Below are positions 1 to 64,000 of a stretch of DNA of 64,000 bases, in pieces (the stretch's first letter is position 1; each line of letters begins with the position of its first letter). The notes under the pieces are model-generated. The model saw nothing but the letters and a program-made list of their open reading frames with translations, ran no database searches and had not been told where the DNA came from. The DNA is from Sulfolobales archaeon HS-7 (GTDB lineage Archaea > Thermoproteota > Thermoprotei_A > Sulfolobales > Sulfolobaceae): NCBI GenBank assembly GCA_019704295.1, contig AP024596.1, positions 1,280,001 to 1,344,000 of the forward strand, read 5' to 3'. Made by a program: the position numbers and the translations under genes.

Positions 1-617
1 CAAGGAACTCTTTGCCCAGCCCCTTACCGTGAAGTACTACAGTTAACGATAGAACTTACGTTGCTTACAGGGAAGTAAAGTACGAGGGACTCTACTATTA
101 CGACGTGATTTACGTGAAACACAAGGGGAAACCAACGCACTTCGTTTTCCTGTCCAACATCGAGGGAGATCCCTACGAGTTGGCCGAGACCTGCAGGTCG
201 AGGTGACAAATAGAGGAAGGGTTTAAGACGAGGAAGGCTAGAATAGAACTCATAAGGAGATTGTGCAACAAGCTCTTCCTCTACCTGATCTAGCAATCCT
301 CAACACAGCCTGGAACTTGTACCTCTTCCTCTCGTTTAACTTCAAGGCACCGAAAGAAAAGCCCGTTGCGTTTGACCAGTTCGTCAACCTCCTCTAGGCG
401 TTTTCGAGCAGGGGATGGACTATGTACCTCGCTTTGAACTCGTGAGAAAATTTCAGAACTTATTGCGTTCCTTATCCTTAACTTGTAAAATATTCCGTAT
501 CTTGACTAAACATATGATATTGTTACGCCCCTTAAGTTGACTTAATCCTATATTTCTATGTATAAGTCACCCTAATAATATCTTACAAGTATGAGATTTT
601 TTGGCGAAACAAGACTG
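1..617 (+). mobile_element. IS family A (IS4-superfamily/ISH3-like DDE) remnant, 3' part and right end; runs off the window start
   Basis: Near-identical to the 3' half of the copy at 50161-51563. Ends in the terminal repeat ttggcgaaacaagactg at 617. The Y-x2-R-x3-E-x6-K region contains an in-frame TGA. Confidence 0.85.
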
Positions 618-639
618 CTTATGGAGAATATATACGGTA

Positions 640-1330
640 GAAGTAAGGATAAGCTATCAAGGTGTTCATTAATTTGTTGGCCTTCCTACACCTCCTCCTG
701 CATTACGTACAGCAAAAGGTGTTCAAGGCCTTAAGGAAGACGAAATTGATTCCCATAAGCTCTTACTACATAACAATAAAAGAGATCCAAGGACCTTCCA
801 GGAGGCCAGCAGAGAACTCAGAGGTCATGACGCACAGTATTGTTATTAGTACGAAAACGGGAGGTCATTATGTGCTTATTAAGTAGGAGAAGAAGGACTC
901 CAATTTCCTGGAGGCTGTCATGGAAAAGATGAGTTTAGCGTGATAAGCGCTTAGGTTACAACTAATGAGGCAGTAGTTAAGAGCTTTGAGGAAATAAAAT
1001 CCCTGGTAGAAAGAGGTTTAGATATTCCCCGGTAACTAGAGATATCACCTCTATTAGAGGTCGTAGTTCTATCTAGGAAGAAAGTCCATACCAGGCGTGA
1101 TCACCTAATAAGCGTAAGGCAGTGTCCAAGTTTAGGAAGTTAAGCTACAATCTCCGGAGGACTGTTATGAAACGGGCTCTCCTTTGAGACAATCTTCTCA
1201 GTCGTAAAGCGTATCCTCAGGGGGCCAATTATGGGAATAAGTTTTCTAGGACAAGAACTTGAGTCGAAATTCACTTTAGGCTACTCTTTAATCACCCGTA
1301 CGACCAATAAGGTTGTGAGTAAGGGATATG
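640..1330 (+). pseudogene. Degraded IS5-family-like transposase remnant
   Basis: Broken frames give transposase-like fragments (ISTKTGGHYVLIK; FETIFSVVKRIL, resembling the catalytic-Glu region) with many stops. Confidence 0.5.
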
Positions 1331-1520
1331 CGCAGCGAAGCGAAGGAGTAACGAATACGTTAAAATAATTACTGGATAAGCTCTTTATACTATATTATTT
1401 TTTAAATAAATTAAACTAATCCACTAAGCATATGAGAGAACCGTCCTCTTACATGGGTCTTCAGCTCCATTAATTACCGATAAGTTAAAACTTAATAACA
1501 GTTAACATAATGTACTTATA

Positions 1521-3662
1521 ATGAATTCAGTGAAAGTAGTTATTGGAATAATTCTTATTATAATTTCTATTGGTATGATGGAATTTCTTCCCACTACCGC
1601 TAATGTCAATCTTCAAATCCAACAACCAAATACTTCGATACTTGCTAAACTCCCAGCTTTCAGTTTATGTCCGTATACTAATTTTACTTCTACTTATGGT
1701 GTTGAAAAATTCTATACTCCGACTTTTTATCGAGGTCTCATTTTCAACTATTCACTAAACAACTTGTCCGTGGTTACATCTAATGGAAAAACCATCATTA
1801 ACAACCGTTTCAATCCACCACTACAATTCGGATGGGACGGAAACTACACATACGTTCTTAGCATAGGACAGATACTCCTTTTAGATTCTTCTAACCTTTC
1901 TTATCGAATTGTTAATATCTCAGCATATGATAGGTTGGCTTTGGGGAAAGGTTTCGTTTTCCTGACAATTAACTCATCCAGTTTTGCTCTTATTAACGGA
2001 ATTTATATGACGGTAGTACCCTATGAATTCCAGAATTACTCTTCTGATGGAAACAACTATTTCGTCTATCAACCTTATCCGGGATATTTCTTTATACCTA
2101 ATGGTACCAATGTCTTCATTTATGCAGGTCTAAGACCTAGCTATAATATACGAAACGTTCTTTTCTATTATAACGGTGGCATCCATTTCATTGCTTCATT
2201 TAAAAATTTTATTATTACTACCAATTCAACTTTCATATTATTTTCGAACGGATCTCTTGGTGAGGTAAATCATCCCGTTTATTGCCCTATAAAGTATAAT
2301 GGGGGGTTAGCTGGAATAGGCTTTAGTATTAAGGGAAACTCAGTTATACTTTCGTACTTCACGTGCTTCTTAGGACAAGTAAACGAGCGCGGAAAAATTC
2401 CAGTTCAAATCGGTCATTATAACTTTACAGAGAATTTGGGAGTATTTAAGGACTACTTATGTGCTTATGAATACGTTATATCCCCTAATAATTCGACGCA
2501 TGGAGAAATAGCGATAGCTTTCCCAAATTTATCTATAAATATTTTAAACATTACGAAATACGCCTCAGTTCATTTAGCGCTTAGCAACAATAAGGGATCG
2601 GCATACTTTGCATTCCCATGGAGTAAATCCTACGAAAGACTATACTACATATCTCCGCCTAATGTTACGTACTTAGGCACATTTCTAAATGTCACGGAGA
2701 TAGGAGATTTCTTCTTCGGGTTAAATAAAACGTCAGTAGGGAACATTTCAATTGAGTACAAGGGATCGTCGATTGTTAATGTCTTCCCATACTCGCTTTT
2801 CTTAAGGTCAGAAAATATTACCTTTTTTGTATCTATAGGAGATGGAAAAACCATAATATCGGAGTATTATTCCAATGGGACTATCAACCAAGTTCAACTG
2901 AATTTCTCTGCGGTGAATGTAGGCGTATCATACGATGAATCGCTGCTAGTGGTGACAATGCCCGATTATATCCCTTGGAATATTACATATCACCTAAATA
3001 TATCCAGACGGTTTGGAGAGACGATACCGATAGGGCGCGAGGGCGTAGTTGTATGCGGAGACAACGTATCGCAACCTATATTTTTTGAACCTGGATACGT
3101 GTGTGATTTAAATCAAAATGTGACGACCGGAATTGTGAAAGTCACTATACTGTATCAGTTCGGATTCTATAAACGACTAGCCTACAGAACAATAAACACT
3201 TACTATACGGAGACAGGATCCTACCTAGTAGGCGTAAAAAGTAATGTAAGTAAAGTAAACGCAACTATCACGGGAAACTACTTTGGTATAGTTCTAAATA
3301 GTACATTAAATTCTACTATCTTGCTTCCGAAGGGGAATTACTCCGTCGCGTTTTACCCTATTATTTCGAAACCGGTTACTTTAATACCGTCAATAAATGC
3401 CAGTTACATCAACTCGTCCGAAGTACTTTATGTGAAATATACACCATTCACCATAACAACAACCCATAGTACACATAGTATCATAACGCAGAGCTCTATC
3501 ACGACTGCAACCTCACTTGCCTATACGACGGTAGGGGGGGTGTTAATAACAACTAATACTTCTCCCATGACGTTAGATCTATCCAAATATTTACCAGTTA
3601 TAATGGTGGTAATACTGATAATAGTAGCTTTTGTTGTATTTTTAGTACGAGGAAAAAGGTAA
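1521..3662 (+). CDS. Membrane-anchored cell-surface glycoprotein of unknown function
   Basis: N-terminal signal peptide, many N-x-S/T sequons, Thr-rich linker, C-terminal TM helix and basic tail (RGKR). Confidence 0.85.
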   Translation: MNSVKVVIGIILIIISIGMMEFLPTTANVNLQIQQPNTSILAKLPAFSLCPYTNFTSTYGVEKFYTPTFYRGLIFNYSLNNLSVVTSNGKTIINNRFNPPLQFGWDGNYTYVLSIGQILLLDSSNLSYRIVNISAYDRLALGKGFVFLTINSSSFALINGIYMTVVPYEFQNYSSDGNNYFVYQPYPGYFFIPNGTNVFIYAGLRPSYNIRNVLFYYNGGIHFIASFKNFIITTNSTFILFSNGSLGEVNHPVYCPIKYNGGLAGIGFSIKGNSVILSYFTCFLGQVNERGKIPVQIGHYNFTENLGVFKDYLCAYEYVISPNNSTHGEIAIAFPNLSINILNITKYASVHLALSNNKGSAYFAFPWSKSYERLYYISPPNVTYLGTFLNVTEIGDFFFGLNKTSVGNISIEYKGSSIVNVFPYSLFLRSENITFFVSIGDGKTIISEYYSNGTINQVQLNFSAVNVGVSYDESLLVVTMPDYIPWNITYHLNISRRFGETIPIGREGVVVCGDNVSQPIFFEPGYVCDLNQNVTTGIVKVTILYQFGFYKRLAYRTINTYYTETGSYLVGVKSNVSKVNATITGNYFGIVLNSTLNSTILLPKGNYSVAFYPIISKPVTLIPSINASYINSSEVLYVKYTPFTITTTHSTHSIITQSSITTATSLAYTTVGGVLITTNTSPMTLDLSKYLPVIMVVILIIVAFVVFLVRGKR

Positions 3663-3795
3663 AGGTTTCTAAACGTTATTAATACTGAAAGTATAGTAAA
3701 GGTATTTTTGATTTTGTGGGTGTCTGCCGTCAATTCCGATTCTACTTTCATTTTCAACAAGTAATCCCCAAGTTTCTGGAAATACATTATTTTGA

Positions 3796-5340
3796 TAGTC
3801 GTGTTAAGCCAATTTTACTAAAAATGAGACAATTTCTAAAACATAGGAAAATTCCGCTCAAAAAATAGAAATTAGCTAAATTTCCGTTGAAGTGGAGAAA
3901 GGATAGATTTTTATCTTAGAGAAAGGCCCGTAACTTAGTTTTTACACGTATAGTAATACCTTGTGTGTTATCAGGTAGGTAGAAATGAGAACGTTGAAGT
4001 TTAAGCGAGCGATTTCCTAAATCTAGGTATGAGGATAAGCAAACTAGGACAAGTCCCTCGCTAATAGTGGAGAAAGTGTTTAGGAAGATTTCCTCTAACT
4101 TCCGTGACATCATCAGGAAAATTAAATCCCCCGTCCTGGGGAATAGAAGGAGGGACTACATTTCCCTTGTAAGATAAGGGAAAAAGCTAGGGGAACTATT
4201 AGGTGGTACCTTCGAGTTCTGGGAACTGTGCTTGATCTTCTCTGAGACCGCGCTTGGTTTCGACGGGACCTTCCTGAGGGTAGGTGAGATGGAGGTGGAG
4301 ATAGTATGGGACAAACTCTTCTCAGGAAAGGTAAGTGCCGCGGATCTCTTGTCTCCCGTGAGGTGTGACGTGGTTACCCAATTCGCGGCTAGAGGAGATC
4401 AAAAGCTACCTGAGTTTCTTCAAGAATTCATTAACAAGGCTGTACAATACGTTAAACTGAGTTACGTTGTTGCAGACACTGGATTCCTCAACCTCGAGTT
4501 ACTCAAGGAGTTACCAGCGGAAGCCGTGAACAGGTAAAGAACAATTTCCACGGGGAAAACACGTAACATTAAGGATGAGGATAGCGAGTCCCTACAATGG
4601 TTTACTCTTAAAAGGTGCAAGTTTACAAAGAGTAAGAACGTGGAGAAATTCAACGTTGACTTAGGTACCGTTCTAAGCTTGCTGCTCGCATAGCCGTGTT
4701 AGAGACGAAGTGTATAGTGTCTTAAAGGGAGGGAAGGAACTCTTTGCCCAACTCCTTACCGTGAACTACTACATAGTTAAGAACAGAGCATACGTTACCG
4801 ACAGGGTGATAGAGTACAAGGGACTCTACTATTACGATGTGATTTACGTGAAACACAAGGAGAGACCAAAGCACTTTATTTTTATATCCATCATCAAGGG
4901 AGATCCCTACATGTTGACCAAGACCTACAGGTTGAGATATTGAGCAAGAATTTAAGGCGAGAAAACGAGGATTGAACTCATCAGGAGGTTGTGCAATAAA
5001 CCCTACCCGATCTACGCGCTCCTCGACACTTCCTGTAACTCGTATCTCTTCCTTTCGTTTAACTTCAAGGCAATGGGGAAAAGCCCCTAGCGTTTGAATG
5101 ATTCGTCAATCTCCCCTAGGCTTTTTCCAGCTTCAGGGTAGACTACGTACCTCGCTTTGACCTCGTGAGATAAATTCAGAACTTCTTGTGTTTGTTACTA
5201 TTAACTTGAAAAATATATCAGATTTTTACTAAACATATCATATTGCTACGCATCTTGAGTTAACTTAATCCTATATTTTCATACACTAATTACCCTAATA
5301 ATATCTTACAATCATGAGATTTTTTGGCGAAACAAGACTG
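3796..5340 (+). mobile_element. IS family A, full-length degenerate copy with a nested fragment (about 4535-4715) of another IS
   Basis: Collinear with 50161-51563. Degenerate left TIR at 3796 and right TIR ggcgaaacaagactg ending at 5340. The transposase is split over ORFs 4232-4537 and 4710-4943. The insert resembles 11410-11590. Confidence 0.85.
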
Positions 5341-5344
5341 TAAT

Positions 5345-5690
5345 AAACTATTTTGTGGTCTGTCGTGGGAGGGGAGAGGGATCCCTCCTAGAAGGATCAC
5401 CGTTCCTACCATCGATTCGGGGCTACATCTCTTTGAGGCACGGAGGTCGCCAGAACTCCCCTCATCTGAAAGAGGGGGCCCGTCATACAATGACTTTGGT
5501 TCCCGTGATAATAATGAAGCACGATGATAACAGTTGTTCCTAACGCACTCCCACTAACTCTCCCCAATCGAGTTTGAAAGGAGCACCGTTAGCTTACTGT
5601 AAGGTATCTCGATAAAGGGTACTTACGTAAGGGCTATCTCTGGTATGAAGTCTTGGGCCCCTTAACCTCGATTTCATAAATTACTTCTCT
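5345..5690 (-). mobile_element. IS200/IS605 tnpB 3'-end remnant
   Basis: Minus strand reads ggggagttctggcgacc...cctcaaagagatgtagccccgaatcgatgg, resembling the PQMRDVxPNRW tail of Sulfolobales TnpB. No intact ORF. Confidence 0.5.
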
Positions 5691-5705
5691 ACTCAACAAC
5701 TTATT

Positions 5706-6221
5706 TTATCCAACTAACCGTATGTATACTCCACTTATGTTCAGGTAAAGTATACCTCCAGTGTTCTGAGTTATTCCTCCGGAAGCCCCTATAGGAACGA
5801 CTAACCAATATATTACCCTGGGATATATCGTTAGGGGAAAAGTCACTTGTTGTTTATTAATTGAGTTATAGCCCTGAGAATAATTACATATATAATAGGT
5901 TCCCGTTAGCGGGGATAGTTTCCCGGTTTTAGGATTATACAGTAGAATATTGCTCACGCGTACTAGAAAATTTCCAACATCTTCAAAATAATACACGTAG
6001 TAACTACTGTTGCTATATACGTTAAGCGTTACTATTATTTTTCCCGAACTTATTATTGATTTTTCAACTGAGGATGAGATCCCCGCTCTATCGACGTAAT
6101 ATTCCCTAAGGAAATAGTAGTACGCATATCCCATCGCCATAAGGGTTATCAATATGAGTAATACCGATGCAACTGTTTCTGATACGGCGACTCTGCTTCC
6201 ATTTTTCTTTTCGACTCTCAT
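5706..6221 (-). CDS. Archaeal type IV pilin-like protein (171 aa)
   Basis: Basic leader then A|VSETVASVLLILITL, and a pilin-head motif EDVGNFLVRVSNI. GGTGA RBS upstream. Third gene of an operon. Confidence 0.8.
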   Translation of the reverse strand: MRVEKKNGSRVAVSETVASVLLILITLMAMGYAYYYFLREYYVDRAGISSSVEKSIISSGKIIVTLNVYSNSSYYVYYFEDVGNFLVRVSNILLYNPKTGKLSPLTGTYYICNYSQGYNSINKQQVTFPLTIYPRVIYWLVVPIGASGGITQNTGGILYLNISGVYIRLVG

Positions 6222-6230
6222 CCGATCACC

Positions 6231-6680
6231 CTATATCGAACTATAGTACTCATTTCCGTACATGGTTGTCACTATAATTCCCTGTAAATTGGGGTATTCT
6301 GATAAGTTAATGATAGTTGTCAACCTCTGTTGAGGGCTAATACATCTGCCCACCAAATTACTGGTTATAGCTATGAGAGATCCGTTTTGAACACCATTAA
6401 CCTCTGAAACGCCGAAAATCCCGGTGATTTTAGTTTCTATCGGTCCGTTATTAATTACGTTAACTACAATTGCTGGAGAACCGTCAACCGTTTCCTCGCA
6501 CAGTATAACTAATAAGCTCTCTCTATGCTTTAATACCTTCACTTCATCTATACACTTATATTCGTTGTTCACTTGAGATATTATCATCTGAGCATAAAGT
6601 ATTGACGATAAGGTTATAAGAAATATTCCAATTACGGCTATCATAACAATTATTGAACTTTGGGCTCTCTTGATTGACAT
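6231..6680 (-). CDS. Archaeal type IV pilin-like protein (149 aa), Gln at +1
   Basis: KRA|QSSIIVMIAVIGIFL class III signal. Head motifs INNGPIETKITGI and IVTTMYGNEY. GGAGGTG RBS. Confidence 0.85.
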   Translation of the reverse strand: MSIKRAQSSIIVMIAVIGIFLITLSSILYAQMIISQVNNEYKCIDEVKVLKHRESLLVILCEETVDGSPAIVVNVINNGPIETKITGIFGVSEVNGVQNGSLIAITSNLVGRCISPQQRLTTIINLSEYPNLQGIIVTTMYGNEYYSSI

Positions 6681-6682
6681 GG

Positions 6683-7204
6683 TTACACCTCCACGTAGAA
6701 TCCATCACTCTTAAACAACAGTTGGTTTCCTACTACTTTTCCGTTTATCAGCACTTTTGCCCAATACACGATATTAGGCAACAGAAGAATATAATTATTA
6801 CCGTTAATGAAAATGGGATCTACCTGACCTTTATTATCACAAAAGGTTATCGTACCGTAATACCGCGAGCTACTTGTTGACCCTAGGTTAGTAATTGAAA
6901 GGGGTAAAAGTTCCTTGCTACCGTTTCCCATACACGCAGCAAGAACGTATACAGGTAAATTCGACGTATCCTCTATGTAAAAGGTGGCATTATATTGACA
7001 TGGATTTGTGGTAGAATTGTAAAAGTAAACCACTGTAAGGAGTTGTCCTCCCTCTTGAATTATTTCCCTCTCTTTCATTAACATACCACTGACAGCTGCA
7101 GGAACTCGCGAACCGAAATAATAAAGCACGAATGACATAGCTGCTAATATAATAAGTATTAGAAGCATGGTGGATATTAGTTCTGAGACTCCTCTGTTTA
7201 ACAT
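6683..7204 (-). CDS. Archaeal type IV pilin-like protein (173 aa)
   Basis: Canonical class III signal MLNRG|VSELISTMLLILII. AT-rich TATA-like element about 25-30 nt upstream. Confidence 0.88.
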   Translation of the reverse strand: MLNRGVSELISTMLLILIILAAMSFVLYYFGSRVPAAVSGMLMKEREIIQEGGQLLTVVYFYNSTTNPCQYNATFYIEDTSNLPVYVLAACMGNGSKELLPLSITNLGSTSSSRYYGTITFCDNKGQVDPIFINGNNYILLLPNIVYWAKVLINGKVVGNQLLFKSDGFYVEV

Positions 7205-7600
7205 TAAATTTATTTACGCAAAGGGAATATATATGCTTTAATTAACATTACGATGTATCCATTTAGTTATTAAGAGCTTCGAAGCTTTTGATATTTTACG
7301 TATAAGAAGTTGATAAAGGCGTTAACTCTCCCCAGTTTCAGTGAGACCGTTATTAGGAATTTAGTAAAAAATTATTATACTTTAACGTAATTTAAAAGTT
7401 ATTATCAAACCTAGAGCACCCCCCTGAACGAATTTCAATAAATTGAAGAGCCTCCCCACATTCTTAAAGTTAAGAAAGCCTCGGCCTATGAATCAACTTA
7501 CGCTCATTCCTGAGGTCGCTTCATCAACATTTTCCGAAATAATAAGTCCTATCAAAATAAATTGGATAAACTTTATATTCAGGTAGGTTGCCCTACTCTT

Positions 7601-9844
7601 ATGAAAACTGGTAGAATTGAGTACGACTGTATCTTTAAGGGCATCCTAGCTCTTACGTTAATAGTGCTCTCTGTTATACCGATTTACGCCATCGCTCAAA
7701 ATAACGGTAATTCAACTTCGTATAAGTTGACAGAGTTCTGCGAACAGAGTTACGATTACAAACACGGGAGGATAATTTACGATTCCGCTCTTAATGCAAT
7801 AGTAACTTACGAGCACTATTCGCAAGGATTTATAATAACTTATCTGAGTAACCATTCAAGCTATTTCGTTGGCGTTAATGGTTCAGTGTGTTACGTCTTC
7901 TTTGATCGGCATAATTCTCTACTTTACGTTCAAACTAACAACGCACTTTGCGTCTATAACGGTGATAAGGTAATAAAGGCGTTAAATTCGTTAGGCGGCC
8001 TTAACTCGAACTCGAGTTTTGAATTTTGCTACTCAGCTGTAGATACTTCAAACGGTGAAATCTATGCTCTCGTGGCTACGTATATTTATCCTAATGAAAT
8101 AGTGGCTATAAATCCTAACAATTACTCAGTGATGGTGAAAAAAATATCGTCATCAGGGCTGTCCACTTTTCTAAACTCCATAGTATATGATAGTTACAAC
8201 AATAAGTTGTTCGTATTGGTGGATAGGAACGGAAATAGAGGACAGATTTACTCCGTAAATCCGTCCAATCTTAACTTAACCCTAATTGCAAATACATCAA
8301 TTGGATTTGCGATGGGATATTATAAGGATAACCTTTACGTTTTTGTGGAGAACACCTCCCCGGGAAATTGTACTGTGGATGTGGTTAACACGGTAACGGG
8401 AAATGTTACTCCAACTAACTTGAAACTTCCCTCAACTAATCTAGCAATAAGCTTACCTAACGGAGAAATATACGCTGGCACGAGTAACGGTACGTATGTG
8501 ATAAACGCAAATACCACCAGTATAGCGGCGGAAATACCAGTGACTCCAAACATTCTCTCCGGAATGGCCTACGATCCCAGCAACGACCTCGTTTTCATAG
8601 ACGGTACGAACCTTTTCTTGATAGCTGAAGTTAATCCCGTGAGTAATAGCATAACCGGATACCTCAATGCCTATCCGGTGGAGCCAGATTCTATGGTGTA
8701 CTTGGGGAACTCGATGTTGTACTTGGGCACGCCTAACTCGCATTACCTTTATCAGGAACAGCTTTCCCCATTAAGGATTATAAATCTCTTCGGACCATTC
8801 AGCAATCGCATAACGTCGATAGTGTATGATCCTGAGAACGGTTATCTTTACATAGGCCTGTATCACGATGAAATAGTTGTATTCAATCCCTCTAACGACT
8901 CCGTGGTAAAGGAAATCTCGTATTATCCAGATTTCGCTCTCACTAATTGCCTTGATTACATTCCCTCACTGAATGAGGTAGTGGCGACTACTTCTACGGG
9001 TGTAGTTGGAGTAAACGCTACAGATAACTCGGTGATTTACGAGTTCAATACGACTTTCAATCCAACGCAGATAGCTTACGACCTAAGCAACAACAACATA
9101 TACTTAGCAACTCAGGTGCATGATGCCATTTGCGTAATAAACGCTAAGAACGGAAGCAAGGTTGGAACTATAAACCTAGACGTCTCAGCAATACCGGCCA
9201 TAGCTTACGATCCCAATACCAGTTATATTTACGCGGCAACGAGTAATCCATCGTACTTTGACGTGATTAACGCTGACACTGGGAGAGTAGTATACAACGT
9301 ATCTATAGGTTTCAGCCCTAACAAAATACTGTACAATCCAGTAAATAAGTTAATTTACTTACTAGGTACCAGCGGTAACGGCAGCGGTGTAATAAAGGTC
9401 TTTTACCCATACGGATTTTACTTCATCTCCACTATAGGGATAAAGGGTAGTCCGGGGGCATCGGTAATAATTCCTCAAACCGGATGCTTATTAATTACGT
9501 CCTCAGCCGTAATAACTGAATATCCAACCTTAACTTACTTCAACATGTTATCACTAACGCAAGTAGTAACTCAAACAACGTCTCAAACTACGACACAGAC
9601 TACCACTCAGAGCAACACTCAGACTACTACTCAGAGCAACACTCAGACCTCGACCCAGACTTCATCGCAAACGACAGTTGAGCAAACTTATACGTCTCAA
9701 ACTATTTCTAGCACCTCCACACTGACCTCCCCTAAGCCTCCTACAGTGACCTCAAGAAGCTCCTTTAATCCACTTTTAATAGCTATCGTCGTTATTGTGC
9801 TCCTTATCATCATAGGAATAATCCTCATCTTAAGGAGAAGATAG
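7601..9844 (+). CDS. Membrane-anchored YVTN/YncE-like beta-propeller surface protein; paralog of 51660-53915
   Basis: Repeated (I/M)(A/V)YDPxNxxLY blades, signal peptide, T/Q-rich stalk, C-terminal TM plus RRR. Start moved from 7562 to the ATG at 7601, based on TATA spacing and alignment to the paralog. Confidence 0.88.
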   Translation: MKTGRIEYDCIFKGILALTLIVLSVIPIYAIAQNNGNSTSYKLTEFCEQSYDYKHGRIIYDSALNAIVTYEHYSQGFIITYLSNHSSYFVGVNGSVCYVFFDRHNSLLYVQTNNALCVYNGDKVIKALNSLGGLNSNSSFEFCYSAVDTSNGEIYALVATYIYPNEIVAINPNNYSVMVKKISSSGLSTFLNSIVYDSYNNKLFVLVDRNGNRGQIYSVNPSNLNLTLIANTSIGFAMGYYKDNLYVFVENTSPGNCTVDVVNTVTGNVTPTNLKLPSTNLAISLPNGEIYAGTSNGTYVINANTTSIAAEIPVTPNILSGMAYDPSNDLVFIDGTNLFLIAEVNPVSNSITGYLNAYPVEPDSMVYLGNSMLYLGTPNSHYLYQEQLSPLRIINLFGPFSNRITSIVYDPENGYLYIGLYHDEIVVFNPSNDSVVKEISYYPDFALTNCLDYIPSLNEVVATTSTGVVGVNATDNSVIYEFNTTFNPTQIAYDLSNNNIYLATQVHDAICVINAKNGSKVGTINLDVSAIPAIAYDPNTSYIYAATSNPSYFDVINADTGRVVYNVSIGFSPNKILYNPVNKLIYLLGTSGNGSGVIKVFYPYGFYFISTIGIKGSPGASVIIPQTGCLLITSSAVITEYPTLTYFNMLSLTQVVTQTTSQTTTQTTTQSNTQTTTQSNTQTSTQTSSQTTVEQTYTSQTISSTSTLTSPKPPTVTSRSSFNPLLIAIVVIVLLIIIGIILILRRR

Positions 9845-10114
9845 TCAACTAAAGCATAAACATTCAATTTACCATAACAATTACTTTTTCCCCTAACTAA
9901 GGTATCAAATAATCGAGATCTGACTAAACTTCGATTTTCATATACCGCTGAATACTTCAAGCTTAAAGAGTCGGTAAGGAAGTTTAACTTCTCGTAATTC
10001 TGCATATTATTGTTGTGATTAAGTATTTTAGGTCAGGTTATTATATATTAAATTTAGTTTTTAAAATAAATTATATTTATAATACATAAGACATTATTAC
10101 GTGTCTTTTCTCGT

Positions 10115-11232
10115 GGAAGTTAGGTTGAAAGAGTAAATCCCTTTTGGAGTGCGAGGAAATCCTGAGTAAGATACAGGACGTAATTGTCAGGGAGTTCAAG
10201 GACCGCGAGTTCTCCAAGTATGAACGCGGTCTACTTGAGATGCTGATCGTGAGGGTACTTTTCGGAAAGTCGTTTAGGGGAGTAATTGAGCTTGCGGTTA
10301 CCAATGAAGTGGTCAAGGTTTTCCTCGGCGTAAAAGAGGTTCCCTCGAGGTCCTCTTGAACTGGTTTGTGTATGAATACGAAGATAGAATTAGGGATCTG
10401 CTTCTCAAGGTCTTCAGGAGATTGGAGTCTCACGTTAACGAGGAGCAACCTCCACCACTTCCTAGCTAAGGAGAAGTTCAGAAGGCAAAGGTTGATGGAC
10501 AGCTTTCCCGTGGAGCTTCCTCACGGGGAGAAGATCGTGGAAACGCACAGAAACTTGTACTGGATCTCAGGGAAATTGATCCAAGGAGGAAACCTCATGA
10601 AGTACTTGCGACGCTCGATGAGAGGAAAAGGGATCAACTTTTCTCTCATTTCCGAGGAATTACACCCTTGGGGACATGAGGGAAGCTGGGGAAAGAAGTG
10701 AGGCAGAGCCTGGTTCGGAGGGAAGTGCTTCGCCGGGTTCTCCTTAAGACCCTCATGGTTTGCAAGGTTAAGATAGTTCCGGCTAAAGTTTCAACTTTAA
10801 GTCTCCCGTTTGCAACGTGATCACGCTTGTAGACAGAGGGTTTGCAGAGAAAGGCAAGGTGATCAGAGTCAAGAGGGGCTTTGGTGTACTGAGAGGTGGT
10901 GTAGAGTTCTTTGACACTTTCCTCAGAACATGAGGCCTTACGCGAGGAGCATGAGGGGATTTAACGTCTTTGCCAACCTACTCGGCCTGGCTTACAATAT
11001 TCAGCGGTTTAGCTCCGTTAGAAAGCGCTGAAATCTCCACTTAAAACCCGGCTAGAGAAGCTCGTCCCTAGCCTTGATTCTCGAAAAATCGAGATTACTT
11101 GCAAGTGTACTTAATAAACTAGTTTTATATTGTTTCTTCACTAGTAATTAAGCGAATTTAATTCTAGATTTACGTGTTTTATAACCTTTTAGTTTATTTA
11201 GTTATTCACTTTAATTACACATTGGACACTGT
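10115..11232 (+). mobile_element. IS family B (IS982-like DDE), frameshifted, left end missing
   Basis: Inverse copy of 54523-55786. Fragments MDSFPV, VDRGF, GVEFF...YARSMRGF...LAYNI. Right TIR cattggacactgt followed by CTCGAG. Confidence 0.8.
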
Positions 11233-11238
11233 CTCGAG

Positions 11239-11746
11239 CTCAATTACTCCCTTATACGACTAACTGAAGAGTATTATGACCATAAGCATCTTCAGGCAAG
11301 TCAGGATTTCATGTTCAGAGAACTTAGAACCCCTTAACCCCCTTTCAATCTTCTTCTTTAACTCCCTTAAGATGTCCTTGAGATTCGAAAGGTATTTACT
11401 CTTCCAGTCCAAGTACTTCCGCGGGGAAAAACACGTAGCACTACGGATAAGGATAGCGAATCCCGACAATGGTTTAGTCTCAAGAGGTCTAAGTTTGTCT
11501 AGAGCAAGAACGTCAAGGAATACAATGTTGATCTAGGTACCATTCGAGATTCATGTTCCCATAACTGCGTTAGAGATGAGGCATGTTGCGCCTTTAAGAG
11601 ATTACGTCCTAGTATGTGTAGATCACGGTATAACCTAGGCGTAATTCCCCTTAAGTATTATCCCGTTAGTTAAGTTCTTAGCGTTTATTTTTCCCGCAAA
11701 AATTTACTTAATAAACTAGATTACATTATTGCATATTGGACACTGT
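11239..11746 (-). mobile_element. IS family B-related element, left end and 5' transposase fragment
   Basis: TIR attggacactgt ends at 11746 and is followed by CACGTA. ORF fragment DWKSKYLSNLKDIL...KMLMVIILF resembles the family B N-terminus. Interrupted by the preceding copy. Confidence 0.7.
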
Positions 11747-11752
11747 CACGTA

Positions 11753-12261
11753 CTTGAAGTCGCCCCTTACGTCTAGATTTGGCATTGGAAGGCTAACTTT
11801 CAATTTCCCCCTATGCACGAATATGAAAAGGAAAGTGAGGAATGACTCTCTATTTCCTCCTCCACGCGCGTTTTCACCCTCTTACCATCCTTGCACAAGA
11901 CGGGTAATTTCACGCTAACGTAAAACGTTGTAGATCTTCCTCTATTCTCCGTTAACAGCACGATGCCCTTGAGGAAGCGGAAACTAGAGTGTCCTTTCCT
12001 CTTAACCCCCTCTTCCCTACTTTAGACTTATCTCCTCCTCAAGGGCTTTTCTTCTCCTCGACCGATTTGTTTGATAACGTGTTCTGCGGAAGGTGGATTA
12101 ACTAAAAGGTAATACTACACTCGGTGATACTTGGTAATTCAGGTTGTTCCATGGTATTATCTCCGGCTCGTCTCCTATTTGATATTACCAATCTACAATG
12201 AATTAGTTAATTTCCAACTGATAAAATAAAGTTAATTTGCAATGAGCGCGTGAACGACCCC
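11753..12261 (-). mobile_element. IS family C remnant (end related to the 160-bp MITE)
   Basis: Inverse homolog of 47835-48411. The terminus gcaatgagcgcgtgaacgacccc matches MITE C ends. Confidence 0.65.
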
Positions 12262-12373
12262 ACGGGTAATACATAATGTGATTGGTCAAAATTTTTGTAT
12301 TATTCTGAAGTGGTCCGTGATACACAGTATTAAGAAATATTTATATAAAACTAAGAACATAATATTATTTAGA

Positions 12374-15300
12374 ATGGATGATGTAATAGGCTTAATAGGA
12401 TTAGTCTTTGTCATAATAGTTTTAATTGGCGTTGGGTATTTATATGTATATTACAACCAACAAATAGAACAGTCCTATGAGAACTCTCTTATTGCTGAGG
12501 CCGAAGCAATGCAACAAGTGGGCTCCACTTTTGGTAATGGGACAATAGCCTATTACCAAAACCAAGGTAATGAGCCGATAGAGATAGTAGGGGTTATATA
12601 CTTTCCTGCAGGTTACAAACAGCCTTACGTTATAGACTTTAATTTCTCCGTCTCTAATTTACCCTTTTTTGCTAGTCCGTCCCTCCTAAAATACTATAAT
12701 TCATCCCTCGTAGAAGTTTACCCCGTTCCCAAGGGGAGCGAGTTCGAAGTTGTTACTAATGGAGAGGTAGGACTTGGCGGAGTATGGCTTGACCCTGGAC
12801 AAATAATTGGCGTTCCCTATGCATCTGGTGCAGTAGGATTTATAACGAATCTTGAGAGCACGTTTTACTATCCCTCCTATCCAATGTCTTACAAGCAAAA
12901 TGTCTCTCAACAGATTTCGGAATATGTAAACAATACAATTAACTCTATAAAAGCCGGTGCGTCTCAGGTTGCATCTCAAAATGAGGGAAAATCTCCACTA
13001 ATGTTAACCGTAAATGCAAACGGTATTTGTGTCTACGTTGATACTGCATCTGGGCTAGCGTATAAAACAACTGGAACTTTAGTAATTCCCCTAGTTCGAA
13101 ACACTACAGTATATATTGCGGCGTTAGGCGGAAACGAGTTGAGCTTTTCCTCATGGTCAGTTTCACCGTCCATAAGCAAGTTTAATGACAACAACCCAGC
13201 TAATATGTTCAACATAACGCAGAGCGAAACTATTACGGCGGAATCTACAAGTTTAAACACTAGTGAGTTTAACACTGGTAAGGATACGATAATTCCGGTA
13301 AGCGTAGATTTCCCTCACCCGGGTTTCCCGGCTGAAACAGCTGGGTATGCTGTTGTTAACAATAAGGTAACTATATCTAAGGATACCACGTTTGAAATAT
13401 CGAATCTCTCATGTATTCCCGTGTATGTTAATTCCTTTCCGTGGGCAACGAGCGGAAAAGCGCCTCGCATTGTTAATCAACAAATAATACCAAAGTGGGT
13501 AAGTCTAATAAGATATGTAAAGTGCGTCATAGACAAAGTTACTTATGAAGTTCCCGTATACAAAGTAGTCGAATGGGATTTCAGAACGTTGTGTGTAAGT
13601 TCGCCGGGTAATTATCAGTTGGGTTACGTTGGATGCACTATCGGTCCTCCTGTGAATGATGCGCCAAGTGCAATATACGAATACTACATAGACCAATTCA
13701 ATGTTCAAATTAACGTTGAATTCCCATACACAATATACTTATCCTATTACGTTAACATGCAAAATGGAAGTTTAGTCGGAGTAAATGGTTTCTCATACTC
13801 GAACTACACCGCAAACAACTTGTATACATGTAACGGGTGTCCAAATTACTACGTACCTAATACCGAGTACTTTAACCAAACCGGACTACTCCTACCGAAT
13901 ACTAGCGGAATATGGGCTTCGATAAAACCCACTAATGTTCAGGGAATAGAACAGTTAATATCCTATGCTCTTGCCCCAGGTTATTATAAGAATTTCACGA
14001 TATTAACGTCTGGGAACTTTTTGTCAAGTGTTACCGACGAGGTTACTGAGGAACAGTCGATAATTTGGATGCGGCCGTTAATTACTGTGCTAATAAATAG
14101 TCCTAATGATTCATTGCTAGAGGCAGGGTTTGTTAACGGGCAGTCAGGCAGTAACTCAACTGAGATCGTAAATCCGGGACAGATTGGGGCAGCCGTGGTC
14201 CCGTTTGGTTTTCAGTTAAACGTCTCAGCGAACTCCTGGGTTCAAAGTATAACATTCAATAAATGGAATATAGAGGGTATATACTTAAGCGGTAACATTC
14301 CGACGAGCAGTATACAGTATGTGAATCAAAAATTACAATCTCTTTACTCGTATTTAATCTCAAATATGAATAAAATTTGCTATTTTGGTAAATACAATAA
14401 TTTACTCACTTACTACAATAATAATATTCAAAACCTAAATAACACAGTAACCACCTCCAAATTAATAGGATTCGCGTCGTTACCGGTATTCAATTCCGGT
14501 ATGGTTGAAGCACTTTACAACGGAGGATATAACATAACATTAGTAATAGCGAACACGTTAGGAGGTACGTCGTTTGTAACTGACGGCATTGAAAACTTCC
14601 AAGTTGTTACCAATTACCAATTTGTCGCACCTGCAAACACAATGGTGCTTATTGTACCGGAAAGCATCACTACTTACTTCTTCTCAAACATTACAGGAAA
14701 CATAACAGAGGCAATGGGAAATGATCATTTATGTCTGTTAAACAGTTCGGGAGAGAATGAACCAGAGGTAGGTTCGCCTCCAACTTACTACTACCCGTTC
14801 CAAACATTTATATTAACTAAATCATACGGCGTTACAGAAAACTTCGTTAATTTACCCCCAAGGGTAGATCTAACTCCACTCTCCATGAAGATAACGGGAG
14901 TTGGCCAATTTAATATAACGGAATATGTTGATGACCAATTTGGTGGTTACAACTTCACGTATTCAGCTGGTACACCCTCGTCTACATCTCAATCTACGAT
15001 AACAGTAAAATATCCAGCAGGTTCCATAGTCTATATAAATGGCACGGGTGAAGTAACTTCCCAACCTCCTAATAATAAAATAACTATATGTTACCAACGG
15101 GGAGAAAACTCTCCTCAGGTATTATTTAACTCTCCAGATTTGGGCAGTAATAAACAGATCATTAATATGACTTATGTTTTTTCCGCTGCAGTTTACAACG
15201 TTATAATGGACAACGGGACATGGGAAGACGTGGCAATAGTATTGAATCCTTTGGTATATGCTATTGCCCATGTACATATAACTCCTTCAATATGGGACTG

Positions 15301-16684
15301 GTTAGCTTTCATAGCAGGAGTAGCAATTAATATAGTATTAATGGTATTGACTGCAGGGACGGATGAGGGGGGAATTGCGGGATTAACGGCGTTTCGAAGT
15401 GTTGATGATTTTATTCAGGCATTTGACAATGCTTTCGGTATAACAGCACTGAAAGATCTCGCATCAGATATAGGGGACGCAATCGCTGGAGATGCAGCAG
15501 ATAGTGTTTCGGACGTAATGGATAACATTTTAAGTGATCTCAGGGAATTTGTAAGTAAACCTCTTTTCAGTTTAGCGGGACAACTAGTAGAGATAGCTGG
15601 ATTAGCACTTCACAATAATATACTGATAGATATAGGAGATATAATGGTATTTATCAATTTTATAACCGGTATTTTAAACCTTAAGAAGATTATTCAGGAT
15701 ATAGGTGATTTTATAGACGAGGCCAGGACTGGAATCGGTAATATTATTAAAGATTTGAAAGGAATATCATCTAACCTGCAAGAGTTTCAAGAGGAGAGTA
15801 CTAAAATGGAGTACTTAATGAACGGTATATACTATTTAAATAATGGAATTGCTAAGATACAGGATGCACTTCATGATGCTGATTTCTTAGATTACGGTAC
15901 GGGAGTGGATGTACTTAAATGTCTCAATAACGCCAAGAGTGCATTTGAGGAAGCATTTCAGGGAGCAGACGTTCTTAATACACAGGGTCTGGACGACGCG
16001 ATTAATACGCTTAATGATATTCTAAATCATGGAGGAGGGCCAGCATCAACAATTGATCTACCTGAATTGGCTTCAGTTCTTAGTTCATCTAGGGACATAC
16101 TCGCTGAAACAGAGTACGCTGCATATGGAAACTTGATCAATATAGCGCGAAATCTAGTTGATATGGGGCAACAAATCTATTCGATATTATCTGAAGGCAT
16201 GGAAGTGTGGAACAATATAAAAGAGTTGGAGTACATACACGACTTCATAAATGCTGTAGAAAATGGGCAACCATTTGTAGTGTCTCAGTTATATATTAGA
16301 AATGGAGACAAATCAAATCAACTTTCGTTAACCATATCCTCTGTAACAATCGGAAATAAAACGTGTTATACTGTAAAAGGAACCGGAGGAAAAATTAATG
16401 CGAGTATACGTTTTAATACTCAAGGCGATTACAACATTGAGGTATGGGCGCAGACTCCCTCAATAAACTCTGGGAGTAAATCACTAATTTTCATTCCTTA
16501 CGGAGGTAAGATAACGAGCCCCTACAACCTACTAGACTCGTTCTTTAACGGATTAACGCTAAACATAGTTGCAGCTTACCAAATGTTCCAAGGTCAAACT
16601 AAGGTTATGCCAATACAAGTAACAATATTTGAGTACTCGAGTAATCAAATAAGTAATACTGGAGGATTCATAATTAACTATTAA
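12374..16684 (+). CDS. Giant (1436 aa) pilin-headed surface protein with beta-rich stalk, internal hydrophobic/amphipathic helical domain and C-terminal beta domain
   Basis: MDDVIGLIGLVFVIIVLIG helix plus pilin-head motifs (QNQGNEPIEIVGV, LDPGQ, FITNLESTF). Sequon-rich stalk with FxxW motifs of InlB-B-repeat type. Helical region at 15287-16272. Start moved from 12278 to the ATG at 12374, with TTTATATA at 12340. Confidence 0.85.
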   Translation: MDDVIGLIGLVFVIIVLIGVGYLYVYYNQQIEQSYENSLIAEAEAMQQVGSTFGNGTIAYYQNQGNEPIEIVGVIYFPAGYKQPYVIDFNFSVSNLPFFASPSLLKYYNSSLVEVYPVPKGSEFEVVTNGEVGLGGVWLDPGQIIGVPYASGAVGFITNLESTFYYPSYPMSYKQNVSQQISEYVNNTINSIKAGASQVASQNEGKSPLMLTVNANGICVYVDTASGLAYKTTGTLVIPLVRNTTVYIAALGGNELSFSSWSVSPSISKFNDNNPANMFNITQSETITAESTSLNTSEFNTGKDTIIPVSVDFPHPGFPAETAGYAVVNNKVTISKDTTFEISNLSCIPVYVNSFPWATSGKAPRIVNQQIIPKWVSLIRYVKCVIDKVTYEVPVYKVVEWDFRTLCVSSPGNYQLGYVGCTIGPPVNDAPSAIYEYYIDQFNVQINVEFPYTIYLSYYVNMQNGSLVGVNGFSYSNYTANNLYTCNGCPNYYVPNTEYFNQTGLLLPNTSGIWASIKPTNVQGIEQLISYALAPGYYKNFTILTSGNFLSSVTDEVTEEQSIIWMRPLITVLINSPNDSLLEAGFVNGQSGSNSTEIVNPGQIGAAVVPFGFQLNVSANSWVQSITFNKWNIEGIYLSGNIPTSSIQYVNQKLQSLYSYLISNMNKICYFGKYNNLLTYYNNNIQNLNNTVTTSKLIGFASLPVFNSGMVEALYNGGYNITLVIANTLGGTSFVTDGIENFQVVTNYQFVAPANTMVLIVPESITTYFFSNITGNITEAMGNDHLCLLNSSGENEPEVGSPPTYYYPFQTFILTKSYGVTENFVNLPPRVDLTPLSMKITGVGQFNITEYVDDQFGGYNFTYSAGTPSSTSQSTITVKYPAGSIVYINGTGEVTSQPPNNKITICYQRGENSPQVLFNSPDLGSNKQIINMTYVFSAAVYNVIMDNGTWEDVAIVLNPLVYAIAHVHITPSIWDWLAFIAGVAINIVLMVLTAGTDEGGIAGLTAFRSVDDFIQAFDNAFGITALKDLASDIGDAIAGDAADSVSDVMDNILSDLREFVSKPLFSLAGQLVEIAGLALHNNILIDIGDIMVFINFITGILNLKKIIQDIGDFIDEARTGIGNIIKDLKGISSNLQEFQEESTKMEYLMNGIYYLNNGIAKIQDALHDADFLDYGTGVDVLKCLNNAKSAFEEAFQGADVLNTQGLDDAINTLNDILNHGGGPASTIDLPELASVLSSSRDILAETEYAAYGNLINIARNLVDMGQQIYSILSEGMEVWNNIKELEYIHDFINAVENGQPFVVSQLYIRNGDKSNQLSLTISSVTIGNKTCYTVKGTGGKINASIRFNTQGDYNIEVWAQTPSINSGSKSLIFIPYGGKITSPYNLLDSFFNGLTLNIVAAYQMFQGQTKVMPIQVTIFEYSSNQISNTGGFIINY

Positions 16685-16785
16685 ATTATTTAAAATTTTT
16701 TGTATTATTTTATATATCGATTAAGTTATATTGCCAGTGATCTTTATAACTTTTAAGGTAAGTTCGTTAGGTTTTAAATTCCTTA

Positions 16786-18155
16786 CAGTCTTATTCTACA
16801 AAAAATCTCAAAATTATAAGATATTATTGGGATAAATTGTACATAGAAATATAGGATTAAGTGAACTTAGAATGCGTTATAATATGATATGTTTAGTCAA
16901 AATCTGGTGTATTTTACAAGTTAGCGCTAGGTATCACGAGAAGTTCTAAATTTATCCTACGAGTTCAAAGCGAGATATGTAGTGAAACCCCCCTGGCTTA
17001 AAAAAGCTTAAAGGAGATTGGCGAGCTAATCAAACGGTAGGAACTTTTCTCCTGGTACCTCAAAATTAAACGAGAGTAAAAGGTGTAAGTAGTGTTGAGG
17101 AGTGCGTAGATCAGGTAGAGCTTGCTGTACAAACTGCCTATGAGTTCTATCCTAGCTATCCTTCTCCTAAAGCCCTTCTCGACACCTCAATCTGTAGGTC
17201 TCCACTAGGCTATAAGAATCTTTCTTAATGTTCTATATGAGAACGAAGTGCATTGGTTTCCCCCCATGTTTCACGTAAATCACGTCGTAATAGCAAGGTC
17301 CCTTGTGCTCTATCACCCTGTAGGCAACGTAAGTCTTGTCCTTAACCCTGTAGTACTTCACGGCAAGGAGCTGGGCAAAAAGCTCCTTGGCTCCCTTTAA
17401 GTTGCTCCTTCCGTTAATCACAATGTTCGCCGAAAAATCCTTGAGAATCTCGAGGTTAAGGAATCAAGCGTCTGCAACAACGTAGCTTATGCTGACGTGC
17501 TGTACAGTTTTGTTGACGAACTCTTAAGGAAATTCAGAGGGCTTTTATCCCTTCTAGCCGTGAATTGGGTTACCGCGTTACACCTCACAGGGGATAAGAG
17601 ATCTGCAGATCTAAGCATGGTCTATCCCGAGAAGAGTTTGTCTCCTACTCTTTCCGCCTCCTTCTCACCCACGCCTAGGGAGGTCTTGTCGAATTACAAC
17701 ACGATCTCCTTACTCACGAAAATTGAACACAGGACCCAGAACTTAAAGGTTCTACCCAGGAGTTCCCCTAATTTTTTCCATGTCTAATAAGAGATATGTA
17801 ATCCTTTCCTCTTTTTCCCAAGGGGGGATTTAATTTTCCTGATGATATCACGGGGGTTAGAGGAAATCGTATTAAGCACATCCTCTACTATTAGCGAGGG
17901 ACTTATCCCTCATCCTGTTTTCCCTCATACTGAGATTTCGGAGGTCCCTCGCTTAACTTCCACGTCCACATTTCTACTCTCTCGATAATACACATGGTAT
18001 TACTATACATGTAAAATCTAGGTTACACATCCTTCTCTGAGATCATTGTAGATTCTCTCCTCAGTTAAAATTTAGCTAATTTCTACTCTCCTGGACGAAA
18101 TTTTCTCATGTTTCAGAAATTTTCCATTTTTAGTAAAAGTGGTAAAATACGACCG
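16786..18155 (-). mobile_element. IS family A, degenerate full-length copy
   Basis: Collinear with 50161-51563, with eroded TIRs (cagtcttattcta...; ...aaaatacgaccg) and a fragmented transposase. Confidence 0.85.
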
Positions 18156-18682
18156 TATTACCATTAAATTGTTATGATTGTCTTTTCTTACTGAAAAATC
18201 TTTCATAGGGGAAATATGCAGCAGTGTATAATGTGTAATTAATATAATTAATTATATAAACTAAAAAGTTGTAAACCGCGTTAGTATTAATCGAATTCAT
18301 TTAATTATAAGAGAAACATTATAAAATCAGTTTATTATCATTAATAGGAAGCGATAAAACTTTTTTAGGGGTAAGTTAAGTCTCCCTTCATAAATTCTAT
18401 TTAGTTAAAAGGTTTTAACTTAAAAGCTCACTTATTTTACCCGCCTTTCTCACAAATCACAATTGATAAATAGCACCTTAAATGTTTCGGTAACAACCCG
18501 CACTGTTATATTGATTCATAAATATAGTAATACGCAGTCTTTACCATTAACCTTTTTTCTCTCGTTCTCTTCCTTAAAAGATATTCAATCATAGGGAGAA
18601 GTCGTATTAAGTCCGCTGGTGGAAGAGAGTTGCTGCATCACCTGTCAAAAATTATTTATAGTGCATGTACTTACTTTTAATT

Positions 18683-20338
18683 ATGAAAAACGTATTAAAG
18701 TATCTCATTTTACTAATATTACTATTTGAGATCATACCTCTTTTCCATACTACTGCAGCCCATTCCCAGGTACAATCTTTTGGCGATATTTACGGGGTGT
18801 TACTCACTTCGATTAGTTCACCACAAGCTCAGTTTACCATGCTAAATGTACAGAGCGGTATAACATATCCTGGAAACGATACGGCAAATATCACGCATGA
18901 AAACCTACTATTGAACTTCTCCTCTTACAAGTACTTTTCTGGGACTATTAGCGTGTCCATTACAAACAATTATGAGTTTAACATTTACTCTCAGATCCCG
19001 CAGCTCTTGGACGTAATTCTCGAAAGTGATGCAGGAACCTACGTAATCTGGGCAGGTTTCAGTAATTCAACGGTTAAGGCAACAGGCTACGGCTATTTAA
19101 ACCGGACTGGGATCTTGGTTTTTCAATACCTTAACGGTTCTAATCTCGTTAACGTAACGTTTAATGTAAGACCCTCCTATAACACGTCAATTAACACGGC
19201 CCTGCAGTTGAAAGTCGCGTTGATAACAGGGAATGTTACCAGTGGGATTTCTTCCTTCCCGTTCTTTCCTCCTCCAATGAGGTATTCCCCAGTAAGCTTA
19301 GAGTACGGTCCTCCACTTCCGAATTTCTTAACGAATTACACTATTCAATACTCTGTATTAAATGGCGAACTTTATCCAGTGATGATATGGACTTACAATA
19401 GGACAACGCAAGAGGGTAATGTGCCTACAATTAATGACATCATCAATATGGAGTTTTTCGGGCAACAAGGAACCGTTAAAGCCTATTTGCAATCATTCGC
19501 AAGACTCTCGTCAGAGTTAAGTTCCCAATATTCATCTGTGGCAATATATTACAGACAGGAGATATTCGGACTCCAGATCTTTGGTAAATCCGGGGGAGGG
19601 ACTCCATTACCTATAACAGAAGTGGGAGGTGCTCCTGTTCTAGTAACTTATAATTCCTCAAACAACTCATTTGACTCCTCAGCATACATAGATGCGGAAT
19701 TTCCCGTGATTTTACAAACCCAAGGCGTAATTTTAGCACTTCAAGTTAATTCGTCAATAGGTTTCTACTTATATTACGAAAATACGGGACATAATGTCAC
19801 TCCGGACATTATAACCTCTACTTCTAATACTACGGTTAACTTGAATGGAAAGCAGTACGTTGCGGAAGAAATTAACGTTGAATCAAGTAGCTTATATTCT
19901 ATATTTAATGTCACAGCGCCGACGGGAGTTTATAGCATTTATGTTCAAACGTTGTCGGGATTAGTGCAGGTCAATCCCTCAAACTATTTCATCTTCGAAG
20001 GTAGACTTTTCGTGTTTTCTGACCCTTCGTCCACCTACTATATTGTGTACTCCATTGCTCCTTCGAATACCTCAACTACATCATCCTCATCTTCTACCAC
20101 AACGTCGAGTCCTACCTCAACTACATCCTTAAGTCAGACTACCCAATCGAGTTCGGCATCTACAACAACTTCCACTGGAACAACGTCCTCAACCTCAATT
20201 CAACAGACATCCACATTAATTCAGCATACTTTACCTATATCATTGTCAAAAGGTGGAAATCCAACAATTTACATTTTAATAGTCATTATTGTAATAGTAA
20301 TGATAGGAGTTGTCCTACTTCTTAGAAGCAGAAGATAG
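18683..20338 (+). CDS. Membrane-anchored surface glycoprotein with S/T-rich stalk
   Basis: Signal peptide, many sequons, long S/T run, C-terminal TM plus RSRR. TATA at about 18655 favours the ATG at 18683 over 18665. Confidence 0.85.
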   Translation: MKNVLKYLILLILLFEIIPLFHTTAAHSQVQSFGDIYGVLLTSISSPQAQFTMLNVQSGITYPGNDTANITHENLLLNFSSYKYFSGTISVSITNNYEFNIYSQIPQLLDVILESDAGTYVIWAGFSNSTVKATGYGYLNRTGILVFQYLNGSNLVNVTFNVRPSYNTSINTALQLKVALITGNVTSGISSFPFFPPPMRYSPVSLEYGPPLPNFLTNYTIQYSVLNGELYPVMIWTYNRTTQEGNVPTINDIINMEFFGQQGTVKAYLQSFARLSSELSSQYSSVAIYYRQEIFGLQIFGKSGGGTPLPITEVGGAPVLVTYNSSNNSFDSSAYIDAEFPVILQTQGVILALQVNSSIGFYLYYENTGHNVTPDIITSTSNTTVNLNGKQYVAEEINVESSSLYSIFNVTAPTGVYSIYVQTLSGLVQVNPSNYFIFEGRLFVFSDPSSTYYIVYSIAPSNTSTTSSSSSTTTSSPTSTTSLSQTTQSSSASTTTSTGTTSSTSIQQTSTLIQHTLPISLSKGGNPTIYILIVIIVIVMIGVVLLLRSRR

Positions 20339-20561
20339 AGTACCTTAAGCTAGTGAGTTTTTTCTCCAATGTGTTTGCAATAGTGTGCTCTGGAAATTGT
20401 GTGACGTTTTGATCAACTCAACGCTGAAATGAGGTGTGATAAGAGATCACTGTCTGATAGAATCAAAAGTTTCTTAAAAAGTGGAGTAAGGTTAATTATA
20501 ATTTTTCCATAATTATTTAAGAAAGAATAGCTTTTTATTCTTCTCATGTTAACGTAATCGC

Positions 20562-21725
20562 ATGCAGGTTAGGGAACACATAAGGGTTCTAACTTTACTA
20601 ATCATCTGCCTATTTATTTGTACGATAGCGTGTTCAAGTGTAATTAGTTTATCAAGCAATTATACTATTGCAACTATTCAGGATAGTCAAAACGCTCACC
20701 CTACATGTGTTGTCTACGATCCTCAAAACAACGAGATCTACGTTACGAACTCAGGGGATAATGAGGTTTTAGTAATAAACGCTTCTGATAATAAGGTCCT
20801 AGGAGTTATTTATACAGGGCAATGTCCATACGGCGTTCTATACGATCCTCAAAACAACGAGATCTACGTTACGAACTCGTTCTCTAACACCGTATCTGTA
20901 ATAAACGCTTCCGATAATAAGGTAGTGTACACGATAAAGGTAGATCAGTGCCCTCGCGGCATAGCCTACGATCCTCAAAACAACGAGATCTACGTTACGA
21001 ACTCGTTCTCTAACACCGTATCTGTAATAAACGCTTCCGATAATAAGGTAGTGTACACGATAAAGGTAGATCAGTGCCCTCGCGGCATAGCCTACGATCC
21101 TCAAACAGGAATTGTCTATATAGCCTACTACTTTACGGATCACTTGGCATATATGAGTTCCATGACCTACGAGGTTAAGGGGAATATGACTGTAGGTAGG
21201 GGTCCGTTTGCGTTAGCTTTCGTATCAGGAGAGATCTACGTTACGAACTCGTTCTCTAACACCGTATCTGTAATAAACGCTTCCGATAATAAGGTAGTGT
21301 ACACGATAAAGGTAGATCAGTGCCCTCGCGGCATAGCCTATGATCCTCAAACTGGAGAACTTTACGTAGCTAACTACGGGAGTAATACGTTATCCGTGAT
21401 AAACACATCTAATAATGAAGTTATTGAGGAGATATCCGAGAAGTCTCCTTTTGGAATTTCATATGATCCTCAAACTGGAGAACTTTACGTAGCTAACTAC
21501 GGGAGTAACACGATATCCGTAATTAAAATAACAGGTGCAGTGCTTAATAAGACACAAGCACAAGAAACGAGGACGACCACTTATCATAGTTTACAGGTAG
21601 CTAATGGTAACTACTCGAGCGTAAACCCTCACAAAAGTGTAGTTAGAGGTAATATAGTGATTTTATTTATTGGAATAGTGATTTCAAGTATAGTTATACT
21701 CCTATTGATTAGGAAATGGAGGTAA
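20562..21725 (+). CDS. YVTN/YncE-type beta-propeller surface protein
   Basis: Repeats of YDPQNNEIYVTNSxSNTVSVIN, signal peptide, C-terminal TM plus RKWR. Confidence 0.92.
   Translation: MQVREHIRVLTLLIICLFICTIACSSVISLSSNYTIATIQDSQNAHPTCVVYDPQNNEIYVTNSGDNEVLVINASDNKVLGVIYTGQCPYGVLYDPQNNEIYVTNSFSNTVSVINASDNKVVYTIKVDQCPRGIAYDPQNNEIYVTNSFSNTVSVINASDNKVVYTIKVDQCPRGIAYDPQTGIVYIAYYFTDHLAYMSSMTYEVKGNMTVGRGPFALAFVSGEIYVTNSFSNTVSVINASDNKVVYTIKVDQCPRGIAYDPQTGELYVANYGSNTLSVINTSNNEVIEEISEKSPFGISYDPQTGELYVANYGSNTISVIKITGAVLNKTQAQETRTTTYHSLQVANGNYSSVNPHKSVVRGNIVILFIGIVISSIVILLLIRKWR
20841..21105 (+). repeat. Exact 126-bp intragenic tandem repeat (one propeller blade)
   Basis: 20841-20966 equals 20967-21092. 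A further copy of most of the unit lies at about 21229-21339. Confidence 0.9.
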
Positions 21726-22660
21726 ATAAAAATCTTAGCCTTTTTATTTTTAAAATATTAAAAGTTAGATTATAGAAATAATGTCTGGACGCACTTTCTT
21801 TCGTTTTTCTGGTCTCTCTATATCTTAAAGGAAGGGTTTACCGCTTTATGAAAGTTTTTATCTTTATAAAGGTTCAAGCGAAGACCCTATCCATGATGGT
21901 TAGTCTCATTACATGAAAACGTAAATATGATATACACCTCTCAAGCACGCTCATAAATGGATTAAGCGTCGTCAAGACCCTTAAGCGAGGGTCTGTGAGG
22001 TATGCCTCCTTTCCGATCAGCAATTTCGTACCGAACAAAGTCGCTATGTTCATCATGGAAGTGAAACCATCAGGGGTTGTAGAACCCTCTAGGCACGACG
22101 GAGGGGTAGGAAATCGCTAAATGGAGAGATATCCGTCTTGTTAGGGAAGAGATCGCCGAAGATCGTCTCATTCTATTTCGTAGACTTTAATACCTCAAAG
22201 CGTTATTTTCTTGAGTTAGCGAATTGCATAATATTTAACATAAGCCGTTCAATTCTAGAAATAATTGATTACTTTCACTTTATCCCATGTGATCTACCCA
22301 GCCCTATGGATTTCGCTTTCCAATGTGATCAAGGGATCTGCAGATACTAAGGACAATCCGTGTTCTTCTTCACGTTCAGCGTACTCTACACAGCACTGTT
22401 GATCAGAGTAGATTTCTCAATAATAATTACGACTCGGGTGTTTGTCACTGCGTAAATTGCCGTAACTAACATACTTAATTTAACCTATATTTGTAAAGAA
22501 GAGGTAATCCCATGCTTTTTTCGCGTTAAGGCGAAAATCAAAAAGTGACAGAATATACCTTAGAGCCCTATGAAAAAATTTCTTAAATCTTTAATACTAC
22601 AGAGAAAATCCAGGTTTAGTTGATGATAACTTTATATATCACTGTATGGAAATTTCCATA

Positions 22661-23788
22661 ATGATAAAATTAAAAGCTTCCCTAAGTGTTATATTTGTTT
22701 TGTTTATTGTTTTCATGCCAGTGGGTGCTTCTTTTTCTTTTGGGTTCGGAGATATTACACACACACTAATTAAAGTAAGAAACGTAGAGTTCGGAGATAA
22801 TCAGACATTATATCATCCCTTAATATCAAGAGATATATACGATACTAATCACCACCATATAAAACATCCACTTTCAATAAGTCCTTACAACTCGTACACT
22901 TCATCTCCAGCTCCAACAGGTATAGCTAATTACGGGCTCGACAACAAAACTGGATCATCGTATCTTTTATTAACTAATACAGTTATTGGTTATACGGATA
23001 TACACTCTGTTTCCGCGTACTGCCCACAAGCTACTAACAGTGGTGTAGGTACCACATATGCGACTCTACAATTAAACGTTGTTTTGATGGCAAATACCAG
23101 CTACGGAACATACGCATACTGGTTACAAGATGTGGGAAGCTTCCAGACAAATACTTCGACAATTACATTTATAGACAACGTGTGGAATCTGAGCGGTAAT
23201 CCCTCATGTTTTGCTTCGTCCTCTATTTCTGGTTCTGGACAGGTGTCTAACTCCCAGGGACAATGCTTCTATTACGACGTAGGACCAAGTTACACCTTTT
23301 CGACGCCTTTTGCCTACGAATACGTTATAAACGTCTCCTACAACAACGTCACTGGTAATATATTAGTGCAAATGGGTTATGCACTTCTTCAGAACGGAAG
23401 TTCTACGTTGAATACAGGTATAATTTACTATGACAACATCACAATAAACCAGTTTAACGCTACGGGAATAGCGATAGCCGTAGATGGGAACTCCTATACA
23501 CCAAACGCACTTTACTATGATGCTGAGCTCGTATGGGGAGGAGGAGGAAATGGTGCAACCACGAATTTCAATTCACTCAATTCAGAGCTTGGACTTTATT
23601 ATCTCTCATCCAGCGGAACCTTAACTCCGATGCAGACTTTATATACTTTTGGTTCAGACACTGGGGAGACTGCAGGCAACGTTAACGTTACAATGGTAAA
23701 CGGAATACCAACAGCTGTTAATGGTCAGGAAAGTCTAACGTTTTTAACGGATTCGTTTAATTACATCCCAGGTAACTTAATAGATTAG
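22661..23788 (+). CDS. Thermopsin (peptidase A5) precursor, secreted acid protease
   Basis: Motifs PAPTGIANYG, LQLNVVL, YWLQD, FIDNVWN, YDAELVWGGGGNG, FGSDTGET. Signal peptide. TATA spacing favours 22661 over 22646. Confidence 0.9.
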   Translation: MIKLKASLSVIFVLFIVFMPVGASFSFGFGDITHTLIKVRNVEFGDNQTLYHPLISRDIYDTNHHHIKHPLSISPYNSYTSSPAPTGIANYGLDNKTGSSYLLLTNTVIGYTDIHSVSAYCPQATNSGVGTTYATLQLNVVLMANTSYGTYAYWLQDVGSFQTNTSTITFIDNVWNLSGNPSCFASSSISGSGQVSNSQGQCFYYDVGPSYTFSTPFAYEYVINVSYNNVTGNILVQMGYALLQNGSSTLNTGIIYYDNITINQFNATGIAIAVDGNSYTPNALYYDAELVWGGGGNGATTNFNSLNSELGLYYLSSSGTLTPMQTLYTFGSDTGETAGNVNVTMVNGIPTAVNGQESLTFLTDSFNYIPGNLID

Positions 23789-24157
23789 ACCATTTTTAAT
23801 TAATATTCCTCAAATTTTTAATATACTTGTGTCTACGATTTCTTCGTAGTTGATTTAGGCTTCTTTTTTACATATGCTTCCTGGGTTTCGTGAAAGGGCT
23901 TAAGGGGTTAATATAATTTAGGATGAATAGTAGAGTTTCGTCAGTTTTGTTACGTTAATTTTTTCAAGAGCGAGACAATCAGCAAAATGTAGTATGATTT
24001 TGCTAAAAAGAGTAAAAATCAGGTAAATTTCTTTTAGAGGGTAGGGAAGAATCAATTTTTGTCTTAAGGTCAATTAGTATGGCAGATTTTGCTCTAATTG
24101 TGGTCTTGTTTATCAAGAAATCTCATATGTAAGATATTATTAATGTAATTTGTATAT

Positions 24158-24320
24158 AGACGATTCATGTTTCAATTCCGAATTGTAATTATGGCAAACG
24201 GCAATTAAATAAAGGAAATCGTTAAGTGCAAATCTTTACAGAGTCTATACGATATTGTTTAATTAAATTCATTTTAGTTTTCTAAATAAACTAAATTCGC
24301 AATGAACATGTGAGCAACCC
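24158..24320 (-). mobile_element. MITE family C (about 160 bp), abutting a 60-bp end fragment of IS family A
   Basis: Homologous to 41169-41329, 49861-50023, 54139-54301 and 56945-57102. Confidence 0.8.
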
Positions 24321-24369
24321 CTGGTTTTTCGAGCAAAAGTTTTTATATGAACATTTAGACAAAATTACT

Positions 24370-25458
24370 ATGAACAGAGTTGCTAAGGCTTTAGTGGGAT
24401 TACTTTTCCTCTTACTGATATTTTATATGTACTTGGTTTACATACCCTCAATAACAGAACATGTAAACACGAAGTTTTTCGTGAATTGGCACGAATGTTT
24501 CACATTTATTGCCTATTGTAAGAGGATGTCGTATTCGAAACAGTATTCCGTGGGTTTGTTAGTACCGCTAACTCCTCAAAACGTTAACAAATACCTTAAC
24601 CTGTCAGTAGAACCCAAGAGCGCTGTTCTCTACCCCTCTGAACCTATTGAGCTAAAATATCAGGTGTTGGCTCCAACGACAACGAACTTGAATCTGTTCG
24701 GTTTCTACATGAACCCATTAACCACGAATACGACGTGCAATATCTCTATAACTAAGTTAAACCTATCTTATGATGGAACCTGGTTTGAGAAATTGGGGGA
24801 AATAAATAAGTCCTTTATTTACCCTTGTCCACCGTTTCCGACAGGCTCCATCCCGGTAATTACCTATAATAATATCTCAATGTCTATTAACGCTTACCTA
24901 TCAAGTGACGGAGTGCCGGTAAAATCCCTTGTGTATTGCTATCAAACTAACGTTTCTACGTATCTCAACGGATTCGAGATCAGTGGAACCCTCACCAAGA
25001 TAACTTACGGACCATTTTATACCTCACCCAACCAGTACCTGATGACGGTCACAATAATAGGAGGTATTAAAGACCTCAGTAATGGCCTTGTAATAAGGGG
25101 TTCCCTAACCCTGGTAAACTACACCGGGAAGGTGTTTGTCAACGTCAGGCCTAGTTACGTGAGTAACCTCAAGCTGTTGGACGAGGTAATGGGGCCGAAC
25201 TTCGCAGTCCTAAACGTCACTGCTCTAAATTCTAACACCCCCGAATTCGTGACCCCCGTGCCTCTGAATGTGCCGGGAGAGATCCCTTACAACTCAACTT
25301 TCAATTACATTGAGCTACAATTTCTTCAAAATTCCGTGAAGAATGGAGTGGTTTTGATTCCCTCTCACTACTATAACGTCTCTGGAAGTAATGAGATATT
25401 CACCGCAATTCCAGCACAAGATGAGATCTTACCAGGGATAGTTTTTGCGTTAACCTGA
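24370..25458 (+). CDS. N-terminally anchored extracellular glycoprotein, unknown function
   Basis: MNRVAK plus hydrophobic helix, then a beta-rich, sequon-rich body. The 24310 start in the ORF track lies inside the MITE, and the TATA at about 24340 supports 24370. Confidence 0.8.
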   Translation: MNRVAKALVGLLFLLLIFYMYLVYIPSITEHVNTKFFVNWHECFTFIAYCKRMSYSKQYSVGLLVPLTPQNVNKYLNLSVEPKSAVLYPSEPIELKYQVLAPTTTNLNLFGFYMNPLTTNTTCNISITKLNLSYDGTWFEKLGEINKSFIYPCPPFPTGSIPVITYNNISMSINAYLSSDGVPVKSLVYCYQTNVSTYLNGFEISGTLTKITYGPFYTSPNQYLMTVTIIGGIKDLSNGLVIRGSLTLVNYTGKVFVNVRPSYVSNLKLLDEVMGPNFAVLNVTALNSNTPEFVTPVPLNVPGEIPYNSTFNYIELQFLQNSVKNGVVLIPSHYYNVSGSNEIFTAIPAQDEILPGIVFALT

Positions 25459-25574
25459 AGATAATAAACGACAAACCTTCCATTTACGGTAAGGTAAGGT
25501 TTTTTTAACCAGCTTAACAGCATCTTCATCATTACACTTACCTCTGGTCGACTTTTTAAGGATAAGGGGCTCGA

Positions 25575-26460
25575 ATCGGTAATTCTTTACCGATACCGGA
25601 GGGAAGTGTTTATGAAGTTAAGTTTAAGAACAAAAGAATAAACATCGTAAGACTTCTATCTAACGGACACCAACGTGGAAAACTGTTGAAATCGGCCGAC
25701 ATATAATCAAAACTAATTAGTGAGTTAAATCACTAAAGAATACAGTAGTTCTTTTACGAAGGTAAAGTAGATCCGAAAGTTACGCGGGATAAGTACTATG
25801 AGAAGTACAAAGGAATTCTGAGTGTTAACGCTTAAGCAGTAATGCGGGGTATGAATGAAGCCTAGTTATCATTCTTTACTTAGTTGAGGCTGAAGAAATA
25901 GGGAAAAACTAACACAACATATCACTCGCGTCCTACCACCAAGATGTCGGAAAGACAAGGAGAACAAGAGAGGAAGGAAAATCCTTGTACTCAGATAAGG
26001 TAGATATGAGGTTGATGAGGAAAGGAAGAAACTTATCCTTAAGGACTTTTATATGGAGATCAACTTCGTAGGTAGATTAGGGGGTATAATAAGCAAAGTA
26101 GATTAGAAGTCGCATACGACGAGGATGTAAATAGAAGGTATGCAGATATACCTCTCGGAGTAGAATCTACTAATAGCGGAAAGAAGAGTGAGTATATCAT
26201 AAGTGGTGAATGAAAGTCGACTTATATTACCTTATTACTAGGGGAGGGGTAAGCTTCTATCGACCTGAGCTTCAATATTTTAGTAGTAGACGACAACACC
26301 CGGTTGCTATATAAGGACGTTAGGCTTAGGAGGACTACCTCTATTTTGAAAAGAGGATAGCGAAAGTCAAATAATACGCCTATAGGACAATGAACATCTA
26401 CGAGTTTGAGGCTTATGAAGAGTTGGAAAAGGAGAAAAGAAGACTATTTAAGAAGTTATA
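25575..26460 (+). pseudogene. tnpB: IS605-family TnpB pseudogene (Sulfolobus ISC1316-like), truncated after RuvC-I
   Basis: Broken frames read KRINIVRLL, DKYYEKYKGILSVNA, YEVDEERKKLILKDF, ASIDL and EAYEELEKEKRRLFKKL, typical of Sulfolobales TnpB. Many stops and frameshifts. Confidence 0.8.
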
Positions 26461-26464
26461 CTTT

Positions 26465-27430
26465 GTCAGACTTTAAAGGACAAGAAGACTTCACTTAGTA
26501 TTGACGTTCATGGTTCATTACATTCACACTGTACACAAGGTCACCTGTTCTCTTGGATATTGAGCATGGGAACCCAGTTGTGTCTTACGTTAAGGCCTCG
26601 AAATCCGTGTAGATCTCGGAGTAGTGCCTCCTCTAAGGATCACCTAAGGACCCTTAACTAGGCTCTTGTTCAGGAGCTAAGGCAATAAGTAAATGAGCTC
26701 CACGCGTTTTCTACAAGGAATTCCTTTACTCAATTACTGTGAATTCTAGCGTTGTCCATTATCACTAGGACCTTCTCTCCCTTTGTCACCTTTCTAAAAT
26801 ATAATATTCTAGGAGTTTAACGAGGGTTTCTTGTAGCTCGAGTAGGTAAAGACTATTTCTGCTTTGATCATCGTTATTCCTTCTATTATTGCAAGACTTC
26901 CGGGTTAACTTTTACCCCTCCTTCCGCCTTCATCTAACCCTTGTTTACGGGCAACACTACTCGTTAAAGACGTGTAACTTGTATACCTCGCCTATTTTTA
27001 AAGGTCTCTTCCACTGTTCCTTAATTCATCCGCGGCCTTCTTGTCCCTCACCTAGGTTTTTCCCCTTCTTATACTTGAAGCCCAACATGGCGAGGATCGG
27101 GATAAAGCTCCTTAGATTGCACTTTATCCCGAACTCCCTCTTATGCACGTAGGCTATGCGCTTTAAGGTCCGAAAATCGTAGTTTAACCCCTAATTCCTG
27201 GGGCTCTTTTCCAAGATCTGGACGAGTTTTTCCTCGTCCTCTATTTTCACTCTTCTTAATTTCTCGCCTAAATCTAAACTCCTTAACTACTTGTATATTG
27301 TGAAGATGGACACGTCGTACTTCTTTATCCTGTCCTCCACCAGTCCGACACGTCTTTCACCGCGTTAATCCTCCTCTTCTCCTCTTGCTTCTTGTCAAGG
27401 CTTATTCCGTACATGGCAGACTTCAATAGA
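26465..27430 (-). pseudogene. IS630-family transposase remnant
   Basis: Minus strand encodes LVIMDNARIH at about 26740-26770, followed by a degenerate LPxxSPE motif. Confidence 0.7.
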
Positions 27431-27489
27431 ACAATTTGGTATTACTCACGAAATATTAATCTTGCTACTTAAGGTCTGACAAAGTATAA

Positions 27490-27604
27490 TCTGTTATAGC
27501 TCTACTATACTATGATCCTAATTATGGGGGGTAAGGTGGATTATTCCTATATATTAAAATTTAGTGAATAAAGTAAATAACATTTATTTCACATTGGACA
27601 TCAT
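27490..27604 (-). mobile_element. Family B MITE end fragment
   Basis: Matches the first 70-80 bp of the MITE at 41492-41860 in reverse. Degenerate TIR cattggacatcat. Confidence 0.7.
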
Positions 27605-27688
27605 CATGTAAAGCTCAATACGGTACGTCCGATTTGTAACGTTATAATAAAGATAAGCTTTATTAGGTTCTAATAAAAAATATTAATC

Positions 27689-28756
27689 ATGTGGAATTCA
27701 AATAATGAGTATAACGGCATTTCAAAATTAAGGTTTGCAGTTATATTAGCACTAGTTTCTTTTATATTGATTGTAGCTGCTTTATCAGCTGGATATTCAA
27801 TTTTAATAGCTTTAGCTGCTTCAGGAGGAGCCCCTGGGGCGTTAGCCGGTATAGGATTAGGAACTTTAATAGCTGTGGGGGTAGTAAGTTTAGCCTCATT
27901 TATCATATATATTATCGGTATATTTAACCTCAGGGGAGGATTTAATGATTTAGTTAGTGCGGGAGTTTCCGAAATGGGAATAGGTTCTAAGGGTGCCTTG
28001 CTTCAGATTATAACAATTATTATAGCAATAATTTTAGCAATTTTAGTACCCGTAATCGGATTTTTTTTACTTGGCTCATATTCACATGGACCCGTAACGC
28101 CGGGCTACGCTCCTGGAGTAATGCAACCGACAGGTATTCTACCAGCCATTAGCATTATATTGACGATAGTAGAAATCATTCTGGGAATAGTCTCTTTTGT
28201 AGGAGGGATTTTAATAGGAATCGGATTCTATAGAGTTGGTAGTAGATACGATGACGGCCTAACTAAAGTTGGTGGAATTCTATATATAATTCCTTTCCTC
28301 AACATAATAGGGGTAATACTGCTAATTCTAGGGCTTGGAACAATAAGGAATAAGCTCCAGGGAGGTTTTAGGCCTAGTAGCGGGCAATATATCCCGCCAG
28401 GACAACCCTATGGTCAACAGTATCCTAATTACGGGAGCAATACTTATCCAAGTTACGGTCAACCGCAGTATGGGGGACAGTCGCAGTATAGCCAATCTCC
28501 GTATAGCCAACCCCCTCAGCAATTTCCCCCTTCACAACCTTCAAGCAACCCGCAATACGGACAGGGAGGTTATGTCCAACCTACATACACACCTCAGAAT
28601 CAACCTTACTCCCCACAACCTCAATACAATCCTCAACCGCCTCAGACGCCGCCAACCACTCAACTGCCTAGTGAAAACAAGAAGATTTGCCCTGTTTGCG
28701 GGTATCAAAACGAACCAATCGCAAACTTCTGTACTAGATGTGGTCAGAAGCTTTAA
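27689..28756 (+). CDS. DUF973/DUF996-like multi-pass membrane protein with P/Q/Y/G-rich linker and C-terminal zinc ribbon
   Basis: About 5-6 TM helices, the motif IGFYRVGSRYDDGLTKVGGILYIIPFL, a low-complexity tail, and CPVCG...FCTRCG. Confidence 0.85.
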   Translation: MWNSNNEYNGISKLRFAVILALVSFILIVAALSAGYSILIALAASGGAPGALAGIGLGTLIAVGVVSLASFIIYIIGIFNLRGGFNDLVSAGVSEMGIGSKGALLQIITIIIAIILAILVPVIGFFLLGSYSHGPVTPGYAPGVMQPTGILPAISIILTIVEIILGIVSFVGGILIGIGFYRVGSRYDDGLTKVGGILYIIPFLNIIGVILLILGLGTIRNKLQGGFRPSSGQYIPPGQPYGQQYPNYGSNTYPSYGQPQYGGQSQYSQSPYSQPPQQFPPSQPSSNPQYGQGGYVQPTYTPQNQPYSPQPQYNPQPPQTPPTTQLPSENKKICPVCGYQNEPIANFCTRCGQKL

Positions 28757-28777
28757 TGTAAATTTATTTTGATACTT

Positions 28778-28924
28778 TGGGAGATTTAGATTTTCATTAC
28801 TAGTTGTGATCAAATAAAGGAAATTATTAAGTGACAATCCTTAGCTATTTCGCAGGGTTAAATTTAGTTGAATTAATCTAATATTCTAAATGAGCTAAAT
28901 TCGCAATAGACGGGTAGATATCCC
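28778..28924 (-). mobile_element. MITE family C, degenerate
   Basis: Contains the aaataaaggaaattattaagtg and ctaaattcgcaat blocks shared with the other copies. Confidence 0.6.
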
Positions 28925-29259
28925 ATTCTAATATCATACATTCTTTAAATTGAAAAGTAGAACAAGTATTATTTAAAATATTATATATTAATAATTAAAT
29001 TAAAGCTAATTAAATAAGATGACAGTATGAAAATACCCATTCATTTAGATATTAAGGAGTTGATCTCCCTCAGTACCCCTTAATTCCAATAAGAATTACC
29101 CTTATCAGAAACTTTTCTATACATTGATCTTTTGATTAATTTATTATTTAATTGCTTTTTTTAAAATATTTTGAACTTTACAGTTAAAATGTTACCTACT
29201 ACGAGAAGTCCTGATAAAAGATTTAAAGACTTTATATTTAAATAATTCATGTTTTACTT

Positions 29260-29730
29260 ACGAAAATGGAGAAAATAGAGTGTAACAATTTGGTTAAACC
29301 ACTTTCGTTGTTGCATTCATAGCAGTTTCTATTGCACGATCTACGGTATTGCCAAAACATTACGAATTCGAGCTACACCAGTTGTTCGCCCTCCTACAAG
29401 TTAGCGGAGTTCCGCTGGCACAGTTTCAATTTCTAGTACTCAAGGATGATTTACGATTTCATTCTTAACGCGACTGTAACTATTAACTAAGTTCACAAGG
29501 GTTTAACATAACTTACCTCAATAACATTGGAACACTTTTATTGGTACGAACGGTTGAAAATGTTACGCATTCTTTGATAATCAGAATTAATTACTTTACG
29601 TCCAAACTAACCCTACGTTTTGCATATTCAACGTGACTAAGGTAATTAAAGGGGCAAATTCCTGAGCCAACTCAACACAGGTTATAAATTTAGTCATGGG
29701 ATTGTAAATACCTCAAACAGTAAAATTTAC
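29260..29730 (+). pseudogene. 5' remnant of a third copy of the 51660/7601 beta-propeller gene
   Basis: Nucleotide-collinear with 51660-52140, including the promoter. Start codon is ACG. Stops and indels throughout. Not in the ORF track. Confidence 0.85.
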
Positions 29731-29872
29731 CTTCTTTCGGTTACATCCATCTTTTCCGTAAAAAATATTTTTTTCCTATGAATCAGAGATTAACGACTCA
29801 ATAGCAAGTATCGTAAATCGTCTTAGATTTATTATGATAACATTTTTAAACTAGTTTATAAACTATTACTAT

Positions 29873-30454
29873 ATGAGAGACTATTTGAGAGTAAAAGATA
29901 TTACAATACTTACCTCTTGTCGTTATAATAAGAAGACAAATCAGATAGAATTCCCCCCGGGGGTCCCGAATAACGTCGTATATGCAGCAGGAAGGAAAGG
30001 TATCTATACGTTAGATATCGTGGGACTTTTTCAAAGGGCAACCAAAAATACTAATAGAGCTAAGGGTGCGCTCGTAGCACGTTCGTTATTCGCTCTTCTC
30101 ATAGGTATAGCCGTATTTTTTTCTGATTACCATTATTTCTCTCTAAATATTCTAACTCTCCTAGGGGGTATTCTATTGGGAATTTATATAATTGCAGTTA
30201 TAGTATATACGATACGTATTTTATCTCGTAAAGTAATAGTTTCCAGTCGATGGCCTGCTGACTTAGTAATAGCTTGGCCGCAGATCACGAATATTAGCGT
30301 AACCGAGTCACAATCTTTAAACAGTAGCGCTACCATCGGTAGTTGGTACATAACTACGGCCGATGGGAGAAGTATAATTATACCTAACGTGGATAATCCT
30401 TACCAAAAACTTGACCTAATCAAAAAGAAATATGGATATAATATTAAATTTTAG
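29873..30454 (+). CDS. Two-TM membrane protein with possible PH-like C-terminal domain
   Basis: Central helical hairpin. IAWPQITNISV...GSWYITTADG...IPNVDNP resembles bacterial PH-like domains. Confidence 0.75.
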   Translation: MRDYLRVKDITILTSCRYNKKTNQIEFPPGVPNNVVYAAGRKGIYTLDIVGLFQRATKNTNRAKGALVARSLFALLIGIAVFFSDYHYFSLNILTLLGGILLGIYIIAVIVYTIRILSRKVIVSSRWPADLVIAWPQITNISVTESQSLNSSATIGSWYITTADGRSIIIPNVDNPYQKLDLIKKKYGYNIKF

Positions 30455-30830
30455 AGTGTAATGCCTTTGATTCTTTTCCGCAAGCACGCATCAATGGATT
30501 TTTGAAGCTCAATGATTGTCGTTTATACTAATTTTATCCAGACCATACCGGGATATCGTAAATGATAGTAATCTCTAAAGGTGCAGAATTAAGCAATGAA
30601 TGATATTCGGTTTTATTTAGTATTAATTTAATGTATCTTTAAGTAAATACTTAATTAATGGAAAAGAATATGAATCACAGATAAGGGGTTTAGTTCCTTC
30701 AACTAAGGTAAGGGAAATACGGGAGATCAATTTACTTATTTTGCCTAAAAGTTATGTAATTTCCTTAAATCTAAGAGTTAACGAATGCGATAACTTGGGA
30801 TTAACGGTTTACATGGGGTTCTCGATTTCC

Positions 30831-30930
30831 CAGTTATGTATCACCAATTTTGCTAAATATGAGAAGATTTCGAAAATATGGAAAATCATGTTAGCAAGAG
30901 TAAAAATTAGTCAAACTTTAGTTAAATTTT
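30831..30930 (+). mobile_element. Eroded left-end fragment of IS family A
   Basis: cagttatgtatcaccaattttgctaaa... resembles caatcttgtttcgacaattttactaaa... Confidence 0.45.
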
Positions 30931-31168
30931 CCTCCGCAAATCTGATTAGTTTCTACGTTATGTATTACCACTTTTACCAAATGAGAGAATATTCCGATAT
31001 CATAAGTCAAGGGCTTATTGTATCGTAATAACTTAACACTATCCCCTCGTATAATTGATTATTATAATTTAAGACGTTGACATAACTCACCTTAAAAAAG
31101 GATGAAAATAAATATACTTACCGTACACGTCGAGATTTACGTGAAAAATTCGTAGTGCTCTATGAGTT

Positions 31169-32035
31169 TTATCTGGCCTCCTTTCCGCCAGTTATCAGCC
31201 TTCCACCGTGCTCAGTTAGGTATGAGACAACCGTGGATTTCTTCTGCCTTAACGCGTAATAAAGTACGCTATTTCCCATCATATCAATGAAATTAACGTC
31301 AGCTCCTGCTTCCACTAGAAACTTTATCACATCTAAATTCTCTAAATTACTAAGTGCTGCAGAAAATAATGGAGTCGTCTTGTAACAACCTACGATATTA
31401 GGAGCGGGATAAATGTTAAATAGGAACTTTAGGATGTCGAGGTAACCTTTATAAGCGGATAAATGATAGGGAGTACTTAAATTATCATTGCTCTCCTCTA
31501 CTTTAGCCCCGTATTGAATTAGTAATTCAACAATTTTTACATCTCCTACATATGCCGCCTGACCAATGGGTTTCACCTGGCACCCGTCTTTACCTATAAT
31601 ATACGCATTTACATCTGCGCCGTTATCTAAGAGTAACTTAACCATTGTATAATCTTTTTTTGCAATAGCCATTATTACGGGTGGCCCCATACCAATATCC
31701 GAATTGCTTTTGAATAAATTTACATTCGCTCCATACCTTATGAGCGTTCTGGTGATATCGTATTTTTCAGGAGCTCTGCTAATTATTGCAGTTTGCAAAG
31801 GAGTTAAAAGTTCAGGTAGTTCACGTGATGACTTCGAGAGCACATTAGGATCCCCGCCGTGTTGTAAAAGGATTTCGACCATCTCTAGGCGCCCCGATAT
31901 GACAGCTAGATGAATTGGAGTAAACCCTTTGAGCGTGGTGTGCTCGTTGGGATTCAATCCCTTCGTTAAGAGCTTGTTTAATTTAGACACATCGTTATTC
32001 TCTATAGTCTTTATGAGTTCTTTTTCATTAACCAT
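31169..32035 (-). CDS. Ankyrin-repeat protein (about 7-8 repeats)
   Basis: Repeated G-x-TPxHxA...ExVxxLLxxGADVN motifs. Confidence 0.95.
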   Translation of the reverse strand: MVNEKELIKTIENNDVSKLNKLLTKGLNPNEHTTLKGFTPIHLAVISGRLEMVEILLQHGGDPNVLSKSSRELPELLTPLQTAIISRAPEKYDITRTLIRYGANVNLFKSNSDIGMGPPVIMAIAKKDYTMVKLLLDNGADVNAYIIGKDGCQVKPIGQAAYVGDVKIVELLIQYGAKVEESNDNLSTPYHLSAYKGYLDILKFLFNIYPAPNIVGCYKTTPLFSAALSNLENLDVIKFLVEAGADVNFIDMMGNSVLYYALRQKKSTVVSYLTEHGGRLITGGKEAR

Positions 32036-32959
32036 ATTCTTACTTTCTAAAAAGGATTTAAAAATATTGTGGTTTGTATATTTTACGAGTCGCTAAAATT
32101 TATATAGAATTTTTTGAATAATCTCATCAAGCGTTACTCATTAAACTGTTCACATCTCTTTATAGATAAAGTTTATTTTATTAGCCCTACAAGTTCTATT
32201 CAATACCGTCGCTATAACCGAAGGGGGATTTACGCTTAACAATTTACTTTATCTTATTTATCTTTCTCATAAATTATAACTTGCCAAGGGGCCCCGGATT
32301 ACCCTAAATTTTTAATAAACTCACCTCACATTTCTTCTCTCTAACTTCTTACGTGAGGTTTAAATCCCTCTTATTCCTTCTAGAAGCGTCTAGCTAGCTT
32401 TCCTAGGTGGAGATGTACTCCTGTTACCTTATTTTACCCTCGTAGTACCCGGTTGTATCCCTTTTCTCACTTTACGAGAATTAATGTAAGAGGTATGGAA
32501 CTTGGAAAATGAGTTAATAATGTTGTTTCAATTATACTCGGTCAATTAATTAAGGGCAAGACTACTATTGGTGTAAAACGAGCACATTTTCTAGATGGGA
32601 GGATGAGCGCTTGCCCTATAATGTCTGACTAAGTATAACATCGGCATTACGATTTACCTAAGCATAAGACGTCGTAAAAACAGGCTTATTTAAGAGAAGT
32701 ATGGTATATTGTATTTCTAATATAACTATAAGTCAGGATGATTTAGGTCTACATTGCAAATTATAATTATTACGACTAAGGATTAAATTAAGAAAATATC
32801 ACGTGTAAATCCCTTCCCGTTCCGTAAGGTAACATTCGATTAAATTCATTCTGTGATCCTAAATAAACCGAATTCACAAAAGAGGTGAATTGCTCCTTGT
32901 CCAGATGGTACCTGACAAGTAATGCACACTCTTATTTTTGACTTATTCCAATTTTATAT

Positions 32960-33652
32960 ATGGATAAGGTTAAGGCACTCCTTGATGCTTATTTGAGCAG
33001 GAAATCTATACCTCCCTTCGAAGTAACTAAACAAGAGGCAGAGCAAATCTTCAACGATTTTTCTAATGAGTTAGTTAAAAGGGAAGGGTTTGGAGGGTAT
33101 AAAATATCGCTTGTCACAAGGGATAGCTTGCAGAGATTTCATGGTGAGGAGCCAATGTATGGAGTTCTGACTAAACCGATGATAACTGAGGAAAAGAGAG
33201 TTGAGCTCTGGTTTGAGAAACACTTCATTGAAGTGGAAGTTGTGTTCTTATGTAATGAATGTAGGGAAGATAACGTACCCTCCTGTATAGAGGACGTTAG
33301 GTTAGGCCTGGAAATACCCGGAACGAGGTTTAACACTTGGGAGGTAAGTGCCCTTCAGTTAAAGGCTGATGATTCAGCTGCGGGGAGACTCTTTCTAGGG
33401 GGACAGGTAGAGCTACCAGTTAAGTTAACCTCACTCTTTATAAATGGCAAGTTGATGGGAAGGGGGAAACCGGATTTCATATATGGAGGACCCTTGGATA
33501 TGCTGAGGTGGTTAACGAAAAGAGTTCGAGTTGTTAACGGCTTCGTCTCATCAGGCGTATTCGTTGGGCCTTTTGACGTTAAACCTGGAGATAAAATTAG
33601 TGTAGACGGAGATGAGTTCATTGAGGTTCAGCTTGTGTCGTCGAGTAAATGA
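32960..33652 (+). CDS. 2-keto-4-pentenoate hydratase-like protein (FAA hydrolase superfamily)
   Basis: GYKISL, EPMYGVL, IEVEVVF, GLEIPGTRF and ADDSAAG motifs. Confidence 0.85.
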   Translation: MDKVKALLDAYLSRKSIPPFEVTKQEAEQIFNDFSNELVKREGFGGYKISLVTRDSLQRFHGEEPMYGVLTKPMITEEKRVELWFEKHFIEVEVVFLCNECREDNVPSCIEDVRLGLEIPGTRFNTWEVSALQLKADDSAAGRLFLGGQVELPVKLTSLFINGKLMGRGKPDFIYGGPLDMLRWLTKRVRVVNGFVSSGVFVGPFDVKPGDKISVDGDEFIEVQLVSSSK

Positions 33653-33823
33653 AGAAAGTTAACTGATTATTCGTGCTTTATTGCCGAATATAGTTCATAC
33701 GGAGACCATGAACTCCGTATTTAGGATACTATCAGTGTTAGTTGAAGAAAAAAATCAAGTTGAGAGAGGGCGTCATGGAATGATTGATACTAATTGCCTA
33801 AAAAGTAGAATTATGCAAAGGAA

Positions 33824-34687
33824 CTACTTCGTCCCACTTAGGGAATAGATCTTGGTCAAGTATTTCTGGAAAGTCATAAATATGATAAATATTGGTATAC
33901 CCATAAGAACTGCAAACGCCGCAAATACGTTGTACAAAGTACTCCTGCTCTCAACTCCAAGATAGTACATTCCCAGAGTTAAAGTCCACAGATTTCCTGA
34001 GGTAATGAACAGGTTAGCAAGGGCGTAATCCGTGTAAGCTCCAAGAAACCCCAGTAGGGCTATAAAGGCTATTATAGGTCTAGCCATTGGTAGGAGTACC
34101 CTCATGAATGCCTGAAATCTCCCCAACCCGTCAACCATTGCTGCCTCTTCGTAGTCCTTCGGTATCGTGTCAAGAAATATCTTTACGAGGTAAGCCCCGA
34201 ATACCGAGGTACCTCCGCTGTAAGCAAGTATTAACCCATAATAAGTGTCTATTAGGTGAAACTTTGCGAAAAGTAGGTAAAGCGGTATGGCCGTTGCAGT
34301 AAAGGGAAAGAACGTCAAAATGTATATAAACACTATAAGTGCTTTCTTACCCCTCACACCGAATCTGCTTAGGGCAAGACCTGATGTAAAGGCAATGAAA
34401 ATCGATAGGACAACCGTACTGCCTGCTAAGATCAAGCTATTTCTTAACCAGAGGGGAAATGGGTTCTGAAATATTATAGAGTAGTAAGCCTGTAATGAGA
34501 TAGTCTTTGGAATAAGTGAACTTATGCTTATTGACGCGAGTGAGGGGATAGGACTTAGAGAGGTTATGACAATGTAATATATGGGAAATACGGCGAATAT
34601 GGCGAAGACTATCAAAGCGAGATAGGAAACTCCTACTCTTACCCCTGAGAGGATCTTATATTTGCTAACTCTCCTCCTCTTCTGCAT
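33824..34687 (-). CDS. malG: Sugar ABC transporter permease (MalG-like)
   Basis: EAA loop IPKDYEEAAMVDG, six TMs, operonic with malF and malE. Confidence 0.9.
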   Translation of the reverse strand: MQKRRRVSKYKILSGVRVGVSYLALIVFAIFAVFPIYYIVITSLSPIPSLASISISSLIPKTISLQAYYSIIFQNPFPLWLRNSLILAGSTVVLSIFIAFTSGLALSRFGVRGKKALIVFIYILTFFPFTATAIPLYLLFAKFHLIDTYYGLILAYSGGTSVFGAYLVKIFLDTIPKDYEEAAMVDGLGRFQAFMRVLLPMARPIIAFIALLGFLGAYTDYALANLFITSGNLWTLTLGMYYLGVESRSTLYNVFAAFAVLMGIPIFIIFMTFQKYLTKIYSLSGTK

Positions 34688-35602
34688 TTACCTCTCCTCC
34701 AGGATTCTGGAGTACTTAAACATGAGTATTCCCATGACCGTCAGTATAATAACCGATATGAAGGAGTAAGCCGCGGATAAGCTGTAGTTTTCAAAGGAGT
34801 AAGCCTCTTGATAGGTGTAAACTATGAGTATATCTGTGCTCGTACCCGGTCCGCCACCTGTGAGAAGGTATATAGGGTAGAAGTTATTCCACGTAAATAT
34901 GAACCCGCTTATCCCTATGAAAGCCATGGCGTTCTTCAGCATTGGTAGGGTTACCCTGGTGAACCTCGACCACATGTTCGCCCCGTCAATTGACGCAACC
35001 TCGTAAAGTTCCGGAGGAATGCTCTGCAGACTTGAGAGGAATATCGCAGTGTAATATGGAAATGATAGCCATACATTCGTTATTATAAGAGCCTCCCATG
35101 CAGGTGTGGGGATATTTAGCCAATTAAGCGGAGCTACGTGAATTAAACCCAGGAACTTGTTTATTATACCATATTCGTAGTTCCACATTCCCAGCCAAAC
35201 TAAGAGGGATATGAATGCGGGGAAAGCCCAAGGGACTAAGATCAAGGAGAAGAATAACCTTTTCATCCTTATCTCCTTCTGATTCAGAATTAACGCTAGA
35301 AGAAGACCTATCGCTATCATCGGAATTAGACTTCCCACAGTCCAGATGACGGTATTTACCAGTAGTTGAGAGAAGGTAGGGGAGGTTAGAATAAGGTAAT
35401 AATTGTGAAATCCTACAAACGTGTACTTAAAGAAGTGAAATAGGTTGAAGTTAGTAAAGGATATGTAAACTGCGTAAGCAACGGGGTAAAGAAATAGGAA
35501 GAACATCACGGCTATTGCGGGAAGTAAGTAAAAGTAACCGCTAACTCTACTAGTTTTTCTCCAAAACTTTCTTGAAAAAAATCTGAATTTACTTTTTTCC
35601 AT
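34688..35602 (-). CDS. malF: Sugar ABC transporter permease (MalF-like)
   Basis: ILVPWAFP and IPPELYEVASIDGA motifs. Confidence 0.9.
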   Translation of the reverse strand: MEKSKFRFFSRKFWRKTSRVSGYFYLLPAIAVMFFLFLYPVAYAVYISFTNFNLFHFFKYTFVGFHNYYLILTSPTFSQLLVNTVIWTVGSLIPMIAIGLLLALILNQKEIRMKRLFFSLILVPWAFPAFISLLVWLGMWNYEYGIINKFLGLIHVAPLNWLNIPTPAWEALIITNVWLSFPYYTAIFLSSLQSIPPELYEVASIDGANMWSRFTRVTLPMLKNAMAFIGISGFIFTWNNFYPIYLLTGGGPGTSTDILIVYTYQEAYSFENYSLSAAYSFISVIILTVMGILMFKYSRILEER

Positions 35603-35611
35603 TACCCAATT

Positions 35612-37030
35612 TCACCATACGTCCGTTACAGCCGGGAACATACCCATTAACAGGTAACCGGCAGGGAGAAGACCGTTCTGCTCCATCTGTTGTAGTATAT
35701 ACGACTCCATTCCTTGGGCTGCTTGTTGTGCAGTAATAGTTCTGTTCGCATAATACTCGGTAGCGTATTGGTGGAAGCCTGGCCAGTAGTAATTCATCTG
35801 AGGTATGTTGGGGAAGGGCTGGGTGTGTTGAGCCTGTGCCAAAACTCCTTCCAATATTCCTGCAAGGTATGAGGGAGTTATTTGTCCGGCTTTAAGCTGT
35901 GAAACTACCTGGTTATATGCCTGTACCTGGGCTGGAATATCATAAGCGTATTTCCACAGATTGAGTGTTGCATTCTCACCCGTTACGAACTGTATGAAGA
36001 GTAGAGCAGCCTGGATCTGTGCAGGCGTAGCACCGCTCGCCTTCGGAGAGGATATTACCCATCCTGTAGAACCCAAGAATGGTTCAGCGTACATTCCGGT
36101 CTGTGACACCACGGGCAGAGGAGCTGCACCTAGGAGCGGTCCTAGGGATTTATTATATATTGCTAAGTCCCACGGTCCGTCGAAGATGATAGCCGCCTCA
36201 TTATGCGTGAATAACTGCTGCTCCAAAGAGGGTGTCATATCTGGTGCGTTAATGTGATCTATGTATGTTAGGTTATACCAAAACTCCAATGCATTGACCA
36301 TAGCGGAGTTATTCATGGTTGGAATTCCCTGAGAGTTGAATATTTGCCCTCCGAATCCTGCATACCATGCCGCGAACCTGTATCCGTACTCAGAGCTAAC
36401 CCCGTAAGCTATACCCCATATATGATAGGTTTCATTTACCTGCTCAGCTATCTGTATTAGCTGTTGAGTGGTGTTCGGGGGATACGGTACGAAGTGCTTG
36501 TTATAGAACATTAAAATGTAGTTTATATCATCGGGTAATCCATAAACTGAACCGTTAAGCTCAAAATTCTTCACGGCCACAGGCAGGTAGTTACTATACA
36601 CACTGTTGTTAAGATACGCTGACAGGTTAAGGAGAAGTCCAGCAGCAAATAACGCTCCCGCATCATTACTTGTATCCCTATACACTATTGGTGCATCTCC
36701 CGCTTTAGCAGCAGTTTCAAAGTTCGAGGTTGACACTTGAACACCGTATGTCACATCAACGTGAATCCAAGGGTACGCAGCTTCAAATGCCGCTAATGTC
36801 TTATTGAAGCCCATATTTTCTGGATTGTCGTATGTATCCCACACTGTAATAGTAACAGGGGTATGAGTTGTAGTCGGTGGAACAGTAACCGAAGATGGTG
36901 TCGACGTCTTATGGTGGGATGACACCAGAACTATGCCTATCGCAGCTATGACTATTATTACGACTACAGCGACAACTATTGCCGTTTGAGTTCCTGTAAG
37001 ACCCTTTTTATTTGATTTAACTCTTATCAT
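35612..37030 (-). CDS. malE: Maltose/maltodextrin-type binding protein with class III signal peptide and S/T linker
   Basis: KKG|LTGTQTAIVVAVVV, SBP family 1 motifs (YGLP, FDGPW, PNIPQM). The substrate is inferred from context. Confidence 0.85.
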   Translation of the reverse strand: MIRVKSNKKGLTGTQTAIVVAVVVIIVIAAIGIVLVSSHHKTSTPSSVTVPPTTTHTPVTITVWDTYDNPENMGFNKTLAAFEAAYPWIHVDVTYGVQVSTSNFETAAKAGDAPIVYRDTSNDAGALFAAGLLLNLSAYLNNSVYSNYLPVAVKNFELNGSVYGLPDDINYILMFYNKHFVPYPPNTTQQLIQIAEQVNETYHIWGIAYGVSSEYGYRFAAWYAGFGGQIFNSQGIPTMNNSAMVNALEFWYNLTYIDHINAPDMTPSLEQQLFTHNEAAIIFDGPWDLAIYNKSLGPLLGAAPLPVVSQTGMYAEPFLGSTGWVISSPKASGATPAQIQAALLFIQFVTGENATLNLWKYAYDIPAQVQAYNQVVSQLKAGQITPSYLAGILEGVLAQAQHTQPFPNIPQMNYYWPGFHQYATEYYANRTITAQQAAQGMESYILQQMEQNGLLPAGYLLMGMFPAVTDVW

Positions 37031-37060
37031 ACAAGGTCTAAATTATGATGTTAGTATCTG

Positions 37061-37088
37061 TTTATAAGGTTAATGCTAATTTAACCTT
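37061..37088 (-). promoter_or_regulatory. malE promoter: TATA box with adjacent inverted repeat AAGGTTAA-N7-TTAACCTT
   Basis: TTATAAA (minus strand) at 37061-37067, with perfect 8-bp arms at 37066-37073 and 37081-37088. Confidence 0.55.
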
Positions 37089-37152
37089 GATTTTAAAAAT
37101 AAAAATAGGAAAGTAAGTATTAATATGATGTATACGATTTGGAATATCGAGT

Positions 37153-38220
37153 TTAACTCACTAAGTTCCTTCCTGAAGCGGAGTCAAAAAACTGAGCTGT
37201 ATCTAGATTTATCGAGATCTTTAATTCCTGACCTCTTCCCCTTATTATCAAACCCCTGTCAATTACTCTGATAAGGGTCGAACCTACCTTTACGTGTTCT
37301 ATTGTGTAAATTCCTGTTGGCTCACTTGCCTCAATAGTTCCCTTAATCTCGCCGCCTATATCTATATCATCCGGTCTTACACCTACTATAACCTCTTTCC
37401 CCTCGAAGACTTCAGCGATCCTTTTAGGAACGGCTAACTTATACCCTTCAAATACGAAGTTGCCCCCCTCTATTCGTCCCTTTAGTAGATTTGTGGGGGG
37501 ATTCCCTATAAAGGAGGCAACCCATACGTTCACCGGGTTTTTATATATCTCCATAGGTGTACCGTATGCTTGTATAACCCCATTGTGAAGTACTGCGAGT
37601 TTATCTCCGAGAGCCATAGCCTCTATCTGATCGTGCGTCACGTACATTATTGTTATGTCCAAATTCTTGTGAAGTTCCTTTAATTCCTCCCTGGCTATTG
37701 TCCTTAACTGAGCGTCCAGGTTAGCTAGAGGCTCGTCCATAAGAAGTAACCTTGCCTCCTTAACAAGTGCTCTAGCTATCGCAACCCTTTGCCTTTGTCC
37801 GCCTGATAGCTGATACGGTTTCCTATCCAGTAAGTGGTCTATTTGAAGCATCTCTGAGACCTTCTTAACCTTTTCCCTTATCTCGTTCTTAGGAACGTGC
37901 CTTAGTTTTAGGGGAAAAGCGATGTTATCGAAAACTGTCATAAAGGGGTAAATTGCGTAGTTCTGAAACACCATTGCCACGTTCCTGTCCTTCGGGGGGA
38001 GATCGTTAACTAGTTCCCCGTCTATATATATGTCACCACTGTCCTGCTGATCCAGTCCGGCAATTATCCTCAAAACAGTGGTTTTACCCTCACCAGAAGG
38101 GCCTAGTACCACTACAAACTCTCCCCTATTGACGGACAGATCCACATCATCTAAAACTCTCACTTTCTTCCCCTTCTGGTAGAAGGTCTTAGTCAAGTGC
38201 TGAAGTTCAAGAAATGCCAA
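37153..38220 (-). CDS. malK: Sugar ABC transporter ATPase (MalK-like)
   Basis: Walker A GPSGEGKT, VFQNYA, LSGGQRQR, MDEPL. TTG start with GAGGA RBS. Confidence 0.93.
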   Translation of the reverse strand: MAFLELQHLTKTFYQKGKKVRVLDDVDLSVNRGEFVVVLGPSGEGKTTVLRIIAGLDQQDSGDIYIDGELVNDLPPKDRNVAMVFQNYAIYPFMTVFDNIAFPLKLRHVPKNEIREKVKKVSEMLQIDHLLDRKPYQLSGGQRQRVAIARALVKEARLLLMDEPLANLDAQLRTIAREELKELHKNLDITIMYVTHDQIEAMALGDKLAVLHNGVIQAYGTPMEIYKNPVNVWVASFIGNPPTNLLKGRIEGGNFVFEGYKLAVPKRIAEVFEGKEVIVGVRPDDIDIGGEIKGTIEASEPTGIYTIEHVKVGSTLIRVIDRGLIIRGRGQELKISINLDTAQFFDSASGRNLVS

Positions 38221-38599
38221 AGGTCCTCGATTAATACTATATAAGAATTGGATATTTAACAGTTATGGATCAGCAGGGAATGTATTGATAAAATCACAAC
38301 TGTAAATTTGTAGAAAGGCGTAAAAAAGGTTCAATGAAAAGGTTATTTAAACAGTAACAGCAGTTTCATTAATTTTTCACGAATTCCGTTAAGGTAGTTA
38401 TATTGCTAATTTTAACTAAGGTTAATTATGTGAAATGTCAACTTTCGGTTTTTTAATTATTTTATGAAAAAATATTAAGTAAAAATTCAGGAAAGCATTG
38501 TTGATTGGTCCCCATTATTTTTAATAAAAATTAGCGGAACTGGTCAACAATCGACTACTACATTATAAAGGACGTATTGTAATTAACCTCCGGATTTCC

Positions 38600-38830
38600 C
38601 ACTTATTAGATGGGATTTATCGCTGGGTTCTGACTTCATAGTATCTTATGATATCCCATCTCAATCCCCTTGGACTTCACTAGGGTCACATGGCATTACC
38701 TTGATAACCCTCCCCCATCCCCTTAATGAGATACCTCCAACCCACTACTGCTCATGGATGTATGGAAGCTCGAACATTTGTATACCCTCTTACCTTTCGG
38801 GAAAGGTCATCCACATCTTGTGACAGGATT
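38600..38830 (-). mobile_element. Degenerate IS607/IS605-type tnpB 3'-end remnant
   Basis: Minus strand ...ctagtgaagtccaaggggattgag...atactatgaa resembles Sulfolobus IS607-type right ends as I recall them. Weak. Confidence 0.35.
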
Positions 38831-39123
38831 TGTAAAATATGTTTAATGTATAAAGTATATAAACTTTAGTTTTTATCTAAAGCTATTAACAACCGCTTAC
38901 TTTTTATCGAAACATGTTATTCCGGAGAGACTGTAGAGACATTTTACCAAGTGAAGTCATATCGTTCAGTGATACTTTTACAGTGGACATGTTAGGGTTT
39001 TTAATGCTAATAAAAACACTTGTATAAGGGGGTCGCTAGGAATTACTCCGAGCTAAAAGTGCCAACCCCAACCTCAAGCGCTTTTTAGGCAAAAACTTAT
39101 GGCTATTCTTGATTACATGTAAT

Positions 39124-40899
39124 CTACCTGTAGATCATTAGATAATTGATTACGAACATCGCTGCGGACCACGTGAGTGGAGTAGTCGAGGGTAGGGGAT
39201 TTCCGTACCTGGGGTCAATAGCTTCTGGTAGAAGACCGTGCGCTGAATGCTCATAGGACCAAGTTAGAAGTTCTTTTGTTCCCGTGTAGTTACCCGCCAT
39301 CGCATAGTAATATCCCAGGAAAAGGGTGGTTATTACCCAAGGAGGCATAGGACCTGAACTGTCCGTGAGGACGGAAGTATAGTGGTATGTATCCCCTAGA
39401 AACCTCGCTAACCCTCCATTGACGGTAAGGTTAGTTATCATTGTGTTAATGTCAGATAAGGTCATATTTGAATTAATTGGCATGAGTCCCATAGCCAATG
39501 GAAGGATTGATGAAGAGTCGGGTAAATCAAAGGGGGTGTAAACTACCTCCGATTTTCCATTCTCAAAAAGAACTGATTTCTCAACGTATTCCGCGTACAT
39601 TCCCTTACTGTAGAAGTATTTCTGAATAGTGGAGTTCAGTTGCTTAACTGTTGTCATAATAAGGGTTCTGTTAAAACCTAGTGCGTCGCTCACATTCTCC
39701 AGGTAAACCAATCCTATGTCGTCAATCGCCTGAGTCCAGAAGTTATATTGATAATTGTCTTCCCATATGCTTAAATCCTGGGGTAAAATGCCAGAACTCT
39801 TCACATTCCCAACCTCCCATTGTAACGACCTATTGAGAACATTAGCAATGCTCAGGAGGAAGCTCTTGTTTCCAGTTAATTCGTAATACTGTACCGTTCC
39901 TATCATGAAGAGTCCTACGCTGTCGTACTCCGGAATTCCAAAAGTTTGATCGGGTATTCCGGTGTAAAAATTGTACCTAGTATACCAAGTACCAGAGGAA
40001 TTCTGAACTTTTGCCATCCATAACCAATACTTTAACGCAGAGGAGAAATGACGTGACATCTGTAACGCAATGGCGTCAAAACTCGAATCCCTAACCCAGG
40101 AGTAATAATATATCGGAACTGGAGACGCTACGAACTCACCCGTTACGGGATTCTGATCGTCCTTAATTAGGAGTAGGGAGATGTTAAACTCGGAACTTAA
40201 CGTTGTGTTAAATCTGGTAGGAGATTTAGAAAGCCATTTTCTCACCTCCAGTGCGTTGGAATTAAGTAAGACATTAGGGGATCTCCTATTCAAGTTGCCT
40301 AAAATCACCTCAAGGTAAGATGTCGGTTTGGTAATAATGTAAACTGTGTCATTTTTCTCAGTAATACTGCTATTTGGAGAAAAGATTTTGACAAGCGGAG
40401 GGAAATCGATCTCTACGCAATCACTCGAGACGGAAAGATTCACAGGTTTTTTGCTTAAGTTTATTAAATAGGTTGTATTACCTTTAAGTTGATTCTTTAC
40501 AATGACATAACTTGAATATAAGGGATATGCTACACATGCTGAGCCGTTGTATCCCCTCATTACCACAGTATTGTTTTGAGACAGGAAGGCGCAAGAGGAG
40601 TTTACGAATTGCTGCATTTTGATACTCATGGGCAGAATCCCATCTTTACCGTAGAGAAAATCAGTTAATGTGAAGGGGTTGAATTCTCCTACATACGGAA
40701 ACCCAGTCCTGATGAGTACTGATCCGTTGATCCAGTTACTCAGAAGCAAATATGAGGCAGAGACGTTACTGGGATTTTCCCTGTCCCAATTTATCGAACC
40801 GATAGGATACTCTATCTCTTTTCTTGTTAGGGATAAATAAGCGTAAATTCCTAAGACAACTAGAAGTACTAAGACTATCGCAAGTAATCGCGAATTCAT
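39124..40899 (-). CDS. Membrane-anchored extracellular glycoside hydrolase family 15 (glucoamylase-like)
   Basis: WVRD, SIWED (general acid), LLPEAID (general base) and PLTWSAA motifs. N-terminal TM and sequons. Confidence 0.88.
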   Translation of the reverse strand: MNSRLLAIVLVLLVVLGIYAYLSLTRKEIEYPIGSINWDRENPSNVSASYLLLSNWINGSVLIRTGFPYVGEFNPFTLTDFLYGKDGILPMSIKMQQFVNSSCAFLSQNNTVVMRGYNGSACVAYPLYSSYVIVKNQLKGNTTYLINLSKKPVNLSVSSDCVEIDFPPLVKIFSPNSSITEKNDTVYIITKPTSYLEVILGNLNRRSPNVLLNSNALEVRKWLSKSPTRFNTTLSSEFNISLLLIKDDQNPVTGEFVASPVPIYYYSWVRDSSFDAIALQMSRHFSSALKYWLWMAKVQNSSGTWYTRYNFYTGIPDQTFGIPEYDSVGLFMIGTVQYYELTGNKSFLLSIANVLNRSLQWEVGNVKSSGILPQDLSIWEDNYQYNFWTQAIDDIGLVYLENVSDALGFNRTLIMTTVKQLNSTIQKYFYSKGMYAEYVEKSVLFENGKSEVVYTPFDLPDSSSILPLAMGLMPINSNMTLSDINTMITNLTVNGGLARFLGDTYHYTSVLTDSSGPMPPWVITTLFLGYYYAMAGNYTGTKELLTWSYEHSAHGLLPEAIDPRYGNPLPSTTPLTWSAAMFVINYLMIYR

Positions 40900-41168
40900 G
40901 TTAGTAACTCTTACATAAAACTAAATTTCTTTTCACTCTTCCTTGCGTCTTTTCCATACTAAACGGAAAAACTAGAGAGAAAATTAGATTACATGATAAG
41001 CGATGTAAAATTAGTTTATTTAGTGTGGCAACAAGTCAGTAGCCCTTTGGAAAAGACTAAAAATGGACTCTCCTGATATGTAGGTTACTAAAAGTTCGAA
41101 ATGCTTGAGATCAGAAAGTAGCACGTTTTACGAAGTTGACGGAATTATACGATGGTGTTACCTAGTTT

Positions 41169-41329
41169 TAGCCGTTCATGCGTTCATTGCAAATTCAGTT
41201 TATTTAATAGGGAAGAATGAATTTAACTGAATGCAATCGTATTGATTGTAGAGATTAGAGTTTAACAATTTCCTTTATTTAATCCCTATTTGCCATAATT
41301 ACAATTCCCGGTGGAGACCTGAATTACCC
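41169..41329 (+). mobile_element. MITE family C
   Basis: gccgttcatgcgttcattgc...cctgaattaccc. Homologous to the other copies. Confidence 0.8.
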
Positions 41330-41344
41330 ATTATCAAAAATACA

Positions 41345-41485
41345 AGATTATTTGCAAATACACTTGATAAACTAATTTTATATTGTTTTTTCACTAGTAA
41401 TTAAGCGAATTTAATCTTAGAGTAACGTGTTTTATAAATTTTTAGTTTATTTAATTATTTACACTAACTACGCATTAGATACTGT
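41345..41485 (+). mobile_element. Family B right-end fragment
   Basis: Matches 11095-11232. Ends in cattagatactgt followed by CACGTG. Confidence 0.75.
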
Positions 41486-41491
41486 CACGTG

Positions 41492-41860
41492 ACACTGTCC
41501 AATGTACAATAAATGTTATTTACTTTATTAACTAAATTTTAATATATAGGAATAATTCATCTTGTAGTGCATAATCAGGACGATAGTACAGGGAGAATTA
41601 CAAGAGTTCAAACTCCTTTACTGACATCCTAGGCTTAAAAATATCCGGCTTTAACCTCTGTTAATTTTCAACTCACAACACTAAAACCTCTTTTTAAGCT
41701 TTTGTTGTTAAGAAATATATCGTTACTTGTGCTTACTGTTAACAAACTTATTTTATATTGCTGTTATACTTGTAATTAAGCGAATTTAATTCTAAGGAGA
41801 CGTGTTTCATAACTTTTTAGTTTATTTAGTTATTCACTTTAATTATGCATTGGACACCGT
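41492..41860 (+). mobile_element. Family B MITE (369 bp) flanked by CACGTG direct repeats
   Basis: TIRs acactgtccaatg and cattggacaccgt. CACGTG at 41486-41491 and 41861-41866. No ORF. Confidence 0.85.
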
Positions 41861-42301
41861 CACGTGATAACATCTTACGATACCTGTACCTCCTAAGATT
41901 TTTTGACAAGGTGAACATCTCCTCTAAGATCACTACACGAGATGTTACCCTAAGTTTTCATTAACAGGGCTATTGAACCGTCAATTTGAGCATCAGTAGA
42001 GAGCCTAATAAAGAGAGATAAGCCTACTTTGCATTGCTCCATCTTTGGCCTTGACAATCCCTTATCTTCTCTTCGATTTTAACATTATTTATCGTGCTAT
42101 TTAGTTTCCTCCCTCTTAGCTTATTTGTTTTAAATCGTTTCAACGTTAACTTTCCCTAGACTGCTTTGTTTCTGCTATCCAGATTCCTAAACGGAACAGA
42201 TGATGAAAGCGTAAATGGTAAAAACTTTTATGTGTTCATTTATAATTACAATATTCTTTTTAATAATAATAGTCAAATTTATGACGATTCAAATCAGTGG
42301 T

Positions 42302-43615
42302 TTAGGAAATTGTCCAAGTATTCGTGCCCGATTCAGGAATTACCTTACTGCCCCCGCTATAAAAGACTATTGCATTTACCACACTCGGAGGAGGGTATGA
42401 TGCACTAACAAAATACCAATAGATAGTCATGTATAAACCACTTTGCTGTTCGTTCATTATACTATAGATATTTTCAGTGTTGTTGTAGTAATAGGGATTA
42501 CCTGCTACATCTTTGTTAACTACCTGTTCAGATGTAATTCCATTGTTATCTTTGAGCGAACTTAGGAAGGCTTGAGATATACCAACTCCGAAGTTCTGTC
42601 CTCCAAAAGAGGTTATCAGCTCACAACCGTTACCTGATGCTGAAAACGATAAACTTCCGCTACCTATCTGTCGATTGTTACTGTATAAGCTTAACTCTAC
42701 TCTGTGAGTAAGTCCTAAGAGTGCTCCAGAAGTAAGATTTAAGAAGTACCAAGTGTTTGCATATGCATTTCCGTAAAGTTCAATTGGATTTCCCTGATTT
42801 ATAGTTGCAAATATCCTGCTACCGCAGGCATAAACACTTATGTTAAGCCAGTTACCTGCATTATTCCCTCCTGCACGATTCTTAACGAGAAATGAAAGGT
42901 TAAGTATCTGTATACTTCTCTGGGTATTATTAGTGTAAAGTTTAAACCACATTCCGAAATTCCAACCTTTATTCGAAGAGAAATAGAGGGGAGGATTTAC
43001 ATCTAAGATTGAGTTATTCCCTTCGTATTTCCCCGTTTTCGATACTACAAATATTCCTAAACCTTCGTCGGAGGGCTTTACATAGGTATATCCCAACCTG
43101 TAGTAATTACCGTTAATGCGCATTACTATCCAAAGGTAGATAACTTCTCCAGGGTAGATCTTAGCTGAAATCTCAACGGGTTGGGCAACACGAACCAGAT
43201 ACCCCGTTAATGAACCTGAATATAACGTTGAACCTGTTGGGAGGTAAACCTGAGTTATAACGACTTGATTGCTGTTGAGAATTGTGGCATTTTGTTTAAC
43301 TTCTGGTACTAAATAAAACGGACCTCTCGACGCATTTGCGGCGAACGGGACTACAATTAGAGTACCTGAGTACTTACCAGAATCTATCGTAAGCAGAAAT
43401 GATAGGTTATACTGTACAGGAGAAACATCAAGTATCGCCCTATATGTTAAGGGGGAAACGGAGTATGAGAGACTGTCCGCTATACTGATAAGGTAATTTT
43501 CCGTTTGCGCTGTGTTATCCACGGAAATCGTAGATGACGTGAATAAAATAACGTTAACACTTCCTAGTATTATTGCGATCATGATTAAAGCTAAAATTAC
43601 TATTGCATTATCCAT
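42302..43615 (-). CDS. Pilin/archaellin-like N-terminal helix (no class III leader) with possible LamG/ConA-like C-terminal domain
   Basis: MDNAIVILALIMIAIILG. The first domain resembles the 43670 protein (YLWIV...YRLGYTY vs LIWIV...FRVGYTF). FGMWFK...NTWYFL is lectin-like. Confidence 0.75.
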   Translation of the reverse strand: MDNAIVILALIMIAIILGSVNVILFTSSTISVDNTAQTENYLISIADSLSYSVSPLTYRAILDVSPVQYNLSFLLTIDSGKYSGTLIVVPFAANASRGPFYLVPEVKQNATILNSNQVVITQVYLPTGSTLYSGSLTGYLVRVAQPVEISAKIYPGEVIYLWIVMRINGNYYRLGYTYVKPSDEGLGIFVVSKTGKYEGNNSILDVNPPLYFSSNKGWNFGMWFKLYTNNTQRSIQILNLSFLVKNRAGGNNAGNWLNISVYACGSRIFATINQGNPIELYGNAYANTWYFLNLTSGALLGLTHRVELSLYSNNRQIGSGSLSFSASGNGCELITSFGGQNFGVGISQAFLSSLKDNNGITSEQVVNKDVAGNPYYYNNTENIYSIMNEQQSGLYMTIYWYFVSASYPPPSVVNAIVFYSGGSKVIPESGTNTWTIS

Positions 43616-43669
43616 AGTATAAATTGGGTATAGAAAGCTTAATTAATCTATTCTTATTTTATGTATAAT
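43616..43669. promoter_or_regulatory. Symmetric bidirectional promoter centred on TTAATTAA
   Basis: The palindrome at 43639-43646 is exactly centred between the ATGs at 43615 (-) and 43670 (+). Purine-rich BRE-like flanks on both strands. Confidence 0.65.
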
Positions 43670-44224
43670 ATGGACAGTGCTGTTGAGGAGATGCTTTTAG
43701 TAATAGCCGTAGTGGCAATCGGCCTAGCACTATTTAGCTTTACCGTTTCATACTTCGTGCCTAAGGAGCAGTTTTCAACTTACCAACAATACTCCTCTAA
43801 TTTAGCCTCCCAAACCACCATAAGCGTTGGTCCACTATTCGTAAATAAGGGGGTAGGAAGTTTAGTAATAGTGGCTTATAATCCGGATTACTCTGGCAAT
43901 TTCTCCGTAATCGCATTTCCTATCTCCTCAACTTATGCTGCGTCGGCCGGAATAATTACTCCACAGAGTCTTTCGTATTCAGTGTATTTACCAAACGGGA
44001 AGTTGGCGAAAGAATATAACTGTAACGAAATTTACGATCTGAACGGGAATTTGCTCATTCCCAATCAATTACAAGTATACACCATCCCGGCTAATACACC
44101 GGTTACCATAAATGTCAACGGCGTGTCCTCGGGTGATTACATTTTAATCTGGATTGTATATGCTACTGGAATTTACGGCTTCAGGGTAGGATATACGTTT
44201 ACGGGGGTCCCGGCCTCACAATGA
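43670..44224 (+). CDS. Pilin-like protein without class III leader
   Basis: MDSAVEEMLLVIAVVAIG helix plus a beta-rich head. First gene of a four-gene operon. The ORF-track start is 43661. Confidence 0.78.
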   Translation: MDSAVEEMLLVIAVVAIGLALFSFTVSYFVPKEQFSTYQQYSSNLASQTTISVGPLFVNKGVGSLVIVAYNPDYSGNFSVIAFPISSTYAASAGIITPQSLSYSVYLPNGKLAKEYNCNEIYDLNGNLLIPNQLQVYTIPANTPVTINVNGVSSGDYILIWIVYATGIYGFRVGYTFTGVPASQ

Positions 44225-45849
44225 GGGAATCTAGAGGTATTTCATTGGCTATTTTCATGGTTTTGATGCTTATAGTACTGCTATCCATAATAGTGCCTGC
44301 GTTATTTATATTACAGCTTAACCCTTATTTTAACACGCAGGGGCAGATATCCTCTCAGGGCTATTCGCAATTGAAAAGTATACAGTTGAACAATTTATAC
44401 AGAGGTAATCCGAATATCTATTACAACTCAAGTACACAGCCATATCTCGAAATCAAGTACAGTTCATCTCCAATCCCCTTTAATATTTCTGATGTTTACT
44501 ACTATAATGGGGAGAGCTGGGTCGCCATTCTAACTCAGCCTGTAACTATAGACGGTAACACCAATTACCCGTTACCGTCGAAAGCGTTTAACATGCCGAT
44601 AATTCTGATAACCGGGGAGGCAAATGTTCTCTTTCTTAACCCCAACACCTCAGTAACAACGGTATCAATTTCTGGTCCTGCTGGAAAAATTCCAGTTATA
44701 GTAACTGCATTCGCGCTAAATAAAACTAAAGGAGGGATAAACTACATACCTTTAAACGTGAATTTCCAACTAAGTTCAGCGGATTACAGAACAACTGCAG
44801 TACTATACGTCAATCCAGGTACATATCCTATAAGCGCCCTGGAAAGTCCAGTATCAATACTAAACGACGGATTGACTGCCGTTTTCAAGAACTGGTCAAT
44901 AAATGGTAATGCCGTTCTAAGTGCCTCAAATGCACAGTCCACTTATGTAACAATAACAGGGGAGACCATACTTACTATAAACTACTGCACGGTGTTAAAG
45001 AAGTATAGCGTAAACTTTGTTGCTGGAGTTCCATTAAACGGTGAAAGTCAGACGTTGAAAGGTGCGTCTATTACTTCCGTGAATACCAGTATACCAGTAG
45101 TAATAGACGGAAACCAGTATCAGCTTAGCTCGAGTGGGTTAACACTTCAGTTAACCTATGGATACCATAGAATAGACGTTGCTAGTTATGAAAACATTAC
45201 CTTCAATTATAACTACAACGGTTATGCTGTTTCTGAGGGAGCAAAGGTACTTTACAGGTATACGGGTCCTGCCACGTTATCTCCAGGGAATATAAATGTT
45301 GTTAGTTCCTATTGTATATTCGTTACGGGTAACGGTGAGGTCAACCTAACTTTTAACCAGGTTCAAGTGTATTATAGGGTGGAAGTTGAGAATAACTTTT
45401 ATTTCCCAAATGATGTAACAGTTGAGTCCAATTCCAGCCCGGTAACTGGAGATATTTCAGGGCAACTATTGCAGGTGACCTGTAATGGTGGTACCTTTGA
45501 TTGGGGTCCTATAAAGAATTATCAACCGGAAATTCTCTACCTTAATGCTTCTACTAACGTTAATATCCAAATCTGCTATCTTGACAATCAAAATGGGCAA
45601 TACAATATAAACGGGAGAACATATCAATGTCTACTTTCCGAACCCACATCATTAGAGTACGTTTCTCCAGCAGGGACAAACACTATTGGAGTTACAAGTA
45701 CTATAACTGTTAACTCGCCAATTACTTTAATAATGTATCAAGAATGGAAGTACGGCGGCTCTGTAGATCCTGGATATTCGCCAGAACTGACCCTCGTATT
45801 TCAGTTTATAGCACTAATTAATATACTTAGATTGAGGTTTGATCTATGA
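44221..45849 (+). CDS. Large minor pilin/adhesin-like protein (542 aa)
   Basis: SRG|ISLAIFMVLMLIVLL class III signal, pilin head (FNISDVYY, ILITGEANV), Ig-like/B-repeat extension. ATGA overlap with the previous gene. Confidence 0.85.
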   Translation: MRESRGISLAIFMVLMLIVLLSIIVPALFILQLNPYFNTQGQISSQGYSQLKSIQLNNLYRGNPNIYYNSSTQPYLEIKYSSSPIPFNISDVYYYNGESWVAILTQPVTIDGNTNYPLPSKAFNMPIILITGEANVLFLNPNTSVTTVSISGPAGKIPVIVTAFALNKTKGGINYIPLNVNFQLSSADYRTTAVLYVNPGTYPISALESPVSILNDGLTAVFKNWSINGNAVLSASNAQSTYVTITGETILTINYCTVLKKYSVNFVAGVPLNGESQTLKGASITSVNTSIPVVIDGNQYQLSSSGLTLQLTYGYHRIDVASYENITFNYNYNGYAVSEGAKVLYRYTGPATLSPGNINVVSSYCIFVTGNGEVNLTFNQVQVYYRVEVENNFYFPNDVTVESNSSPVTGDISGQLLQVTCNGGTFDWGPIKNYQPEILYLNASTNVNIQICYLDNQNGQYNINGRTYQCLLSEPTSLEYVSPAGTNTIGVTSTITVNSPITLIMYQEWKYGGSVDPGYSPELTLVFQFIALINILRLRFDL

Positions 45850-47222
45850 AAAGTAAGGCAGTTTCAAACTCGATTGCGATGATCTTTCTGATGATAATGA
45901 TAATAATAGTTGCTGTTCCCGCAATATACCTCGTTACTCAACTTCAAAGTAGTGGAAACGTTTATCAGGCCGTTGTATCAAACTACCAAACGGTTAAATC
46001 ACTTCAACTTAAGGCAGTTGAAACTGGGCACCCTGCAATATATTACGCGTCCGGAGGAAAGGTGTATTTCGTTTACTCCAATGGAACCTTTTCTCCTCCT
46101 ATAAATCTAACGATCACAGACGTTCTTTATTACAACTCTGGCAGATGGGTTTCGATGTCCCTTAACTACCCTATAAAAGTAAAACAGGACTGTACGCTTT
46201 CCCTTCCTGTAAATGCCCCGGCAATATTGATAGAAACGGAACAGGGTAACCTATTCTACATAGCTCAGAACTCCTCAATAGGTCCATATTCAACCGTAAC
46301 AAAGGGAGGGGTTCAAATTATTTCCCAACTTCAACTTAGTAACGGTCAGACATGCGGGACTGAGGCCAACATAACAACTGATATTTTATATGACACATAT
46401 AAGAATTATACAACTCCTGCAGGATTTCCCAATCAGACGGGAAGTTTCGGACTCAGAACTCAAAAGTACATATACATATTGCAAGGTCAATCCGTAATAA
46501 CTGGAGAATTCTCGTATTGGAAGATCATAGGGACAGCGACTGTGAATTCGACGACTTCCTGTGGTATAGAAGTTCACCTGGAGGGTTATCCTGTCATCCT
46601 TATAGCAGTGTACACCCAAGTTACAGTGAAAGTTCCGCTTACCATAACTGCTAATGTTAATGAACAGATTACAGTCTCAATTAACGGACAAGACGTAACG
46701 TTCACTAATTCAAAGACCATAGACGTTACCGCAGGTTACGTTAGATTCCAAGTCGTAACCATGAAGTTTAATAACTACTCGAGTGGGGCAGACATATACT
46801 CGTGTTGGGAGTTTTCGGAAGGATCTGATCCCTCTGGAACTTTTAGTACGCCTAACGTAATATTCTTCATCTCCCCAACTTCTAGTAATAATAATGTAAA
46901 TCTTCAATATCAGATTTTTGAAACCTACTATAAAATAAAATTCGTTCAATGTAATCAAACACCGAACACGGTATACTTCATACTTAATGGTACGAGTTAT
47001 AAATACGGACAAACAGCATGGGTACCCGGTGGTAATTATAACTTTGTAGAAACCGGAATAGTTTGCTCCCGTTATAACATTTGCGGATGGGAAGCATATG
47101 AAACTACCTATAATGGAAAAGTTGTTCCAATGTCGTCGATGGGTTCTGGAATCATTGACATAGATCAACCCGGAACTATAGCAGTCTATTACGCTAATGA
47201 CGTGACATATCATCAGTTGTGA
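45846..47222 (+). CDS. Large minor pilin/adhesin-like protein (458 aa), paralog of the preceding gene
   Basis: SKA|VSNSIAMIFLMIMII. GHPAIYY vs GNPNIYY, LTITDVLYY and IETEQGNLF motifs. ATGA overlap. Confidence 0.85.
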   Translation: MKSKAVSNSIAMIFLMIMIIIVAVPAIYLVTQLQSSGNVYQAVVSNYQTVKSLQLKAVETGHPAIYYASGGKVYFVYSNGTFSPPINLTITDVLYYNSGRWVSMSLNYPIKVKQDCTLSLPVNAPAILIETEQGNLFYIAQNSSIGPYSTVTKGGVQIISQLQLSNGQTCGTEANITTDILYDTYKNYTTPAGFPNQTGSFGLRTQKYIYILQGQSVITGEFSYWKIIGTATVNSTTSCGIEVHLEGYPVILIAVYTQVTVKVPLTITANVNEQITVSINGQDVTFTNSKTIDVTAGYVRFQVVTMKFNNYSSGADIYSCWEFSEGSDPSGTFSTPNVIFFISPTSSNNNVNLQYQIFETYYKIKFVQCNQTPNTVYFILNGTSYKYGQTAWVPGGNYNFVETGIVCSRYNICGWEAYETTYNGKVVPMSSMGSGIIDIDQPGTIAVYYANDVTYHQL

Positions 47223-47228
47223 GATGAA

Positions 47229-47693
47229 ATGAGGGGACAATCAAACTTCATCGTTTATATCTTTGCCTTAGTTATAGTTGTATTACTCCTTATTCCCATG
47301 TTCTTTTATTTAACCGATATATCTTCGTTATCGGAAAAACAACTTGATCTAGGTTCAATTGTTCGAGAGCAAGTAAATGGAGGAGGAGTTGTTATATACT
47401 TCAATTCGTCTAATAAACAATTATATTCGTCAATTTTAGTATACAGGGGAGACTCGAATTTCACTCTAGTTAACGTCTACTATACTAACGGAAGTGGAGT
47501 TTGGTTCAATATAACCAACGATGTTTGCGTAGAAGGTCAGTTTCATCTCACTACAAATAAGCTCCCGCAACCTTTAATCTACAACTTCTCAATAACCACG
47601 AAGTCCTTTAACTACCCTCTGGTCCTTATGATCAGAGCGTACAACCAAACTGAATTCGTGCAAGTTCTACCTAATGAAACCGCAGTAGCCTAA
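47229..47693 (+). CDS. Type IV pilin-like protein (154 aa), Gln at +1
   Basis: MRG|QSNFIVYIFALVIVVLLLIP, plus the NFTLVNVYY head motif. Confidence 0.85.
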   Translation: MRGQSNFIVYIFALVIVVLLLIPMFFYLTDISSLSEKQLDLGSIVREQVNGGGVVIYFNSSNKQLYSSILVYRGDSNFTLVNVYYTNGSGVWFNITNDVCVEGQFHLTTNKLPQPLIYNFSITTKSFNYPLVLMIRAYNQTEFVQVLPNETAVA

Positions 47694-47834
47694 GATCAAA
47701 AAAGATAACACAAATTTTTAACAGTTAGTTGATCATACCCCTAACACTTTGAGTATTTTCTTATACAATTCCTAGTGACAAAAATTAGTAATATACGACT
47801 AATATATAAAATTTCATGCGATAGGGTATTTTAT

Positions 47835-48411
47835 GGGTCGTTCATGCATTCTTTGGGAATTCACTTTATTTTATTAGTTCTAAATCAATTGATTTATTGT
47901 GAATTAGTAATACTAAAAAGGGAGCAGCGGGAGATAACACCATTGAACAACTCGAATTACCAAGTATTACCGAATACGATATTATTCTTGAATAAGTGTT
48001 ACAACTTCTTTGGATTACGTGCTGTTAAACAAATAGGTAGAAGAGAGAGGAAAGCCCTTGATGAGGAGATAATTCTCAAGTAGGGGGAAAGGAGTTTAAG
48101 AGGAAAGTGCACTCGGGTAACACTTGCTAAAGGGCTTCATGCTCTCGACGAAGGGTAGGAGGAAGATATACAACACTTTACGTAAGCGTGAAATTACCTG
48201 TCTTATACATGCAAGAGATTCAAGACGCGCGTGCAGGAGGAACTGGAGCGAGAAAAAGGGTCAGTTCTCACGCTCCTTCTCATACTCGTGCATCGGTCGG
48301 AAAATAAACGTCAAACTTTGATTGCTGACCCTAGACGTCAAGGGCGACTTCAAGTATGTAGATGGGAAATACGTCAAGTCAACTCACGGGAAGAAGGGAG
48401 TGCTCGTCTTG
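47835..48411 (+). mobile_element. IS family C remnant (left end and broken transposase)
   Basis: Starts gggtcgttcatgc like MITE C. Homologous to 11753-12261. Confidence 0.65.
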
Positions 48412-48774
48412 ATAGCATCTAATGCGTAATTAACGTGAATAACTAAATAAACTAAAAAGTTACGAAACACATCTCTCTAGAATCAAATTCGCTTAAACAG
48501 GCATCAAAGTAACATAAAATATAAGTTTGTTAACAGTAAGCGCAAGTAACGATATATTTCTTAACAACAAAAGCCAAAAAGAGGTTTTGGCGTTATGAGT
48601 TAAAAGCTGGTAGAGGGTAAAGTCGGATATTTTTAAGCCATGAAGGCAGTAAAGGAGTTCGATCTCTCGTAATTCTCCCTGTATTATCACCTGATCATGC
48701 ACTGAGAGATGGAGTATTCCATATGTTAAAGTAGTTAATTAAGTAAATAACATTTATTACACATTGGACACTGT
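48412..48774 (-). mobile_element. Family B MITE
   Basis: Inverse homolog of 41492-41860. TIR cattggacactgt followed by CTCGAG. Confidence 0.85.
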
Positions 48775-49103
48775 CTCGAGTTTTAAAGCGAGCACCAGAA
48801 ATAGGGTAATATGCTCATCGCTTACGTGCATACGAGGAGGTTCTCACGACTCCTTTTCGAATTCAGCTTATTTTGAGAAATAAGATGAATATTGAATTGA
48901 ATTAATGAATCAGGTAGGGATCTACACGAGATAATTTCCTCCTTAACCTATATCTGTCATATTTGCAGTTAGGAATGAAAACCTGAATTGCCCTTACAAC
49001 ATATATCGCTTCATTTTTTACTCTGGTCCTCTCCAATAGGGGTACTGCAAGAGGATATTCAAATACAACTAAATTGAGAGAACATGGAGTTCCGAAAGTC
49101 CGC

Positions 49104-49814
49104 TTACTTTACCTTTATTAGGTTCTCCGCGGGAGTTCCCCTAAAAAGTTCTACAACCCTATTAACGGGAATATTTATCATCCACCCTAATATAGGGTCT
49201 GCAGGAGATGAGAACTTCGTCGAAAACGTTAAGTATGTATAAGTTTCGTGAGACTTTATCTCTATTCGCTTTATCTTATCGTATGGTATTAACGCGAATC
49301 TGCTGTACAGGTTTTTATCATCCTCTTTCTTACCTCCCTTAAATACTTGTACCGTGGAACGGTCTCCGTCGTATATTTTTATTTCAGATCTATCAATAAC
49401 TGCTACTCTGGTATTATCGTGTGATGGTAAACCCCTTTTCTCCGGTATATTCACGAAAACTCCCATTTTCTCAATGAAGATATCTTCCCTGAAGAGCTCA
49501 TCACACACGTACTTAGTGTGTAAAATCCCCCCAGTACTCCTGCACCTCACTAACGCCTCGTAAAACGAACTTACCTGAGGCTTGAAGTTTACTACTCCTA
49601 CATCGGTGAAGTCCAACGCCGTACTCAATACGCATCCTTCACTACTCCAACCAGTTAAATCATGTATCTGATCGCATCCTCTTAATAAGTTTCTGATTCT
49701 AAAATAAAGAAAAGCATTACCCCAGTTGTTCGTATTACCGCAGAAATCGCATCTACCAGAACCGTAAGTAGTTGCTTCTTTTGGCAATATGTGGTCACAA
49801 TAAACACATCTCAT
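49104..49814 (-). CDS. Cytoplasmic protein with N-terminal zinc ribbon and possible PH-like C-terminus
   Basis: CVYC...CDFC at the N-terminus, LIPYDKIKRIEIKS near the C-terminus. TATA upstream. Confidence 0.75.
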   Translation of the reverse strand: MRCVYCDHILPKEATTYGSGRCDFCGNTNNWGNAFLYFRIRNLLRGCDQIHDLTGWSSEGCVLSTALDFTDVGVVNFKPQVSSFYEALVRCRSTGGILHTKYVCDELFREDIFIEKMGVFVNIPEKRGLPSHDNTRVAVIDRSEIKIYDGDRSTVQVFKGGKKEDDKNLYSRFALIPYDKIKRIEIKSHETYTYLTFSTKFSSPADPILGWMINIPVNRVVELFRGTPAENLIKVK

Positions 49815-49860
49815 AAATTTTTCATAGAAGGTAATATATATATAAAACTACCTTCCCTTT

Positions 49861-50023
49861 GGCCGATTCACGCGTTCATAGCGAATTTAGTTTATTTACA
49901 AAGATAGAATAAATTTAATTGAATACTATTGTATTGACTAGGTAGAGATTCGCACTTAACAATTTCCTTTATTTAATCTGTCTTTGCTATAATTACAATT
50001 CGTAATGCAAACCTGAATCGCCC
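49861..50023 (+). mobile_element. MITE family C, followed by an internal fragment of a family B MITE (50024-50160)
   Basis: Direct homology to the other copies. Confidence 0.8.
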
Positions 50024-50160
50024 ACATGATCAGGTAATAATACAGGGAGAATTACGAGAGATCAAACTCCTTTACTGCTTTCATGGCTTAAAAACACCCT
50101 GCTGTACCCTCTGCTAACTTTTTACTCATAACGCCAAAACCTTTTTTTAGCCTTCGTTGT

Positions 50161-51563
50161 CAGTCTTGTTTCGCCAAAAAATCTCATGATTGTAAGATAT
50201 TATTAGAGTAATTAGTGTATAAAAATATAGGATTAAGTTAACTCAAGAGGCGTAACAATATCATATGTTTAGTCAAAATCTGGTATATTTTGCAAGTTAA
50301 TAGTAACAAACACAAGAAGTTCTGAATTTATTTTACGTGTTCAAAACGAGGTACATAGTCCACCCTCTAGCTTGAAAACGCCTAGAGGAGATTGACGAAC
50401 TGGTCAAACGCGAGGGGCTTCTCTCCCGGTGCTTTGAAGTTAAACGAGAGGAAGAGGTACAAGTTCCAGGAAGTGTCGAGGAGCGCGTAGATCAGGTAGA
50501 GGTAGAGCTTGTTGCGCAACCTCCTTATGAGTTCTATCCTCGCTTTCCTCGTCTTGAACCCCTCCTCTATACCTCAACCTGTAGGTCTCGGCCAACTCGT
50601 AGGGATCTCCCTCAACGTTTGAGACGAAAACGAAGTGCGTTGGTTTCCCCTTGTGCTTCACGTAAATCACGTCGTAATAGTAGAGTCCCTTGTACTCTAA
50701 CTTTCTGTGGGCAACGTAAGTTCTGTCCTCAACCGTGTAGTACTTCACGGTAAGGGACTGAGCAAAGAGTTCCTTGACTCCCTTTAAGTTAGTTTTCCCT
50801 CTGATCACGGCCTTTGCGGGTAACTCCTTGAGGATCTCGAGGTTGAGGAATCCAGCGTCGGCAACAACGTAACTCAAGCTGTCGCGCTGTACAGCCTTGT
50901 TGACGAACTCTTCAAGGAACTCGGAGGGCTTTTGATCCCCTTTAACCGCGAATTGGGTAACCACGTTACATCTCACGGGAGACAAGAGATCTGCGGATCT
51001 AACCTTGGCCTTTCCCGAGAAGAGTTTGTCCCCCACTCTCTCTGCTTCCTTCTCTCCCACCCTCAGGAAGGTCTCGTCAAATCCCAGCACGATGTTCTCA
51101 TTCGCGAAAATTGTACACAGCTCCCAGAACTCGAAGGTTTTACCCAAGAGTTCCCCTAGCTTTTTCCCTTGTCTTACAAGGGAAATGTAATCCTTTCCTC
51201 TATTCCCCAAGAGGAGAGATTTACTCCTCTTGATAACGTCGCGGGGATTAGAGGAAATCTTCTTAAACGCTTCCTCTACTAATTCATTAGCGAGGGACTT
51301 ATCCCTTGGCTTTGGTTTCCGCATATCAAAATCTGGGAGGTCCCTCGCTTAAACTTTAACGTCCTCATTTCTACCCACTTGATAATACTATACACAAGGT
51401 ATTACTATACGTGTAAAAACTAGGTTACACACCTTCTACTGAGATAAAAGTCGATCTTTTCCCTACTTTAGCCGAAATTTAGCCAATTTCTACTATTTTG
51501 AGCGAGATTTCCCCGTATTTTAGAAATTGTCTTATTTTTAGTAAAATTGTCGAAACAAGATTG
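50161..51563 (-). mobile_element. IS family A (about 1.4 kb; IS4-superfamily/ISH3-like), best-preserved copy
   Basis: 17-bp imperfect TIRs cagtcttgtttcgccaa and ttgtcgaaacaagattg, with a single transposase gene. Confidence 0.9.
50440..51324 (-). pseudogene. DDE transposase, frameshifted just before the catalytic Glu
   Basis: GFDET and VADAGF motifs. Comparison with the copy at 1-617 shows a 5-nt deletion in the YRLR-x-QIEEGFK region. Confidence 0.8.
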
Positions 51564-51659
51564 CACGTGAAATGATGTAAACTTGGAAGCCATTAAACTA
51601 GTTTGTCCCAGACTCAAAAATTGGATAAGTTTTATATTTAAGTAATTCGTGCTCATTTT

Positions 51660-53915
51660 ATGAAATTGGAGAAAATAGAATATAATAATTTGGTTAGAGC
51701 CCTTTTCGCAGTTACTCTTATAATGCTTTCTATTGCACCGGTTTACGCTGTCGCTCAAAATAGTACGAGTTCAACTTACACCAACGGTTCGGTCTCCTAC
51801 AAGTTAACCGAGTATTGCCAACAGAGTTTCAGCTTCCAATACACGAGGATAGTTTACGACCCCATTCTCAACGCAATTATAGATTATAAACTATGTTCAG
51901 ATGGATTCACTATAATTTATCTAAACAACGATTCGAACTGTTTTGTTCCTGTAAATGGTGGAATATGTTACATCTTCTTCGATGAGCAGAATTCGCTCCT
52001 TTACGTCCAAACCACCCTTACATTTTGCATCTTCAACGGTACTGAGGTAATAAAGACGGTAAATTCGCTAGCCCAGGGCACCGAGGGTTACGGATTCGGT
52101 AAAGGGGGAGTGATAGATACCTCTAACGGGGAAATTTACTCTCTGGTAGCAACATATTTCACTCCGAATGCTAATGCAATAGGGGTCATAAACACTAGCA
52201 ATTACTCTCTAATAGTGGAGAACATATCACACTCAGGGTTATACACCTTTCCGACTTCTATAGTTTACGATAATTACACAAATAAGCTATTCATAACCGT
52301 AGTTCGAAATGAAAGTATAGGACAGATCTACTCCGTAAATCCGTATAATCTAAGCTTAACTTTAATCGCTAATACCTCACCCGCATATGCGATGACGTAT
52401 TATGAGGATAACCTTTACGTTTTCTTGAGTAACCGCTCATATGGGAAGTGTACTATGGATGTGGTTAACACTTTAACGGGAAAGGTAACTCCCACTAATT
52501 TGCAACTCCCCGCCACTAACCTAGCTATTACCTTACCTAACGGAGAAATATATGTTGCTACGGATGATGGTACTTGGGTAATAAACGCGAACACCACGAG
52601 TGTAATAGCGAAAATTCCCGTGGTTCCGACTGCTATCTCCAGTATGGCTTACGATCCCCAAGCAAATCTGGTTTTCCTTGATGCCGAGAACCTCTTCTTA
52701 ATCGCTGAGGTTAACCCCGTAACTAACAGCGTAATCGGTTACGCGAACCCATATCCCGTGACCCCCAACTCAGCAGTGTTCGATGCCAAGAACTCCATGT
52801 TGTACTTGGGGATGCCCTACTCCGACTACCTATTCGAGGAGCAGCTATCCCCCTTGAGGATCGTAAAAACTATCGGACCCTTCAGTGCTCACGTCACGTC
52901 AATAGCGTGTGATCCCGAGAACGGTTACCTCTACATAGGACTATACGACAACCAAATAGCAGTATTCAATCCCATGACCAACTCAATAATCACGAACATC
53001 TCCTATTCCCCCAGCAAGGCCAACTCTCACTACGTTGACTACATTCCCTCCCTTAACGAGGTAGTAGTGAGCACCTCCTCTGGAGTAGTCGGGATAAACG
53101 CCACCACGAACTCAGTAATTTACGAGGTAAATACCACTCTTCCTCCAACGGAAATAGCTTACGACCCTAACAACGGCAATCTTTACTTGACTAACAACGG
53201 CTATTTGTACCAGGAATCAAAGCAAATTTGCGTAATAAACGCGAGGAACGGAAACAAAGTCGGTATCATCACCGCTAAAGCCTACGATGTAACGGGTGTA
53301 GTTTACGACCCCAACACGAGCTACATTTACATAACCACAGCACATCCCTCGTGTTTTTACGCGATTAACCCTAATACCGACACGATAGTGTACAACGTAT
53401 CTCTGGGTTTCACCCCGAGTACGCTCCTGTACAACCCTGTAAATAAGTTAATTTACCTAGTTGGAGGCGTAAACGAGAAAGGTGAGATAAAGGTCTTTTA
53501 CCCCTACGGATCTTACTTCGTCTCCACCATCACGATAAATGGGACTCCAGATGCGTGGACGATAAACCCTCAAACTGGATGCCTAGTCGTGACCTCTTCT
53601 GCCTCACAGGCCTTTTACCCAACCCTGACTTACTTTAACATATTATCGCTTGCACAAGCGGTAACGCAAACCACTACTCAAAGTACAACGCAGACAACAT
53701 TTCAGCAAACCTCAACTCAAATAACCCAAAGTACAACAGAAACAAGTACAACTCAAGCTCAATCCTCCCAGACTATTTCAACCACTCCCCCAGTTACCTC
53801 CCCTAAGCCTCCCGTGACTACCTCAAGGAGTTCCTTCAACCCCCTGTTAATAGTGGTAGTAGTTGTTGTCCTCCTCGTGATAGTAGCGATGGTCCTAATC
53901 TTGAGGAGGAGGTAG
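51660..53915 (+). CDS. Membrane-anchored YVTN/YncE-like beta-propeller surface protein; paralog of 7601-9844
   Basis: Same architecture and full-length collinearity with the paralog. T/Q stalk, TM plus RRR. Confidence 0.9.
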   Translation: MKLEKIEYNNLVRALFAVTLIMLSIAPVYAVAQNSTSSTYTNGSVSYKLTEYCQQSFSFQYTRIVYDPILNAIIDYKLCSDGFTIIYLNNDSNCFVPVNGGICYIFFDEQNSLLYVQTTLTFCIFNGTEVIKTVNSLAQGTEGYGFGKGGVIDTSNGEIYSLVATYFTPNANAIGVINTSNYSLIVENISHSGLYTFPTSIVYDNYTNKLFITVVRNESIGQIYSVNPYNLSLTLIANTSPAYAMTYYEDNLYVFLSNRSYGKCTMDVVNTLTGKVTPTNLQLPATNLAITLPNGEIYVATDDGTWVINANTTSVIAKIPVVPTAISSMAYDPQANLVFLDAENLFLIAEVNPVTNSVIGYANPYPVTPNSAVFDAKNSMLYLGMPYSDYLFEEQLSPLRIVKTIGPFSAHVTSIACDPENGYLYIGLYDNQIAVFNPMTNSIITNISYSPSKANSHYVDYIPSLNEVVVSTSSGVVGINATTNSVIYEVNTTLPPTEIAYDPNNGNLYLTNNGYLYQESKQICVINARNGNKVGIITAKAYDVTGVVYDPNTSYIYITTAHPSCFYAINPNTDTIVYNVSLGFTPSTLLYNPVNKLIYLVGGVNEKGEIKVFYPYGSYFVSTITINGTPDAWTINPQTGCLVVTSSASQAFYPTLTYFNILSLAQAVTQTTTQSTTQTTFQQTSTQITQSTTETSTTQAQSSQTISTTPPVTSPKPPVTTSRSSFNPLLIVVVVVVLLVIVAMVLILRRR

Positions 53916-54138
53916 TCTACTAGAGTAGCTTTTGGTATCGCTTGATCGCGACAAGCAAATACTAGTTTGTTTCTCCTTTTAGGACAAATCACTATTCTTT
54001 TCAGAATTCGGTTTATTAATTAAGATAGGTAAATTGATCGCTCACTCATAATATTAAAACAATGGTGAAAGGATTCACCAATCTTATTTCGCCAAAAAAT
54101 CTTATGTTTGTAGGGTATTATTAGTGGAATCTATGTAT

Positions 54139-54301
54139 GGGCCCATCACGCGTTCATTGCGAATTCAGTTTATTTAGCAAAATCAAGTGAATTTAATTGA
54201 ATGCCATTGTATGGACTGGGTAGGGATACGCACTTAACAATTTCCCTTATTTAATCTGTCTTTGCTATAATTACAATTCGCAATGAAAGTCTGAATTGCC
54301 T
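54139..54301 (+). mobile_element. MITE family C, abutting a 60-bp end fragment of IS family A
   Basis: gggcccatcacgcgttcattgc...ctgaattgcc. Confidence 0.8.
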
Positions 54302-54372
54302 TGCAAATATCGTAAATCGTCTCAGATTTTATTATGAAGATATTTTTGAACTAGTTTATAAACTATTATGTT

Positions 54373-54522
54373 ATGAGAGATTATTTAAGAATAAGGGACA
54401 TCATAATTCTTACCTCTTTTCGTTATAATAAGAGGACGAACCAGATAGAATTCCCTCAGGGAGTCTCAGACAACGTTATATATGCAGCCGGAAGGAAGGG
54501 TATTTACACCTTAGATCACGTG
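54373..54522 (+). pseudogene. 5' remnant of a paralog of the 29873 membrane protein, cut by IS family B
   Basis: Encodes MRDYLRIRDIIILTSFRYNKRTNQIEFPQGVSDNVIYAAGRKGIYTLD. About 70 bp of upstream sequence also match 29803-29872. Confidence 0.9.
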
Positions 54523-55786
54523 ACAGTGTCCAATGTGTAATTAATGTGAATAACTAGATAAAGTAAAAAGTTATAAAATACGTAAGTTTAGAATTAAATT
54601 CGTTTAATTACTAGTGAAGAAACAATATAAAATCAGTTTATTAAGTACACTAGCAACTAATCTCTATACTTTCGAGGATCAAGGCTAGGGACGAGCTTCT
54701 CTAGCGGGGTTTTAACTGGAGATCTTAGCGCTTTTTAACGGATCTGAACCGCTGAATATTGTAAGCCAGGCCAAAGAGGCTGGCAAAGACGTTAAATCCC
54801 CTCATGCTCCTCGCGTAAGGCCTCACGTTCTGAGGAAAGTGTCAAAGAACTCTACACCACCTCTCAGTATTCCCAAGCCCCTCTTGACTCTGATCACCTT
54901 GCCTCTCTCTGAAAACCCCTGTCCACAAGCGTGATCACGTTGCAGATAGGAGACTTAAAGTTGAAACTTTAGCCGGAACTATCTTAACCTTGCAAACCAT
55001 GAGGGTCTTAAGGAGAACCCGGCGAAGCACTTCCCTCCGAACCAATTCCCCACTTCTTTCCCCAGCTACCCTCATGTTCCCTGAGGGTGTAATTTCTCGG
55101 AAATGAGAAAAGAGTTGATCCCTTTTCCTCTCATCGAGTGTCGCAAACACTTCATGAGGTTTCCTCCTCGGATCAATTTCCCTGAGATCCAGTACAAGTT
55201 TCTGTGCGTTTCCACGCTCTTCTCTCCGTGAGGAAGCTCCACGGGAAAGCTATCAACCTTTGCATTCCGAACTTCTCCTTAGCTAAGAAATGGTGGAAGT
55301 CGCTCCTCTTTAACTCGCGACTCCAATCTCCTGAAGACCTTGAGGAGCAGATCCCTAATTCTATCTTCGTATTCATACACAAACCAGTTCAAGAGGACCT
55401 CGAGGGAACCTCCTTCACGCCGAGGAAAACCTTGACCACTTCATTGGTAACCGCTAGCACAATCACTCCCCTATACGACTCTTTGAAAAGCACTCTCACG
55501 ATCATCATCTTCAAGTAAACCACGTTAGTACTTGAAGAACTTGTGATCCTTGAACTCCCTTTCAATTACGTCCTTTAACTCACTCATGATTTCCTCGCAC
55601 TCCAAAAGGGATTTACTCTTCCAACCCACCTCTTGGGGGATTACGTCGGAATAAATGTAGATCACGGTATAACCTAGGCATAATTCCCCTTAAGTATTAT
55701 CCCGTTAGTTGAGTTCTTGGGGTTTTATTTTTCTCCAAAAATTTACTTAATAAACTAGATTACATTTATTGCACATTGAACACTGT
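54523..55786 (-). mobile_element. IS family B (IS982-like), 1264 bp, frameshifted, flanked by CACGTG repeats
   Basis: TIRs acagtgtccaatgtg and cacattgaacactgt begin with AC. 6-bp direct repeats. DDE fragments. The family assignment is by motif resemblance only. Confidence 0.85.
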
Positions 55787-56186
55787 CACGTGGCAATCTC
55801 GTTAGCACTATGCTCGAAGTTCAAACGAAATATTTATTACTGAACGCCCACATAAGGTTAAATTACTGAGGGCATCCCTACCTCGTAGGTATGACAATAT
55901 TCAGTTAAACTCGTTTCTCTTTAAGTAAACTGAGTTCGGAAAGAAGCCATCAATCACTTGATTAATATACTAGACCAAAGCTAGTACGGGTGAGCTTTTA
56001 CGAAACTCCCGACTCTTTAACCCCGTGAATATAATTTTCAATAATAGGTACGCTCAGGATTCACATTAACAGTGTAAGTGAAGCTCCCACTTAAAACGGC
56101 CACGTTTCTTTCCGTGCTTCGTGAAGGGATCACCACTTAAAGAGTAGACATTATGCCTTAACATTCCTTTAATGTATTAAAGGACT

Positions 56187-56798
56187 TCATGTCTTCTTAA
56201 TCATAGCGAAACCTCCGTTTTGGTCACTGAGTTTCAAAACAGTACACCCCTTCTCTTTACAAAAGTCTCTAGTCGCACTGTTAAATTCGAAGTTATCGAC
56301 CAGAATTATTCCCTCATTCATGTGATCCCACGCTAGGGAGAGCTCAAACTTGACGTTTTCGTAAGTGTGATCACCGTCATGAAGGAAAACCTGAATAATT
56401 CCTAATTCCGACAAAAGTTCTGGTAGAACCTTCTTAGAATCACCTATAATCAGCCTCCATTTCCCCTTAAGCTTTTCGGGAACTACGAAACCAACAGGGT
56501 AAGTTTCCTCCTCCTCTCCGTATTTGACTCCGAGATCAATGGAGTAGAGAATTCCCTTGTTTAACGCAGAAAGGATAAAGGTAGTGGAGACTCCTGAACC
56601 CACCCCCGTCTCAACTACTTTTTCCGGGGTTAGTATCTTGATCACCGCGTAAAGGTACTTCCTTTTGTCCGAAGTAAGCGCCCAGAGGTCTTTTCCTCGG
56701 ATTTTCTCCTCGACCTGCCTATCGATCATCCCTGCCTCTCCTATGTACCCCTCCACTATTCCTTGATCCACACCTAGTACTTCGGAAATTAACGACAT
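56187..56798 (-). CDS. Class I SAM-dependent methyltransferase (Methyltransf_24-like)
   Basis: VETGVGSGVST, YSID, FLHDGDHTY and LVDN motifs. Confidence 0.9.
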   Translation of the reverse strand: MSLISEVLGVDQGIVEGYIGEAGMIDRQVEEKIRGKDLWALTSDKRKYLYAVIKILTPEKVVETGVGSGVSTTFILSALNKGILYSIDLGVKYGEEEETYPVGFVVPEKLKGKWRLIIGDSKKVLPELLSELGIIQVFLHDGDHTYENVKFELSLAWDHMNEGIILVDNFEFNSATRDFCKEKGCTVLKLSDQNGGFAMIKKT

Positions 56799-56944
56799 TA
56801 CCGTACTTTTCTCCCTAAGGTAAAAACTCTAGCGTAAGATCTGACCTTACAATACTGTAACACTAGTAATTCCATAAAGTTCTTTTATTGAGATAACGTA
56901 AAATCAAACAAAAATAGGATACAAACCTGTTGAAAATACTAACT

Positions 56945-57102
56945 GGACAATTCAGGTTCTCATTGCGAATTATAATTATTGCAAGCGACTAAATAAAGGA
57001 AATTATTAAGCGCCAATCTCTACAATCCATACGAACTAACTCAATTAAATTCATTTGACTTTTCTAAATAAACTGAATTCGTTATGAACCCGTGAACGGC
57101 CC
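56945..57102 (-). mobile_element. MITE family C with likely target duplication actaac(t/g)
   Basis: Ends ggacaattcagg and cgtgaacggccc. Flanks actaact and actaacg. Confidence 0.8.
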
Positions 57103-57154
57103 ACTAACGTCAAAATTCGGGTTAATTCCTCGAAGTTTACGTAAATTGTTTTCC

Positions 57155-58318
57155 CTATTCACTACCCCTTTTGCTCACTTCCTCAGCGATCTCCAGTAAT
57201 TCATTAGGACCTATGCTTAGATCCCCGTAATCTGGTGGTTTTTCCCTTAAACTTACCAAACCCATCTTCTCTGCAACCCTGCTCATCCTCCTTACGGCAT
57301 CTTTAGCCTCGGAATTCGAGATTTCCCCCATCTTAATTTCAAATGCCCACAATGGTTTCCTTCTCTTCATGATTAACACGTCTATATCCTCCTTTGGAGA
57401 GTACCATTGGGCACCATCGAAATACTTTGCTAGCATTTCCCCTACGCTAAATTGAACCTCCCTCCCTATAGGTAAGTAGTTTACTTCCCTATCAATTTCG
57501 CTTACGGCGTACTTAGACTCAGCGTATAGGGAAAGAGAGAGGGGAGGGGATTTGATTTTGTAGTAGTTTTCCCTAGACGTCGTTGAAATTTTCTGCACCA
57601 ATCCCATCTTTGCCAACTTATTGATCATTGAGGATATTGTACCTTCACCTCCTTTCGGTTGAATTATCCCTGAGATTTCGGATGTCCTCCAGATACCCTC
57701 TCCTAGAAGTAACAGAATTTTGTAATATATATCCGTTAATTGCCTATCCTCTTCACGAAAAACCTCTCCTATAAGTCCCTTGGAGATGAGGGAGAACTCC
57801 TTCAACCTTTTGGAGAACTCATCGTAGCTATCTACGAATTGAACTACCCAAGGATCCCTGTACAACGTTGATAGAACTGGATCCTTTAATTGGGTTAAAA
57901 CGTCCTCGTAGGAGATGATGTCTATCTCCAGTGGTGTGAAAAGGCCTAATAAGGGACTGTTCCTATCAAATACCTCATTTACTATACCGTAACTCGAACC
58001 CACTAACACTAGAACTCCCCTCCTCTCGAAATTACTTATGATACTCCAGTAAATTTGAGGGATTCTTTGAAATTCGTCAATTACGGCGATCCCCTCGTTA
58101 TAAAGTACCTCCTTAACTTGCCTAATCACATCGTCCAAAGTTACTATTTCATCGTATACTATGGCGTTTTTCGAATCAGCGATCAACGCGTAGTAATCGG
58201 GGTTCAAGTTCTTCTTTATAAGTGTGCTCTTCCCCGTCTTCCTTCTCCCGTAAATTAACGTCCAATTCTTCAAGTCCTTTATTTTCCTCTCTTCTCGTCT
58301 CCTAAGATATAGTTTCAC
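57155..58318 (-). CDS. Archaeal AAA ATPase with wHTH and C-terminal PD-(D/E)xK-like (DUF234-type) domain
   Basis: YGRRKTGKS, VIDEFQ, LVGSS and EDIDV...FEIK motifs. GTG start. Confidence 0.88.
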   Translation of the reverse strand: MKLYLRRREERKIKDLKNWTLIYGRRKTGKSTLIKKNLNPDYYALIADSKNAIVYDEIVTLDDVIRQVKEVLYNEGIAVIDEFQRIPQIYWSIISNFERRGVLVLVGSSYGIVNEVFDRNSPLLGLFTPLEIDIISYEDVLTQLKDPVLSTLYRDPWVVQFVDSYDEFSKRLKEFSLISKGLIGEVFREEDRQLTDIYYKILLLLGEGIWRTSEISGIIQPKGGEGTISSMINKLAKMGLVQKISTTSRENYYKIKSPPLSLSLYAESKYAVSEIDREVNYLPIGREVQFSVGEMLAKYFDGAQWYSPKEDIDVLIMKRRKPLWAFEIKMGEISNSEAKDAVRRMSRVAEKMGLVSLREKPPDYGDLSIGPNELLEIAEEVSKRGSE

Positions 58319-58321
58319 AAG

Positions 58322-58341
58322 ACTAGTCTGACCAGACTAGT
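58322..58341. promoter_or_regulatory. Perfect palindrome ACTAGTCTG-AC-CAGACTAGT, candidate operator
   Basis: 9-bp arms lying 3 nt upstream of the ATPase start codon. Confidence 0.6.
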
Positions 58342-58705
58342 AAAAAATTTTTGTGAGATGTATATAGTATATCTGTAAGAGGGTCGTTTTGCTGAGACTA
58401 ACTAAGTGTACTGTGAGGTAATGTACATGAGGGCTATGAATATTAACTTAAAATTATCTAGGAGGCTTGAATCACCACATCCCGCTCATCCCTCAAGGAT
58501 TATATGTCATAAAGATGCCGTGCAATGTTCTGAGGATGTCTATAGGCTTCTTCATAAAGGTTTAAAGGCATGAAAGAGACGATTGAGGCGAATAAGTTAA
58601 TCTATACAAGAATACTGCGCCCTAGTGGACGTTAGATTACGTTCGCATTCATCATGAGGGGAACTATTACCTTAGATTTCCTTCTCCACACTTGTCATGT
58701 CCCTG

Positions 58706-59248
58706 TCAACACCTTAGTCCCACCATCTCGGCGATACCGCAGAGCTTGGAGTAGACCCCAAACTCCTTAGCCTTCTCCTTCATTGCCTCACTTACTCCCT
58801 TGTTTAACAGAATTGCTACTACGTCCTCCTCGTCTTGACCACTACCGTAGAGTAATTTGGCCACCACTACGTCCTCTACGCTCTCCAGCCAACACTTAAT
58901 CCCCATCAGCTCACCCTTTACCCTCCCCCTGAGGACCTCGTAGTCAATTGCGTCTTTAGCGAACTTTAGGTCTACATGAAATAGGGTACCTCCAGGGAGG
59001 AATAATGTTACTCTGCCCCTCTCTCTATATGCGTCCTCCAATTCCTGCTCTGAAAACTCGAACCCACTCTGCCTCAATACATCAAGGAGAGGGCTTATGT
59101 CTTGAGTCTCTATAACTACGTCTATGTCTTGCGTTGCCCTGTCCCTACCGTAATGGATTGCCACTAATCCCCCTACGATAACGTATACGACCCCTGCACT
59201 TTCCAGGGCCTTTGCTAACCTTTGGAGTGCCTTAGCGACCTCCTCCAT
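58706..59248 (-). CDS. Pol-beta-fold nucleotidyltransferase (AbiEii/DUF6036-like)
   Basis: YVIVGGLV, RATQDIDVV, VDLK, AKL and QDEED motifs. Confidence 0.85.
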   Translation of the reverse strand: MEEVAKALQRLAKALESAGVVYVIVGGLVAIHYGRDRATQDIDVVIETQDISPLLDVLRQSGFEFSEQELEDAYRERGRVTLFLPGGTLFHVDLKFAKDAIDYEVLRGRVKGELMGIKCWLESVEDVVVAKLLYGSGQDEEDVVAILLNKGVSEAMKEKAKEFGVYSKLCGIAEMVGLRC

Positions 59249-59475
59249 TCCCTCACCTTCATGAGGTGCTCCCTAGCCTTCTTCACGTCTCCGTTAAATG
59301 CCTTTAAGTACTCCGCCTCCCATATGCGATAGAGCTCAATAAATAACTGGTCCGAGGTCTTTCCGGTTCTTTTCATCGCCTCTAGGTCGGACCTTATATC
59401 CTCTACTCTCTTCTTGAATCTCTCGTATGAGCCGAATGGTCTTATTATATCCTCATAGGTCTCCTTGTCCATCAA
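59215..59475 (-). CDS. Small helical protein overlapping the nucleotidyltransferase gene; putative partner or antitoxin
   Basis: 86-aa charged ORF overlapping the next gene by 34 nt. TATA-like element upstream. Confidence 0.65.
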   Translation of the reverse strand: MMDKETYEDIIRPFGSYERFKKRVEDIRSDLEAMKRTGKTSDQLFIELYRIWEAEYLKAFNGDVKKAREHLMKVREWRRSLRHSKG

Positions 59476-60049
59476 GAGTATATTCTCTGGGTGATTAATA
59501 AATTCCCAGCGAGTCTCCTACGCGAACATCTGGTGGAGGGCATGGATATAAAGGTAAGCCGATGATGACGACCTGCAACGTCATCGGTATTAATGACCAG
59601 GAAAGGGGCTTCCGATCGATGTGCTAAGAGGTAAGCCTGGCTAGAGAACATGCCCCATACGACTTCACGTCCCTATTTAGTTATTATGAAGGGGGATAGA
59701 ATGCAGCCAATTATACTCAGTCATAGCCTGAAGTGCAACGGTTCTTCTAAATCACCCTGTTGATGTGGAAAAGAGGACGCCGTCCTTTAAACTATCATGG
59801 AGTATAACTCAGCCAGAATGCTATTTTCTAAAAAACCGTTGTGTCAGGCACTCATTCCCTAAACGTACGATGTTATTGTACACTTTTTACCGAACACTCT
59901 GAAACCTTAATTGTACAAGTTAAAACCGGGTATAATTACCAGGGCGGACATGGGAGCAATACCACGTAGGTATATTTTTCCCAAAACGCCACTTCTGTTT
60001 AGATCGAAAAGTTTTAATTTTAACTTTGCTAAACTAAAGTGAAGTAAAA

Positions 60050-60481
60050 ATGAGTGAAGAAAGTCCATTCGACAACATGTTTAATAAGGTAGGGGATATG
60101 CTTAATAGAGCTAACCTCGAAAGGCAAATGGTTCGAGAGGTCACTGGAGACAACTGGAGGGTCAGACTCACAGAGACAAAGATAAATAAGAGTGATGGTA
60201 ATGTGGCAGTATACGAACTATACGGGATTTACCTCGGAGATAAGTCAGTAGCTGTGAGCGTGACCAAGGAGGGTAAACTGAAGCACGTGATACTAAATGG
60301 GACTACAACGTTGGAAGAGACGGACCAGACCGTGAAGAAGCGGAACAGTGTGCTGATATTGGACTATGAAAAACAGAGAGTTACCTTCACTGATGGTGAG
60401 GTAGAACTATGGAAGGGCAGGACAGGATTTGACGCAATAAAGTCCTTTAAGGTCTTAAAGAACGATATCAGGGAGTTGTAA
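60050..60481 (+). CDS. Hypothetical cytoplasmic protein
   Basis: 143-aa ORF with TATA/BRE upstream, translationally coupled (TAATG) to the next gene. Confidence 0.75.
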   Translation: MSEESPFDNMFNKVGDMLNRANLERQMVREVTGDNWRVRLTETKINKSDGNVAVYELYGIYLGDKSVAVSVTKEGKLKHVILNGTTTLEETDQTVKKRNSVLILDYEKQRVTFTDGEVELWKGRTGFDAIKSFKVLKNDIREL

Positions 60482-60873
60482 TGAATATAAGTGACTCTGA
60501 GAGACCTTATACCGTGAAGAGGAACTTAATCATTGAACAATGTAAGACCCCCAAGTCGTTTACCGAACTGAAATGGTCTACCGGTATGTCTGACGCAGGG
60601 CTGTCAAAGGCACTTAACGAGCTTGTGAAGGAGGGATATCTACATAAGACTTCTGACGGGAAATACGTGATTACCGATAAAGCATTACAGAACTATAAGG
60701 AGAGGATAATAAACGGGGTCTGGTTTAGGTACCAAGGGGTCCCTGACGAAAAAGTCGAGAGAATAGCTGAAATATTAAAGAACGAGGGGGAATTTTATAT
60801 CTTAGCATCTAAGGGTGGGGACAGAGCTGAGGACTTAACGCTAATACTCCAGTACTTGCTCCTGCTAACATGA
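60481..60873 (+). CDS. Winged-helix DNA-binding protein (ArsR/HxlR-like)
   Basis: PKSFTELK...GMSDAGLSKALNELVKEGYL...YVITDK. Confidence 0.85.
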   Translation: MNISDSERPYTVKRNLIIEQCKTPKSFTELKWSTGMSDAGLSKALNELVKEGYLHKTSDGKYVITDKALQNYKERIINGVWFRYQGVPDEKVERIAEILKNEGEFYILASKGGDRAEDLTLILQYLLLLT

Positions 60874-61398
60874 TCCTATATACGGTAAGTTAGAGCACAA
60901 AGATCACGAGACTGACGACCATTACTTAATTACCTCTCCCTGAGTGTAATACCCATGCAATTTTTAATAAAAGGTATACGAGCTCGCCCCTAACTCTCCC
61001 GATTCGAATTCTATTGAGTTAGTTTGGATGGACTTAAAGCGGTGGGTTATGCATTACGAGTTTGATCAAGCGCCTAACTGTACAAGGGTGAGTTTTACTA
61101 TCAAGTATAGGTAAACAAGTATACTGGTTATTAGGTGAAGGAGTATTACGACGAGTAATAAGACAGTAAAGGAAGGGATGTCTGAAAAATTTTTTAACTT
61201 TTAAATATTATCTATGTATAACTTTTATTAACGTTATTTTACTAATTACTTAAACTCTTTTAAATATTCTTCTATATTATCATTAAATAAGGCTATTTTT
61301 CCATTTCATCCATTATGAAAGGGACTAAACTAGAATCAATAAATAAGAATTACTACTTTCTATGATAGCCTTAAATTTTCCAGTGTATATAATTAGAC

Positions 61399-62598
61399 AT
61401 GGAGGATTTTGATATTCTTATTATAGGTAGCGGAGTGGCAGGGTATCACGCGCTAAAGGAACTTGGGAACGCAAAGGTCGCCATGGTGACCTCTGATAAA
61501 TATCTTCCTTACGATAGACCTCCGCTATCTAAGGAGTACATGAGAGGAGAGAAGAAGAGAGAGGAGCTCTTCTTTGAGGGAGAAGAGGCTTACAAGAACG
61601 TAAACGTTAAGTTGAACACAGAGGTCAAAATGTTAAGGCAGGGGGAGGCAGAACTCTCCACGGGAGAGGTGCTGGGATTTAAGAAGGCGATAATTGCAAC
61701 AGGCGGAACCCCAAGGAGGCTTTCATTGTCAGGTGGTGAACTGAGGGGGGTTCACTATCTGAGATCGCTTGAGGACGCGGACTCCATAAAGGAAGATGCG
61801 GGGAAAAGCAAGAACGTCGTAATAATAGGAGGAGGATTTATAGGAATGGAGGTAGCCGCAAGTTTAACCTCGCTAGGGTTGAGCACGACTGTGATTGAGG
61901 TCAAACCGTATATCTGGAATACCTTTGTCGACGAAAGAACCTCGAAGTTCATTCAATCCTATTTCGAGAAAAAAGGCGTTAAGTTCATCCTTAACGAGTC
62001 GGTTAAAGAGATTTCTGGAAAGGATAAGGTGGAGAGAGTAACTACGGAAGGGGGGAAGGGAATTGACGCTGACATGGTACTCATAGCCGTAGGAATAAGG
62101 CCCAACATCGAGCTGGCTCAGAGAAGCGGGATATCAACGGAAAACGGGATAATCGTGAACGAGTTCCTTGAGACGAGCATGAGAAACGTTTACGCTGCGG
62201 GTGATGTAGCCAACATACCCTACATGGGAAAGAGACTTAGAATTGAACACTGGAATAACGCGGAGTACACCGGACGTCTTGCGGGAAAGAACGCCTCTGG
62301 TAATACGGAAAAATACGATTTCCTCTCCTCGGTCTGGTCGGATATATTCGACATGCACATAGAGTCCGCTGGGGAAACTTACGGTTATGACCAGGAGATC
62401 GTAAGGGGGAAAATGGAAAACAACTCTTTTAACCTCATCTACGTAAAGGGAGGAGTTATCGTAGGATATCTCTCAGTGAACAGGGATTTTGAAGAGTTAA
62501 ATACCCTAAACGAATTGATAAAAAGGACGGTAGAGGTAAAAGGCAAGGAAGGGAAAATAGAAGACGAACAATTTAACCTATCAAGTTTGCTATCGTGA
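61399..62598 (+). CDS. NAD(P)H:ferredoxin reductase-like FAD oxidoreductase
   Basis: [35 protein letters not shown] and WSD motifs. Confidence 0.92.
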
Positions 62599-62610
62599 TT
62601 ACAAAAAAGG

Positions 62611-62898
62611 TTAAGGTGAAGAGCCCCCTTCTTAACTCGTAGATGGAAAGCCCCCCTATATGCACCCCTTTGTCGTCTTTAGTGACGTTAATGACGCTTC
62701 TCCCCAGCTCAATTAAGGGCTTTATGGGGGCAACTATTATCTCTCTTGACGGACTAGACGTTATGGGTCAAAGTCATCCTCTTTCAAGTGGGACTGGGTC
62801 TGACTCCACTCAAATGTACACCAAATAAAGGTGTAACTCCGAAACGACTATGAAAACGATGAGCCTTAGGAACCCTCTTCCATAATGGAGGAAGTCAG
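62611..62898 (+). mobile_element. Degenerate IS605-type non-autonomous element
   Basis: Left-end-like ttaaggtgaagagcc...ggaaagcccc and right-end-like ggaaccctc...ggaggaagtcag. Confidence 0.45.
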
Positions 62899-63971
62899 CT
62901 CTCTAAATAACTCGCCATTGGATAAAGCAGGGGATCCATCTTTCCGTAGAGGCTCTGCCAGTAAAGTGACGTAAAAGCCTTTTTAATCGAGTGAAAAACG
63001 GGACTAGGTCCTAAGACCTTACTCTTAGCGTAATTCATCCATATCATTAATCCCGAGTTGCCCGCGTAAACTGCACACATAGCTTCGCCGGCATACCTTC
63101 TCTTTTCAACGTTACCGTTAACCTCCCCTAAAATATCTCTAGCAACGACCTCTGCCTGGAAGTGCGCTGCCGAACCCGTCTTAGGGATGGGCACGTCGTT
63201 AACGTCCCCAATCGCGTAAACTCCATCGTAAACCTTCAGGGTCTCCTTATCTACGTGAATCAGGTTATCCCCGAATGGACTGGTTATTGGAGTGTCGAGA
63301 ATGAGCTGATCGAAAGGTAACTTCTCACCCTCCTCGGAGATAACGCCATTACCCTCTATTTCGCTAACAACAAATCCCTTCTTGACGTTAATTCCCAATT
63401 CCTTTGCGAGCCTGGAAAAGGCATTTGACATGGGCTGTTGAAGGGGCGGAGGGTTCTTAGCTGGAACTATAACGGTTACATTAAAGTCCCTGTGTGCTCC
63501 TTTTATTAGGAAGGCCATCTCCCAAGGGGCTGCGGGACACTTAATTACACCAGGGAGCGAACCAATTACGAAGTTCTTCCCCTTAGGGTTATTCACCATT
63601 TCCCTTATCTGCCTTGCCTGAGAGAGCTCGTGATATCCCTTAATACCTCTAAATTCCCTGTTTACACCTCCCGTCGCTAGAACAAGGTAATCTCCCTCGT
63701 ATTTGACTCCCCTCTCGTCTATTACAGTTCTGTCTTCCACAAGTACCTTATGTGCAGTGGTTTTTACTGTTTTTACTCCCCGGTTAAATAGCTCTTCCGT
63801 CTTCCTTATCATGTGTTCCTCGCTTTCCCTTCCCACTACGTAATCCACTATACCAGGTTGGTAAACGTGGTAATCCCTAGGTTCTATCACGGTTACGTCT
63901 AAGTAAGGCGAGAGGAGATTACTTAATACCGTACCTGCATTTCCTCCTCCTACTATTATTACCTTCTCCAT
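62895..63971 (-). CDS. Sulfide:quinone oxidoreductase/FCSD-like flavoprotein
   Basis: GGGNAG, HVYQPG, IKCPAAPWE, AIGD, PKTGSAA and a second Cys in AMCAVY. The ATG at 63971 is preferred over the ORF-track start at 63989. Confidence 0.85.
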   Translation of the reverse strand: MEKVIIVGGGNAGTVLSNLLSPYLDVTVIEPRDYHVYQPGIVDYVVGRESEEHMIRKTEELFNRGVKTVKTTAHKVLVEDRTVIDERGVKYEGDYLVLATGGVNREFRGIKGYHELSQARQIREMVNNPKGKNFVIGSLPGVIKCPAAPWEMAFLIKGAHRDFNVTVIVPAKNPPPLQQPMSNAFSRLAKELGINVKKGFVVSEIEGNGVISEEGEKLPFDQLILDTPITSPFGDNLIHVDKETLKVYDGVYAIGDVNDVPIPKTGSAAHFQAEVVARDILGEVNGNVEKRRYAGEAMCAVYAGNSGLMIWMNYAKSKVLGPSPVFHSIKKAFTSLYWQSLYGKMDPLLYPMASYLES

Positions 63972-64000
63972 ACACGAAAACAGTTCCAAAAGAATTTAAA

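Follow-up and report, generated by a model that had tools for sequence, protein, structure and literature searches.

We analyzed a 64,000-nucleotide stretch of the Sulfolobales archaeon HS-7 genome (the window) and found an intact open reading frame for a protein of 1,436 aa, P0001 (12374-16684, plus strand). Judging from its sequence, P0001 appears to belong to a Bas-clade type IV filament system, as a giant version of its fourth pilin-like subunit, which has no leader. The architecture of P0001 and its relatives (Table 1), taken alone, is highly probable. For the whole mechanism we make a more tentative proposal, with somewhat less than an even chance, that P0001 may be the variable contact tip of a Bas-type filament and may bind lipid or hydrophobic targets.

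Table 1. Positions of P0001, its parts and neighbouring features in the window
Feature	Position	Strand	Remarks
Whole gene P0001	12374..16684	+	ORF list, 1,436 aa
TATA-like box TTTATATA	12340..12347	+	~30 nt 5' of ATG
N-terminal hydrophobic helix	12374..12451	+	begins like an already-processed pilin, without basic class III leader
Pilin-fold head domain	12452..12898	+	homologous to SSO2678 and BasB-like pilins
Beta-rich, sequon-rich stalk, ~800 aa	12899..15292	+	17-35% conserved among giants
Junction: W-D-W and 20-residue hydrophobic helix, small residues and Gly at its end	15293..15358	+	conserved
Acidic amphipathic helices, 15 D/E vs 4 K/R	15359..15619	+	homology to P0003 only
Second hydrophobic helix with two Asp (aa 1083-1101)	15620..15676	+	KD, octanol scale
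Ile-rich heptad repeat, ~11 heptads	15677..15898	+	period 3.45
Further acidic amphipathic helices	15899..16273	+	member-specific
C-terminal beta-rich domain without anchor	16274..16684	+	homology between members not detectable
Class III pilin, BasA-like	6683..7204	-	NF053669, E 2.3e-8, below cut-off
Class III pilin, BasB-like	6231..6680	-	NF053670, E 6.7e-6, below cut-off
Pilin, second BasA-like copy	5706..6221	-	E 5.8e-6, below cut-off
Decayed IS-like copy	16783..18153		begins 100 bp past the stop codon, where an immunity gene would sit

The P0001 transcript is predicted to be leaderless with its start at 12374, which fits the position of the TATA-like box. The Met encoded at 12374 was also the alignment start in all five giant homologs and in the Saccharolobus relatives. 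P0001 starts at this Met with acidic residues, a basic leader with a K/R-G/A PibD cleavage site is absent, and the class III scan, which detects the neighbouring pilins, misses the protein. The initial annotation had described an archaeal pilin-like N-terminus. The pilin-like character was confirmed, as P0001 has an N-terminal hydrophobic helix and a pilin globular domain, and the head is pilin-derived (hhalign 95%, E 2.7e-8, 117 columns, against the family of the neighbouring BasB-like class III pilin); a class III leader was not found. What had been overlooked was membership in the bindosome (Bas). The P0001 head is homologous to SSO2678 (AAK42796.1), with z of 8-11, and of 8.5 when the helix was left out.

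This membership is indicated by the joint presence of a BasE-clade ATPase, a BasF-like platform and small pilins of BasA/B/C type. Genes of the head family and the BasE-clade ATPase (threshold E<=1e-105) were confined to one shared set of 10 among 47 Sulfolobaceae genomes, from three genera, and the ATPases linked to heads were sister to BasE (support 95/94). The earlier tie of the protein to pili was thereby strengthened. In the HS-7 genome there are three paralogous giants, along with three triplets of Bas-like pilins and two pairs of BasEF-like genes, while Sulfuracidifex (S. tepidarius) encodes one giant. The best NCBIfam matches of the two HS-7 pairs were 396-403 bits for BasE and 314-321 bits for BasF, below the respective cut-offs of 1000 and 1300. 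All Bas matches in HS-7, including the BasC-like pilin at the two other giant loci, were below the curated cut-offs. The neighbours of SSO2678 pass the NCBIfam cut-offs for BasF and BasE; neither SSO2680 nor SSO2678 was named in any paper that we found, so the Bas identity rests on NCBIfam. SSO2678 is probably arCOG08524 of PMC4858521, described there as a '~500 aa secreted protein'. P0001 matches such proteins (~500 aa, all beta) in the head and differs from them in length and tail. No match was found in a 99% complete genome from the genus of S. tepidarius, therefore the giant is not a general sulfur adhesin. The window also encodes a class III sugar-binding protein at 35612-37030.

Comparison of the homologs agreed with the expectation of a conserved N-terminus and a polymorphic C-terminus. 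Head, stalk and junction (z of 5.6-10 against P0001) were kept, whereas most of the post-junction sequence had no detectable homology between members. Repeats resembling InlB-B/Flg_new_2 were seen in the stalk of homologs only, where they were weak and below cut-off. The UBA167 homolog lacks the C-terminal part in its assembly. Searches with aa 940/960-1436 against sets of 5.8 billion and 1.84 billion proteins returned P0001 itself only, and family profiles returned known members only. Metagenome scans and phage and plasmid tblastn gave no homologs, 401 genomes of the phylum contained no new junction homolog, ESM Atlas feature matches were all 0.85 or lower and therefore unusable, and Rfam gave no match. 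Matches to annexin, enterotoxin, NPV_P10 and TMP_N were rejected as short and below cut-off, and one in genome G049 as the generic coiled coil of an unrelated protein.

The stalk had been credited with more than 20 sequons, and in aa 31-971 we counted 27, against a mean of 15.6 in shuffles (P = 0.001). The observation that none of about 25 Asn in the helical region lies in a sequon also held: there were exactly 25 Asn and no sequons in aa 972-1300, which was not significant against shuffles of that segment alone (P = 0.08). Over the members, 8 sequons were found past the junction against an expectation of 17.8 (P = 0.008, or 0.026 when the cytoplasmic rate is used), with P values that overstate independence because the four full-length members come from two lineages. 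Sequons were enriched 2.1-fold in other exported domains and 2.1-2.7-fold in helical windows of other HS-7 exported proteins, and helix content does not account for the post-junction deficit. The sequon-free gap of P0001 was 380 aa, while none of 52 other exported ectodomains of HS-7 had a gap of at least 250 aa. Besides the giants, the exported, sequon-avoiding domains in HS-7 were mainly Tat-type substrates. The two sequons in aa 1301-1436, which the initial annotation took as a sign of an extracellular C-terminus, are at chance level (2.45 expected) and so do not prove that the C-terminus is outside.

The main hydrophobic helix (aa 977-995) had a KD of 2.34. Of the two weaker helices proposed after it, one was found (aa 1083-1101, KD 2.04, the only post-junction helix above KD 1.3), and the remaining hydrophobic helices emerge only with D/E protonated. 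On the octanol scale the second helix scored -4.3 kcal/mol charged and -10.6 protonated. Protonation of D/E made the junction helix favourable in all four members, including the polar one of paralog P0004 (-6.7 kcal/mol), in a test that is unspecific, as aromatic stalk strands score negative too. In the helical region the amphipathic moment climbs from ~0.7 to 1.2-1.7, with 50 D/E against 16 K/R, and the a/d positions of the heptads are 71-74% hydrophobic. The AF2 model of aa 900-1436 had a pLDDT of 39.5 alone and 34.1 with a 4-row alignment, so that only its helix/strand order is usable.

The post-junction part looks exported rather than cytoplasmic, as its composition indicates. Its K+R content was 2.1-5.7% in all four members, compared with 9.2% at the first percentile of cytoplasmic proteins, and 69 of 71 segments with less than 6% K+R belonged to membrane-bearing proteins. 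An extracellular C-terminal part, as initially annotated, thus gains support from low K+R and missing positive-inside charge, not from its sequons. These two features and the polar helix of one paralog make it unlikely that the junction helix is an ordinary anchor whose tail is cytoplasmic; the giants do not show the pattern of a type I anchor in the cell's own membrane, where K/R and a domain of cytoplasmic type come after the helix. More broadly, the junction helix could be a second own-membrane anchor, acting as a stop-transfer with a cytoplasmic and possibly signalling C-terminus, as a hairpin with aa 1083-1101 or as a dip into the outer leaflet. In three of the four members its hydrophobicity (KD 2.2-2.3) would suffice for a transmembrane segment, and sequon enrichment stops exactly at the helix, as if the following domain never met the oligosaccharyltransferase. 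Yet it is followed by acids, and in 4/4 members there is no K/R in the next 10 residues, while true C-terminal anchors have K/R behind them in 35/35 cases (mean 2.9). The K+R content below the cytoplasmic first percentile in every member also speaks against an anchor, as does P0004, which has a polar helix and no later transmembrane segment. We give these anchor models a low chance.

For the preferred reading, a contact tip, we propose the following course of events. The N-terminal helix, in the form of a mature pilin, would sit in the cell's own membrane or join BasA/B-like pilins at the distal end of a short filament, and the glycosylated stalk would take the C-terminal module past the pseudo-periplasm and the S-layer. 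Outside, at pH 2-3, Asp and Glu would be protonated and the unglycosylated helices could become a hydrophobic contact surface. The W-D-W helix might then partition into lipid or a hydrophobic target (the membrane of another cell, vesicles, or a mineral such as sulfur) and tether the cell. The choice of target would fall to the distal helices and beta domain, which are variable, and the three paralogs would be three interchangeable tips. Such a protein would act as a non-lethal contact tether and not as a toxin with an immunity partner. Against this reading, the junction helix of P0004 lacks hydrophobicity at neutral pH. Tip display of the giants is putative, given that Bas was reported to shape the envelope and not to build a classical filament (PMC3047682) and that the leaderless archaellin-like ArlF/G are pseudo-periplasmic stators (PMC8978795).

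The same reports suit a protein from which nothing enters a membrane. The junction helix could be buried in a soluble oligomeric bundle of an Ile-rich, trimer-type coiled coil, and P0001 would then be a structural strut or an ordinary adhesin. It might be a long tether of the Bas machine of ArlF/ArlG type, with a variable beta head bound to the S-layer, glycans or substrate-binding proteins. The eleven Ile-rich heptads, weak matches (E 0.14-2) to the stalks of trimeric autotransporters and to GCN4 coiled coils, and a leaderless head as in ArlF/G (PMC8978795) are consistent with this, the S-layer is disturbed by deletion of basEF (PMC3047682), SSO2678 functions without the helical module, and tight packing could exclude glycans. 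It leaves unexplained, however, why conservation in the distal part is highest in a 20-residue helix that is fully hydrophobic and has Trp at the N-terminal edge, why sequon enrichment is missing from the distal beta domain, and why the heptad repeat is short or absent in P0003 and in the S. tepidarius protein. We assign this possibility a modest chance.

Insertion into the membrane of another cell was the reading of the initial annotation. In its broader form, the Bas-clade filament of HS-7 and Sulfuracidifex would be a contact weapon or transfer device, whose pilin-fused giant, displayed together with dedicated minor pilins, inserts a glycan-free helical module into the other membrane and so forms a pore or delivers the variable C-terminal domain; this we find quite improbable. 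Slightly more doubtful is a contact-dependent toxin or translocator, in which the helices make a pore in a competitor or carry the distal domain into it. The arrangement, in which a delivery head and a stalk precede the hydrophobic helix and a variable end, resembles that of polymorphic toxins (template PMC3482391), glycan avoidance would suit a part that crosses a membrane, and a hydrophobic helix among amphipathic ones recalls colicins. Nevertheless, the suggested likeness to SipB/IpaB, colicin, diphtheria T and PT-TG found no sequence or profile match, and no toxin, pre-toxin or translocator domain was recognised in Pfam (E<=5), PHROGs, NCBIfam or PDB sequences. The small immunity genes expected 3' of the polymorphic part were found after none of the members, and six-frame HMM and phmmer searches of the HS-7 genome gave no orphan C-terminal cassettes. 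The S. tepidarius giant is followed by a membrane gene of 190 aa; we rejected this candidate immunity gene, since HS-7 lacks it and genomes that have no giants carry it. Also against a toxin, the last 140 aa are unlike nucleases (0-2 His, few basic residues), GC does not shift at the junction in three of the four giant genes, and only 2 residues separate the giants of two S. tepidarius strains. The IS copies flanking the locus were rejected as a composite transposon, their likeness being only 74% and their family having ~12 copies. The proposed low-pH insertion trigger is inconsistent with surroundings that stay near pH 2 at all times. The isolation site of HS-7 had a pH of 2.3 (PMC8459659).

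A fusogen, or a channel for DNA or protein transfer between cells, is very improbable. A heptad repeat right behind a hydrophobic segment is reminiscent of class I fusion proteins, but there is no C-terminal anchor. Faint matches to tape-measure-like phage proteins (E 6e-4 to 0.1) are generic coiled coil below cut-off, and none of the giant loci has DNA-processing genes.

The physical product of the bindosome has been unclear since 2011 (PMC3047682). Our analysis points to SSO2678 as a fourth pilin-like subunit that always co-occurs and has been overlooked; in the genetically tractable Saccharolobus its gene can be deleted. Two other genera have swapped it for giant versions with variable tips, which suggests roles of Bas-clade machines beyond the placement of sugar-binding proteins. 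Within the HS-7 genome it is unusual for an exported archaeal domain to avoid N-glycosylation. Should the module insert into foreign membranes, this would open a new route for contact or antagonism between cells in hot acid; we found no paper on a pilus-borne membrane-inserting effector in archaea.

With the Bas system of Saccharolobus the HS-7 systems share the BasE-clade ATPase, the BasF-like platform, the BasA/B/C-like pilins and the homologous leaderless pilin head, and P0004 keeps the position of SSO2678 directly 3' of a basF-like gene. Unlike in Saccharolobus, the Bas system is duplicated and the giant triplicated. The giants have 1,177-1,436 aa against ~512 aa in SSO2678, their stalk has no detectable homology to its tail (z<=2.6), and they carry in addition a helical module, hydrophobic and amphipathic, and a beta end that varies. 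ArlF/ArlG are likewise pilin-like, without class III leader, encoded with a type IV filament motor and facing the pseudo-periplasm (PMC8978795), but they are single-domain archaellum proteins of ~160 aa, whereas the HS-7 giants accompany Bas-clade ATPases and have ~1,250 extra residues. Like tip subunits and adhesins of type IV pili, the giants are large accessory proteins beside minor pilins, probably for surface recognition (PMC13705601); those tip proteins (PilY1-like arCOG03511 in subsystem 4A/B, arCOG05616 in 4G) are described as PilY-like or Ig-fold, a hydrophobic helical module is described for none of them, and none belongs to the Bas subsystem. Polymorphic toxins (PMC3482391) and Thermococcales VARTIG (PMC8416519) also combine a conserved delivery part with a variable C-terminus, but the giants have no immunity genes, orphan cassettes or recognisable toxin domain, and vary between paralogs and genera and not between the two available strains. 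SipB/IpaB, the colicin channel and diphtheria T share with the giants hydrophobic among amphipathic helices and a coiled coil, while the giants have no type III system and face a constantly acid exterior with no acid trigger.

We place the start of P0001, the giant under study, at 12374, because a TATA-like box lies 30 nt 5' of the ATG and all homologs share the same first Met. The HS-7 assembly is a single contig of 2,151,177 bp (C1), of which the window spans C1:1280001-1344000, and its source is a spring of pH 2.3 and 65-68 °C (PMC8459659). An archaeal pilin-like N-terminus had been proposed in the initial annotation. The fold was confirmed, as the head could be aligned over its full length with the family of BasB-like pilins (95%, E 2.7e-8), but no class III leader was found in it. 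Because of this alignment we regard the head as a true pilin fold without class III leader.

The head profile matched a protein of 512-523 aa in 7 of 8 Saccharolobus-group genomes. The S. solfataricus match was AAK42796.1, whose gene directly follows SSO2679 and which is therefore SSO2678. Its neighbours scored above the NCBIfam cut-offs for BasF (platform), BasE (ATPase) and BasC (pilin) of the bindosome. Makarova et al. described a specific secreted protein of ~500 aa at bindosome loci (PMC4858521), which we infer to be the product of SSO2678. The ATPases adjoining the giants were sister to BasE (support 95/94), with UpsE-like proteins falling outside. Of 47 family genomes, 10 had BasE-clade ATPases, and exactly these 10 also had head-family genes; only three genera are represented among them. 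HS-7 encodes three giants and as many pilin triplets, together with two BasE/BasF-like pairs; the closest ATPase and platform genes lie 7-11 kb before the window start. No HS-7 ATPase fell firmly in the archaellum clade.

Giants and other features (plain coordinates, window; C1, HS-7 contig; L, compared loci: L004, HS-7, near P0003; L013, S. tepidarius)
Feature	Position	Strand	Length	Remarks
P0001	12374-16684	+	1,436 aa
P0003, HS-7 paralog	C1:1614235		1,300 aa
P0004, HS-7 paralog	C1:1268653	minus	1,415 aa
Sulfuracidifex tepidarius giant	IC006_0407		1,177 aa	one in genome
MAG UBA167 giant				partial
Pilin triplet	5706-7204			BasA/BasB/BasA-like
Decayed IS-like copies	3798-5343; 16783-18153			inverted, 74% identical, family of ~12 copies
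Paralogous beta-propeller surface proteins	7562-9844; 51660-53915			S/T linkers, C-terminal anchors
Third propeller, NHL/YncE	20562-21725			near-exact internal repeats
Thermopsin-family protease	22646-23788			PF05317, E 4e-74
Zn-ribbon membrane proteins	27689-28756; L013:15661-16242; L036:15031-15771			recur near Bas-type loci
Ankyrin-repeat protein	31169-32035
Sugar ABC transporter with adjoining ORF	33824-40899
Sugar-binding protein of this transporter	35612-37030			class III signal
Putative glucoamylase-like ORF	39124-40899			adjoins the transporter
Second pilin-like cluster	42302-47693			a pair of leaderless pilin-like genes on the minus strand, plus class III genes for 542, 458 and 154 aa
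ORF near P0003	L004:16515-18212		565 aa	no Pfam match, HEHCH motif
Similar small winged-helix regulators	L004:18249-18608; L013:1504-1854			beside giant loci
Long-branch type IV ATPase	C1:1703951-1705486			own pilins at 1706212-1707767
Twin-arginine-type proteins	C1:1597625-1600198 (L054:7626-10199); C1:1560212			low K+R, sequon-poor

The decayed IS-like pair brackets the pilin triplet and P0001, whose ORFs are intact despite the decay. Ankyrin-repeat proteins are uncommon in Sulfolobales. The second pilin-like cluster had no ATPase close by, and its three long genes had no Pfam match. The sugar-binding protein is a candidate client of Bas-like machines, the winged-helix protein a candidate regulator of the giant system, and the HEHCH motif is suggestive of a metallopeptidase. 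The recurrence of the Zn-ribbon proteins was noted earlier for arCOG07264 (PMC4858521).

In pairwise tests the giants kept the head (z 23-71), the stalk (z 17-42) and, with P0001 as reference, the W-D-W junction helix (z 5.6-10). Past the junction these tests detected no homology, except ~140 aa common to P0001 and P0003; the conserved N-terminus and polymorphic C-terminal part anticipated for this protein were thus both observed. Large protein sets gave no relative of the C-terminal third of P0001 outside the listed giants. The giants of two S. tepidarius strains differed by 2 residues.

A toxin or pore is quite unlikely, but it keeps a small probability because some toxin systems lack immunity genes (PMC3482391). 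The small immunity gene for which the initial annotation proposed a check was not found 3' of P0001, where the stop codon is followed by a tract rich in T and then by a decayed IS. A convergent glycosyltransferase-like gene lies 3' of P0003, and the gene 3' of the S. tepidarius giant has a distribution not matching the giant family. HS-7 held no orphan C-terminal cassettes, GC showed no clear break at the junction, and catalytic-type residues were scarce in the last 140 aa. The supposed likeness to SipB/IpaB translocators and pre-toxin regions gained no support from sequence and profile searches, which gave zero matches to toxin, translocator or pre-toxin families. The low-pH trigger of diphtheria T and colicins has no counterpart in an always-acid exterior. 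A fusogen or channel is highly improbable.

The reported change in P0001 from a hydrophobic helix to acidic amphipathic helices was real. Two weaker hydrophobic helices had been added to it; only one clearly hydrophobic helix, aa 1083-1101, was found past the junction helix, directly followed by ~11 Ile-rich heptads. The stalk, credited with more than 20 sequons, carries 27 (15.6 expected, P=0.001), and the roughly 25 sequon-free Asn are exactly 25 (aa 972-1300). The two sequons in the last 136 aa cannot indicate an extracellular C-terminus, because two is the chance number (2.45 expected).

Judged against HS-7's own genome, with heuristic protein classes, K+R past the junction was 5.7, 3.1, 2.1 and 4.1% in four giants from two lineages, compared with 13.6% in cytoplasmic proteins (1st percentile 9.2%). 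Segments below 6% K+R lay within membrane-bearing proteins in 69 of 71 cases. K/R followed C-terminal anchors in 35/35 cases, whereas acids or neutral residues follow the junction helix in 4/4 giants, and in P0004 this helix is polar. The low K+R, the absence of trailing K/R and the polar P0004 helix all speak against the usual kind of membrane anchor that leaves its tail in the cytoplasm, and a second anchor in the cell's own membrane is unlikely. Post-junction sequons numbered 8 against 17.8 expected, while exported domains were 2.1-fold enriched and helical windows of other exported HS-7 proteins stayed enriched. A sequon-free gap like the 380 aa of P0001 occurred in 0/52 long ectodomains. 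Because of its exported-type composition and a sequon depletion unlike other ectodomains, the module looks exported yet kept glycan-free, a reading limited by the sample of four sequences from two lineages and by the heuristic classes. The other HS-7 proteins that combine low K+R with few sequons are of twin-arginine type, and one pair of them directly adjoins the second basF-like gene.

The architecture, Bas linkage, polymorphism and composition of the giants are established. For the whole mechanism we tentatively favour, at somewhat below an even chance, a non-lethal contact tether. The mature-type N-terminal helix would anchor the giant or enter the filament, and the stalk would project the C-terminal module outward. 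Protonated acidic helices could form a hydrophobic surface, the W-D-W helix could partition into lipid or another hydrophobic target, and the variable end may choose the target. With neutral D/E the junction helix was favourable in 4/4 giants, in a test that is unspecific. An ArlF/G-like role as a soluble strut or as an adhesin is a possible but doubtful alternative to the tether.

The Bas system may not build a classical pilus (PMC3047682). In a 2026 census of archaeal T4F the bindosome consists of basEF and three pilins; the section on it describes no giant-type protein (PMC13705601). What this analysis adds is a test of SSO2678 and BasE co-occurrence, a test for polymorphism, and controls for topology and glycosylation drawn from the whole genome. 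In summary, P0001 is, by its sequence, a giant version, variable at its tip, of a bindosome subunit so far uncharacterised.
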